From contig NC_083409.1 of assembly GCF_020745735.1 (NCBI RefSeq), forward strand, positions 22,712,048-22,776,047: 64,000 nt of DNA. The letters run 5' to 3'. The notes under the pieces are model-generated. The model searched no databases. It was not told where the DNA came from and saw only the letters and a program-made list of their open reading frames with translations. Position 1 is the stretch's first letter. Each line of letters starts with the position of its first letter. Positions 1 through 64,000 of the stretch are shown here, piece by piece. The stretch comes from Hemiscyllium ocellatum. Taxonomy: Eukaryota. The position numbers and the translations under genes were made by a program.

Positions 1-2659
1 CAATGTCCTGTACAGCCGCAGCAGCTCCCAACTCCAATAATCATTGCACTGACCAATAAAGGAAAGCAAACCAAATGACTTTGTCACTCCCCTACCTACC
101 TGCAACTTCATCTTCAAGGAACTATTCTTCATTTTTTGGATGAACTGAGAGTCTTTCAGTTGTGAAAGATGCCATTCCATGGCACTATTGGATGAAGAGC
201 AGGCAGTTCCCCCTGGTGTCCCTGGTCAATATTTATCCCCCAGTCAAAATCACTCAGAATGTATTTCTCTGCTAATTATCACATGGTGTTTGGGATCTCA
301 CTGTGCACAGTCTGCTAGAAAGATCCAGTGGGACATCCTGAGCTGGGGGCAGGTGCTACACAAATGCAAGTCTTTCTTTAAGGGTTGGAGTCTCCTGATC
401 CGGATCCTCATCCATTGTCTGCGCACTCTCACCTTCCGGGGTCATGAGGTCATTAGGAGCAGTGACCCTATCTGACCCTAGGACACTGAGACTATTTGCA
501 GCCTCACCCTTGACCTCAGCCCAGCAGTGTGCAGCAAGGTTTGAAATATAATCTAGAACCTTCTACACAGATACCCAACGTGACTCTTTCCCGAAGTGTG
601 TGGATCCGAGTCTGCGCCAATGTTCTCGGACAAAGTTCTCCTGATCTGTGGGTGATCGGAGGTTTGTTAAAGAGATATTGAGCTCCATCCCACTTTCCAG
701 CTCTTGCTCCATAGCTCTGGAGGTTTCGCTGTTTCAAGTGAATATCTAAGTGTTTTTTCAATGTGATGAGGGTTTCTGCCTCTCCCACCCTTTCAGACAG
801 TGAGTCCCACATCCCACCAACCTCTGGGTGAAAACAAATACCCTCAACTCCCCTCTAATCCTGCCCCCAACTGATTTCAATCTCTCCCCAGGGTTATTGC
901 CCTCTGTGCTGGTGGAAATCAGTCCTTCCTACCCACTCTGTCCAAGCCCCTCATTATTTACACACCACCATCAAATCTCCCCTCAGCCTCCTGCGATCCA
1001 AAGAAAACAGTCCCAGCCAATCCAATCATTCCGCAAAGCTCAAAGCCCCCATTCCAGATAAACTACTCCTCTGTCCTGTAATGTGGTGACCAGAACCATA
1101 CACTGTTCCCTCACTGTGCTCTAACTGGGGTTTTATACAGTTCCAGAATAAACAAACTTCTTGCTTTCACAGTCAACCAAAAATGAGATAAGGGAGGTGA
1201 TGGTCTAATGGTGTTATTGCTGAGCTGTTAATCCAGAGATCCAGGTAATGTTCTGGGGACCAGGGTTAGAATCCAGCAGATGGTGGCATTCAAATTCAAT
1301 CAAGAAAATCTGCAATTAAGAGTCTAATGATGACCATGAAACAATTGTTGATTGTCAGGAAAAAGCATCTGATTCCCTAATGTCCTTTAGGGAAGGAAAC
1401 TACCATCCTTACCATGTGACCCCAGACCCACAGCAATGTGGGTGACTCTAAACTGCCCTTTGGGTGATTAGGGATGGGCAATAAATGCTGCCGATCCAGC
1501 AATGCCCTCATTCCATCAAGGGAAAAAGAAAAACAGTTTATCCCATGTGTCTTCTGAACCACCTCACTGACCTGCATTCATTAGTCACCATGGCCACATC
1601 TTCCAGCTCCACACCCATCTGACTTCCAGCTTCAAACTGACGAGAGACATTCCTTCATTATCTGAGAAACAGATCGAAAAATCAAACACAGGAGCAGCAG
1701 TAGGCCATTCGGCCCTTCAGGCCTGCTCCACCATTCAGTATGATCATGGCTGATCATCCAACACAGTCCCCTGTTATGCTTTCTCCCCACATTCTTTGAT
1801 CCCTTTAATCCTAAGAACTATATCTAATTCCTTCTTTAATACACATTGCATCTAATTCCCTTTTGCTGGAAAAATGGATGACAATTATTGGGTTGTTGTC
1901 TGTTGACCAGTATGGACGCAATTGGCTGATGAGCCTTTTCGGTCTCTATGAATCTTTGACCCTATTATTATATATTATGAATAACTGGGTACCAAGGACT
2001 GACCCCTGTGACACCCTAAGTTGTAATTACCTGCCATTCAGAAAAAGACTCCTTCTTTCTGTGCTGTCGGCCAACCAGTACCCAATCCATGTCAGGACAT
2101 GGCCCCAATCCTCTTGTTCATTTGGTCTAGATCTGGAAGTCCCACCTTTACTCTTTGTAGGAACAGATTCTGAATGATCTCTGACTCGTCCATCGAGGGC
2201 TCCCACTGCCCTGACACTGATTTCCCATCATGTCACTGCTTCCAGTCCACTTTTACCAAAGCACCACACAGTTTAGTTAAATGAAAACTTTTACACTTAC
2301 TGCACTTCCATCCATAGTCTCATTCTCACTGAGTTTTGAGCACTGTCGCTGAAATGCTCCCCCAGTGATAACCCTTCCAGTTGCTCACAGTCATTCCATA
2401 AACAATGGTCTAAAACTGTCCCTTTTTCTCAGCTGCTTCACCATCACCTTCTCAGGGGCAATTAGGGATGGGCAATAAATGCTGGCCCTGCCAGTGACCC
2501 TCACATTCCCAAGAAGCAATTTGAACAATGCCTGTTCATTTGTCAGGTTTATTCTGTATTGACCAAAAATGTTCAAAAAGATTGTATTGCCAGTGAATAT
2601 TGTGAAGGTTGAATTCCCTTCGAATGACAGGGATTAAAATTGCTCCTCTTATCTTTCAG

Positions 2660-2988
2660 GCCGTGACAACTCTCAGCCCAAGCTGACCCTGCTGCCTCCC
2701 TCCCCGGAGCAGGTCAATGCCAAGGGCACTGCCACCCTGGTGTGCCTTGCCAATCACTTCTATCCCGATGAGCTGGAGGTGCAGTGGAAGAAGGACGGTG
2801 CAGTCATTTCGGACGGGGTTCAGACCAGCAACTACCTGCGAGCTTCGGACAGCACCTACAGTGTCAGCAGCCTGCTGACCCTCTCTGGGTCTGACTGGGA
2901 GTCCAACGCTCGCTTCTCCTGTGCCCTCACCCACGTGACCCTCCCCTCTCCCCTCAGCAAGAGCATCAGGAGATCAGAATGTGTGTAG
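2660..2988 (+). CDS. IGKC: Ig light-chain constant exon, kappa/type III (NS4-like), copy 1
   Basis: Acceptor ctcttatctttcAG at 2658-2659. Phase-1 exon xRDNSQPKLTLLPPSPEQVNAKGTATLVCLANHFYPDELEVQWKKDG...YSVSSLLTL...FSCALTH...RSECV*. C1-set Cys/Trp/Cys and the penultimate heavy-chain-linking Cys are intact. Confidence 0.93.
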
Positions 2989-3518
2989 AGTGTTGGAGAC
3001 AGTCCACAGAGGAGACACAACTTTAAATAGAACAGGGCTGAGCTGGCAGGACAAAGGTCATTGTCAGCACTGAATTTCAACTCTCTTCCTTCTCAGGACT
3101 GGCTCAGAGAACCTTCTGAGGTTTGGATGTTAAAGCAGGTCATTGTGACAGTGTCAAGAGAGCTTTACGCTGTGTCAAACTCCATGCTGTACCTTGTCCT
3201 GGGAGTGTTTGATGGGGACATGGTTGACTTGTGATGCCAAGTAAAATCTCTTGAAGTTGCTGAAGACTGTCAGCTGTACAAAACAATGTGGACCTCAGAA
3301 TTCTCTGCTTCAGTAAACCAGATCTCCTTCCTGCTCAGCCGCCAGTTCAAATTTAAAGTTTGGTCACTGTTTAAAGGGACAGGATTATCGTGTTATTGAG
3401 AAAATCTCCACAAGTGTTTTTCTCAAGCTCCAATGTGGCTGTGAATTTGTGCAGCTTCCTCTATCTGGGCTGTTAATTGCAGTTGTTTTTTTTCTGTCAA
3501 TGTAAATCTGGAAAAGGG

Positions 3519-3524
3519 AATAAA
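3519..3524 (+). promoter_or_regulatory. Probable polyadenylation signal of C-kappa copy 1
   Basis: AATAAA followed by a GT-rich tract; conserved at 35657-35662 and in the inverted remnant. Confidence 0.65.
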
Positions 3525-4007
3525 GGTGAAGATTCAGTCTCTGTCTGGTGTATGCTTTGGAAATAGATGACCTCCCCCACACCTCAGTTGATTGGCTGCA
3601 TTTCAGCAGGTCATTGTCAAGATTGGCTGGTTGGCCTGTCAATCAATTACAATTATCAATCATTAATCATTCCAAAAAGAACAGAAACTGAAAGCTGTTA
3701 GGACTCAATAAGTACAATCTGATGCATTCCCTCTTCACTTTGTTGGTCCAGGCCCAGCTGATGGGATCGTACTGTGCAATCTCTGCTACATGTTGGTAAG
3801 CTGCTGAAACAATCTCCTGCCATTCACCAACATTGTCGGCCTTATGTGTCTCTCTGAGCGTGATTGTTTAATTTAATGTTGCCTGTAGGTCTCTGAGTGT
3901 GGGTTTGTTACTCAGTGAGACACCCACAGACAGCACTGAGCAACAACACCCACATTCGGAGACTCCTGCAGGCAGCATGGAGTGTGAGCAGTGCTGCTCT
4001 CTCTCTC

Positions 4008-4135
4008 AGTGTGTGTGTTACTCTGTGCTGCCTGTAGGTGTCTCTCTCAGTGTGAGTGTGTTACTCTGTGCAGCCTGTAGGTGTCTCTCTCCGTGTGAGT
4101 GTGCTACTCTGTGCTGCCTGTAGGTGTCTCTCTGA
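4008..4135. repeat. Short tandem repeat, ~3 x 41-43 bp
   Basis: Unit cagtgtgagtgtgttactctgtgctgcctgtaggtgtctctct; a related array lies at ~36095-36235 in the paralogous block. Confidence 0.75.
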
Positions 4136-5412
4136 GGTCTGTGTCTCCGAGCGATCGATTGAGAATGGGCTTTGTGCTGGGGATTGAAGATTAGGCTTTA
4201 ATCTTCTCAAATCATGAATGAAAAACAGTTCAGACTTGTGCCCGAAACATCGAATTTCCTGTTCCTTGGATGCTGCCTGACCTGCTGCACTTTAACCAGC
4301 CACACATTTACTACAAAGTCACAGATTCCCATATCTAACTGGACCACACCTCCTCCCATTCAGTATCCTGCAAGAACTCCATCCCATTCTTCCAATTCCT
4401 CTGCCTCCGCCCCATCTGCTCAGATGAGGAGACCTTCCACTGACCATAGATGTCCACCTATTACGAACAACGTGCTTTTCCTCCTTCTGTCATCCAACGC
4501 ACTCCTCCCTTTCCCACTCCACTGCTCTTAATCCAGCCCCCTCCAAACACAATTAAAACAGAGTCCCCATTGTCCTCACCTATGAGCCCACCTATCTCCG
4601 TATCCAAAACATCATCCTTAAACACTTCTGCTAACTCCAACTAGACCACACCACCAAATACATCTTCCTCTCCCCACCACTGGATGCCTTCCATAAGGAC
4701 CATTCTCTTTGACAATTCTTGGTTTGCGTCACTCTCCCACCTACCCTCCCGAATCCCAGGTACCTTCCCTGCTACTCAAAACGATGCAAAGCCTGCCGGT
4801 ACTCTAATCCCTCACCTCCATCCAGGGCCCCAAGCAGTCCTTCCAGGTGAGACAGAGGTTCACCTGCCTCTCCTCCAACCTAATTCACTGCACCAGGTGC
4901 TCCCGATGTAGTCTTCTCTACATCGGGAAGACCAAACATAAACTTAGGGAATGGTTCACCGAGCATCTTAGCTGGGACCGGAGGGGCTGACTTGACCTCC
5001 CAGTCACTATCTATTTTAATTCCCCTTCCCACTCCCTTTCTGAAATGACCATCCTTGGCCCCCTCCATTGGCACAACAAACCAAACTGCAAACTGAAGGA
5101 ACAACACCCCATATTACGCCTGGGCGGCTGACAGCCCAGAGGACTCAACATTGAGTTCTTCAATTTCATATAACCACCCTTCCCACTCCCCTGTCTCCCT
5201 TCCAAATCTCTCTCCCTCCCTTCCACTCCTTCCTGCCAGCTACCGCATTCATTCCTCCCATTGACCAACCAGGTCATAACCTCTACCTGTCATCACCAAT
5301 CCCCACTTCATCATCCTGTCCCTGCCACCCCCTTTATCTTAGCTCTCCCTACACCACCACCCCCCCCGCCCCCCATTCTTGAAAAAGAGTTACACACCGA
5401 AATGTCAACTAA

Positions 5413-5707
5413 GGCGGCACGGTGGCTCAGTGGTTAGCACTGCTGCCTCACAGCACCAGGCACCTGGGTTCAATTCCCGCCAGTCTATGTGGAGTTTGCA
5501 CATTCTCCCTGTATCTGCCTGGGTTTCCTCCGAGTGCTCCAGTTTCCTCCCATAATCCAAAAATGTGCAGGTCAGGTGAATTGGCTGTGCTAAACTGCCC
5601 ACAGTGTTAGTCAGGGGTAAATATTGAGTAGAGGAATAGGTTTGGGCGGGTTGCTCTTCGGAGAGGCGGTGGAGACTTGTTGGGCTGAAGGGCCTGTTTC
5701 CACACTG
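5413..5707 (+). mobile_element. HE1-type tRNA-derived SINE
   Basis: A-box TGGCTCAGTGG, B-box GGTTCAATTCC, typical body. Confidence 0.85.
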
Positions 5708-5714
5708 TAGAGAA

Positions 5715-6034
5715 GGGGGCAGCATGGTGGCTCAGTGGTTAGCACTGCTGCCTCACAGCACCAGGGTCCCAGGTTTGATTCCAGCCTTAGACGACTGTCT
5801 GTGTGGATTTTGCACATTCTCCCTGTGTCTGCATGGGTTTTCTCCGGGTGCTCTGGTTTCCTCCCACAGTCCAAAGATGTGCAGATCAGGTGAATTGGCC
5901 ATGATAAATTGCCCATCGTGTTAGGTGCATTATCCAGAGGGGAAATGGGTCTGTGTGGGTTACTCTTTGGGGTAAGTGTGGACTGGTTGGGCTGAAGGGC
6001 CTGTTTCCATACTGCCGGGAATCTAATCTAATCT
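5715..6034 (+). mobile_element. HE1-type SINE, tandem to the previous copy
   Basis: A/B boxes; (AATCT)3 tail. Confidence 0.85.
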
Positions 6035-6981
6035 ACTCCGCTGCCTGGCTTGCTGTGTTCCTCCAGCCTCCTCCCTGTCTACATTGAATGGGGACAGCAG
6101 GAAAGGGCTGAACAATCAAGTATCAGGGCCATAAACAAATGGGACATGAAACAGATAGATGCATTGAGGTGGTCATTCACAAAGAGAAAACCAAACTGGA
6201 AATGAAACATTCAGACACCGTGGACCGAATTTAATATCAGAAAATGTGAGACCATGCACTTTGGTCAGAATAATCTAAAGGCCGACTATTATTTAAATTG
6301 TGAGAGATTCCAACAAAGTACAGTACAGAGTGATCTGGGTGTTCTTGTGCATGGGACACTGAAAGTTAGTGCAGGTACAGCAAGGAATTGAGAAGGCAAA
6401 TGGAATTTTCACCTTTATTGCTGGGGGTTGGAATTTAAAAGTGGAGAAGTCTTGTTAAAACTGTACAGTGTGTTAGTGAGCCTGCATTTGGATTATTGTG
6501 TGCAATTTTGGTCCCTGTATTTAAGAAAAGATGGATAGCCATTGGAGTCTCCCTCCTGCTCCTATTTCCCATGTCCTTGTGTGCTCCAGTGTCCTTCCCT
6601 CACAGCAGAGCTGGTTGGAGCCTGCCTGCAGTAACAGCCTCCAGTCTCTGGGTGGTGCTGCCAAATGATCTGCCTTGCCCAAGCTGTCACAGTTCCCACG
6701 TTACAACAATATCAGAAGTATTCCATTGGCTGCAAAACATTTTCAAACATCTTATGTTCAAGGACGGTATAACAGAAATATAATTCTCTCTCTTTTTATA
6801 TTTTATCTCCATGCCTTCCCATCTATTACCTAACAACATTCTACACTTGTGTCAAGTCCAGAATTAATCATGAATCTCTGGGAGAGCTTAATCTATGACA
6901 ACACTGGGATTAATGACCACCTCCTCAGTGGGCTTTGTGGGTGAAGGTCAAGAGCAGTCTCATTGTGAGTCAATCAGTGTT

Positions 6982-7262
6982 TTAGATTAGATTAGATTAC
7001 TTACAGTGTGGAAACAGGCCGTTCGGCCCAACAAGTCCACACCGACCCGCCAAAGCGCAACCCACCCATACCCCTACATTTACCCCTTTTACCTAAGACT
7101 ATGGGCAATTTAGCATGGTCTGTGGGAGGAAACCAGAGCACCCAGAGGAAACCGACGCAGACACGGGGAGAATGTGCAAACTCCACACAGTCGCCTGAGT
7201 CGGGAATTGAACCCGGGTCTCTGGCGCTGTGAGGCAGCAGTGCTAACCACTGTGCCACCATG
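6982..7262 (-). mobile_element. HE1-type SINE
   Basis: Reverse-complement A/B boxes; (AGATT)n tail. Confidence 0.85.
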
Positions 7263-9235
7263 CCACCCACTATTGTTATTGTTCTGGGTAGAGACAGTAC
7301 AGACCAACCTCAGACCCTGTAATCTGATTGAGATGAAGGGTTAGCTCTACACCTGGCTCACACACATAGTGAAGCAGGGATTCCCCATATTGCGAGAGTA
7401 AATGGAACTAACAAACTGGGTGGGCGTGACACCCCCACCCTGTCCCCAAGAGAGTGGGGGCAGGAACAGTAATGTTCTCAGAGAGAAAGGATAGTAAAAA
7501 TGGGACAACACAGAGAGAGGACAGGAAGCATGACACTCCCCAGAGACAGGCAAACAGTATCTGTCTGCTCCCCACTTTCTTGTTGTGACATATGTCGTTG
7601 GGAAATTGGTTTGGTTTATATTTTCTCAATTGTATTTAGGTTTGCTGAGGTGATTTGGTAACAATGATTCCAATTCCATATTTTGTGTGGCAGCAGATCT
7701 ACTGAAGGTCATCCTTTCATTTGGAGGTTGCCCAGGTTTCTGTCCAGGCTGATGCAGTATGGTCTACAGTGCTGCTCCTATTGGGCTAATCCATCACACA
7801 CGAGGGAATCTGACAGACACCTTCTCTTTGTGCTGGCAAAGGAAGACATTTGTTTATACTGTAATTGCGGCCAAAGAATTTAGTTAGTGGACGTAATTCC
7901 AGCTGAATATAATGTTCTGATGTTCATGATGGGATTAATCATGACAGTTCCCACTTGCCTTTACACTGATGGTGGAACAGGAAGCCACCATGCAGTGATC
8001 TCCTGGCTCACACTGAGAAACAAAGTTGATGGTATAACTGCAGAGAGCAAGACAATGGCTTGGACTCACCGAACAACCAGAGGCTTCAGCCAACAACTGG
8101 GTCACAGGCAAATGGCGTGTTGTATAAACTCTCAGTATCTCAGGGAACAAACACAACTACTGAGTTACAAAGCTGAACAAGACTTTTTATGAAAATTGGC
8201 ATTCCAAAAATAAATTCCAAACACAATATGTGTAAATATTGAGTGCAATCTCATTACAAAGACTACATCATTTTCATTGAAAGCTGGACGATAATGAGAT
8301 GAGAATTCAAACAACCACCCACTCTATCACACGGTGTTCTCATCATAACACATTTGCAAGCCTCTTAAAACATGGAAGGAGAGGGAAACATTGCAAACTA
8401 TATTACCATGAGTGAGGATCCATTAAAAACTAGGATCATGATGTTAAATGCTCCCAGCCATAAACAACACTGATGCATTCACATCATTAGTTTGTTAAAT
8501 GATGTTAAAAAGTCTGCCAACCACTTTCATGAAGAAGAAATATTGAAATCTCAAGAGGCAATGATGACTTTTTTTCAGGACTATAGTACGGAAGCAGCAG
8601 CTGACATATGAACTCCAACAAACTAATGATAACAGGCACTGAATACAGAGCAGGCCCCTGAGAGAGAGAGAAAAATCAACAGCAGAGATCTGTCCAGTGC
8701 TGGGAGCATTTTAGACAAGACGCCTTGTTGCCAGCAAGTTACTGCAGCTTGAAAACTCCAGTACGGTCAGAAAGAGAAAAAGGACAATGTGCAGATTGTT
8801 GAACAGGCCCCTACACCTGGGCCTGAGGCAGGAGCCCAAGCTCCAACACACTGGCCTCACTTCACACCAACCTTCACACAGTGCGGGGTCATGAACTCCG
8901 GCCATCAATCCCTCTGGGACCGGGATGGAGTGAGGGAACAGGGACAATTGTAGAAGAGTCAATAAGGAGTAAAGCAAGATGGAGAGGGTGTGTTGGAAAG
9001 GGGTTAGAGGAGGAAATATACTTTGTGCCACTCAGTACAGACATCATCTACGTGTATCACAGAATGAACAAACAAAAGTCACACCGAAGTACTTTTCTTA
9101 TCACAGGGGACCTTTTCATTGTAGTGTGATAAGTACCCTGCTTCTGAAGCTGTACACTCTCTCTCTGGGTCTCTACAGATTGAGCCTGTTCGCTCCAAGC
9201 AGAGTCCCACTTTACTGATCAGGGACAGTGAAGCA

Positions 9236-9253
9236 GCTGCCCTCTAGTGGCGA
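9236..9253 (-). promoter_or_regulatory. Candidate CTCF site
   Basis: Reverse complement TCGCCACTAGAGGGCAGC matches the core CCASYAGRKGGCRS. Confidence 0.55.
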
Positions 9254-12069
9254 GAGAGCGCTTGCACTGCTGCTGAGGATTATGGGTAAAGTCCCCTCCC
9301 ATTCGCGCCCACACAAACCAGCAGCCACTTCAGCTGCTTTATTATAAACCACAAGCTGTCAAGGCGCTGTTCTTTCAACGGTGGAACTGGACGCATGGTC
9401 ATACGAATTAGGGACAAATGAAGGAGATTCATCCTCTTCAGCCTGCTCCCCATGGCTGACCTGATTATTCACCTTCTTACCTTACTCTGACAGATTTTTG
9501 AGAAGCAATGACTGTCTACTTCTTCACTACAAGCATTCAGAGGTTTCAATTTCAATTCCAAAGACCTATGACCTTTGTCAGAAATCAAAACCCTGCTCAT
9601 CTAGATCTTAAATGAGGGAACTTATTTTAGTTTTATATTCTTCCTGAAAAGGAAGCATTGTTTTCACAGCCACGCTGTATTCTATGCTCTTGTTGATATG
9701 ACATCTGCTTTAATCAGCTGCTCTCCCATGAGAACAGCAGCCTATCCTGTCACCTTCAGTGACTGATGCACAGAAACATCCAGGTCCTACTGCCCCTACA
9801 CCCACCCATACTTGTACCCTTTAGTTTGTTTTGTCTCTCCATGTTTTCCTTCCAAAATGAATCAGTGACATCTCTTTCTGTTAAATTCTATCTGTGACCA
9901 TTTGTTCATCCCATTACCTATACCCTTTTTGAAGTTCCACACTATCTTTTTCATGAGTCGCAGTAGATCCAAGTTTCATACCATCAGCAAATTTTGAAAC
10001 CCTGCCTTGTGCACTCAGATTTAAATATTTTAAATAATTTTTAGAATGAACTATTTTATAAACTATTTTAAATCAAGCCTCAAATTTATTGCCCATCTCT
10101 AGTTGCTTGGACTGAGTTCTGAGCCAGATTATGGGGCTGTTAAGAATGAATCACGTCACTGTGGGACTGGAGTCACAGACAGGGTGATGACTGGGTTCCC
10201 TTGTCCAAACTACATTCATGAACATGACATTGAGTTTCCTGGGTTTTTTGTTCAGATCCCAGCACCTTCCTTCCCAGATATTACATGGCTCACCACCGCC
10301 CTCTCCAGGACAATTAGGGAAGTACAACAAATAGCAGCCATTTTTGTGCCCGCCCATCCCAGGAGAAATCAAAATAAATGAGATACACTTCAAATGATCA
10401 AACTGGTGTGTCTTGAATTCATCTCTTTGAAAAACTGGAGCCTAGGCGAGAAATAGAGCCATGACATGGGTGACCCTGGTTTGTCAGACTGAAAGGTGGA
10501 GTGTCCTTCGGATTGACACTGGGATCAGACACAAAATGAATTACACTCAAAGACCGAACACACGGCTATCAAAGCGGGTCACCAAACTGCAAAGAGCAGC
10601 AATTTATCTGGAAGAACTCAACAGGTATCAGTGGGTGTAAGTGCTTTCGGCAGGCAAGTGTCAGATATTGTTGAACACACAAGAAACACAGTCACACAGA
10701 AAGGAAAGCTATTGGGATAGAGCAGGGAAACGGGAATAACTGAATTTCTCCACTGAGAGCTGGAAGAAGTTTTCTTGGTTGTAACTCCTCTGAGAACAAT
10801 AAAGGTTGAAGGGCCGTTTATATTATAGACAACACTGCAGCACGCAAGAAAGGATGTTGAGTGACAGATCTCCTTTAAATTGGAAACAATATCAGAAATA
10901 AAGGTCAATGTGATTTTGGATTGAATATTGAGAGTGAGGAGATGGAGGGGAGAGTGACCATGGCAGCTGTCCTGAAGAATGGTTAGGTCATGGCTAGAAT
11001 GGTGCACAGTTAGAGGCTGCTTTGAGATACAATACATAATGGGACGTGGACAGGGGATCAAGGGTCACAAGAAATGTGCAGGATAGCAAATGGAAAATAC
11101 CATGGAAATTGCAGGATTACACGGATAGGGTCGGGGAGGTGTGGGTCGGGGTGGGGTGACCTTCAAAGGGTCGGTATGAGCTTGCTGTGCTGTGTGGCCT
11201 GCTTCCATTCTGTAGGAATTCCTCGATTCTGTGATTCTATGAAGGCCAGAACAGGATCTCAACAGTGGATGGAGGGTATTCTGATGTTCAAAAATTCTTA
11301 AACAAATAAACACAGTAAATGTAGATTTATCGTCAGTGCAGACAAACTGAAAGGCAAAATGACTTATTCTCCAGTCATATACCAGGTACAGAAAAGAGAT
11401 CAGGAAAAACATTTTGATGCAGTTATTGGAACTTAATGATGAATGATGATAAACAGAGTGCTCCATTCAAAAAAAGACAGAATTACTTTTTAGAATTTCA
11501 CTAGGCCTGAAGCAAAAGAGGAAATCAGGATCAAACAGTAATTTGAGAATATAGTACTTGAGTGAGACAAGATCCTTCTTGTGAAAACATTTCATTTTGC
11601 CTTGCTTTCTCTCCATGGATGCTGCCTGACCCACTGGGATCTCCAGAGTTTTGCTGCGCTATTTCTTACAAAATGTCTTGTTGTGTGCAAGACAAAAGCT
11701 TTGACAAAATGTCTCTTTTTTTTCAGCAACACTTGAATTTGGATCAGTTTGGAGAGAAAGCAGGGCCATGGAATCATCTTTCCCTGCAGGGAGGGAGGGA
11801 GTGTGTGTGGAATCTCCCATGGGCAGGGTTCTCCTGGCTGCCACCACATCAGGAAGGCTGGAGCTTGATGATTGAACTGAATGGACAGGGCTCACTCTCA
11901 CAGCCCTCAGGGCCATGGAGCCCCTTGTGATGGGGGCATCTGCTTGGTGTCAGGGCAGACAATGACATTGCAGTGGGATTGGAAATGGAACAACTCGACA
12001 ATGGATGCTGCACAATGGCTGCACTGCCTCTTCCTCTCTGCCTGATCCCTCCCCACACACAGGAGAAGC

Positions 12070-12830
12070 TGCATTAGGAGCCTGTTCTAAAGGGCTACAC
12101 AACACTGCAGCACTCCCAAACTGCAAAGAGAAGAACAGTTCTACAAAGACTTTGCCAAGAACAGATATTCCTGCAACTTCATCCACAGATGCCGAACAGA
12201 CAAACAACGCGATGGGGACATGCCACGACCTAACACACTAGCCACACTACCTTATATAAAAACATCACAGAACTGACAGCTAGACTTCTCCAACCATTCA
12301 TAAACTGCCCAGAAACTGACAGCCACGCTCAGACAACTCACGAGAACAAAAGGCCCAATACCCACCGTGTGAAAGACAGATGTAATTTACAAGAATCCAT
12401 GCAACGTTTGCACGAAACACCTCGGACAAACAGGCAGACAACTAGCCACCCACATCCATGAACACCAACGAGCCACTAAACCCCATGAGCAGCTGTCCCG
12501 AGTAGCTATACACACAGATGACAAGGACCACAAATTCGATTAGGCCAACACTATGATCATAGGACAAGCTCAACAGAGGGCAGCCAGAGAATTTCTAGAA
12601 CCATGGGCTCCATCAATAAACACATTGACCTAGACCCAGCACACTGACCACTGCAACGAACATCAGGAACCAGTAACTGGAAACAGCAGGAATGGAACCA
12701 AATAAATTCCAGAAGACACAGCACAACAGCACTTCACAGGAAGCTCCAAAGCTCTGAAGGTGTCACTGAGACAGGGGACAAAATGTCTACAAATCAACTT
12801 CCCAGCTCGGTGAGCATACCCACAACTACA
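12070..12830 (+). mobile_element. Penelope-like 3' fragment (GIY-YIG plus terminal repeat)
   Basis: Decayed NPCNVC..LGQTGRQLATHIHEHQ; same family as 19935-21492. Confidence 0.75.
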
Positions 12831-13149
12831 GCAAGAGTGAGGGGTTTTCCTGTCCTACAGTGCTCTCCAAATCCTTACCTGCCCTCCTCATTGTCATACC
12901 CTCCTGCCCCTTACTACACATGGAATGGGACTGCCTGGTCCTGAGGCTTATAACATCCTTCTGGAACAAAGTCTCCAGGTATCTCTGCACCTCCCTGACG
13001 TGTCACCAATACTTTCAACTCAGCCTCCAATCCAAACACCCTGTGTGGGAATTGTTGTAATTTATACATTCACTACAGATGTGTTTAATCTGGGTCACTT
13101 TAACTCAATAAAGAAATATAGATCCCACTTACAAATGAAAGATACCCAT

Positions 13150-14250
13150 TCCTCTATTAATCCAATAATTGTCTTCAGTATCTGAATCAAAGTTTTCGTG
13201 CTTTCCATTTATTGACCTTCCCGAATGGGGGTGTCCCGAAGCCCGAAGCAGTACAAGACGACATGAGGATATAGACGGGCTGGGAGGGTCAGATGGGCTG
13301 ATCAGTAACAAGCGGAATTCATTCCAATAAATGTGAGTCAGTGGACTGAGTCCTCCCTGACCATGAGAGTGAGGTGAGGGCAGAGTGACAGCACTTGACA
13401 TCAAGGCCTCTTTGATGGGGTGTGGCATCAAGGAGCCCGAGCAATGCAGCAGTTTTTCACCTGCTGTTCCAGGGAAGGGATCAATATCTGGATCCCTCCG
13501 AGCAACTCCTGGGAATTCTGTCATCCCAAAGGGACAAGTCGTCCTCCTCAGTTCAAACAAACAGCAGCAAGTCAGCCACACACTGTCCAAACTGTTTGGG
13601 TGAGCTGACCTGAACTCTCACAGCCTTGTGCCATGCTCTGCTGGAAGATGGAGGGACTATTGGGAAAACCCTTGGGGCAGACAGCTCCACCAATATTGTT
13701 GGTCTTGAACTGTGAAGGTGAACTTTTCCTGGTCATCAGCCCTCCCTGCCCCGATATGGACCAGAACATGTTCAAAATGACCAACTGTGTAAAGACCCAC
13801 TGCCAGTCCGACAGCAATGAGCCAATCTGCTCTGAACACTCCCTGAGTGAGCTCACTCCATTTTGTTCAGATACAGCCATTGAGTGCCCAGGGAGCCCAT
13901 CTCTCCACTCCAGGGTTTTGTTAGCCTTCCCATCACAGAGTTCCCCCGAGAACCCCTTCAGTTCGTTCTCCACTAGAGAGGGCTGGTCCAAGTGGGTTTG
14001 ATGGATGTATGAGATATAACGGGGTCTACTCAACATGTTCCCTGTTCCCCACCCACACACATATGGACACAGGCTCTTCCCCATTCATTGTACATCATCA
14101 GACACAGGTATTCAGGATGGGTACTGCCCCTTCAGAGCACCACCATGGTGGATGGGGGGAGTGGAGTGAAAGGTACCCTCCCCACTCTGGGTTTGGACCT
14201 TTCCCATCTACAGTCTGAGTTCAGCTTACTCTCGGCATCATTCTTCGATC
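13150..14250 (+). mobile_element. Highly decayed retroelement fragment, possibly Tx1/L1 ORF2
   Basis: GC-rich block absent from the paralogs; only a weak IKASL... resemblance to the RT YxDD region. Confidence 0.25.
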
Positions 14251-14454
14251 TTTCTGAACTCTAACTCCAGTTATTGGGGAAGACTTTCTCAGGGCCCTGC
14301 GTTCCTGCTGAAAGTGTCCCTTCTGGCCCTAACTGTAGGATTGCCCTCCTGCTCCCGAGACCCCATTGCCCTCTCTATTCTCCCCCTCGTGTTCCGTGCC
14401 TTGAGGGTGGAGGGTTTCAATTCACACACCCTTTCCCTGAGGCTTCAGCTCAGG

Positions 14455-15161
14455 CCATTTCCAAAGCACACACGAGACAGAGACTGAATCTTCTTCATCT
14501 TTATTCCCTTTTCCAGATTGACATTGACAGAAAACAGTCAGCAATTAACAGCCCAGACAGAGGGAGCTGCTCAAATTCACAGCCACAATGGAGCTTGAGG
14601 AAAACACTTGTGGAGATTTTCTCAAGAACCTGAGAATCCTGTCCCTTTAAACAGTGACAAAACCTTAAATTGGAACTGGTGGCTGAGCAGGAAGGAGGTC
14701 TATTTTACTGAAACAGAGACTTTTGAGGTTCACATTGTTTTTGTACAGCTGACAGTCTTCAGTATCTTTGAAAGGTTATGCTTGTTATTACAAGTCAGCA
14801 CCATTCCCATCAAACAATCCCCCTGGACAGGGACAGAATAGGGTTAGATACAGAGTATCGCCCTTTCCATACTGTTCCTTCGAAAGACACCCATGACAGG
14901 GACAGGATAAGATACAGAATAAAGCTGTCTCCACACTGTCCTCTTCAAAAACCCCAAGGACAGGGACAGCACTAGGTTGGGTACAGAGTGAAGCTCTCTC
15001 TACAGTGTCACAGTAACCTGCCTTAACTCCTGAACCTCAGAAGTGTCCCTGAGGCCAGTTCTGACAATGACCTTTGTCCTGCCAGCTCAGCCCTGTTCTA
15101 TTTAAAGTTGTGTCTCCTCTGTGGACTGTCTCAAACACTACACACATACTGATCTCCTGAT
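14455..15161 (-). pseudogene. Inverted, 5'-truncated C-kappa remnant (last ~7 codons plus 3'UTR)
   Basis: Reverse complement reads ATCAGGAGATCAGTATGTGTGTAG (IRRSVCV*), then 3'UTR homologous to 2989-3560 including AATAAA. The rest of the exon was not found. Confidence 0.85.
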
Positions 15162-16065
15162 CAGTGATAGAATCATGTAATTATGGAATCTGTACAATAT
15201 CGAAGCAGGTCATTTACCCCAATGAGTTCACACCAATCCTCTGAATCCCACCCAGATCCAAACCATGACACTATCCCAGTAACCTTGTGTTTCCCAATAG
15301 CTCATCCACCCAGTCTGCTACATTGTGAGTGTGAGGGGAGAGTGCTTCCTGTTGAGTGCTTCCTGCCACCTCCCGGTCCAATAGCCTGCCTTACTTCACC
15401 ATCCAGCTCACACTTGGAGGAATGAGGTCATTTGGGGAGGCTGGGGATGTTTCCCAGCCAGAAATAGTGCCTTCAGGAGAGATGGAGAGCAGATGATTGG
15501 GTGCGAGTGGGGAGGGAGCAAAGGTGAGTGTGGTTGGTGTGGTCTGTTGTCTCAAGGTGGCGTGTGGGACTTTGAAGCAGGTGGTGACAGGTACTGAGCC
15601 CTTTCTGTGGAAGGAGTTTGTAAGTCAATCGGTGAAAATGAGGTGGGCACTCGAGTAACGCCTTTGTTGCGACTGAAGCTCTTGCTACCTTCCTATCCAG
15701 GCTGCTGTGCCTTTCCACCACTCCTAGTTATACTCAGCCTGAGGACAACAATCCATTCTTCTGAGGGGTAGCTGTACTCAGGCCCAGCACATGAAATTGT
15801 TCTTTTGTCAGATCCTCTTCGAAAAGCTCATGGCTCACCACTGCCCTCTCCAGGACAGTTAGGGGAGGGCAATAAATAGCAGACACATCAATGCCCTTCC
15901 CATCCCAGAAGAAATCAAAATCAATGATGTACAACTCAAATGATCAAACTGGTGGAAGGGGGATTGGATCAGCCCAGTTATTAAATTTCATTTGATAATT
16001 CCTGTATTAAGTTCAAGATGAAGCTATCCTGGTCTCTGCAGAACTTAAGACTAATTTTCATTGTT

Positions 16066-17696
16066 TTTTTATAGATATTTTTATTGGGAATTTAACATTT
16101 TGACAAATTTACAAAAATAAGCAGAATTTTCAAGCACAAACATTAATATAAAAATAGATCTTAAATATATAATCATCAAAATTCAACTAATCCACAATCA
16201 TCCAGAGTGTATAGTTGAGTCGCTTACATCCTTCAAAGAAGAGAAAATGTTCTCTAATACACTCATAACAGTATGATAAAAAGGAAGTTATTTCCAAACA
16301 TTAAGAACAAAAAAAAAATTAAACATGTTTGAATGGAGATCTTCCCCCTTGTTCTCAGGGGGCCTTACTACCTTTCCAACGTTCCACCATATCCTCTCCC
16401 AAACAGTGTCCCACCCTCAACCCGGGTGCTCCTTAATAGGATTTGGATATAATACCGAGCTAGAGTTAACAGTGAGTGCTGCACCCCCACCCCTCCCCAC
16501 CCATACCTGAGTATATCTGCTAGCATCAATGCCACGTACAAACACACATAACTATAAAATTACAACTCCAACAGATTACAGTTAAGTATAATAACATAGC
16601 AAGGAAGACAACCCCGCTCCCAGAGGCAAAAGTAAAGTAGAATAAAGTATCCATTTCTCCCCACGGAGTGTGGGAGAGGCAAGCCAACATAAATTGTCTC
16701 TTACGATTTATTTAACAGAGTCTAAAAGTTTCTTGGCCTCTTCCGATGATCTAAAATTATACTCGGATCCTTCGTGGGTAAAGCATAACGTCGCTGGGTA
16801 GCGTAAGGTGTATTGAATATCTAAGTCCCTTAAACATTTCTTCACCTCATCAAACGCCTTCCTTCTTCGTGCCAAAGCCGGGGAGAAGTCCTGAAATAAC
16901 ATAATCTTGGATCCTTCATGAATCATAGCTTTAGGATCCTTTCCAAGCTTTCTGGAGGCATCCAGGAGTATCTGCCTCTCCCTATAACTGTGCAGCCGGA
17001 ACTGGACCGGGCGTGGGCGCTGGTTTGGGCCAGATCCGCGTGCTGCGACCCGGTAGGCCCACTCCACCCTTACCCGGTCAGTTTCAGCCCCCAGGTTTAA
17101 AAGCTGGGGCAGCCATCGCTCCAGAAATACTACTAACTGTTCTTTCCCTTCTTGTTCTTGAAGGCCCAGCAATCGAATATTCTTTCTCCGATTTCTGTTG
17201 TCAATATCATCCATGTAGATTTCAAAGGCCCGGACTCTCTGCTCCAGAGCTCTCACCTGTTCTGCAGCTGTTTGAGCTGCAGCCTTGGAGGTCATGGCCT
17301 TTAGCTCCGCCCCCTCCACTCGCCCTGCAATTCTCCCATAGAGTGATTCTGTTTCTGCAGCTTTTCTTCGAATGCATTCCATCTCTGTCTGGATTCTGCG
17401 ATGAAATTGACGAGTGTCGATTCCAATCTAGCAATCATCTCCACAAGGCCTGTTTTTACATCAGCTGCAGCCGGAGGAGACTTTGTTTTCTGAGAGCTGC
17501 GGGGTCCCTTTGATTTACTCATTATCCACTCAATATTAGACTATTTAAATATAATATTCAGCAGCTAATTAAGATTAAAGAAATTTTTTGGGTGGTTTGG
17601 CAAGTGTGGTGGGGGCAGGAAACCCACTTTTCCCAGGTTTTGGGAAGAGCTCTGTAGACTCAGACTTGCTGAGTCGCCGCCATCTTGGATCTCCCC
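16066..17696 (-). mobile_element. Second copy of the ORF1-only L1 element; ORF1 frameshifted
   Basis: Colinear with 23942-25591. 14-bp TSD TAATTTTCATTGTT at 16052-16065 and 17697-17710. An 18-bp deletion and a 1-bp deletion (GGGCGAG vs GGGCCGAG) split ORF1 into 17301-17522 and 16708-17382. Confidence 0.9.
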
Positions 17697-17699
17697 TAA

Positions 17700-19870
17700 T
17701 TTTCATTGTTAACTTAATACATTTCCATGTTCATTCTTTCTCTCCAAGTTGATCCTAGTTTGAATGTTGCTTAAAAACAAAACATTTTGTCAAAGCTTTT
17801 TGTCTTGTATGCATCAGGACAACATACTAGAAATGCTACAGTAAAAGAAAACAATATTTAAACTGGCGTGTCCATAGTGACAACACCTCAACCTATCAGC
17901 ACTTTCCTCACTTGTAATATAAATGTCATTTTTTTTCTCCTTTGATTGGTAATTTTGCAACTGCCCTGTTGAGGGCAAATGAAAAACTTCCACAAAACAG
18001 GCATTTTTCAGTCCAATTTAATACTCGCAAATGACTACAAAGAACAAGGAAAATTTACAGTCCAGGAACAGGCCCTTTGGCCCTCCAAGCCTGAGCCGAT
18101 CCAAATCTACTGTCTAAACCTGTTGGTCAATTCCTAAGCATCTGTGTTCCTCTGCTCCCCACCTACTCATGCATCTGTCCAGACGCATCTTAAGTGAATC
18201 TGCCATGCCTGCCTCTACCACCTCTGCTGGCAACGCGTTCCAGATGCCCACTACCCTCTGTGTGAAGTACTTGCTGTGTGTTTCCCCCTTAAACTTTCCT
18301 TTTGGATCCTAATTTTCTCTTTTGCTTCAGACCTGTTCAAATTCCAAGCGGCAATTCTCTCCCATTTTGAATGGAAGACTCAGTTTATCAGCACTCACTA
18401 AATTCCAATCTCTGCATCAAAATATTTTTCCTGATCTCCTTTCTGTCCCTGGTGTATGACAGGAGAATGTGTCATTTTGCCTTTCTGTTTGCCGGCATTG
18501 ACTGTAAACCTACATTTACTGTGTGTATTTCATTAAGAAGTTTCGATAATCAGAATTCCCTCCCTCCCCCCTCGAGATCCTGTTCTGGTGTTTTCTTGTA
18601 ACCTAGATCCCCTGTTCCTGGACCATTCTGCATTGCCCCTCATAGAAGCCCCTAACTATCCACCATATTCCAGATGTGACCTAACCATTCTTCAGTACAG
18701 CTGTCCTGGCCACTCTCCCCTCCATCTCCTCACTCTCAACATTCATTCCAAAATCCCCTTTCCCATTTCTTCTTCTGAAAGTTTTCCCAATTTTAAGCAT
18801 TTATGTCACTTGACATCCTTTCTTGTCCGCTGCAGTAAGTTGTTCACAATATGAGCTGCACTTCATCCTTATCGTTCTGAGTCATTATAACCAGGAAAGC
18901 TTCTTGCCAACTCTCAGTAGAGAAATTCAATTAATCCCATTGCCCTGCTCTATCCCAATAGCTTTACTGTATTTCTGGTGTATTCAACAACATCTGCCTT
19001 ATGCTCTTACACCCACTAACGGCTTTCTGTCATCTCTTGAGTTCTTCCCGATAAATTGCTTTTTGGTTGCGGTTTGGTGACACTGCTTTGGTAGCCGTTT
19101 GTTAGATCTTTGAGTGTAATTCATTTTGTGCCTGATCCCAGTGCCAATCGTTGGGGCACTCCTTGCAATCTGAAAAAGCAGGTTCACCCATGTCTGGCCT
19201 AGGCTCCAGTCTTTCAAAGAGACGAATTCAAGCCTCACCAAGTTAACCATTTCAATTGTACCTCATTTGTTTTGATTTCTCCTGGGATGGGGCATGTGTC
19301 TGCGATTTGTTGCCCTTCCCTAATTGTCCTGGAGAGGGCGGTGGTGAGCAATGTAATATCTGGGAAGGAAGGCGCTGGGATCTGTCCAAACAAAAACCAT
19401 GAAACTCAATGTCACGTTCATGAATGTTCTTTGGGCAAGGGATCCTAGTCATTATCCGGTCTGTGACTTGATTCATTCTTAACGATCCCATGATTTGGCT
19501 CAGCAAAGAACTCAGTCCAAGCAGCTGGAGAGGGGAAATAAATATGAGGCTTGTCAATGGCATTAATGCCCTGAGATGGCATAATGCAGCTCTTTGCTGT
19601 CTGCTTTTTAGTCTCTGATCCACCACACTCTCACTGTTAGGGGTCTCTAATCCTCTCACATTAATTAATTAGATGATGGCAATATGTGAAGAGCTTTTAG
19701 TTTGAACTGTCAGATCTCTTTTCCCATGCCTCTCTCCTCTCCACCTCCCTCCAAGCCTTTCACCAGATGTTTCCCGTGACAGCCTTGCTGTGCAGAGTGA
19801 AAGCTCTCTGTGTTCTCAGGCCTCACTCTGGCTTGTGTCTGTCTCCTCTCCAACTGAACACAAAACACAT
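17700..19870 (-). repeat. Inverted duplicate of ~10074-11790 and of ~47270-48140
   Basis: Reverse-complement matches, e.g. 19000-19552~10074-10640, 18300-18400~11460-11540, 17730-17820~11690-11780, 19600-19870~47290-47560. Confidence 0.8.
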
Positions 19871-19881
19871 ACTTGCAGATA

Positions 19882-19895
19882 CCAGCAGGTGGCGA
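19882..19895 (+). promoter_or_regulatory. Candidate CTCF site
   Basis: CCAGCAGGTGGCGA matches the CTCF core consensus at 13 of 14 positions. Confidence 0.5.
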
Positions 19896-19934
19896 CAGAC
19901 CCACCCCCAAAGCTGTTAAACAGAATCTCATCTT

Positions 19935-21492
19935 TTTTAGTAGCACTTAAAAAAATCAGGACAATTAAACAGGCCAGACATCTAAAACATGAAACCAGAT
20001 GGATCCAACACACCAGGCTTCAATGGATTACCAAAAATACACAAACCAGGGGTCCCCTCGGACCTGGTACACAAACATACAGACTGGCCAAGGAACCCCA
20101 CTAAAAACTGAAACATCGAACTGAAGATACAAGCCACTCCATTCCCCTAACCAAGAATTCCCGAACACCATCAAAGACAGAAAGAAGAGGATGAAATAAT
20201 GGTCTCCTTTGATGTTACAGCCCTTTTCACATCAATTAACATCGGCCTGACCAAAGAAACATTGGCATTGCTACTAGGAACACCAGAAATACAAACACCA
20301 GACAGCACCAACGTCATCAGCAAAGATAACATCCTCAAGCTAGTGGACCTGTGCCTCACCACCCACTTCACATTCAACAACAAAACCTACAAACCAGTCA
20401 ACGGAACACCTATGCGGTCACCAATATCAGGTCTCATAGCAGAAGCAGTAATGCAGAGACTTGAACAAGTTGCCCTCATATTTATCCAACCCAAACTTTG
20501 GGTCCGCTATGTAGATGACACCTTTGTCATCACAAAACGGAACAAATTAGAGGAAACCTACAACACTATCAACGATACCCTGGCAGGCATCAAATTCATA
20601 AAAGAGGAGGAGAACAACAGACTCCCATTCCTAGACGTGACAGTTGAACGTACAGTTAACGGAGAGCTTCAAACCAGCATCTACAGAAAAACAACACTCA
20701 CGGACCAAATACCTAACATCAGAAGCAATCATCTCAACACCCACAGATGAAGCTGCATTAAGACATTATTTCAATGAGCTACATCACACTGCAGCACCCA
20801 AGAACTACAAAAAACAGAAGAAAAATATTTACATGTTTACAAGAAAAACAGGTACCCAATAAACAAAGTCCATCGATTCCTCAGAAACAAACCCAAACAA
20901 GTAGACACAACGCAACCAAAAACTATAGCCATACTACTTACATACAGACTACTCACACCCCTTGGCATCATGGTAGCCCACAAACCTACCAACACACTTA
21001 AACAGCAACTAATGAGCCTAAAGGATCCATTAGATACCACCTGCAAAACTAGCATCATTTGTAAGATGCCATGCAAGAACTGTAAAAAAACACTACATCG
21101 GACAAACTAGCAGGAAACTTGCCACCAGGATACCTGAACACCAACTGGCCACCAAAAGACATGACCCACTACCATTAGTTTCTGTACATACAGACAAAGA
21201 AGGACACCACTTTGACTGGGACAACACACACATCCTAGGACAGGCGAAACAAAGACACACATGAGAATTCTTAGAGGCATGGCATTCTAACCATAACTCC
21301 ATCAATAAATACATTGATTTAAATCCTATCCACCTTCCATTGAAAAAATGACCCAGAAACGGCATCACCCACCTTAAGAAACCAAGACCTAAAAATAGAG
21401 AGACGGGACATACAATCAGCACCTCACTGGAGACTCTCACTGATGATGTTACCTAGTATGGTGACAAAACGTCTGAAAACAAACCTTCAGGC
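19935..21492 (+). mobile_element. Penelope-like element (RT plus GIY-YIG), 5'-truncated and decayed
   Basis: ORF 20199-20750 has SFDVTALFTSI and RYVDDTF. GIY-YIG remnant (CKNC..YIGQT) at ~21060-21140. Terminal repeat with a hammerhead-like motif at ~21447-21480. Confidence 0.85.
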
Positions 21493-21692
21493 TCAGTGAG
21501 CAAACTTACGGACTTAGTAGTGGGTGTGTGGAATGCACTGCCGGCAGTGGTAGGAGAATCAGATACATTAGGGACTCTTGGATAGACACAATGAAGTTAG
21601 TGCAATGGTGAGAGTAGGATAAAAGGCCGGCACAACATTAAGGCCTGAAGGGGCTGTACTATGCTGTACTGTTCTATATTCTATATTCTGTG

Positions 21693-21978
21693 CTGCCTCA
21701 CAGCGCCAGAGACCCGAGTTCAGTACCTGCCTCAGGCGACTGACTGTGTGGAGTTTGCACATTCTCCCCGTGTCTGAGTGGGTTTCCTCTGGGTGCTCCA
21801 GTTTCCTCCCACAGTCCAAAGATGTGCGGGTCAGGTGAATTGGCCACGCTAAATTGCCTATAGTGTTAGATAAGGGGTAAATGTAGGGGTATGGGTGGGT
21901 TGCGCTTCGGCGGGTCGGTGTGGACTTGTTGGACCGAAGGGCCTGTTTCCACACTGTAAGTAATCTAATCTAATCTAA
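21693..21978 (+). mobile_element. HE1-type SINE, 5'-truncated
   Basis: SINE body plus (AATCT)n tail. Confidence 0.85.
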
Positions 21979-22139
21979 TTCTATGTCCTATGTTCTACGC
22001 TGAAAGCCTTCCCATAGCCGGTACCAAAAACTTCTTCACCAAAGGTTCTTTCAGCTCCGGGATACAATGTACACTGTTTATTTCCTACTAATGACTCTAT
22101 ATATCTACCTTGGAGTCAAAGAGTCATAGAGTTCTGCAG

Positions 22140-23620
22140 CCCTTTGCCCCAAACTCATCCATGCCAACCATATATCCATCAGCTCTAACCCCATTTCCCT
22201 GCATTTCACCCACATCCTTCTAATCCTTTCCTATCCATCTATTTGATCAAATGCTTTTAAATGTTGTTAATTTACCCTCCTCACCCATTTCCACTGGCAG
22301 TTCATTCCATATGCATATCATCCTCTGTGAAAAAAGTTGCCCCTCAGGTTCCCTTTTGTTCTTTCCCCTCTAACCTTAAACTGATGCGCTCTAACCCTCG
22401 ATTCCCCAACCGTGTGAAAAAGACTGAGTGCATTAACCCTATATCCATCCAGTCATGATCTTATACACCTCTATAAGGTTACCCCTTCCTCCCCCCTGGC
22501 TCCTACACTCTAAAGAAAAAAGTCCTGGTTTGCCCAACATCTCCCTATAACTCAGACCATTGAGTCCTGGCAACATTTTGTAAATTTCTACTGCACTCTT
22601 TCCAGTTTAATAACATCCCTCCTATAACAAGGTGACCAACACTGAACACAGTACTCCAAGTGCAGCCTCACCAATATTTTGTACAACTGCAATATAACTT
22701 CCTAACCTCTATACTCATTTCCCTGACTGATGAAGGCCAGTGTGCCAAAAGCCTTCTTCACTGCCCTGTCTACCTGGGACACCAAGATCCTTCTGTTCCG
22801 CTTCTTTAAGGTCCTGCCACTCATCACGAAATTCCCACATTAATTTGACTTTCCAAAATGCAAGACCTCAAAATTAACTATATTAAACTCCATTTGCCAT
22901 TTCTCAGCCCACTTCCCCAATTGATCAAGATCCTGCTGCAGTTTCTGACAACCTTCCTCACTGTCCACAATACTGCCTCTTCTAACGTAATCAGCAAACT
23001 AACTAATCATGCCTTGTATATTCTGTCAAATCATTGATATAGATACCAAACAGTAATGGGCCCAGCACTGACCCTTGAGGCACTCCACTGGTCACAGGTC
23101 TCTAGTCCCACAAGCGTCCTTCCCCTATTACCCTCTGCTTCCTACCATCAAGCCAACTGTGTATCCGCTTTGTCAGCTTATCTTGGATTCCATGCTATCT
23201 AACCTTCCAGAGCAGCCTACCATGTGGAACCTTAGCAAAGGCCTTGCTGAAATCCATATTTATTATAGGTAAAAACAATGACTGCAGATGCTGGAAACCA
23301 GATTCTGGATCAGTGGTGCTGGAAGAGCACAGCAGTTCAGGCAGCATCCAACGAGCAGCGAAATCGACGTTTCGGGCAAAAGCCCTTCATCAGGGGATAT
23401 TCCTGATGAAGGGCTTTTGCCCGAAACGTCGATTTCGCTGCTCGTTGGATGCTGCCTGAACTGCTGTGCTCTTCCAGCACCACTGATCCAGAATCCATAT
23501 ATAATATGCCTACCACCCTGCCCTTGTCAACGTTCCTGGTCAATTCATTAAAGAACTCTAACAGATTTGTGAGGCATGATCGTCCACTCACAAACTCATT
23601 GTTGAAGCTACAGCCCATCA
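22140..23620 (-). mobile_element. CR1-clade LINE 3' fragments
   Basis: Decayed RT C-terminus (GRSCLTNLLEFF, V..LYMDF) and 3'UTR; interrupted by the palindrome at 23260-23495. Confidence 0.75.
23301..23495. repeat. Perfect 94-bp inverted repeat with 7-nt loop; head-to-head Penelope terminal repeats with a hammerhead core on each strand
   Basis: 23301-23394 is the exact reverse complement of 23402-23495. CTGATGAAGGGCTTTTGCCCGAAACGTC lies at 23403-23430 (+) and 23366-23393 (-). Confidence 0.9.
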
Positions 23621-23941
23621 CCTGTTCCTATCAGTGTGTTTCAGTCAAGGAGACAGAAAGGGCTCCTGTACATTCACAATGAACGTCTCCGTTGAATGTC
23701 TGTTGTTGGGAAGTGATTGATTTTGGTTTTAAATACAGAAGGTATGGCCAATATAAACTGCTCAGAGAGAGTCAGCATGAATTTAAAACATCAAAGGATG
23801 TTGTTTGTATGAACTTACAGAAGACATTCGCGAAAGTTCCACGGAAGAATTGGAGTGCAATAATGGGAACAAAAAGATGGCAGAATAATTAAATACATAT
23901 TCTGGATCTTTGTACACAAAGGAAGACTCAAGTATATCCCA

Positions 23942-25591
23942 GGGGAGATCCAAGATGGCGGCGACTCAGCAAGTCTGAGTCTACAGAGCCCTTCCCAAAA
24001 CCTGGGAAAAGTGGGTTACCTGTCCCCACCACACTTGCCAAACCACCCAAAAAATTTCTTTAATCTTAATTAGCTGCTGAATATTATATTTAAATAGTCT
24101 AATACTGAGTGGATAATGAGTAAATCAAAGGGACCCCGCAGCTCTCAGAAAACAAAGACCCCTCCCCCACCCTCCTCTCCTCCGGCTGCAGCTGATGTAA
24201 AAACAGGCCTTATAGAGATGATTGCTAGATTGGAATCGACACTCGTCAATTTCATCGCAGAATCCCGACGGAGATGGAATGCATTCGAAGAAAAGCTGCA
24301 GAAACAGAATCAAACTATCAGAGAATTACAGGGCCGAGTGGAGGGGGCGGAACTAAAGGCCACGACCTCCGAGGCTGCAGCTCAAACAGCTGCAGAACAG
24401 GTGCGAGCTCTGGAGCAGAGAATCAGGGCCTTTGAAATCTACATGGATGATATTGACAACAGAAATCGGAGAAAGAATATTTGGTTGCTGGGCCTTCAAG
24501 AACAAGAAGGGAAAGGACAGTTAGCAGCATTTCTGGAGCGATGGCTGCCCCAGCTTTTAAACCTGGGGGCTGAAACTGATCGGGTAAGGGTGGCGTGGGC
24601 CTACCGGGTCGCAGTACACGGATCTGGCCCAAACCAGCGCCCACGCCCGGTCCTGTTCCGGCTGCACAGTTATAGGGAGAGGCAGATACTCCTGGATGCC
24701 TCCAGAAAGCTTGGAAAGGATCCTAAAGCTATGATTCATGAAGGATCCAAGATTATGTTATTTCAGGACTTCTCCCCGGCTTTGGCACGAAGGAGGAAGG
24801 CGTTTGATGAGGTGAAGAAATGTTTAAGGGACTTAGATATTCAATATACCTTACGCTACCCAGCGACGTTGTGCTTTACCCACGAAGGATCCGAGTATAA
24901 TTTTAGATCATTGGAAGAGGCCAAGAAACTTTTAGACTCGGTTAAATAAATCGTAAGAGACAATTTATGTTGGCTTGCCTCTCCCACACTCCGTGGGGAG
25001 AAATGGATACTTTATTCTACTTTACTTTTGCCTCTGGGAGCGGGGTTGTCTTCCTTGCTATGTTATTATACTTAATTGTAATCTGTTGGAGTTGTAATTT
25101 TATAGTTATGTGTGTTTGTACGTGGCATTGATGCTAGCAGATATACTCAGGTATGGGTGGGGAGGGGTGGGGGTGCGGCGCTCACTGTTAACTCTAGCTT
25201 GGTATTATATCTAAATCCTATTAAGGAGCGCCCGGGTTGAGGGTGGGACACTGTTTGGGAGAGGATATGGTGGAACGTTGGAAAGGTAGTAAGGCCCCCT
25301 GAGAACAAGGGGGAAGATCTCCATTCAAACATGTTTAATTTTTTTTTGTTCTTATTGTTTGGAAATAACTTCCTTTTTATCATACTGTTATGAGTGTATT
25401 AGAGAACATTTTCTCTTATTTGAAGGATGTAAGCGACTCAACTATACACTCTGGATGATTGTGGATTAGTTGAATTTTGATGATTATATATTTAAGATCT
25501 ATTTTTATATTAATGTTTGTGCTTGAAAATTCTGCTTATTTTTGTAAATTTGTCAAAATGTTAAATTCCCAATAAAAATATCTATAAAAAA
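23942..25591 (+). mobile_element. ORF1-only L1-derived element (HAL1-like), full length
   Basis: 5' end GGGGAGATCCAAGATGGCGG, intact ORF1, ~640 nt 3'UTR, AATAAA (25571-25576) and an A tail. 12-bp TSD AAGTATATCCCA at 23930-23941 and 25592-25603. No ORF2. Confidence 0.9.
24116..24949 (+). CDS. L1 ORF1p (coiled coil, RRM, CTD; Transposase_22-like), 277 aa
   Basis: Motifs NRNRRKNIWLLGL, FQDFSPALARRRKAF and YPATL are typical of vertebrate L1 ORF1p. Confidence 0.9.
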   Translation: MSKSKGPRSSQKTKTPPPPSSPPAAADVKTGLIEMIARLESTLVNFIAESRRRWNAFEEKLQKQNQTIRELQGRVEGAELKATTSEAAAQTAAEQVRALEQRIRAFEIYMDDIDNRNRRKNIWLLGLQEQEGKGQLAAFLERWLPQLLNLGAETDRVRVAWAYRVAVHGSGPNQRPRPVLFRLHSYRERQILLDASRKLGKDPKAMIHEGSKIMLFQDFSPALARRRKAFDEVKKCLRDLDIQYTLRYPATLCFTHEGSEYNFRSLEEAKKLLDSVK

Positions 25592-25689
25592 AAGTATATC
25601 CCAAAAAATTGCAGCACAGGGTCTAGAGCAAGGGAGGAACCGGAGAAAATCAATTTTATTAGGGAAATGGTTTTGGGAAAATTGATGGG

Positions 25690-28330
25690 ATTAATGTTCA
25701 ATTAATCCATGGGGACCAATAATCTTCATCCCAGAGGACTTCAGGAAGTGGCCTGAAAATTTTGGGAATATTAGCGTTCATCTTCCAAGATTCTATAGAT
25801 TCTGGAACAGTTCCTGCAGGTTGGGGAGTTGCTGATGTAACCTCACAATTTCAAAAGAGAGGGAGTGAGAAAACGGGGAATTTTAGACCAGTCAGCCTGA
25901 CATTGGTATTAGGGAAAATACTGGAGTCCATTACAAAAGATTTAGTGGCTGAGCACATGGAAAACAGTGACAGGGTTGGACGGAGTCAGATGGATTGCCA
26001 TGCTGAACAAATCCACTGGAATTGTTCGAGGATGTAACGAATGGACTTGATGAGGGCGAGCCAGTGGATGTGGTTAATTTGAACTTCCAGAATGCTTTTA
26101 ATAAATCTTACAGAAGAGATATAAAATTAAGGCTCATAGGATTGGGCAGTATTTTGGCATGGATAGGGAATTGGTTGGCAGATAGGAAACAAAGAGTTGG
26201 AATAAACAGGCTTTTTTTCTGAAAGAGTACCACAGTTATTCGTCATATCACTGAATGTCTTAGATGAAGGAAGCTAAGAGTAATATCTCCAATTTTTCAG
26301 ATAATACAAAGCTGTGTGGGCGGGGGAGCTTGGAGGAGGATGCAGAGATCCTTTTGTGCGATTTGAACAAATTGAGTTAGTGCCAGATGAAATGCAATGT
26401 GGATAAATGTGAGGTGACATAGTTGAGTCACAAAAATGTGAATGCAGATTATGATCTGAGTGGTGATAGATTGGGAATGGGGAGGTTCAATGAGACCTTG
26501 GCGTCCTTACATATCAGTCACTAAAAGTCAGCGTGCAGGAGCAGCTGGCAATGAAGAAGGTAAATAGGATGTTGGTCTTCATAGTGAGGGGATTCGAGAA
26601 CAGGAGAGGGGTGCCTTAATGCAATTTTACAGGGCTTTAGTGAGATCACCTCAGGAGTACTCAACCCAAAATTGGCTTAGTGACAGGAGACAGACGGTGA
26701 AGGCAGAAAGTTGTGTGTGTGAGTCGAGTACAGTGTGCAGTGGGATACCACAGGGGTCAGTCCCTTATTGCTTGTGATTTATAGAAATTATGTAGATGAG
26801 ATTGTTGGAACGGAGTGCTGGTAACTCAGTTTGTAGATGACACAAAGATTGGCCGGATGGTTGACAGTGAGGAAGAAGATATTAGGTTATGGAAGGGTAT
26901 AACCGGATTGGTCAGATGGGCAGATCAGAGTCAGATGGAATTTAACCCTAATAAATGTGACGTGATGCCTTTAGGAAGACACGACAGGTTGATAGGGTAG
27001 TTGTGAAGGCATATAAAAAAACTTTCCTTCAACACTTCAGCTATCGATTATAAGACAGGGTAGATATGTTGGAGCTGTACAGTCTTTGGTTCGGCCAAAG
27101 GAACCAAAGTGCAGTTGTGGTCACCATAGGAGGGATGTGAATGTACTGGACAGGGTTGCAGCTCATGGAATACAGGGAAAACTAGCCATTTGGACACAGA
27201 ACTGGCTCAAAGGTAGAAGACAGAGGGTGGTGGTGGAGGGTTGCTTTTCAATTGGAGGCCTGTGGCCAATGGTGTGCCACAAGGATCATTGCTGAGTTCA
27301 CCGCTTTTCAACATTTATATAACTGATTTGAATGTCAACGTAGGAGGTATAATTAGCAAGTGTGCAGATGACACCAAAATTGGAGGTTAATGGACAGGGA
27401 AGAAGGTTATCTCAGATTACAATGGGATCTTGATCAGTGGGCCAAGGGGCAGATGGAGTTTAATTTAGATAAATGTGAGGTGCTGAATTTTGGAAAGGCA
27501 AATCAGAGCAGGACTTAAACAGGAAGGTCTTGGGGAGTGTTGCTGAACAAAGAGACCTTGGAGTTCAGGTTCATTGCTCCTTGAAGTCACAGGTAGATAG
27601 GATAGTGAAGAAGGTGTTTGGTATGCTTTCCTTTATAGATCAGAGTATTGAGTACAGGAGTTGGGAGGTCATGTTGCAGCTGTACAGGACATTGGTTAGA
27701 CCACTTTTGGAATATTGAGTGCAATTCTGGTCTCCTTTCAATTGGAAAGATGTTGTGAAACTTGAACGGGTTCAGAAAAGATTTACAAAGATGTTGCCAG
27801 GGTTGGAGGATCTGAGCTACAGGGAGAAGCTGAACAGGCTGGGGCTGTTTTCCCTGGATCATCAGAAGCTGAGGGGCGACCTTATAGAGGCTTATAAAAT
27901 CATGAGGGGCATGGGTCGGGTAAATAGACAAGGTAGTCCAGAATTAGGGGTTTAGGGTGAGATGGGAATAAATGTAAAAGTGACCTTTTTCACACAGAGG
28001 ATGGTGCGTAAGTTAAATGAGAGAGTGGTGGAGCTGGTACAATTGCAACATTTAAAAGGCATCTGGATATGTATATGACTAGGAAGGGTTTAGAGGGATA
28101 TGGGCCAAGTGCTGGCAGGTGGGACTAGATTAGTTTAGGATATCTGGTCAGCATGGACGAGTTGGACTGAATGGTCAGTTTCCATGCTGTACATCCCTAT
28201 GACTCCATGAGTGTATGACAGAGCAGATTAACCAGGATGTTGCCTGGGATGGAGTATTTCAGCAATGAGGTGAGGCGGGATAAGCTTGGGATGTTTTCTT
28301 TGGAGCAGAGAAGGATTAGGCAGGACCTAA
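25690..28330 (+). mobile_element. Nested, decayed CR1 ORF2 fragments
   Basis: FRPVSLT, FEDVT...VDVV, FVDDTKIG, QRDLGVQVH, LERVQKRFT motifs with stops and frameshifts. Confidence 0.8.
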
Positions 28331-28859
28331 TAGAGATATTTAAGATTATGAGGGGAATAGACAGGGTGGAACTTTCTGAGGAGCAGGAAAATCAACGTTT
28401 TGGGCAAAAGCCTTTCATTAGGATTAAAGGGCTCCTGCCTGAAACATCGATTTTCCTCATCCTCGGATGTTGCCTGACCTGCCGTGCTTTTCCAGCACCA
28501 CTCTAGTATTGACTCTGATCTCCAGCATCTGCAATCCTCATTTTCGCCTAGGGCAGAATTTTCTCCTGAGGAGTAGGATCAACAATATGTTGGCACACAT
28601 TCAATGTCAAAGAAGAGAGGATTTGAGGAAAAGGTTCTCACCGAGAAGTCGCACAGGAGGGTAGATGAGGTGGGTAATCTCACAACCTTTAAAAAATACT
28701 GAGATCAACACTTGAAATGTCATAACATTCATAGCAATGGGCCTCATGTTGGAAGGTGCAACTACTGTAGGTTTAATGACAGATTCAATGGCCTGAAATG
28801 CCTCTTCTGTGCTATATGATTTTATGCTCCTGTTGTGTGCACCTTTGGTCTCCTTATCT

Positions 28860-29480
28860 GACTGCAGGACCACATCCCTTTTCTCCCTCTGTCACTGGGA
28901 CTGATGTGGACCACGACTGCTGCCTGTTCCCCCTCTCTCCTCAGGGAGCTCTGCAGTCGCTCAGTGACATCCTTGACCCTGGCACCAGGGAGACAACACA
29001 CCATCCTGAATTCTCATCTGCAGCTGCAGAAACACCTATCGATGCCCTCACTCTCGAATCTCCTTTCACTATCACTCTTCCAGTCTTCCTTGTGCCCCCC
29101 TGTACAGCTGAGCCCCCCGTGGTGCCAGGGGCTTGGCTATGGCTGCACTCCCCAGATGAACCATCATTCTCATCAGGATTCTGAACTGAATCCTGGTTGG
29201 AGAGTGGGATGCACTCAGGGGATTCCTGTACTAGATGTCTGATCCTTTTGGACTGTCTGCTGCTCCCCCATTCCCTCTCTCCCTGCATACTCTGAAACTG
29301 CAGAGTGACTACATCTAGAAACGTACACTTCACGGAGCTCTCAGCCTCACGGACGCTCCGCACTGACACCAGCTGCTGCTCAAGCTCCGAAACCTGGAGC
29401 TCCAACTGCTGTCACTGACCACACTTCCTGTACTCATGGTATTCCAGGAGCTGGGAATCATCCTGAACATGGAACAGGAT
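28860..29480 (-). mobile_element. CR1 ORF1 (SGNH-esterase type) fragment
   Basis: VKGDSRVR...MVCCLPGARVKDVTERL. Confidence 0.75.
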
Positions 29481-29609
29481 GCTTGCCATCTCAACTCCCT
29501 GGCTATCTCTTAGCAAAGTCCTGATGACAAACAGTCACAGCAGGATTTGTAATCCAGTGATCTCAGTATTCCAGGGTTTTGGGGAAACTCTCCATAAGAG
29601 CATAATGCC

Positions 29610-32100
29610 TTAAGATGGAGGAACAGAATTTGGCCAATCAACCTATCAAGTCTGCTGTGCCATTTGACCATAGCTGATTGTTTCTCAACCCCTTTCTCCT
29701 GCCTTCTCCCCTACCAGTCAACAGCCTCGCTATCTCTGTTTTAAACACACTCACCGACTTCACCTCCACAGTCTTCTATGGCAATGAGTTCCACAGATTC
29801 ACCACCCTCTGGCTGAGGAAATTCTTCCTCGTCGCATTTCGAAAGGGTCATTCTTTAACTCTAAGTCTGTGCCCTCAGGTCTGAGTTTCATTGGCTAGTG
29901 GAAGCATCCTCTCCGCACCACTCTATCCAGACCTCCCAGTATATTGTAAGTTTCAATCAGATACGGCACCCCTCCCCATGTCTTTCCAAATTCCATGAAG
30001 TAGAGACCCAAAATTCTCAATTGCAGCTCACATGACAAGCCCAGGATCATTCTTGCAAAGCTCTTCTGGACCCCCTCCAATGCCAGCACACCCTTCTTGA
30101 GTTGTGCAGCCCAAACTGCTCACAATATGCCAAATGTGGTCTGACCATAGCCTTATCCAGCCTCAGCAGTCCACTTGTATTCTAGTTCTGTCACAACGAA
30201 TGCCAGCATTGCTTTTGCCTTCATAATTGCCAACTGAACCTGCATGTTAACCTCAAGAAAAACCTGAACAAGTTCCTTTCTGCTTCAGATTTCCAAATCT
30301 CCCCCCTATTTAGAAAATAGACAACACCTCTATTCTTCCCGCCAAAGTGCACAACCTTGCACTTTCCCACATTGTATTCCATCTGCCACTTCTTTGCACT
30401 CTCTCGCCTAGCTGGTCCAAGTCCATCTGCAGCCTCCCTGATTCCTCAACACTACCTGTCCCTCCATCTAACTTTCTGTCATCTGCAAACTTAGCAGCAA
30501 TGGTCTCAGTCCTTTTTCCAGAAGCATGGTGGCTCAGTGGCTAGCACTGCTGCCTCACAGTGCCAGGGACCCAGGTTCAATTCAACCTTGGTTGACTATC
30601 TGTATGGAATTTGCACATTCACCCTGTGTCTGTGTGGGTTTCCTCCCCCGTTCCAAAAGAAAATGTGCAGGCTGTGAATTGGCCGTGCTAAACTGCCCAT
30701 CGTATTAGGTGCATTAGTTGGGGGAAATGAGTGTGGGTGGGTTACTCTTTGGAGGGGAGGGTTGGGCTGAAGGGCCTGCTTCCACACTGTAGGGAATCTA
30801 ATCATCAATGCATAATTAATTTTTATGTGAGTAGCTGTAGTCCCAACACTGACCACTGTAGATGTGAAGCTGAAGAGCACAGCAGATCAGATAACATCCG
30901 AGGAATATGCAAGTCAATGTTTTGGGCTGAAATCCTTCGTTAGGACTGACCTGACTGACTAACCTTCCCTAACGAAGGGTTTCAACCTGAAACATTGACT
31001 TTCCTGCACCTCAGATGCAGACTGACCTGCTGTGCTCTTCCAGCTTCACATCTATTGACTCTGACTTCCAGCATCTGCAATCCTTACTGTCTCCTAGTCA
31101 CTGACCCCGCAGATTTCCACTAAGCCCTGTCCACCACCCCAAAAAAATTCATTTTATCCTTCTCCCTATCCATGCCAGTATTGTGCCCATCTTATTTTAG
31201 TTTTCAGCTCATGTATGGCAACTTGTCAAAATCTTCTGGCAATCCAAATGGATCATGTGCATTGGCTCTCCTCTGTCTAACTTGCTCATTAACACCTACT
31301 GTTACATCAGATTCCAGCTTCTCCTTCTCAAACTGCAGGGTGAATTCTATCATATTATGGTCACTACCCCCTAGAGGATTTTTCATCTTCTCTCGTATCA
31401 GTTTTGCCTCATTACACATCACCAGATGCAGAACTGCCTGTTCCATAGTGGGCTATACCATAGGCTGTTCCCAAAAATCCATTTCATAGATAATCCAAAA
31501 TTCCCTTCCTTGAGATCAGCTACCAGTTTGATTTTCCCTGTCCACCGCATATTCAAATTCCCAATGATTGTTGTAACATTGCCTTTCTTACATGATAAAT
31601 CAATCTCCTGATTTATTTTCTTCCCCACTATCACTAGGAGGCCTGTACATGTGCCCTGTCAGGATCTTTTTCCCTTTGTGGTTCCTCAACTGTAACCCCA
31701 CAGATTCTACACTTTCTGACTCCATAAAGCTCTTGCTATCGATTTAATTTCATTTCTTACTCACAAGACAAACCTGGCCCCTCTACCCACCTGCCTGTCT
31801 TTTCAATAGAGGACATGTGTCCTTGGATATTTAGTTCCCAGCCCAGATCTCCATGCAGCCACATCTCTGTGATACACTCATCTTACCTGCCAGTTTCAAT
31901 CTACACTGCAAGCTCATTGTGTACACTGTGTGCATTAAAGTACAACACCCTCAGTCCTGCATTGACTGCCCTCCTTCTCAAGGTTGTCCCCTTTTATGCT
32001 GTGTCGAGAGTTAGTTTCCTGACACTTTCCATACTCTCTGTTCTTTTATTTGCCCTGGAAACTTTACTAACATCTCCAGATTCCACCCCCATTTAACTAG
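29610..32100 (-). mobile_element. Decayed CR1 fragments (RT 3' part and endonuclease part)
   Basis: LEGVQKSFARM; PLGGSDHNMIEF. Confidence 0.65.
30523..30802 (+). mobile_element. HE1-type SINE
   Basis: A/B boxes and body. Confidence 0.8.
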
Positions 32101-32577
32101 GTTAAAATCCTTGGGTACTTGATTTACACTGATCTGCCACATGACTTTACCTTTTTCCAAATGTTTCATGCATTGAGATATAAGGCCTTTTAGTTTGTTC
32201 CATTCTCAAGTAACCCTGTACTTTTATGGTTCCTTGGTACATTGCAGCATTTTCAAATTCTGTGTCTTCCTTTTATTTCCTGGTATCAATCAATCTCATC
32301 ACAAACCAGCCATTCTGCCCTCTCCTTTAACTTTCATTTTCTCGTTTTCTACCTCTTTGGATGGAGTTCAGGTGAATATTTGTCCCTGAAACATTAGTGT
32401 ATATGCTCCTTGGATCTCATTGTTGCTTGTGTCACCTTCTTGTGTACAAACTGGTTGTGACATTCCACACATTACAACAGTGACTGGTCTTCAGTCAAGA
32501 CCCTCACTGTCTGTAAATGTCTTTGGGAGAGCAAAAGGTGTGAAATACTCAATGGAAATACATGCCTTTTCTATGGA

Positions 32578-32870
32578 GTGGCACGGTGGCTCAGTGGTTA
32601 GCACTGCTGCCTCACAACACCAGGGACCCAGGTTTGATCCCTGCCTCGTTCTCCCCATGACTGTATGGGTTCCTTCCAGGTGCTCTGGTTTCTTCCCACA
32701 GTCCAAAGGTGTGCGGGTTAGGGGAAACTGGCCATGCTAAATTGCCCATAGTGTTAGGTATGTTAGTCAGGGGTAAATTATAGGGAAGTGAGCTTTGGAG
32801 GGTTACTGTTCGGAGGGCTGGTGTGGACTTGTTGGGCTGAAGGGCCTGTTTCCATACTGGAAGGAATCTA
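32578..32870 (+). mobile_element. HE1-type SINE
   Basis: A/B boxes and body. Confidence 0.8.
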
Positions 32871-33401
32871 ACCTTTTTTTAAAAAAAACTGGGAGTCTTT
32901 CAGTTGTGAGAAAAGCCATTCTATGGCACTATTAAATGAAGAGCAGGGCAGTTTCCCCCTGGTGTATTGGTCAATTGACCTCCTCCCAAAAACCATCACT
33001 AAAACTCTGATCCTCTGCTCATTATCATGATCGTATTGTGCCCAGTCTGCTGGAAAGAGCCACTGGGACATCCTGAGGTGGGACAGGTGCTACACAAACG
33101 CAAGTTTTTCTTAGTGGTTGGAGTCTCCTGATCCTGACCCTCACCCATTGTCCATGCATTCTCACCTTCCAAGGGTTATTTAGAGCACTGATGCTGTCTG
33201 ACCCGGGGACACTGAGACTTATTGCAGCCTCACCCTTGACTTCAGCACAGTGCTGGGCAGCAAGGTTTGAAATGTCATCTAGAACCTTCTACATGGAGGG
33301 GACCCAACATTACTCCATCCTGATGTGTTCTGATCCAAATCTGCTCCAATGTTTTCAGATAAAGATCTGTGAGTGGCCAGAGGTTTGTTAAAGAGATATT
33401 G

Positions 33402-33722
33402 TGTGGGCAGCACAGTGGTTAGCCCTGCTGCCTGACAGCACGAGGGAACTGGGTTTGATTACACTCTCAGGTGACTGTCTGTATGAAATTTGCACATTCT
33501 CCCTGTGTCTGCTCGGGTTTCCTCTGATAGTCCAAAGACGTGCAATTTGGTGGATTGGACATAGTAAATTGCTCCTAGGGTCCTGGGTTCTGCAAGCCAG
33601 GTGGATTAGCCATGGGGTTGCAGGGATAGTGTAGGGGGAGGGTCTGGGTGGGATGCTCTTTGGAGGGTTGGTGTGGACTTAAGGAGCTGAATGACTTGCT
33701 CCCATATTGTAAGGATTCTATG
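33402..33722 (+). mobile_element. HE1-related SINE variant; absent from the paralogous position (~690)
   Basis: SINE head and body interrupt the duplicated sequence. Confidence 0.7.
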
Positions 33723-34812
33723 ATAATGTGCTCCATCCCACTTTCCAGCTCTTACTCTGGAGGTTTTGGTGTTTCAAGTGAATATCGAATTTTTTGTAAT
33801 GTGGTGAGGTTTCTGCCTCTCCCAAACTTTCAGATAGTGAATCCTAGATCCATCCACCCTCTGAGTGAAAAACGTACTCAACTCCCGTTGAACCCTGCCC
33901 CCAATTCATTTTAATGGCTCCCCAGGGTTATTGCCCTCTCTGCTGATGGAAATCAGTCCTTTCTACCCACTCTATCCAGGCCCCTCATCATTTTACACAC
34001 CACAATCAAATCTCCCCTCAGCCTCCTCTGTTCCAAAGAAAACATTCCCAGCCAAACCAATCAGTCCTTAGATCTAAAACTCTGCATTCCTTAGAAAATC
34101 CTTGTGAATCTCCTCTGTCTACTCTCTCATAGGATCACATCCTGAAAGGCTCTAACTACAGTTTTACACAGTTGATCTGTTCACCAGAACCATACAGAGG
34201 ATTGAACTCCTGGTATCCAATATCACCTTTCCGGTTTAGTCTGCCCAACTCTGGTTGGTTTTTCATATCCCAGGGTGAGAGTCGAGATTTGGGAGCCCCA
34301 CCCTTACTCACTGTGGGAACAGATTCTAAATGATCTGGGGCTCCTCCTTGAAGACCTCCCACTGCCCCGCCACTGATTTCCCAAGAAGTCACCAGTTCCA
34401 GTCCACTTTTACTAAATTATCACATCATTTAGTAAAATGGTTTGTTCCCAAATGAAAACTTTTACACTTGTTCCGTCCCTACTCTCAATCTCACTGAGTT
34501 CTGATCACTGGCACTGAAATGCTCCCCCATTGATAGTCCTTCCAGCTGCCCACATTCATTCCCTTAACAATGGTCCAAAACTGTCCCTTCTCTTTCACCA
34601 TCACCTTCTCAGGGGCAATTAGGGATGGTAATAAACACTGGCACTGCCAGTGAGACTCGCGTCCCAAGATACAATTTAAACAATACCTGTCCTTTTGTCG
34701 GGTTTATTACGTTTTGGTTACAAACGTTCAAAAGGATTTTCTTTGCCAGTTAATGTTAGAGTTGAAATCCTTTCGAACGTCAGAGCTTAAAATTGTTTCT
34801 CTTGTCTTTCAG

Positions 34813-35141
34813 ACCGTGAGAACTCTCAGCCCAAGCTGACCCTGCTGCCCCCCTCCCTGGAGCAGGTCAATGCCAAGGGCACTGCCACCCTGGTGTGCCT
34901 TGCCAATCACTTCTATCCCGATGAGCTGGAGGTGCAGTGGAAGAAGGATGGCGCAGTCATTTCGGACAGGGTTCAGACCAGCAACTACCTGCGAGCTTCG
35001 GACAGCACCTACAGTGTCAGCAGCCTGCTGACCCTCTCTGGGTCTGACTGGGAGTCCAACGCTCACTTCTCCTGTGCCCTCACCCACGTGACCCTCCCCT
35101 CTCCCCTCAGCAAGAGCATCAGGAGATCAGAATGTGTGTAG
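34813..35141 (+). CDS. IGKC: Ig light-chain constant exon, kappa/type III, copy 2
   Basis: Acceptor tcttgtctttcAG at 34811-34812. Open frame xRENSQPKLTLLPPSLEQV...RSECV*. 8 nt differences from copy 1 in 329 nt. Confidence 0.92.
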
Positions 35142-35656
35142 AGTGTTGGAGACAGTCCATAGAGGAGACACAACTTTAAACAGAACAGGGCTGAGCTGGC
35201 AGGACAAAGGTCATTGTCAGCACTGAATTTCAACTCTCTTCCTTCTCAGGACTGGCTCAGAGACAGGTGAGGTTCAGGGGTTAAGGCAGATCATTAGGAC
35301 ACTGGGAGCTTTATGCTGTATCTGTGTGCTGTCCCTATCCTGGGATTATTTGATGGGGACAGTGTTGACTCCTATTGCCAAGTAAAACATCTCAAAGATA
35401 CTGAAAACTGTCAGCTGTACAAAACAATGTGAACCTCAGAAGTCTCTGCTTCAGTAAACCAGATCTCCTTCCTGCTCAGCTGCCAGTTCCAATTTAAGGT
35501 TTTGTCACTGTTTTAAGGGACAAGATTCTCATGCTATTGAGAAAATCTCCACAAGTGTTTTCCTCAAGCTCCAATGTGGCTGTGAATTTGTGCAGCTTCC
35601 TCTGTCTGGGCTGTTAATTGCTGACTGTTTTCTGTCAATGTCAATCTGGAAAAGGG

Positions 35657-35662
35657 AATAAA
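35657..35662 (+). promoter_or_regulatory. Probable polyadenylation signal of C-kappa copy 2
   Basis: AATAAA in the same context (gaaaagggAATAAAg) as 3519-3524. Confidence 0.65.
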
Positions 35663-36615
35663 GACGATGATGATTTGGTCTCGTGTACGCTGTGGAAATA
35701 GACTATCCGCCTCAGCTGATTGATTGACAGGTCACCCAGCCAAGGACACATCTGTAGTTTGAACCGGGAGCCAATGACTTTCAAATGACCCCTTTGATCT
35801 GGAATCCGTCGAGGTTACAAGATTCCAAATAGAACAGAAACTGAAAGCTGTTGGGACTCAATCATTCCAATCGGAGACATTCCCTCTTCACTCGGTTGGT
35901 CCAGACCCAGCTGATGGGATCACACTGTGCACTCTCCACTGCATCCTGGGGAACACACTAAATGATTTAGATTACAAATGTTAGAGGCTGCAGTCACAAG
36001 ATTCATTCCTCTCACTTTAGCCTGTCACAGCTCAAAAGTGAGGTCTTATTTCAGACAGAGGTTCAATCAGGAACTCAGAGCATACCTGAGCCTGTATGGG
36101 TGTGACTGTTACCCAATGGTGTCTGTAGGTACGTGTCTCTGAGTGCGGGTGTGACTGTTACTCAGTACTGACTGTAGGTGTACCTGTCAGTGTGGGTGTG
36201 ACTGTTACCCAGTTAATGTCTGTAGGTGTGTGCCTCAGCTTTGCAGCATTCTATCCCTCTTTGAGTTTGATTTGTGTGTGAAACCCAGTTGGTGATTTCA
36301 GATTTGTTCAGAGGGGAGGGGATGGAGTGTGCTGTGTCCAGGGAAATTGCGATCGTATCCTGGCCCCCATTCCCATATTCCTGTTAAAACTAGATTAACG
36401 GGATGTTGTTATCCGTGTATTTATAATTGAGATTTACAGGATAGAGTGCAGTCACTTACTGACAACCCCACCTCGGTCCAGAATGTGGTCATGTTGATAC
36501 TAATCGAACGTTTGAAGTGAATGGGGAAGAACTGGGATCTTCCTATACAGCTAGCTGAAAGGCCAGTGGTGTAGAGCGAGCACAGAACACAGCCAGACCA
36601 ACAACAGTGAGTTAG

Positions 36616-36621
36616 TTTATT
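36616..36621 (-). promoter_or_regulatory. Candidate RABGAP1L polyadenylation signal
   Basis: AATAAA on the minus strand ~1 kb past the stop, at the end of an AT-rich, repeat-free UTR-like tract. Confidence 0.5.
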
Positions 36622-37619
36622 GTTGAAAATACAATTGTTACAAATATAAGCTGCCCCCAAGAGATGGTTGCACTAGGGTGAACAACAGGGGGCAGCTGGG
36701 TATTACAGATAAACACACCAACAAAAGGAACCTGTTCACTGGGACAACAGGCTGCTGCAAGTTAAGCTTAAAATTTCCCCAGATTTTAACTACATTTAAT
36801 ATTGAACTTGTTTGAAAATTAAAGAAACAAGATAGATCATTTGTTCTTTGTACATTGTGCAAATCGAGTCCTTTAGCTATTCCTCTGTCACGTCCACGCA
36901 CATTGGTTTGTAAAGACTGAAAAGGGAAAAATGGTGGACAGACCATTGCATAAAGATCCAAGCAGAACATTAAGTGGGTAAGGCAGGATGAGCAGAGTGC
37001 ATCATGGGAACTGACCTGAGCAAAACATCATGATCTCTGAGAGTCAATGAATAGGAGCAGCTCTCAGTCCAGTGAGAGAGAGAAGGAAGCAAGCAAGCAA
37101 GCAAGGTCTGGAGAGCAAGTAGTTCAGAAAGAGGGAGCACACAGGAGAGTGTGAAAGAAGAAAGGAGAGCAAAGAGAGACTGGAGAGAGTGAAGAAGATT
37201 CTCAGTTCGCCTGCGCAAGGTGACAAATCAGCAAACACTGGCATTTCTCACAGGCCCTTATCTTTCACAGTGCCTGGAGAACTGACCTGTTCACCACATT
37301 AAACCAATGAGACTCTCAATTAACTGCTGTCAATGAAAACGACAAGGTACTGATAGTAAAATACAACATTTCTTGTTCAACAATATACAAACCATCAATC
37401 CGTCAGATTGGATCCCAGAATGAGGAAGGATTTGAATGTACAAAGAGTTGGACAGCTGGCCCTGAGCAGGGCCATTTCTTGAGCTCGAGGATGGTGTCAG
37501 CGGTGAGGGGACTTGCTGTTGAGTTCAGGTGGTCATCCTCAGGATGCTGTTCCCTCACCATCAGGGGCTGAGAAGACGGGGTGGAGGGGGGAGAAGGGGG
37601 GAGGACGAGGTGTGTGGCA

Positions 37620-38175
<556 letters not shown>

Positions 38176-38942
38176 CTGGGAATTGAAAAGGCAGCAAGCC
38201 TGAGGCACTCGGCAACGACCCTGCGCTTGCGTCTTCTTATCCCACCACCGTGTCGAGAGTTTAATTCCTTATCAGGAAGAACAACGCGACCGGCTGGGCC
38301 AGTATTTACTGTACGTCCCCAATTGCCCTAGAGAAGGGGGTGGTAAGCTGCCTTACTGAAACGTTGCAATCCATTCAGTGTTGGGGCAGCCACAATGGTG
38401 CTAATGTTAGGATTTTGACCCAGCAACACGGAAGGAACAGCAATATCGTTTCTATGCTAGAATGGAGTCTGGCTTTCCTGATGAGACCTCAGTACTACCA
38501 TGAACAGCAAACACTGTTTGATCTCAAAGTCAGCTCATCCCCAGGAGAAGGTGGGTGAGCTGCAACTGTGCATGGTTAAGAAATGCTGGCCCAGTCGGTG
38601 GTGTCCACGTCCCATGAGGGAATAAGGAGACATTGATTGTTGGGTATTTAGCTCACTGTAGAAATCTATTCACAATCAGGAGGCTGGAGGGGCAGGAATC
38701 CTTCAAGACATTTTAGAAACATTTAGCGGAGTCCTTGAAATCCCGTAGCATGCAAGGCTACAGGTCAAGAGCTGGGAAATGGGATTGGAACATATTTGAT
38801 GATCAATGGGGACACCATGGACCATAGCACCACTTTCCGAGCGGGAAAGACTGTGACCACACAGGATATAACTGGTGATTCCATGTGAAGACAGCAGAAA
38901 ATCAAATGACAGAGTGGGGATCAGAGACTGCTCGATTCCTAC

Positions 38943-39014
38943 CTTCACGAGTTCTAGTTCCTCCTTACTCGCCGCCTGCTGTCTCTCCAACCGTGTACTC
39001 AATTGTGAACAAAT
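38943..39014 (-). CDS. RABGAP1L: RABGAP1L exon: ICSQLSTRLERQQAASKEELELVK
   Basis: 72 nt, ttgttctgttcAG acceptor and GTAGGA donor, phase 0. Confidence 0.92.
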
Positions 39015-39951
39015 CTGAACAGAACAAGAGGGAGAGTTAGTGCTGCTCTTGTCACCTCACTGATCCATCCGCATAATACTCAGCTGATAACTTTATCAGA
39101 CTGCACTGTACATAAGTTTAGTAAGAAGGCCTTAATTGTCATGGATTAAACAGGATTTTGTTCCAAAGGAAACTGTGTCCCTACTTCTGGATATCCTCAC
39201 AAAAGGTATCCATCTGTCATGTACCCTCAGGGTCTTAAGTTAGCCCAGCATTATCTGTGGAGAGAGAAACAGAGTAGCGCTTCAGATCTAGTAAGACTTC
39301 TGTAGAAACCTTAACTCTTATTTCTTTCTCCGCAGATACCGCCAGACTCGCTGAGTTTCTCCAGCATTCTGCTTTTGATTTCAGATTTCCAGCATCCACT
39401 GTCCACTGCTTTTCTCCCCGAGAATCCTCCGTTTCAACAGGATCACCTCTCATTCCCTAAACTCTAATGTGTACGCATATCCAACCTTTCCTCAGAGGAT
39501 AACCCCCCTCATCCCAGGAATGAGTTGAGTGAACTCTCCCTGAACTGTTTCTGACAATTACATCATAACATACAGAAGGTGAAATGGCCATTCAGCCCAT
39601 CAAGTCTGTTTCACGATTCAATGAGATTATGGCTGGTCTGATCATCTTCACTTCCATTTTCTTATCTTTTCCCCACAACCCTTGATATCCTTTCTTAAAT
39701 GAGACCAAAATGATACACAGCTCTCCAGATGAGGCCTCATTAACATCCAGCAGGCAGTAATTGTTAACTGGTGAGATGGCCACCAGTACAGCCCTGAGGA
39801 TTGATTCAATGTACAGGTACTAACTCCTGGCTCCAAATACTCACCATGTTACACTTAACACTTAAAAAAAATGAAAACATTCTTTTATTATTCAAATGAT
39901 CAATATAATAGATTTTATTGTTTTGCAACTGTTTTAGGTTCTTCCAAAATG

Positions 39952-40326
39952 AGGTGGCATGGTGGCTCAGTGGTTAGCATTGCTGTCTCACAGCACCAGG
40001 GACCCAGGTTCGATTCCAGCTTCGGGCAACAGTGTGTGTGGAGTTTGCACATTCTCCCCGTGTCTGCGTGGGTTTCCTCCGGGTGCTCCGGTTTCCTCCC
40101 ACAGTCCAAAGATGTGCAGGGCAGGTGAATCGGCCATTTTAAATTGCCCATAGTTTTCGGTACATTAGTCAGATGGAAACAAGTTCACACTGACCCTCTG
40201 CAGAGTAACCCACACAGACCTATTTCCCTCTGACTAATGCACCTGACACTATGGGCAATTTAAAATGGCTGATTCACCTGACCTTGACAGATGGACTTGT
40301 TTCCACACTGTACGGAATCTAATCTA
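39952..40326 (+). mobile_element. HE1-type SINE plus an inverted SINE fragment (RABGAP1L intron)
   Basis: A/B boxes; internal reverse-oriented piece at ~40175-40285. Confidence 0.75.
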
Positions 40327-41822
40327 AGTAGTAAATCAAAAACACACACACACTAGGTATCCCAGTGCCAAGGATCCAGGTTCAATTCCATTTTTGGGCA
40401 ACTGCTCGTGTGAAGTTTGTACATTCTCCCAGCATCTGGGTGAGTTTCTTCTGGGTGCTCCGGTTTCCTCCCATAGTCCAAAAGCTTGCAGGCTGGCTGG
40501 ACTGATTGGACTTGTTAAATTGCCCGTAATGTCCAGGGATGTGCAGGCTCAGTGGATTAGCTGTAGAAGATGCAGTGGCGGGTGGGGTGTGGGGCACGAG
40601 GGGACAGGGATGTGTGGGGGGTGGGGGTGGGGCAACAGGGATGTATGTGTGTGGGGGGGGAGACGGTCTGGGTAGGATCCGCTTCAGAGGGTCAGTGTGG
40701 ACTCTATTGCCAAACGGCCAGCTCACACTTTTCGGATGCTATGACCTTCCTATTAATTTGCATGCTAACTTTGTGGTTCATGTACCAGGATACCCAGATC
40801 CGTCCGTGCCTTCCCGCACAATGGGGATAAGATTTGAATGCTTGCTTAGAATCGTTGTGCTAGTCATGGGGTAATACTTGCTAAAGGGAGCTCTTGCTGG
40901 GACAGAAGGTTAGGAGAAAGCAGTCGGGACTTTCCAGTGCATTACTAGTCAACAAGTGGTTGTGGTAATTTCAGGATTCGTGCTATGAAAATGCAGGAAC
41001 AGGTACAGGCCTCAAGGGGACGTGACAGTGGAGTGCTGCTTGCACAGAGCATTCAGCAGGCACTGTGGTCACATCAGCAAAGGAAGACTGGGAATTTTCA
41101 ACTCGAATGTCTCAAAACTACAACAGAGGTCCACTCAAATATTAGACTGAAGGTGAAACCTTGGTGTGTGCCATCAGTCAAAGGACTGAGAACACAAAGC
41201 CCAGGATCCACAGTGAGACAAACTGACCTACAGTGACCTAGTTTAGCAAATTCCCATCTCCTGAATTGGAAGTACCAATCTTTTCTGCCCAATAAATCCT
41301 GTTCATTTACTTTCCAAATTGCTGCTTACCATCGCTGCAAGGAAGGAAGGTTATTCCCCAACAAGAAATTTCTTCCTCTTGGCTTCAGTCTAGCATTTAA
41401 ATCCCAACATATCCAGCATGGTGAGGGAATAATCCATAGGGAAGAGGAGGAGTGGGTGAGAGACAGGGAGGAGTTCTCAGGTCTACCCAGAGAGTAAACT
41501 GTATTATTTTTTCTCCCATACCGTCCACTGAGGGCTTATCTCTGACAAACTGGTCCCATTGTCTGGGCCAGTGAAGGAGGGGCTGGCAGATGGACTGCAG
41601 TATACCCATCCACTGCACGGGTTCTCCACCGTTCCTTGTCAGCATCAGCCGGGAAGCTGGGCCCCAGCAGGGTGCAGCTGCTTTAGGATGGTCACCCACT
41701 GACATTAAGAAAGGAATGAGAGACAAACCCCACACTCAGACCCTGAAACACCAGCCACCCGATGCACCATTTGGTTCAACCCAATCTGCTCAGTGCCCAT
41801 CTCCCAGGAAATAGGCAGGTCA

Positions 41823-42274
<452 letters not shown>

Positions 42275-42819
42275 TCAGGGGGCTGGGGGAGAGCATACCT
42301 TGCTCTGGAGATGGAGCTGCATTCAATTGCCCAGCTCCAAGCCACCCAGTCAGTGAGCACACCATGCAGTATAACTGATCACATACAGGCCTTTCTGTTG
42401 GGGTATACAGCACAACCAGCCTGAGCTCTCTGCTTCCAACAAGAATGGTGTAGGTTCAAGTCCCATGTCCGAGATTTAAGAGATGGCGTTGAACTCTGAC
42501 AATGCAGTGCACACAGTGGGGAATGCTGCACTGTCACACCGACTGTCTTTTGGATGAGCCCTTGCCCTCTCAGGCGAGTGGAAATCCTGTCCTGGGTCGA
42601 ATTCCGAACAGCAGAGAAAGTCTCCACTTGCTGAGTGTCACTTGCTTCCCACTCCCCACACCCCAGCTCCCGGACCCTTCCCATATTACAGTCATGGCGA
42701 GATTTCCAAAATAATGAATCTGCTGAAAACCAGGTTGAAACACCTGGAGGTTGAGAGAGACGGTTCCCTTTCGATTTGGGATCTTGGATTAGAGAGTGAG
42801 GAGAAGTCATGTCCCTTAC

Positions 42820-42930
42820 CTGATCCAGGTCACTCCTCAGGGCGATCTTGCTGGTCACAAGCTCATGAGCCAAGTCATCGTTCTCCTGCTCCAGGCGCAA
42901 GCTGGCCTCCTGCAACCTCCGATTCTCCCG
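42820..42930 (-). CDS. RABGAP1L: RABGAP1L exon: RENRRLQEASLRLEQENDDLAHELVTSKIALRSDLDQ
   Basis: 111 nt, tgcAG acceptor and GTAAGG donor, phase 0, coiled coil. Confidence 0.93.
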
Positions 42931-43060
42931 CTGCACAAATCAAACCCACACAGATTCGCTCACTCAACCAGTGGCAATAACTTAACCTGCTGAGTGCTGC
43001 AAAGTCTCCAGTCACATGCTCAGAGCCTGACTCTCCCCACTCATCAGAGTCACCATCATC

Positions 43061-43336
43061 CTGGGTCTCCACCTCATTCCCCAGTCATGGAGTCTGGACC
43101 CTGAGCCTCCCCCTCACTCCCCAGTCACGAAGCCTGGGTCTGGGCCTCCCCCTCATTCCCCAGTCATGGAGTCTGGACCCTGGGTCTTTCCCTCACTCCC
43201 CAGTCACGGAGCCTGGGTCTGCATCTCCCCCTCACTCCCCAACCACGGAGCCTGGGCCCTGGGTCTCCCCCTCACTCCCCAGTCATGGAGCCTGGATCTG
43301 GGTCTCACCCTCACTCCCCAGTCACTGAGCCTGGAT
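43061..43336. repeat. Minisatellite, 7 units of 39-40 bp
   Basis: Consensus ctgggtctccccctcactccccagtcayggagcctggrcc; unit lengths 40, 39, 40, 39, 40, 39, 39. Confidence 0.9.
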
Positions 43337-45179
43337 CTCCCTCTGTTCCCACCCCCTCCCCCTGTCACAGAGTCTGGGAGCGAGTCATGAAGTAGCTCTG
43401 AGCCTCGAATGTCCCATCACAGGATAGCAAGGAAAATCCCTATTGAAGGAGGGGATGACATGCTGGGCTACGTTGTCTCGAGGAAGCTGTTCAATATTGA
43501 ATGGAACCAGCAGGAAAGGGCTGAACAACCAAGTCTCTGGGCCATAAGCAAATGGGAATGGGATATGGAACAGGCAGATACAGAGACGAACACTCACAAA
43601 GAGGAGACCAAACTTGAAATGAGATACTAATACACAGTAGATGGAGTTTAATGTTGGATAGTGTAAGATCATGTACCTTAGTCAGAATGATCAAAAGGCA
43701 GTCTATTATGTAAATAGAGAGAGATTCCAAAACAGTGCAGTGCAGAGGGATTGGTGTGTTCTTGTGCATCAAACACAGTTAGTGCAGGTGCAGCAAGCAG
43801 CAATTGAGAAGGCAAATGGAATTTTATCCTTTATTGCCAAGAATGGAAATTGAAAAATAGAGGAATCTTGTTATAACTGTGCAGTTGCACTTGGAGAGCG
43901 GTGTGTAATTTTGGTTCCTGGAAAGGATGGACTGTCTTTGGAGGCCTCCTCCTATTTCTGATGTCCTTGTGCACTCCAGTGTGGTTCCCTCACTTCAGTA
44001 GCAGCCTCCAGTCTTTGGGTGGTGCGGCCAAATGACCTGCCTTGCCCAGGCAGTTCCAGTTCCCACATTACAACAACGTCTGAACGTTGGAAGTACCGTT
44101 TTACAGTCAATGGAATACTGAATCATAGAGACGTACAGCACAGAAACAGACCCTACGATCCAACTTGCCCATGCCAACCAGATATCCTAATCTAATCTAG
44201 TCCCATTTGCAAGCACATGGCCCATTTCCGGGTGCCTTTTAAATGGTGCAATTGTACCAGCCTCCACCACTTCCTCTGGCAGTTCATTCCATACATGTAC
44301 CATGCTGTGTGAAAAAGTTGCCCCTTAGATCTCTTTTATATCTTTCCCCTCTCACCCTAAACCTATGCCCTCCCCCACCCCAGGGAAAAGACTCTGTTTA
44401 TTTACCCTATCCATGCCCCTCATAATTTTATAAATGTCTATAAGGTCACCCCTCAGCCTCCAGAGCTTCAGGGAAAACAGACCCAGCCTATTCAGCCTCT
44501 CCCTCAAATCCTCCAACCCTGACAACACCCTTGTAAATCTTTTCTGAACCCGTTTAAGTTTCACATCTTTGAACATTCTGAGCTCATGAACTATGCAACA
44601 TAAAACAATTCTCTCTCCTTTTTGGTTCCTCTCCATGCCTCCCTACCTGTTCCCTCATAACATCCCTTCCTTGTTTAAAAGTTGGAATGAGTCATTAATC
44701 TCTGGGAGAACTTTGTGGCAACATTTGAGACTAATTACCACCTCCTCAGTGGGCTGTATGTATAAAGGTGTGTCTTGATCTGGATTGTCTCCAGTCAGTC
44801 TGTGTTATCGTCCTGGGATCAGACAGTGCTTACCAACCTTAGACCCTATGATCTGATTGAGATGAAGGGTGAGCTGTGCCGGGTATTAACACAGGGGTCA
44901 GTGCAGTGACGCAGGGATTACCCATTTCACAAGAGAGTAAATGGAAGTAACAAACAGTGTGAATGGTGACACCCTCACCAAGTCCCGGGGTGGGAGGGTA
45001 CAAGAACAGTAACATCCTCAGATAGGATGCTAAAATTGGTTATCCCCAGTAACAACAACACTCCGCAGAGACTGTCTGTTCCTATTCCTTGCTGTCCTGT
45101 AATGCATGTCCTTGGTTTGGTTTATATTTTCTCAGTTGTATTTCAGTTTGACGAGGTGATTCAGTAACAAGTAATCCAA

Positions 45180-45630
45180 TTTCATATTTCGTGTAGCAGC
45201 AGATCTACTGAAGGTCATCCTTTCATTTGGAGCTTGCCCAGGTTTCTGTCCAGGCTGATACAGCATGGTCTACCAGTGCTGCTCCTATTGGGCTAAACCA
45301 TCACACACGAGGGAATCTGACGGGCACTTTCTCTTTGTGCTGACAAAGGGAGAGATTTGCTTTTACTGCGATGGTGGCCAAAGAAACAAGTCAGTGAATG
45401 TGTTTCTAGCTGAGCAGAATGTCCTGATGTTCATGATGGGATTAACCTCAACAGTTCCCACTTGTCTTTACACTGACAGTGGGGCAGGAAGTCACCATGC
45501 AGTGGTCTCCTGGCTCACACTGTGAAACCAAGTTGATGGTATAACTGCCGAGAGCAAGACAATGCCTTGGACTCACTGAACAACCAGAGGCTTCAGCCAA
45601 CAACTGGGTCACAGGCAAATGGCGTGTTGT
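45180..45630 (-). pseudogene. Possible heavily decayed Ig/TCR V-like relic (paralog ~7680-8125)
   Basis: Leader-like LPVTQLL ending in GTGAGT, 57-nt intron, FR1-like LPAPLSV, then LVC...HW*...QKPGQAP. Many stops, extra spacing, no clear YYC or RSS. Confidence 0.3.
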
Positions 45631-48600
45631 ATAAACTCTCAGTATCTCAGGGAACAAACACAACTACTGAGCTACAAAACCGAACAGGATATTTTTTATT
45701 ACAAATTAGCACTCCAAATTCCAAACGCAATATTTACAAAACCTGGATGCAATCTAATTTCAAATGTAGCTACAAAGACGACAGCATTTTCTCTGAAAAC
45801 TCGACGATAATGGGATGAGAATTCAAACACCCACCCACACTTCATCACACTGTGTTGAAGACGCACTATCCTCATCACAACACGTTTATAAAGCTCTTCA
45901 TAACACATAAGGGGAGAGAAACATTGAAAAATGTGTTACCATGAGTGAGGGTCCATTAAAAACTCAGATCATGATACTAAATGATTCCAGTCATAAACAA
46001 ACAATGATGCATTTACACCATTAGGTTGTTTAACAATTTTTAAAAAAATTTGATCAGAAAGAAAATAAGGACAATGTGCAGATTGTTGAACAGGCCCCTA
46101 CACCTGGTCCTGAGGCAGGAGCCCAAGCTCCAACACACTGGCCTCACCTCACACCAACCTTCACAGTGCGGGGTCATGAACTCCGGCAATCAACCCCTCT
46201 GGGACAGGGATGGAGTGAGGGAACAGGGACAATAGTAGAAGAGGCAATAAGGAGTAAAGCAAGATGGAGAGTGTGTTTTGGAAAGGGGTTAGAGGAGGAA
46301 ATATACTTTGTGCCACTCAGTACTGACATCGTCTACGTGTATCACAGAATGAACATAACAGCACACTGTGAAGACAAACAATAGTCACAACAAAGTACTT
46401 TTTCTCAGGAATATTGATGTATCATATCGCAGGGGACATTTCCATTGTGGTGCAATAACTATTGTGGTTTTAAAGCTGTAATCGCTCTCGCGACTGAGCT
46501 GGTTAGATCCTAGCAAAGCCCAAGTTTATTTGTACTGTTCATGGACAGAGAAACAGTTGTCCTCTCGTGACTTTCCAGAGCTTGTACTGCTCCCCCTACC
46601 ACTGGCATCCAAAAGACCAACAGACAATTCAATGGATTCCAACTTTGACCTGGGTACCCATTTCCACTACCCTTTGTCAGAAAGAGTTCTTCCTGAAATC
46701 ATCCCAATTCTAATTTTATCAATTTTTTTCCTGTTCTGGACTCTGGCACTGAAGAAAACAGTTTACATGAACACTTAAATCATCTCCAGGGGAAAAGCAT
46801 CACTTACACAACCTGTTCTTTCTCATTAACAATTGGGGGCAGGGCAGCTTAACAGGGAACAGTCTCCCTTTTAAAACGAGGTGGTGCTTTCTTGCTGAGG
46901 GTCAACAATCTGTGGAATTCTCATTTCTACATCAGAATGGAGATTGGATCATTGAGTTTCCTCAAGGCTGAGTGAGACAGATTTTTCATGAACATAACAG
47001 TTAAGGACAATGGGGGAGACAGTAAAGCAGAAAGTGCAGCTGAGATCACACCCAGATGAGCAGTGTGATCTTCTTCATTAGCACAGCAGCTCCCAAAAGG
47101 CCTGCTCCTGCTCCTGGGTCCTATGGTTCTGGCAGATGGCGGAAGCAATCCTGGACCCCCATCTTTCCTTTGTCATTCACTGACAGAAATATAATTTCAA
47201 AACAAACATTATTTTCTTTAACAAGACCAATTCAACTCATTGCAGCATTTTTATCAGCTCTCTTTTCATCTCAACAGGGTTTTAGAAACATGTGTTTTGC
47301 ATTACGTTGGAGAGGAGACAGACACAAGACAGAGCGAAGCCTGAGAGAACAGAGACAGCTTTCACTCTGCACAGCAAGGCTGTCACGGGAAACATCTGAT
47401 GAAAGGCATGGAGGGGGCTGAAGAGGTGAGAGGCATGGGAAAAGAGGACTTCCAGTTCAAAATAAAAGCTCAACACAGATCGCCACCATCTAATTAATAA
47501 ATGTGAGACAATCACAAACCCATAACAGTACCAGTGTGGTGGCTCAGAAGCTAAAAGGCAGACAGCATAGAGTTACGATATTCCTTCTCAGGACGTTAAT
47601 GTCATTGACAAGCCTCATATATATTGCCCATCTCCAGCCGCTCGGACTGAGTTCTTTGCTGAGGGAGGTCATGGGGCCGTTGAGAATGAATCGCGTCACT
47701 GTGGGACTGGAGTCACAGACCGGGTGATGGCTGGGATCCCTTGCCCAAAGAACATTCTTGAAGATGACATTGAGTTTCATGGTTTTTTTGGACAGATCCC
47801 AACGCCTTCCTTCTCAGATATTACATGGCTCACCACCGCCCTCTCCAGGATAATTAGGGAAGGGCAACAAACAGTAGCCACTTTTGTACCCGCCCCATCC
47901 CAGGAGAAATCAAAATAAATGAGACAAACTTCAAATGATCAAACTGGTGAGGCTTGAATTCATCTCTTTGAAAGACTGGAACCTAGGCCAGAAACAGCCA
48001 TAACATGGGTGACCCTGGTTTGTCAGACTGAAAGGTGGAGTGTCCTTTGGATTGGCACTGGGATCAGGCACAAAATAAATTGCACTCAAAGACCAAACAC
48101 ACGGCTATCAAAGCGGGTCACCAAACTGCAAAGAGCAGCAATTGAGGCTCTGCCTCCCCATCTCCCTTCCCCCTTCTCAGGTGGATCTGCAAGATCCCAC
48201 TCAGAAGGGATTCCCTCAGGTATCCTGCTGAAAAATCAACTGGTGCCAAAATAGATTTGTCTAGTCATTCATTTGCTGGTCGTGGGATCTCACCATCTTG
48301 CCCACGTGAACGTGACTGCACTGTGCACACCGCTTTAAATATCCTGAGACATCGTTAAAGGCTGTTACAAACAAGAGTTCTTTCTTCTTCACCATGTAAA
48401 GAGGGAGCAACAAGCAAGTGATAATACACACTGAGCGTAAACACTGAAGCTTCAGCTGAAAGGCTTTTTACACTATGTTAACCTGCTCCCTGGGCATTTC
48501 CTTCCAATGTCCGAGATGGTTATCAGGCTGGGATGGAGGCTGACAGATCACATGGAATCCTTCAGGCAAGGTACACAAGGGCACAGTCCAGGCTTGCTGC

Positions 48601-50050
48601 AAACATTGGCCTTCTCCTATTGAAGGGCTGGGAGATTCTCTATGGCGGTTTCTAGTGCACGTCCTCCGTGGAAATATCACAGACTTTACTGAAATGAAAT
48701 GAACTGAAAGAAGAGAAGGAAATGGCAAGAATTAACCAGACAAGGATGAGCATCAAGAGAGATGGGAGTGTGTGGAAGGTTCAGTGCCAGTTAAAAATTC
48801 CAATTGGATTTCACAAGAGAAGCTCAAATATTTACAAAATATATAACCAAGTACTGTGCGCATTGCTCCCACAATACATTTGGAAACTGCAAATGGAATC
48901 ACACGGAATATCATTGGGACTAGGAATGCAATGTCACCTTCTCAAAGTTAAATGAAGGATGGGCAATGAAAGCTGATCTTGCCAGTAACACTCATTCCAA
49001 AAACTAATGAAAACATATCCATTCCCCCTTATTCCTAACCATGAAGGGAGATGCAGTACTGTCAACCTTGGTTTTGGGGAGATGGCGGCTCAGTAGTAAT
49101 GTCATTAGTCTATTAATCCAGAGGGCCAGGCAAATTCCCTGGGACACAAATTCAAATCCTACTATGGCAGGTGGGGAATGTGCAGTCCATGAATACATCT
49201 GGAATTGAGCGCCACCCCACAGTATTGGTGATCATGGTGGTAATATCATCACTTGGTATAAAAACACATCTGGTTTACTGATGTCCTTTATGGAAGGATT
49301 TCAAGACAAGATTTATTAGGATGTTGCCAGGGGTGGAGAGAGATTGGAGAAACTGGGCTTTTCTCTTCTTAGAGCAGAGGAGATTAAGACAGGACATGAT
49401 TGAGATGCATAAAATTATGAAGGGTCTGGATCAGAGGGATAGGAAGGAACTTTCCCTCGGAGTGAAAATCTTTTCAGAGGGTAGTGGGAATCTGGACCTC
49501 ATCGCCTGCAAGTGTTTTGGAGGCAAAAACCCTCACCACATTGAAGTATTATTTAGATGTACACTCGTGGTGACAAGGCATACAAGACTATGGGCCAAGT
49601 GCTGGGAAGTAGGATTAGAAGGTAGGTGGGTGTTTTTGACTGGTTCAGGCCCATTGGGTCGAAGGGTCTTGTTCTTGTAGACCCGTTGTCGATGTCTGAG
49701 TCTGCAAGGACTCCAGACCTACCCTTGTCTGTCATTTGCAAAGGCCATACAATCCACTCAGTTCTAGGGCAGTTAGGGATGAAGAACAAATACTGTACTG
49801 GTCATGCCAGTAATACCTGCATCCCAGGAAAGAATAGAGAGACTCAGTGGTAGCACCTTCAAGCTCCACTCCATACACTGGAGCACTATCCTGAGGCTGG
49901 AATGCCATCTGCTGGATGATCGGTTGAACTACTGTCCTCTCAAGGCTTTGTCATTGTCTAAGGGCCAATCTGTCCAGGGTACTAGTCAATATTTCTCTTA
50001 TAACCAATGGCATTAAAACAGATACAAAAGCAAATACTGCAGATCTTATA

Positions 50051-50332
50051 GGGCGGCACAGTGGCTCAGTGGCTCGCACAGCTGTCTCACAGCACTGGGG
50101 TCCCAGGTTCGATTCCAGCAGGCGACTGTGTGGAGTTTGCACATTCTCCCTGTGTTTGCATGGGTTTCCTCCCACAGTCCAAAGATGTGCAGGTCAGGTG
50201 AATTGGCCAGGCTAAATTGCCCATAATGTTAGGTGCATTAGTCAGAGGGAAATGAATCTGGGTGGGTTACTCTTCGGAGGATCGGTGTGGACTGGTTGGG
50301 CTGAAGGGCCTGTTTCCACACTGTAGGGAATC
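50051..50332 (+). mobile_element. HE1-type SINE
   Basis: A/B boxes and body. Confidence 0.8.
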
Positions 50333-52244
50333 TTTTTTAAGAAAAAAACAAGATGCTGGAGAAAGGTAGCCTCTGTGGGGAGAGGAGGAGTGAATGTCTT
50401 GGGTTCAATGATGTCTTATTGAAAAGGCAACACCTTGAAACCATAAATCTCTTTTCTCTCTCTCTCTCTCTCTACGTGCTGGCAAACCTGATGATTCTTA
50501 CTGCCCGAAAATAGCTCGCCTGACAAATTAGTGGCAGTTTCTCACATTCGAGCCACCACACAAAAAATATCAAATTGGTCATAACACCCTTCAGAACATT
50601 ACAAGATTGTGAAAGTTGTCACAGAAATAGGGTCCTCTTTGTTTTAGATGACAGAAAATTTGTTTTTTTTAAAAAAAAAAGAAAACAAATACAATCTGGT
50701 TTCAGGGTGGATAATTTCTTCCTAACTAGACTCAATACCTTTGGAGAAGGAGAAAGCAGCTGCTGGAGGTCAGAGTCAAAAAAAAAAGTGTGATGCTGGA
50801 AAAGCACAAGGTCAGGCAGCATCCGAGGATCAAGACAGCTGACGTTTTGAGCATCTCAGTCAGAATCATTGGCGACCTTTAAGCGGCAATTGGATAGGTA
50901 CATGGATGGGTGCTTAATCTAGGATAGATGTTCGGCACAACATCGTGGGCCAAAGGGCCTGTTCTGTGCTGTATTGTTCTATGTTCTTCCTGATCATATT
51001 CCTCATCATATTCCTGATGAAGAGTTTATGCTCGAAACGGCAACTCTCCTGCTCCTCAGATGCTACCTGACCAGCTATGCTTTTCCAGCACCACACGTTT
51101 TGACTCAGGACCATAGGAGAAATCTGAAGTAAGGTTTCAGCGAAAGTTGCAGAGGTCGGACAGGAAGTTTTTCGTACACATCTATGGCAACTAGATATCC
51201 CACTAACAGAGAGGTCTTTTCCTTGTAATTTCCCCAAGGGTGGTACCAAGATGAGTCCAATGGGCTTCGCTCAGCCATGATGCTGGTTATGTTTGACAAA
51301 ACTAAATCGCTCATTGCTTAGTCTACAACAGACCGAGACGGGAGGCGAAAACATCTGAGTGGTGGACAGCTTTGGAAACCACAGGCCCCAAGTTTACTTC
51401 CCCAGCATTTAAGGTCCCTTGTGGCAGTGTTCCTACCTCCTGGACCTGGAGATCTGGGATCAGGACCTACCTGCTTTAGAGGGTATATAACAAGAACAGA
51501 CTGATTGGAAAATGTCCCTTGCCACATCAGATCTCATGATATGGCTGAAATGTCTCTCTTCTGAATGAAATCTCAGCTGTTCTTGAATTTACAAGTTGCA
51601 ATTGCTTCACCCAGGGAGTGGGCTCCTTGCATTGACCACTCACTCAAGTCACGCTTCTGTAGATTTAATTTGAGACGCCTGGTTCTGCTGGTCTGGACCA
51701 GCATGCTCTGCTATATTCTAGTCCCTGTGACAGTGCCATGGTGCTAGGAAGAAGTGAGTAACCTAGCCTGCAAAGAACTGGCTAGTGAAAACTAATCTTG
51801 CTAACCCTCCTGGACATCAAAAGGAGATGACATGTGTGAGTTATCAGTGAAAAGTGCTTCGTGAATTACCGAGCCGTGTGATTGCTTGGATGAGGTGAAA
51901 AGCCCAGATTGAAGGGGAAAACGATTCTGGGAAAAACACCTCTGACCTGGTTGTGATAATTAAAAACTAACCCTGTGTGATGCATGGTCATGGACTAGAG
52001 GCTCCACATAGCTCAGAGTGGTCCTAAACATGGCTGCCCTGTCCGCCCCTTACTGTAGTCTGAGCAGATCCCTTCGCACAGCCTCACAGAAATCGGCTTG
52101 AATGGCTGATGCACAAGCTTTGTCATTTAGTCAGTCGCTAGTTTCAAGCAGCAAGCCACCCCCCACCATCAACGCACAACCAACACCATTCCTCGTCACA
52201 AGACAGCTTCAAGAAACCTCACTCCGACGGGACACTTCCCCTAC

Positions 52245-52337
52245 CTTATATCTGTCAATCGGGTCTTCCTGATGTGCCTGCTGCTCTCTCAGGGTTTGAT
52301 ACTCCTTTTCATATTTCTTCAGCTTTTTCGTTGGCAC
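52245..52337 (-). CDS. RABGAP1L: RABGAP1L exon: VPTKKLKKYEKEYQTLREQQAHQEDPIDRYK
   Basis: 93 nt, AG/GT flanked, phase 0. Matches the post-TBC segment of vertebrate RABGAP1L as I recall it. Confidence 0.88.
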
Positions 52338-52974
52338 CTGGAGAGATCGAGGTAGAGAAAGGTGTGTTAGTGGAAGCTACAGACAGCCCTCATCACCACC
52401 AGTTGTGGAGAATGTTAACTCTAAGCTCAGCCTGCAGGTGACAGTGTTGCTTCTGATGAGAGCCCAACTCAGTCAGCCAAATAGTCTCAGAGATACTGGG
52501 AAGTAAAGCAGTGAAGACCGGGGGTGGGGAAGCTGCTTTACTCAGTGAGCGAGGGGAAGGTGGGGTCAGGTCTGTAAATGACAGCTAAATAAATAACATT
52601 AAGCAGTGCAGGTCAGTCAGCTATGCCAGTATTCATTGAGATCATGGTTTATCCAGATCCTAATTCCATCTATCCCTGGTTCCACGCTTCCAAAATCACC
52701 CCTGAATGGCCTAACTCTCATTTCAAGGTCATGCTCCACAAGATGCAATCGATTCTCTCAATCAATCCGAGCATCTTCTTTTAGTTATCTTAAACATCAG
52801 TCAGAAACGTTGAAGAATATTAGGAGAACACAAATACAAATGATCCAAATATCAGAAATCTAGATAGAAAAGAAAAACAACAAACAAAAACACATGAAAT
52901 GGCAGAAGCAGGAAACCTAGAAGACAAACAATGTTGTGGAGAAACTTGGCATCTGGGCAAACATTGGTGGAGAT

Positions 52975-55900
52975 AGAACCTAGAACATTACAGCGCAGTA
53001 CAGGTCCTTCGACCCTCTATGTTGTATCGACCTGTGAAACCAACCTAAAGCCCATCTAACCTACACTATTCCATTCTCGCCCATATGCCTATCCAATGAC
53101 CATTTAAATGCACTTAAAGTTGGTGAATCTACTACTGTTGCAGGCAGTAACTACCTCGGACATCTGACCTATAACTTTAAATTGAGGAGTGATAGATAGG
53201 TCCCTTCGTGCTAGGCATTACCATCAGAGGAAAACGTCTCTCACTGTCCAATCTATCTAACCCTCTGATTATCTTATGTTTCGATTAAGTCGCCATTCAA
53301 CCTTCTTCTCTAACAAAAACAGCCTCAACACCCTCTGCCTTTCCTCATAAGACCTCCCCTCCATACCAGGCAACATCAGAGTAAATCTCCTCTGAACCCC
53401 TTCCAAATCCTTCCTATAATGCGGCGACCAGAACTGTATGCAATACTACAAATGTGGTCGCACGAAGTTTTGGACAGCTGCAGCAGGATCTCATGGTTCC
53501 GAAACTCAATCCCTCGACCATAACTAACACACCGTATGCCTTCTTCACAACCCTATCAACTTGGGTGGCAACTTTCAAGGATCTATGCACCTGGACACAG
53601 ATCTCTGTGATCATCTACACTACCAAGAATCTTACCGTTAGCCTAGTACTCTGCATTCCTGTTACTCCTTCCAAAGTGAATCACCTTTTTTTTTTGCATT
53701 AAACTCCATTTGTCACCTCTCAGCCCAGCTCTGCAGCTTATCCATGTCTCTCTGTAACCTACAACGTTCTTTGTCACTATCCACAACTCTACAGACCTTA
53801 GTGTCATCCGCAAATTTACTAAGCCATCCTTCAAAGCTCTCACCCAGGTCATTTATAAAAATGATAAATAACAAATGGACCCAAAACAGATCCTTGCAGT
53901 TCACTAGTAACTGAACTCCAGGATGAATATTTCCCATCAACCACTGCCATCTGTCTTCTTTCAGCTAGCCAATTTTTAATTCAAACTTCTAAATCACCCT
54001 CAATCCCATACCTCCATACTTTGCGCAATAGCCTATCGTGGGGAGCCTTATCAAACACCTTACTGAAAGCAATATACACTACATCAACTGCTTTACCCTC
54101 ATCCACTGTTTGGTCACATTTTCAAAAGAACTCAATAATGTTGTGAGGCATGACCTACCCTTCACAAATGCATGCAACTATCTCTAATCAACTTATTCCT
54201 TTGTAGATGATTATAACTCCTCCCTCTTATAACCCTTTCCAACACTTTATCCACAACCAAAGTAAGGCTCACTGGCCTACAATTTCCAGAATTGTCTCTA
54301 CTCCCCTTCTTGATAGGGAACAACATTTGCTATCCTCCAGTCTTCTGGCACTATTCCTGTAGGCAATGATGGCTTAAAGATCAAAGCCAAAGGCTCAGCT
54401 ATTTACTCCCTGGCTTCCCAGAGAATCCTAGGATAAATCAGATCCGGCCCAGGGGACTTAGCTATTTTCACACTTTCCAGAATTGCTAACACCTCCTCCT
54501 CATGCACCTCAATCCCGTCTGGTTTCGTAGCCTGTATCTCAGTATTCTCTTCGACCACATCGTCTTTTTCTAGTATGAATATGATGAAAAGTATTCAGTT
54601 AGTGCATCCAAATTTCCTCTGACTCCATCCATGACTATGCTTGATTGGCCCTAACCTTCTTCTAGTCATTCTTTTATTCCTGATATAGCTTATAGAAAGT
54701 CTCCGGGTTTTCCTTGATCCTATCTGCCAATGACTTCCCACGTGCCTTCCTGGCTCTTCCTAGCTCTCTCTTTAGGTCTTTTCTGGTTAACCCGTAACTC
54801 TCAAGCATCCTAACTGAGCTTCACGTCTCATCTGAACATAAGCTTTCTTCTTCATCTCGAAGAGAGATTCAACTTCCTTAGTAAACCATGACTCTCGCAC
54901 TCGACAACTTCTTCCCTGCCTGACAGGTACATACTTATCAAGGATAAGCAGTAGGTGTTTCTTGAATAAGCTCCAAATTTCAATTACCCCATCCCATGCA
55001 TTCTAAATCTTGCCTAATTGCATTGTAATTGCCTTTCTCCCAGCTATAAATCTTGCCCTCCAGTATATACCGATTCCTTTCCATCGCTAAAGTAAAAATA
55101 ATCAAATTGTGGTCACTATCACCAAAGGGCTCACCTACCTCCAAAATCTAACACCTGGCCAGGTTCATTGCCCAGTACCAAATCCAATGTAGCCTCACGT
55201 TTTGTTGGCCTATCTACATACTGTGTCAGGAAATCCTTGTGCACACATTGAGCAAAAACTGACCCATCTAAAGTACTCAAACTATAGTATTCCCAGTCAA
55301 TATTTGGAAAGTTAAAGACCCCACAACAACTATCCTGTCACTTTCGCTCCTACCAAGGATCATCTTTGCTATCCTCACCATCCCTGGAACTATTCGGAGG
55401 CCTGGAGAAAACTCCCAACAGGGTGACCTCTCTTTTCCTGTTTCTAACCTCGGCCCATACGACCTCAGTAGACGAGTCCTCAAACGTCTTTTCTGCAACC
55501 GTAATACTGTCCTTGACTAACAGCGCCACACCATCCCCTCTTTTACCATTTTCTCTGTTCTTACTGAAACATCTAAATCCCGCAACCTGCAATAACCATT
55601 CCTGTCTCTGTTCAACCCATGTCTGCGAAATAGCCACAACATCGAAGTTCACCCACCTTATTCCGGATGCTCCTGGCATTGAAGTACACACATTGCAAAC
55701 CAAGTTCTTTGCTGCCAGTGCCTTCTTGTGATCTTGAAATCTTAGTTCTGACTTCACTACTCTCACCCTCCCATATACTCAAACGACAATTTCGGCTCCC
55801 ATTCCCCTGCTGAATTAGTTTAAACCCACCCGAAGAGCATTAGCAAACAGCCTCCCCCAGGGTATTGGTACCTGTCCGGTTCAGGTGAAGACTATCCTGT

Positions 55901-56540
55901 TTATAGAGGTCCCACCTACCCCAGAAAGATGTCCAATTAGCCAGGTATCCAAAACCCCACCTCCTGCACCAACCCTGTAGCCATGTGTTCAACTCCTCTC
56001 TCTCTCCATTCCTCAATTTGCTGGCACGTGGCACGGGCAACAAACTAGACATAACTCTGTTTGTTCTAGCTCTAGGCTTCCACCTTAGCTCCCTGAATTT
56101 CTGTTTTAAATCCCCATCTCCCTTCCTACCTATGTTGTTGGTGTCTATATGAACTTGGGGTTCTTCCCCTTCCCCCTCAAGGATTCTGAAAACACGATCA
56201 GAGACATCATGGACCCTGGCACCTGGGAGGCAACAAACCAATCATGAGTCTCTCCCATTCTCACAGAGCCTCCTATCTGTTCTCCTAATGATGGAGTCCC
56301 CCAGTGACCAATGCTCGGCTCCTCTTCACCCTTCCCTTCTGAGCAACAGGGACAGACTCTGTGCCAGAGACCCGTGTCCCATTGCTTACACCGGGCAAGT
56401 ATCCCCCCAACAGCATTCAAAACGGTATACTTGTTGTTGAGGGGAATGGCCACAGGGGGTCCCTGCACTACCTGCCAGTCCCCTTTCTGTCCCCTGATGG
56501 TAACCCATCTCCCTTCTTCTTTTACCTGATGTCCTAGTGG
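52975..56540 (-). mobile_element. Long CR1 copy (ORF1 esterase, endonuclease, RT, 3'UTR), decayed with internal deletions
   Basis: MVCCLPGARVHDVSD, DVVAISQTW, GVFSRPPNS, KFADDTKV, IHFGRSN. Confidence 0.85.
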
Positions 56541-57834
56541 CATTATCACTGCCTAGTCTAACACCATGGAGATCTGGGTTCAAATCCCACTATGGCAGCT
56601 CATCAAATTTAAACTCAATGAAGAAATCTAGAATTGAAAATTAGTCTCATGCTGCAAAAAAAAAATTCACCTGGTTCAGTAACATCCATTAGGAAAGGAA
56701 ACTTACCATCCGCACATGACCTGGCTTACATGCGACTCCAGACTCAAATGCCCTACGATATGGGAACACTAGCCAAACATTTCTAGGGCAATTTCATGGA
56801 CACAAATGCTGCCCACATCCCATGAGTAATCAAAGGAGAAGGGATGAGAGTTAGTGCGTCAAGTGACCCAGAGATGTTCATACTCTTCTGTTTGAAGCAT
56901 CACACATGCATCTCCAGCAGAAAGCAGCTTGAGATTTTGACACGTTAACTGCCCACAGATGGGCTCAGGCACATAATGAGCCCTTGGGCTTTTGATTTTA
57001 AATATTACAACTTGTAGAAACTACGATAAGCCAGGTGGAAATCTTCCACCCAGCAAAGCTAGGAATTGTGAAGTGAATTATCTGGAACGTGGTCTGGAAA
57101 AATGGTGAAAAGGCACCTTTTCAAAGGTGCCCTCCACAACTGCTTAGTGTCACAATATGTTATACAGTCTATCAAGTCATTTTTTAAAAAACGTACGCAC
57201 TGCCATAATGAAGGAAACCAGAGAAGCTGCTTTTTTCCCACTGCAGCGTTGGAGATTGATGGATGATCTTATTAGAGGTTTATAAAATCATAAGGGGTAT
57301 AGATAAGATGAATGGCAGGTGTCTTTTCTCCAGAGTGGCAGATTTCAAGACTCGGGGGCAAAGTTTTAAGGTGAGAGGTGAAAGACTTAACAAAGACGGA
57401 GATCAGTTTGACTTTGTTTTACACAGAGTGGCTCATGTGTGGAATGACATTCCAGACAAAGTGGTGGATGTGGATACAGGTTCGGTTTTGACAGTTAAAA
57501 GACATTTAGAGATGTTTATAAACAAGAAATGGTTGCAGGGATATTGGCCAAGTGAAGGCCAGGCACTAGGTTAGTTTAGGATTATAGTTGGCATGGACTG
57601 GTTGAACCAAAAGGGCTTGTTTCCATGCTGTATGACTCTATGACAGTCGTGTACAGAAAGACCTTTTTACCTGATATTCTTGAAATTGCTCAGGACACAG
57701 AGGAGAACTACCCTGGTCTTCTTCAGTGTTGGATCTTTCACATTCATCGAAGATAGCTCAGTTCAGATGGCTCATCCCAAAGCCATAACCTCCAAGAATG
57801 AAGTCTTCAGATTTGTGAGTAAAAAGTGAGGTAT

Positions 57835-59265
57835 GCAGATGCTGGAAATCAGAGCTGAAAATGTGTTCCTGGTTAAAGCACAACAGGTTAGGCAGCATCC
57901 AAGGAACAGGAAATTCGACGTTTCGGGCCAGAGCCCTTCATCAGGAATGAGGAGAGTATGCCAGGCAGGCTAAGATAAAAGGTAGGGAGGAGGGACTTGG
58001 GGGAGGGGCGATGGAGATGTGATAGGTGGAAGGAGGTCAAGGTGAGGGTGATAGGCCGGAGTGGGGTGGGGGCGGAGAGGTCAGGAAGAAGATTGCAGGT
58101 TAGGAAGGCGGTGCTGAGTTGAGGGAACCGACTGAGACAAGATGGGGGATGGGGAAATGAGGAAACTGGAGAAATCTGAGTTCATTCCTTGTGATTGGAG
58201 GGTTCCCAGGCGGAAGATGAGGCGCTCTTTCTCCAACCGTCGTGTTGTTATGTTCTGCCGATGGAGGAGTCCAAGGACCTGCATGTCCTCGGTGGAGTGG
58301 GAGGGATAATTAAAGTGTTGAGCCACGGGGTGGTTGAGTTGGTTGGTCCGGGCGTCCCAGAGGTGTTCCCTGAAGCGTTCCGCAAGTAGGCGGCCCGTCT
58401 CCCCAATATAGAGGAGGCCACATCGGGTGCAGCAGATGCAATAGATGGTGTGTGTGGAGGTGCAGGTGAATTTGTGGCGGATATGGAAGGATCCCTTGGG
58501 GCCTTGGAGAGAAGTAAGGGAGGTGGTGTGGCGCAAGTTTTACATTTCCTGCGGTTGCAGGGGAAGGTGCCGGGAGTGGAGGTTGGGTTGGTGGGGGGGT
58601 GTGGACCTGACGAGGGAGTCACGAAGGGAGTGGTCTTTGCGGAACGCTGATAGGGGAGGGGAGGGAAATATATCCCTGGCGGTGGGGTCTGTTTGGAGGT
58701 GGCGGAAATGATGGCGGATGATACGCTGTATATGGGAGGTTGGCGGGGTGGTAGGTGAGAACCAGTGGGGTTCTGTCTTGGTGGCGGTTGGATGAGCGGG
58801 GCTCAAGGGCGGAGGAGCGGGAAGTGGAGGAGATGCGGTGGAGGGCATCGTCGATCACGCCTGGGGGGAATCTGCGGTCCTTGAAGAAGGAGGCCATCTG
58901 GGCTGTACGGTATTGGAACTGGTCCTCCTGGGAGCAGATGCGGCGGAGACGAAGGAATTGGGAATATGGGATGGCATTTTTACAGGGGGCAGGGTGGGAG
59001 GAGGTGTAGTCCAGGTAGCTGTGGGAGTCAGTCGGTTTATAGTAGATGTCTGTGTTGAGTCGGTCGCCCGAGATAGAAATGGAAAGGTCTAGGAAGGGGA
59101 GGGAGGAGTCTGAGACAGTCGAGGTGAATTTGAGGTCGGGATGGAAGGTGTTGGTAAAGTTGATGAACTGTTCAACCTCCTCGCGGGAGCACGAGGCAGC
59201 GCCGATACAGTCATCGATGTAGCGGAGGAAAAGGTGGGGGGTGATGCCAGTGTAGCTGTGGATGA
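57835..59265 (-). mobile_element. Penelope-like element, young and 5'-truncated
   Basis: RT C-terminus LRYIDDC (58619-59269), GIY-YIG IYCICCTRCGLLYIGETGR (58081-58536), and a terminal repeat with a hammerhead motif. Confidence 0.88.
57913..57948 (-). ncRNA. Minimal type I hammerhead ribozyme motif in a Penelope terminal repeat
   Basis: AUUC-CUGAUGA-A-GGGC-UCUG-GCCC-GAAAC-GUC-GAAU: intact core, 4-bp helix I, 4-bp helix II, palindromic ACGU helix III. Confidence 0.7.
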
Positions 59266-61809
59266 GCACAAATCTTTAGATTTGTGTTCAAACTTTGTAG
59301 AGCGGAACTCAACCTTTCAGCTTTTAATCGAGACAAGAATGATACCAACGGAGGCACAGTCAACATCTGACAAGCGGAGACAGAGGGCTAAATGATCGGA
59401 GTTAGGTAAGAATGGTTGATCTCTGATTAGAGGTGAGCTTATTTCCCTTCAATAGTGTTGCTGTGTGTTCTCAAAAGATGTTCTCATTCAGGCATATCAG
59501 ACTGTTTCAGTCATTACTCCAGTGTCTAAGCTCTATTCCCTAACTACCGTACTGAGAAAACACATATGGGTGACCTGTTTCTGAAAAAAGAACAACGTGT
59601 GAACTTCGTACCTTGGAGGCATAGACTGTAATATTCAACTATAACAAAAATTTACAAGAATGTTTAAAATCAACAGCTTCCTCTTTCATCTCAGGAGCAG
59701 GCTGCAATTCATTCAAAGAGAAAATTGCGATTGCAGTGAACAACTGAAATGGCTTCTGATCATGATAGAAAGTTGACTTGTGTACGAGCCAATATGAGCT
59801 GTCTGTTTTCTTATTTATACCCGAGCTCCACCCTGAAAATACTTGGATAAAAAAAATCCTTAACCACACAAGGTGATACTCAGTCAATCGCAGAACCAGG
59901 TCAACTGAGGTTGATTTCAAACACTGAAGGCTTCATGGAAGAGAAGAGTTTGTGGGCCCATCTCCTTGGCTGGAGAATGGGTGACCATATTTTCAGACTG
60001 CAACTTCAGCTTCGATTCCCCAGGCTGAGGGGGCGCAGTGGAACTCACCCGGTTTCACAACTGGCTCATGTTTGATCTGTGGCACGATCCACGTGGCGAT
60101 GATAGATCAGGACGTGACACCCTCACAGAGGTCTGATGTTTGCCATTCTCCTGATCACATGAGGTGAGGGGGAAAGGGAGTGGTAATGCTAAAGGCCCAG
60201 GTGAATACTCTGGAGAAATGGGTTCAAATTCCAGCGCAGCAGATGGTGGAACTTCAACGTCATGAATCAATGTGGAACTTAGCAGTTCTCCACAGTAACG
60301 GTGACCATAGCAACAAGCATCGATTGTTAACAACCCATCAGGGTGACGTTTTGTCCTTTACAAAATGAAATCTGCCATCCTTATCCAGTCTGACCTACAC
60401 CTGACTCCACACCCACAGCCATGTGGTTGACTCTGAACTACATCCTGAAACAAAGAGCAGTTAGGGCTGGGGAATAAGAGCTGGCCTTTTCTATGACATC
60501 CCATGAAAGATAGAAAGAAAAAGGCTCTAAGCAATCCAGTGAGTAATACAGGAGACAACAAATATTCAAAGGACAAGGAGGCAAACACAGCAAACCAGTG
60601 CTCCCTGCACAGTCTTTCTCTCAAACTTCGGAAATGCTGACCTCTGCGGCATCTGTTTGGAGGGCCAAAGTCTCAATGTTAAGATCCTCTCGGAGCTTAG
60701 CTCCTGTTATGAGATTTTCTGATGCAGAAGAGAGTTTCTACACCCGCCTTTCCAGACCAAGAAGCTGTTAACAACTTTGGGGATCAGTGAGTGTTGAACG
60801 ATTTAAGTAGCTAAACAGAGATAGGGTGAAGATGGATGACGATGCAGAGGGAGGAAAACAGACAGTGTTGGCAATAAGACAGCTGAATAGTCAGGAGTTC
60901 GGCTGAGGGTCACACACATATGGAGATGGCAGATGGTCAGATTCAGGCTTTGACAGTTTTCAGGTAGAGGAAGAGGGTTGTTTGTTAGGGAGTAGTTGTG
61001 ATGGGCACAAAGTGCATCGCTTTCAGTCTTCCCAATATTTGGTTGGAGGATATTTCTGCTCATTCAGGATTGGACGCGAGCTCAGCAGAGAGATTAAAAA
61101 AATGGTATTACAAGGATTTAGGAGAGGTGGTGACATGTTAGAATTAGGTATTATCAGAACCAGATATATTTTCAGATGATATCATTGAGAGGCAGCACAT
61201 AGATAAGAAATGAGAGGCCAAAGGAAAATAATTTAACTTCAAGGATACAAACATAGAAGATAGGAGTAGGCCATTTGACCCCTCAAGTGTGCTCTGCTAC
61301 TCCGTATGATAATGCCTGATGAAGACAGAAGAGGGGGAACCAGAACACATTATATACCCAGACTCCCAAAAGGTGCCATTCAAAGGTTCATAGACAAAGT
61401 AATGGAATTCGGGATGAGAATTAGTATGGATAGAGGATTGCTTAACAGGAGGCAGAGTGTCAAGACTGAACAGAGTATTCCCAAGTTGAACGACTGAATG
61501 TTACGAGTTCTGAAAGGATCAGTGATGGGGCCTCAGCTATTCACGATCTACATTAATGGCTGAGATAAAGGGACCGAGCAATGCAAGTTTGCTGATAATA
61601 TAAAGCATAGAGGAAACATAAGCTGTGAGGACAACAGGACAGAATGAGGCTTCAGGGTGTAACAGATGGGCAAAATGAATGGTCACAGAGACAGATGCAG
61701 CATATATAATGTGTGAAACTGATTTCACTCACTTTGGTGGCAGGAATAAAAAAGTGGGACATTTTAAGAAAAAAGGATGAGAAATTTGGAAATGCTGTGA
61801 AGAAGAGGA

Positions 61810-64000
61810 GTCAGAGTCATAGAGATGTTCGGCACGGAAACAGACCCTTCGGTCCAACCCGTCCATGCTGACCAGATATCCCAACCAAATCTTGCCCCAC
61901 CTGCCAGCACCCAGCCCGTATTCCTCCAAACCCTTCCTATTCATATACCCATCCAAATGCCGCTTAAATTTTGCAATTGTACTAGCCTCCACCACTTCCT
62001 CTGGCAGCTCATTCCATACACGTACCAACCTGTGTGTGAAAAAAGTTGCCCCGTAAGTCTCTCTTATATCTTTCCTCTCTCACCCTAAACTTATACCCTC
62101 TAGTTCTGGACTCCTTGACCCCAGAGAAAAGACTTTACCTATTTATCCTATCCATGCCCCGCATAGTTTTTTAAATCCCTCAGCCTCTGATGGATTTGTA
62201 AATATTTTCTGAACCCTTTCAAGTTTCACAACATCTTCCCGACAGGAAGGAGACCAGAATTGCACGCAATACTCCAACAGTGGCCTAACCAATGTCTTGT
62301 ACCAGCTGCAACATGACCTCCCAACTCCTGTACTCGGTACTCTGACTGATAAAGGAAAGCATACCAAAAGTTTTCTTCACTATCCCATCTACCTGCGATT
62401 CCACTTTCAAGGAGCTATGAACCTGCACTCCAAGGTCTCTTTGTTCAGCAACACTCCCTAGGACCTTACCATTAGGTGTATAAGTCCTGCTAAGATTTGC
62501 TTTCTCAAAATGCAGCACCTCACATTTACCTGAATTAAACGCCATCTGCCACTTCTCAACCCATTGGTCCATCTGATCAAGATCCTGTTGTAATCTGAGG
62601 TAACCCTCTTCGCTGTCCACTAAACCTCCAATTTTGGAGTCATCTGCAAACTGACTGACTAACTGTACCTCTTATGCTTGCATCCAAATCATTTATGTAA
62701 ATGACAAAAAGTAGAGGACCCAGCACCGATCCTTATGGCACTCCACTGGTCCCAGGCCTCCAGTCTGAATAACAGCCCTCCACCAACAAGTCATAGACTC
62801 TGACAGCACAGAAAGAGACCATTCAGCCTAGATTGGTCCGTGCCAATCAAAATGTCCCTCCACGCTAACCCATTTCCCTGCACTTGGCCCATCTCCTTCT
62901 AATCCTTCAAGTATTTATCCAAATGCCTTTTAAATGTTGTTAATGTACCTGTCTCGACCACTTCTACTGGCAACTTATTTCATATGCGAGCCACCCTCTG
63001 TAAAAAAGTTCCCCCTCAGGTTCCCTTTTAATCTTAAATAAAACTTCTAACGTTAAACTGATGCCCTCTGGTCCTCAATTCCCCAACCCTGGGAAAAAGA
63101 CTGAGTGCATTCACCCTATCCATGCCTCTCATCTTATACACTTCTTTAAACCCCCCCCCCACCCCCAGATTCTCCTACGCTCTAAAGAGCAAAGTTCTAG
63201 TTTGCCCAATCTCCCCCATAACTTGAACCATTGAGTCTAGGCAACATCCTTGCAAATTTCTTCTGCACTCTTTCCAGTTTAATAACATCCTTCCTGTAAC
63301 AAGGTGACCAAAACAGCACACAATACTCCAAGTTTGGCCTCACCAACGTCCTGTACAACTGCAATGTAACTTCTGTACTCAAGATGCCCTGCCTGATGAA
63401 GGCCAGTGTGCCAAAAGCCTTCTGCACTGTCCTGTCTACCTGTGACTCCACTTTCAGAGAATGGTGAACCTGAACTCCAAGATCCCTCTGTTCCACTGCA
63501 CTCCTTCAGGCCCTACCACACACCATGAAACTGCTACCTAGATTTGACTTTCCAAAATGCAAGACCTCACATTTATCTATATTAAACCCCATTTCTCATC
63601 CCACTTCATCAGTTGATCAAGGTCCCGCTAGAATTTCTGATAACCTTCCTCACTGTCCACGATGCTGCCTATTTTAGTGGCATCAGCAAACTGACTAATT
63701 ACCCCTTGCACATCCTCATTCAAATCATTGATAACAAACAGTAATGGGTGCAGCAGTAAGCCCAAGGTACTCCACTCGTCACAGGCCTCCAGTCCAACAA
63801 GCATCTTTCTACTATTACCCTCTGCCTCTTACCATCAAGCCAAGTTTGCATCCAATTTGCCAGCTCGCTCTGATTCCATGTGATCTAAACTTCCTATCAT
63901 GTGGAACCTTATCAACGGCCTTACTGAAAACCATATAGATTACGACTACTGCCATAGTCAACCTTCCTGGCTACTTCAAAGAACTCTAACAAATTTGTGA
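61810..64000 (-). mobile_element. Stacked CR1 3' fragments
   Basis: Repeated QRDLGVQVH / LERVQK motifs and CR1 3'UTR tails. Confidence 0.8.

What the first reader, a model, noticed from the sequence alone, without database searches (positions are those of the whole stretch)
34813..52337. Ig light-chain duplicon interleaved with RABGAP1L
Seen: an intact C-kappa exon ends ~2.5 kb from the RABGAP1L stop, with convergent transcription and poly(A) signals at 35657 (+) and 36616 (-). The other half of the block that accompanies C-kappa copy 1 sits inside the 9.3 kb intron between the VPTKK and RENRR exons. Established: shark Ig genes occur as dispersed miniclusters. Inference: this cluster is physically entangled with a housekeeping trafficking gene, and duplicating it necessarily copied RABGAP1L sequence.
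Basis: partly seen in the sequence, partly recalled or inferred. Interest (0 to 1): 0.72.

Follow-up and report, generated by a model that had tools for sequence, protein, structure and literature searches.

The report
Orphan shark kappa exon beside RABGAP1L
A stray but intact antibody kappa light-chain constant exon, with no variable or joining segment near it, lies 2.5 kb tail-to-tail from the end of a working shark RABGAP1L gene. It is the leftover of an old local duplication and an ordinary by-product of a several-hundred-copy gene family, not a functional entanglement.

Summary
An intact C-kappa exon (34813-35141, +; AATAAA at 35657) ends 2,479 bp from the stop codon of RABGAP1L (37620, minus strand; AATAAA at 36621-36616).

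The window carries the last seven RABGAP1L exons. All have AG/GT splice sites and are in phase 0. They are 94% identical, without gaps, to whale-shark RABGAP1L. RNA contigs of the same species show the last two introns spliced.

A second C-kappa exon (2660-2988) heads a colinear block. Its first half matches 32887-36229. Its second half matches 43496-48143, inside the 9.3-kb intron. Non-coding divergence is similar in both halves (K2P about 0.1-0.3), and each copy has its own SINE or LINE insertions. This fits one old duplication.

- The window has no V or J anywhere, so copy 2 is an orphan C exon, not a cluster.
- The 7.3 kb holding the RABGAP1L 3'UTR and six exons is absent from copy 1, so only intron and flank sequence remains shared.
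- RNA contigs leave a gap of about 0.5-1 kb between the two 3' ends.

The scan's notes list a similar C-kappa/RABGAP1L pairing 10.1 Mb away on the same chromosome. I could not check it.

Verdict: real, ordinary, low interest.

The parts
34813..35141 (+). C-kappa constant exon, copy 2. It is intact (C1-set domain, both cysteines, C-terminal Cys, TAG stop) and carries private substitutions P15L, G52R and R84H relative to copy 1 and to homologues.
35142..35680 (+). C-kappa copy 2 3'UTR, with AATAAA at 35657-35662
   Evidence: 88.5% identical to the copy 1 UTR
32887..36229 (+). Block A of copy 2: the 3' part of the J-C intron, the C exon, the UTR and a short tail. It is colinear with 143-4103. A private SINE lies at 33410-33720. 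A 49-bp minisatellite at 36098-36229 marks its end.
   Evidence: high copy number in the genome
36600..37619 (-). RABGAP1L 3'UTR, with AATAAA at 36621-36616. RNA contigs of the same species cover 36721-37389 at 100% identity. A related species' RNA contig runs down to about 36168.
37620..37769 (-). RABGAP1L last coding exon (ELEHH...KEST, then stop)
   Evidence: splice joint 37769/37978 seen in an RNA contig
37978..38175 (-). RABGAP1L penultimate exon (GKVLS...KCKIQ)
   Evidence: splice joints on both sides seen in RNA contigs
38943..39014 (-). RABGAP1L exon (ICSQL...ELVK)
41835..41918 (-). RABGAP1L exon (IKEVF...EYKQ)
42071..42175 (-). RABGAP1L exon (VEDKA...ESAQ)
42820..42930 (-). RABGAP1L 'RENRR' exon
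52245..52337 (-). RABGAP1L 'VPTKK' exon, the first RABGAP1L exon found in the window
36230..43495 (.). A 7.3-kb segment present only in copy 2. It holds the RABGAP1L 3'UTR, six exons, their introns, SINEs and a 39/79-bp tandem array at 43060-43335. It has no counterpart in copy 1.
43496..48143 (+). Block B of copy 2, inside the 9.3-kb RABGAP1L intron. It is colinear with 6083-10604 of copy 1. It has a private LINE-tail insertion at 44120-44565 and no Pfam-recognisable coding remnants.
45465..45685 (.). Conserved non-coding core within block B. It is about 95% identical to 7960-8175 and includes a 94-bp exact run, in surroundings that average about 82% identity. Its function is unknown.
143..4103 (+). 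Block A of copy 1, with an intact C-kappa exon at 2660-2988 and AATAAA at 3519
4104..6082 (.). Copy 1 filler, lying where copy 2 has the RABGAP1L exons. It holds a Penelope-like fragment (4301-5084, about 65% identical to 59052-58245) and two tandem SINEs (5410-6035).
6083..10604 (+). Block B of copy 1, with a private SINE at 6982-7271

Best explanation
The window holds the genuine, single-copy, transcribed 3' end of shark RABGAP1L (its last seven exons, on the minus strand). Tail-to-tail with it is one member of the species' very large kappa (type III/NS4) light-chain family. That member has been reduced to an orphan constant exon with no V, J or promoter in reach.

I infer the following history. 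An old segmental duplication of at least 15 kb copied the C exon, the RABGAP1L 3' part and part of the 9.3-kb intron. In the daughter copy (copy 1, 32 kb upstream) the useless partial-gene segment of 7.3 kb was later lost, and a Penelope-like element and SINEs took its place. Blocks A and B were left almost adjacent.

The two C exons stay 97.6% identical while their flanks are 74-90% identical. The most likely cause is gene conversion within the kappa family, or residual purifying selection.

Shown: the anatomy, the orthology, the splicing, the absence of V and J, and the colinearity with similar divergence in both halves. Inferred: the order of events, and that C-kappa copy 2 does nothing.
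For: - C exon intact and C1-set.
- Its nearest database relatives (83-87% identity) are joined to kappa-type V-J sequence...YYCQQ...FGKGTKLRL.
- No V or J in 64 kb.
- Seven RABGAP1L exons with canonical AG/GT sites, all in phase 0.
- The joined 270 aa align without gaps to whale-shark RABGAP1L residues 148-417 at 94%, and score higher against RABGAP1L than against RABGAP1.
- RNA contigs of the same species match 36721-37389 exactly and carry the joints 37769/37978 and 38175/38943.
- A 2,617-nt DNA contig from another sample of the species spans 35824-38441 with no mismatch. Its depth of about 25 is the local single-copy level.
- The colinear chain has ten blocks.
- K2P is 0.17-0.32 for the non-coding parts of block A and 0.10-0.30 for block B, against 0.025 for the C exon.
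- Each copy has its own SINE or LINE insertions.
- The block B ORFs have no TE domains.
- Copy 1 has no RABGAP1L exon remnant.
Against: - Block B could be part of the canonical tail of many kappa clusters rather than a copy 1/copy 2 speciality.
- Contig depth suggests that a few closer (90% or more) paralogues of the block A tail exist and stop before the RABGAP1L UTR. This hints at a recurrent duplicon boundary near 36.1-36.2 kb.
- The missing segment in copy 1 brackets the 3'UTR and six exons with only 0.4-0.6 kb to spare on each side. That is tidy for a random deletion.
- No outgroup locus could be fetched, so the direction of events is inferred by parsimony only.
- Whether C-kappa copy 2 is silent is not shown. 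RNA contigs over the exon carry the family-consensus letters rather than copy 2's private ones, but contigs drop rare variants.
Confidence: 0.6

Rival explanations
1. Blocks A and B together are the standard tail of the kappa minicluster duplicon and occur behind many C-kappa exons. The layout at RABGAP1L then arose in one of two ways. Either two separate duplicon copies landed, one downstream of the gene and one in the intron, and each was later trimmed. Or the whole kappa family was seeded from this locus, and the exon-free version was the one amplified.
For: - Block A is clearly high-copy.
- A few paralogues at 90% or more appear to end near 36.1 kb, without RABGAP1L sequence.
- Block B contains an ultra-conserved core. 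It resembles an unchecked scan note of an invariant 127-bp element a few kb behind other C-kappa exons (s1-213641).
- Other unchecked notes place RABGAP1L-type exons next to kappa segments 10.1 Mb away.
Against: - The two-insertions version needs two insertions plus two deletions, against one duplication plus one deletion.
- Blocks A and B show the same divergence range between the two copies.
- The copy number of block B is untested.
Confidence: 0.25
2. The second-half similarity (43496-48143 against 6083-10604) comes from independent insertions of unannotated high-copy transposable elements and does not reflect any duplication of the locus.
For: - The window is rich in transposable elements.
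- The segment 47290-48143 has a third copy in the window, inverted, at 18296-19870.
- A LINE tail and SINEs are interspersed.
Against: - Five blocks lie in the same order and orientation with near-constant offset (37,287-37,826) over 4.6 kb.
- Four of the five match nothing else in the window.
- They hold no TE protein domains.
- Their divergence equals that of block A.
- The obvious TEs are the parts that are not shared.
Confidence: 0.07
3. The juxtaposition is an assembly misjoin or a collapsed or duplicated haplotig within a repetitive kappa array.
For: - The stretch 35141-35824 is high-copy and no short-read contig bridged it.
- An unchecked note reports a nearly equal-length (17,523 against 17,525 letters) C-kappa/RABGAP1L finding 10.1 Mb away. 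If the two are identical, that could signal a false duplication.
Against: - An exact 2.6-kb DNA contig from another sample runs from the kappa-tail homology (35824-35944) into the RABGAP1L exons, and a second contig continues to 39940.
- A related species' RNA contigs cover 35924-37068.
- Exon order and orientation from 52.3 kb to 37.6 kb match orthologues without gaps.
- The two in-window copies are about 20% diverged and have private TE insertions, which no assembly artefact produces.
Confidence: 0.04

Closest known systems
Shark type III / NS4 (kappa) light-chain miniclusters (Lee et al. 2000, J Exp Med, PMC2193156)
   Same: The C exon belongs to this isotype family. It is a multi-copy family with pseudogenes, it shows concerted evolution of coding parts, and it uses J-C splicing in phase 1.
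   Different: A minicluster is V - about 0.5 kb - J - intron - C. Here V and J are absent from the whole 64 kb, so this is a C-only remnant.
Orphan or decayed Ig C exons noted elsewhere in this genome by the scan (s1-231750, s1-207284, s1-198192, s1-207241; unchecked notes)
   Same: An intact-looking kappa C exon without V or J, Penelope-like elements at the break, and non-Ig genes as neighbours.
   Different: Here the neighbour is resolved to the exon. It is shown to be expressed, and part of its intron is shown to be shared with a second copy.
Mammalian IGL/IGK loci with interspersed non-Ig genes and orphons (my own knowledge, for example human 22q11 IGL with VPREB1, TOP3B, PRAME; IGK orphons)
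   Same: Ig gene segments and unrelated housekeeping genes are interleaved, and segmental duplication scatters non-functional Ig segments.
   Different: Those are translocon loci and mostly V orphons. Here a C-exon orphan lies in a minicluster-type genome.
Segmental duplications that capture partial genes
   Same: The duplication spans the 3' part of a host gene, and the daughter copy then decays or is deleted.
   Different: No exon remnant survives in the daughter, so only intron and flank sequence records the event.

Membership tests
Ig kappa (shark type III/NS4) constant exon | Single C1-set Ig domain with two intradomain cysteines and a C-terminal cysteine for the H-L bond | tested here: met
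   Pfam C1-set, E 1.8e-21 (copy 2) and 9.5e-23 (copy 1). Motifs ...TLVCLANHFYP......FSCALTH... and ...RSECV are present.
Ig kappa (shark type III/NS4) constant exon | Closest relatives are C regions joined to kappa-type V-J | tested here: met
   83-87% identity to sequences carrying DTIMTQSP...YYCQQ...FGKGTKLRL. No formal isotype tree was built.
Ig kappa (shark type III/NS4) constant exon | Phase-1 splice acceptor used by J-C splicing | tested here: met
   The acceptor is cag|AC at 34813. Contigs of a related species carry J sequence (GKGTKLRL) joined exactly at 34813/34814.
Shark V-J-C light-chain minicluster | V segment with leader and RSS within a few kb upstream of C | tested here: not met
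   tblastn with a catshark kappa V gives no hit below E 0.4 in 64 kb. There is no YYC-type ORF and no heptamer-spacer-nonamer.
Shark V-J-C light-chain minicluster | J segment (FGxGT) upstream of C | tested here: not met
   No FGxGT J in any frame, no match to the J DNA with up to 3 mismatches, and no tblastn hit. The J of copy 1 could lie beyond the window start.
RABGAP1L (orthologue of human 1q25 RABGAP1L) | C-terminal coiled-coil region colinear with RABGAP1L and closer to it than to RABGAP1 | tested here: met
   94% identity without gaps to whale-shark RABGAP1L. 76-77% to teleost and bat RABGAP1L against 65-66% to tetrapod RABGAP1.
RABGAP1L (orthologue of human 1q25 RABGAP1L) | TBC (Rab-GAP) and PTB domains | not testable with these tools
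   Those exons lie beyond the window end. No further exon was found in 52.4-64 kb.
RABGAP1L (orthologue of human 1q25 RABGAP1L) | Transcribed and correctly spliced | tested here: met
   RNA contigs of the same species match exactly and carry the GT..AG joints 37769/37978 and 38175/38943.

The most novel reading that the evidence does not exclude
The roughly 215-bp conserved core in block B (45465-45685, matching 7960-8175, with a 94-bp exact run) may be a kappa-locus control element kept by selection. In copy 2 it sits inside the RABGAP1L intron, separated from its C exon by six RABGAP1L exons. RABGAP1L intron sequence would then be part of the founding kappa duplicon. That would mark this 1q25-like (MHC-paralogous) neighbourhood as the place from which the shark kappa array expanded.
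Probability: 0.12. Interest if true: 0.55.

Novelty: new member of a known kind. Interest (0 to 1): 0.22.

Why it matters
It gives one base-resolved example of how the shark kappa array spreads and decays. A duplication carried a C exon together with part of a neighbouring housekeeping gene, the gene part was later deleted, and the C exon was kept nearly identical.

It also places kappa segments in a RABGAP1L (human 1q25-like) neighbourhood. A 2025 paper states that the genomic distribution of shark IgH/L miniclusters 'is not well known' (PMC12227049).

It has no evident consequence for RABGAP1L or for antibody production. For annotation, it warns that an intact-looking C exon here should not be counted as a functional light-chain gene.

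Tried and rejected
- Searches for V and J (protein motifs, RSS patterns, a J DNA pattern, tblastn with catshark V and two J peptides) all found nothing.
- RABGAP1L exon remnants in copy 1: none.
- Further RABGAP1L exons, or the first exon of the short isoform, in 52.4-64 kb: none.
- Rfam over the whole window: no family. A fold of the conserved core gave z = -1.4, which is not significant.
- Known B-cell enhancer motifs in the conserved core: none is conserved in both copies.
- Pfam on ten block B ORFs: nothing.
- The PDB sequence search could not separate kappa from lambda, because multi-domain chains dominate the list.
- Fetching orthologous loci failed. The whale-shark gene range is 107 kb, so no DNA was returned. 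The catshark sample file was too large.
- The single-cell raw RNA run of the related species laid no reads, so it was no test.
- The search of earlier findings by sequence with the 94-mer came back blank.
- Literature searches found no paper linking RABGAP1L with shark light chains.
- Overlapping antisense 3' ends: not seen in RNA contigs. This is a weak negative, because contigs cannot show transcript ends.
Full report
**1. What is at the coordinates**

The open frame at 34791-35138 contains an Ig constant exon. It starts at 34813 behind a polypyrimidine tract and the acceptor cag|AC, and it ends with ...RSECV and a TAG stop at 35139-35141. Pfam calls it C1-set (E 1.8e-21).

Its nearest database relatives (83-87% identity) are fragments in which the same C region follows a kappa-type V-J, DTIMTQSP...YYCQQ...FGKGTKLRL. 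One of these is a Scyliorhinus torazame protein. The exon is therefore shark type III/NS4, that is, kappa (family described in PMC2193156). The only AATAAA in the next 1.1 kb is at 35657.

**2. The neighbouring gene**

Seven exons lie on the minus strand: 52337-52245, 42930-42820, 42175-42071, 41918-41835, 39014-38943, 38175-37978 and 37769-37620. The last one includes the stop codon. All have AG/GT boundaries, lengths divisible by three and good polypyrimidine tracts.

- An exhaustive HMMER search with the 66-residue exon returned RABGAP1L and RABGAP1 proteins, with RABGAP1L on top.
- The joined 270 residues align without a gap to residues 148-417 (the C-terminus) of whale-shark RABGAP1L at 94%, and to catshark RABGAP1L at 92.6%. 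They align to teleost and bat RABGAP1L at 76-77%, but to tetrapod RABGAP1 at only 65-66%.
- The stop codon is 2,479 bp from the end of the C exon.
- The minus-strand AATAAA is at 36621-36616.
- The VPTKK-RENRR intron is 9,314 bp.

No other RABGAP1L exon is in the window.

**3. Read evidence (contigs only, so no copy numbers or transcript ends)**

*RNA of the same species.* One run of the same species behaves as RNA. Its contigs cover 36721-37389 at 100% identity. They carry two joints, 37769/37978 and 38175/38943, with GT..AG ends on the minus strand, exactly as predicted. They leave 35736-36695 empty. RABGAP1L is therefore transcribed and spliced here.

*DNA of another sample.* A DNA run from another sample of the species gives one exact 2,617-nt contig over 35824-38441 and another over 38412-39940. 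Both have depth about 25. The first starts inside sequence homologous to the tail of C-kappa copy 1 and runs into the RABGAP1L exons. This argues against a misjoin on that side.

*Copy level.* Depth over 34392-35735 is 3,000-15,000. The C exon, the end of its intron and its UTR therefore belong to a family of hundreds of copies. This agrees with scan note s1-228448, which speaks of a roughly 200-copy array.

*Related species.* A run from a related species behaves as RNA: its depth is very uneven, and its contigs join J sequence (GKGTKLRL) to position 34813/34814. This confirms the acceptor. Its RABGAP1L UTR contig reaches down to about 36168.

*3' ends.* In both RNA-like runs the two 3' ends stay about 0.5-1 kb apart.

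*Expression of copy 2.* RNA contigs over the C exon carry the family-consensus letters at 34949, 34952 and 34968, not copy 2's private ones. Expression of copy 2 is therefore not shown, and it is not excluded either.

**4. The duplication**

Self-comparison gives a colinear, same-strand chain from copy 1 to copy 2.

| Copy 1 | Copy 2 | Note |
|---|---|---|
| 143-680 | 32887-33401 | block A |
| 674-1055 | 33722-34090 | block A |
| 2125-3791 | 34281-35944 | block A, contains the C exons |
| 4009-4103 | 36100-36229 | block A, a 49-bp minisatellite |
| 4103-6083 | 36229-43496 | gap: no similarity |
| 6083-6717 | 43496-44084 | block B |
| 6771-6948 | 44597-44769 | block B |
| 7274-8511 | 44803-46045 | block B |
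| 8767-9271 | 46054-46591 | block B |
| 10074-10604 | 47609-48143 | block B |

- Kimura distances of the non-coding blocks are 0.17-0.32 in the first half and 0.10-0.30 in the second. The C exon is at 0.025 and the UTR at 0.126.
- Each copy has its own insertions: a SINE at 33410-33720 and a LINE tail at 44120-44565 in copy 2, and SINEs at 5410-6035 and 6982-7271 in copy 1.
- The second-half ORFs have no transposon domains. Four of its five blocks match nothing else in the window.

This is what one old duplication of at least 15 kb would leave.

**5.

- No V, no J and no RSS exist anywhere in the 64 kb. Copy 2 has at least 34.8 kb of mostly transposon sequence upstream. It is an orphan C exon, not a minicluster. 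The V-J of copy 1, if it exists, lies before the window start.
- The 7.3 kb between the two halves in copy 2 holds the RABGAP1L UTR, six exons and their introns. It has no counterpart in copy 1. Copy 1 has there about 2 kb made of a Penelope-like fragment and two SINEs. The fragment is related to the GIY-YIG-bearing element at 58-59 kb.
- The duplication therefore left RABGAP1L intron and flank sequence in copy 1, but no exon.
- The exons of a conserved gene cannot have been inserted between blocks A and B. The parsimonious order is therefore duplication across the gene's 3' part, then deletion in the daughter copy. This order is inferred, not shown.

**6. The C exons**

The two exons differ at eight bases in seven codons, three synonymous and four non-synonymous, plus the first base of the exon. 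Three of the four replacements (P15L, G52R, R84H) are private to copy 2 when compared with copy 1 and the database homologues.

The near-identity of the exons against about 20% diverged flanks fits gene conversion within the family, or past selection. The counts are too small to tell the two apart.

**7. Rivals**

- *Canonical-tail rival.* I could not measure the genome-wide copy number of the second half, because the read tools were exhausted. It could be the standard tail of many kappa clusters. Depth in 35928-36119 (about three times the single-copy level) hints that closer paralogues end just before the RABGAP1L UTR. I give this rival about 0.25.
- *Independent transposon insertions* (0.07). 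The constant offsets argue against it.
- *Misassembly* (0.04). The exact contig, the gapless exon order and the diverged copies argue against it.

**8. Context from the scan's own notes (unchecked leads)**

- The same chromosome is said to carry kappa segments over more than 17 Mb.
- Orphan C exons are noted next to CEP350-like genes.
- A second 'kappa C exon tail-to-tail with RABGAP1L' is noted 10.1 Mb upstream. Its length is almost the same (17,523 letters). I could not examine it, but it bears directly on which history is right.
- RABGAP1L and CEP350 are 1q25 genes in human (my own knowledge).

**9. Comparison and novelty**

Multi-copy shark kappa genes, pseudogene members and concerted evolution are established (PMC2193156). 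Orphan Ig segments and non-Ig genes interleaved in Ig loci are familiar from mammals.

No paper in the held library links RABGAP1L with shark light chains. A 2025 study says the genomic distribution of the miniclusters is poorly known (PMC12227049).

This is a new, well-resolved member of a known kind. It is real, tidy and of low general interest.

The one item worth a further look is the conserved non-coding core at 45465-45685, matching 7960-8175.

Noticed in passing
window 45465-45685 and 7960-8175: A non-coding core of about 215 bp is about 95% identical between the two copies and includes a 94-bp exact run (45578-45671 = 8071-8164). The surrounding block averages about 82% identity. It has no Rfam match, no significant fold and no known enhancer motif shared by both copies. 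It might be the invariant element that the scan noted behind other kappa C exons (s1-213641), or it might be a gene-conversion tract.
   Followed up: partly
window 14457-15161 (minus strand): A third, truncated kappa copy holds only the last ~24 bp of the C exon plus the 3'UTR. It is 87% identical to 35329-35699 and lies inverted, so it is tail-to-tail with copy 1. No C-domain coding sequence lies next to it.
   Followed up: partly
window 58084-59275 (minus strand) and 4301-5084: A Penelope-like retroelement lies at 58084-59275; the ORF at 58084-58539 has a GIY-YIG domain. A copy about 65% identical fills the place in copy 1 where copy 2 has the RABGAP1L exons.
   Followed up: partly
window 18296-19870 (minus strand), 10074-11541, 47290-48143: A repeat of about 1.6 kb is present three times with different truncations. 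The copies at 10074 and 47609 are colinear parts of the duplication, and the third is inverted and lies elsewhere. Its nature is unknown.
   Followed up: no
window 16064-17697 and 23941-25592: A 1.65-kb inverted repeat at 96% identity flanks a reverse-transcriptase-bearing region (RVT_1 ORF at 20151-20747). This is the subject of another first-stage note (s1-210553).
   Followed up: no
window 40756-40935: An exact octamer (ATTTGCAT, 40756) and an exact classical kappa-B decamer (GGGACTTTCC, 40926) lie 170 bp apart inside a RABGAP1L intron, in the segment specific to copy 2. This is probably chance.
   Followed up: no
window 36168-36700: In a related species an RNA contig continues from the RABGAP1L 3'UTR past the 36616 poly(A) signal to about 36168. 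The RNA contigs of this species stop at 36721. The 3' end of the gene may differ between species, or it may be longer than the AATAAA suggests.
   Followed up: no
proteins P0001 and P0002: The best database matches to the C exon are filed as 'hypothetical protein [Aeromonas veronii]' and 'immunoglobulin domain-containing protein [Salmonella enterica]'. By their sequence they are kappa light-chain fragments of a cartilaginous fish. This is host or sample contamination in bacterial assemblies.
   Followed up: no
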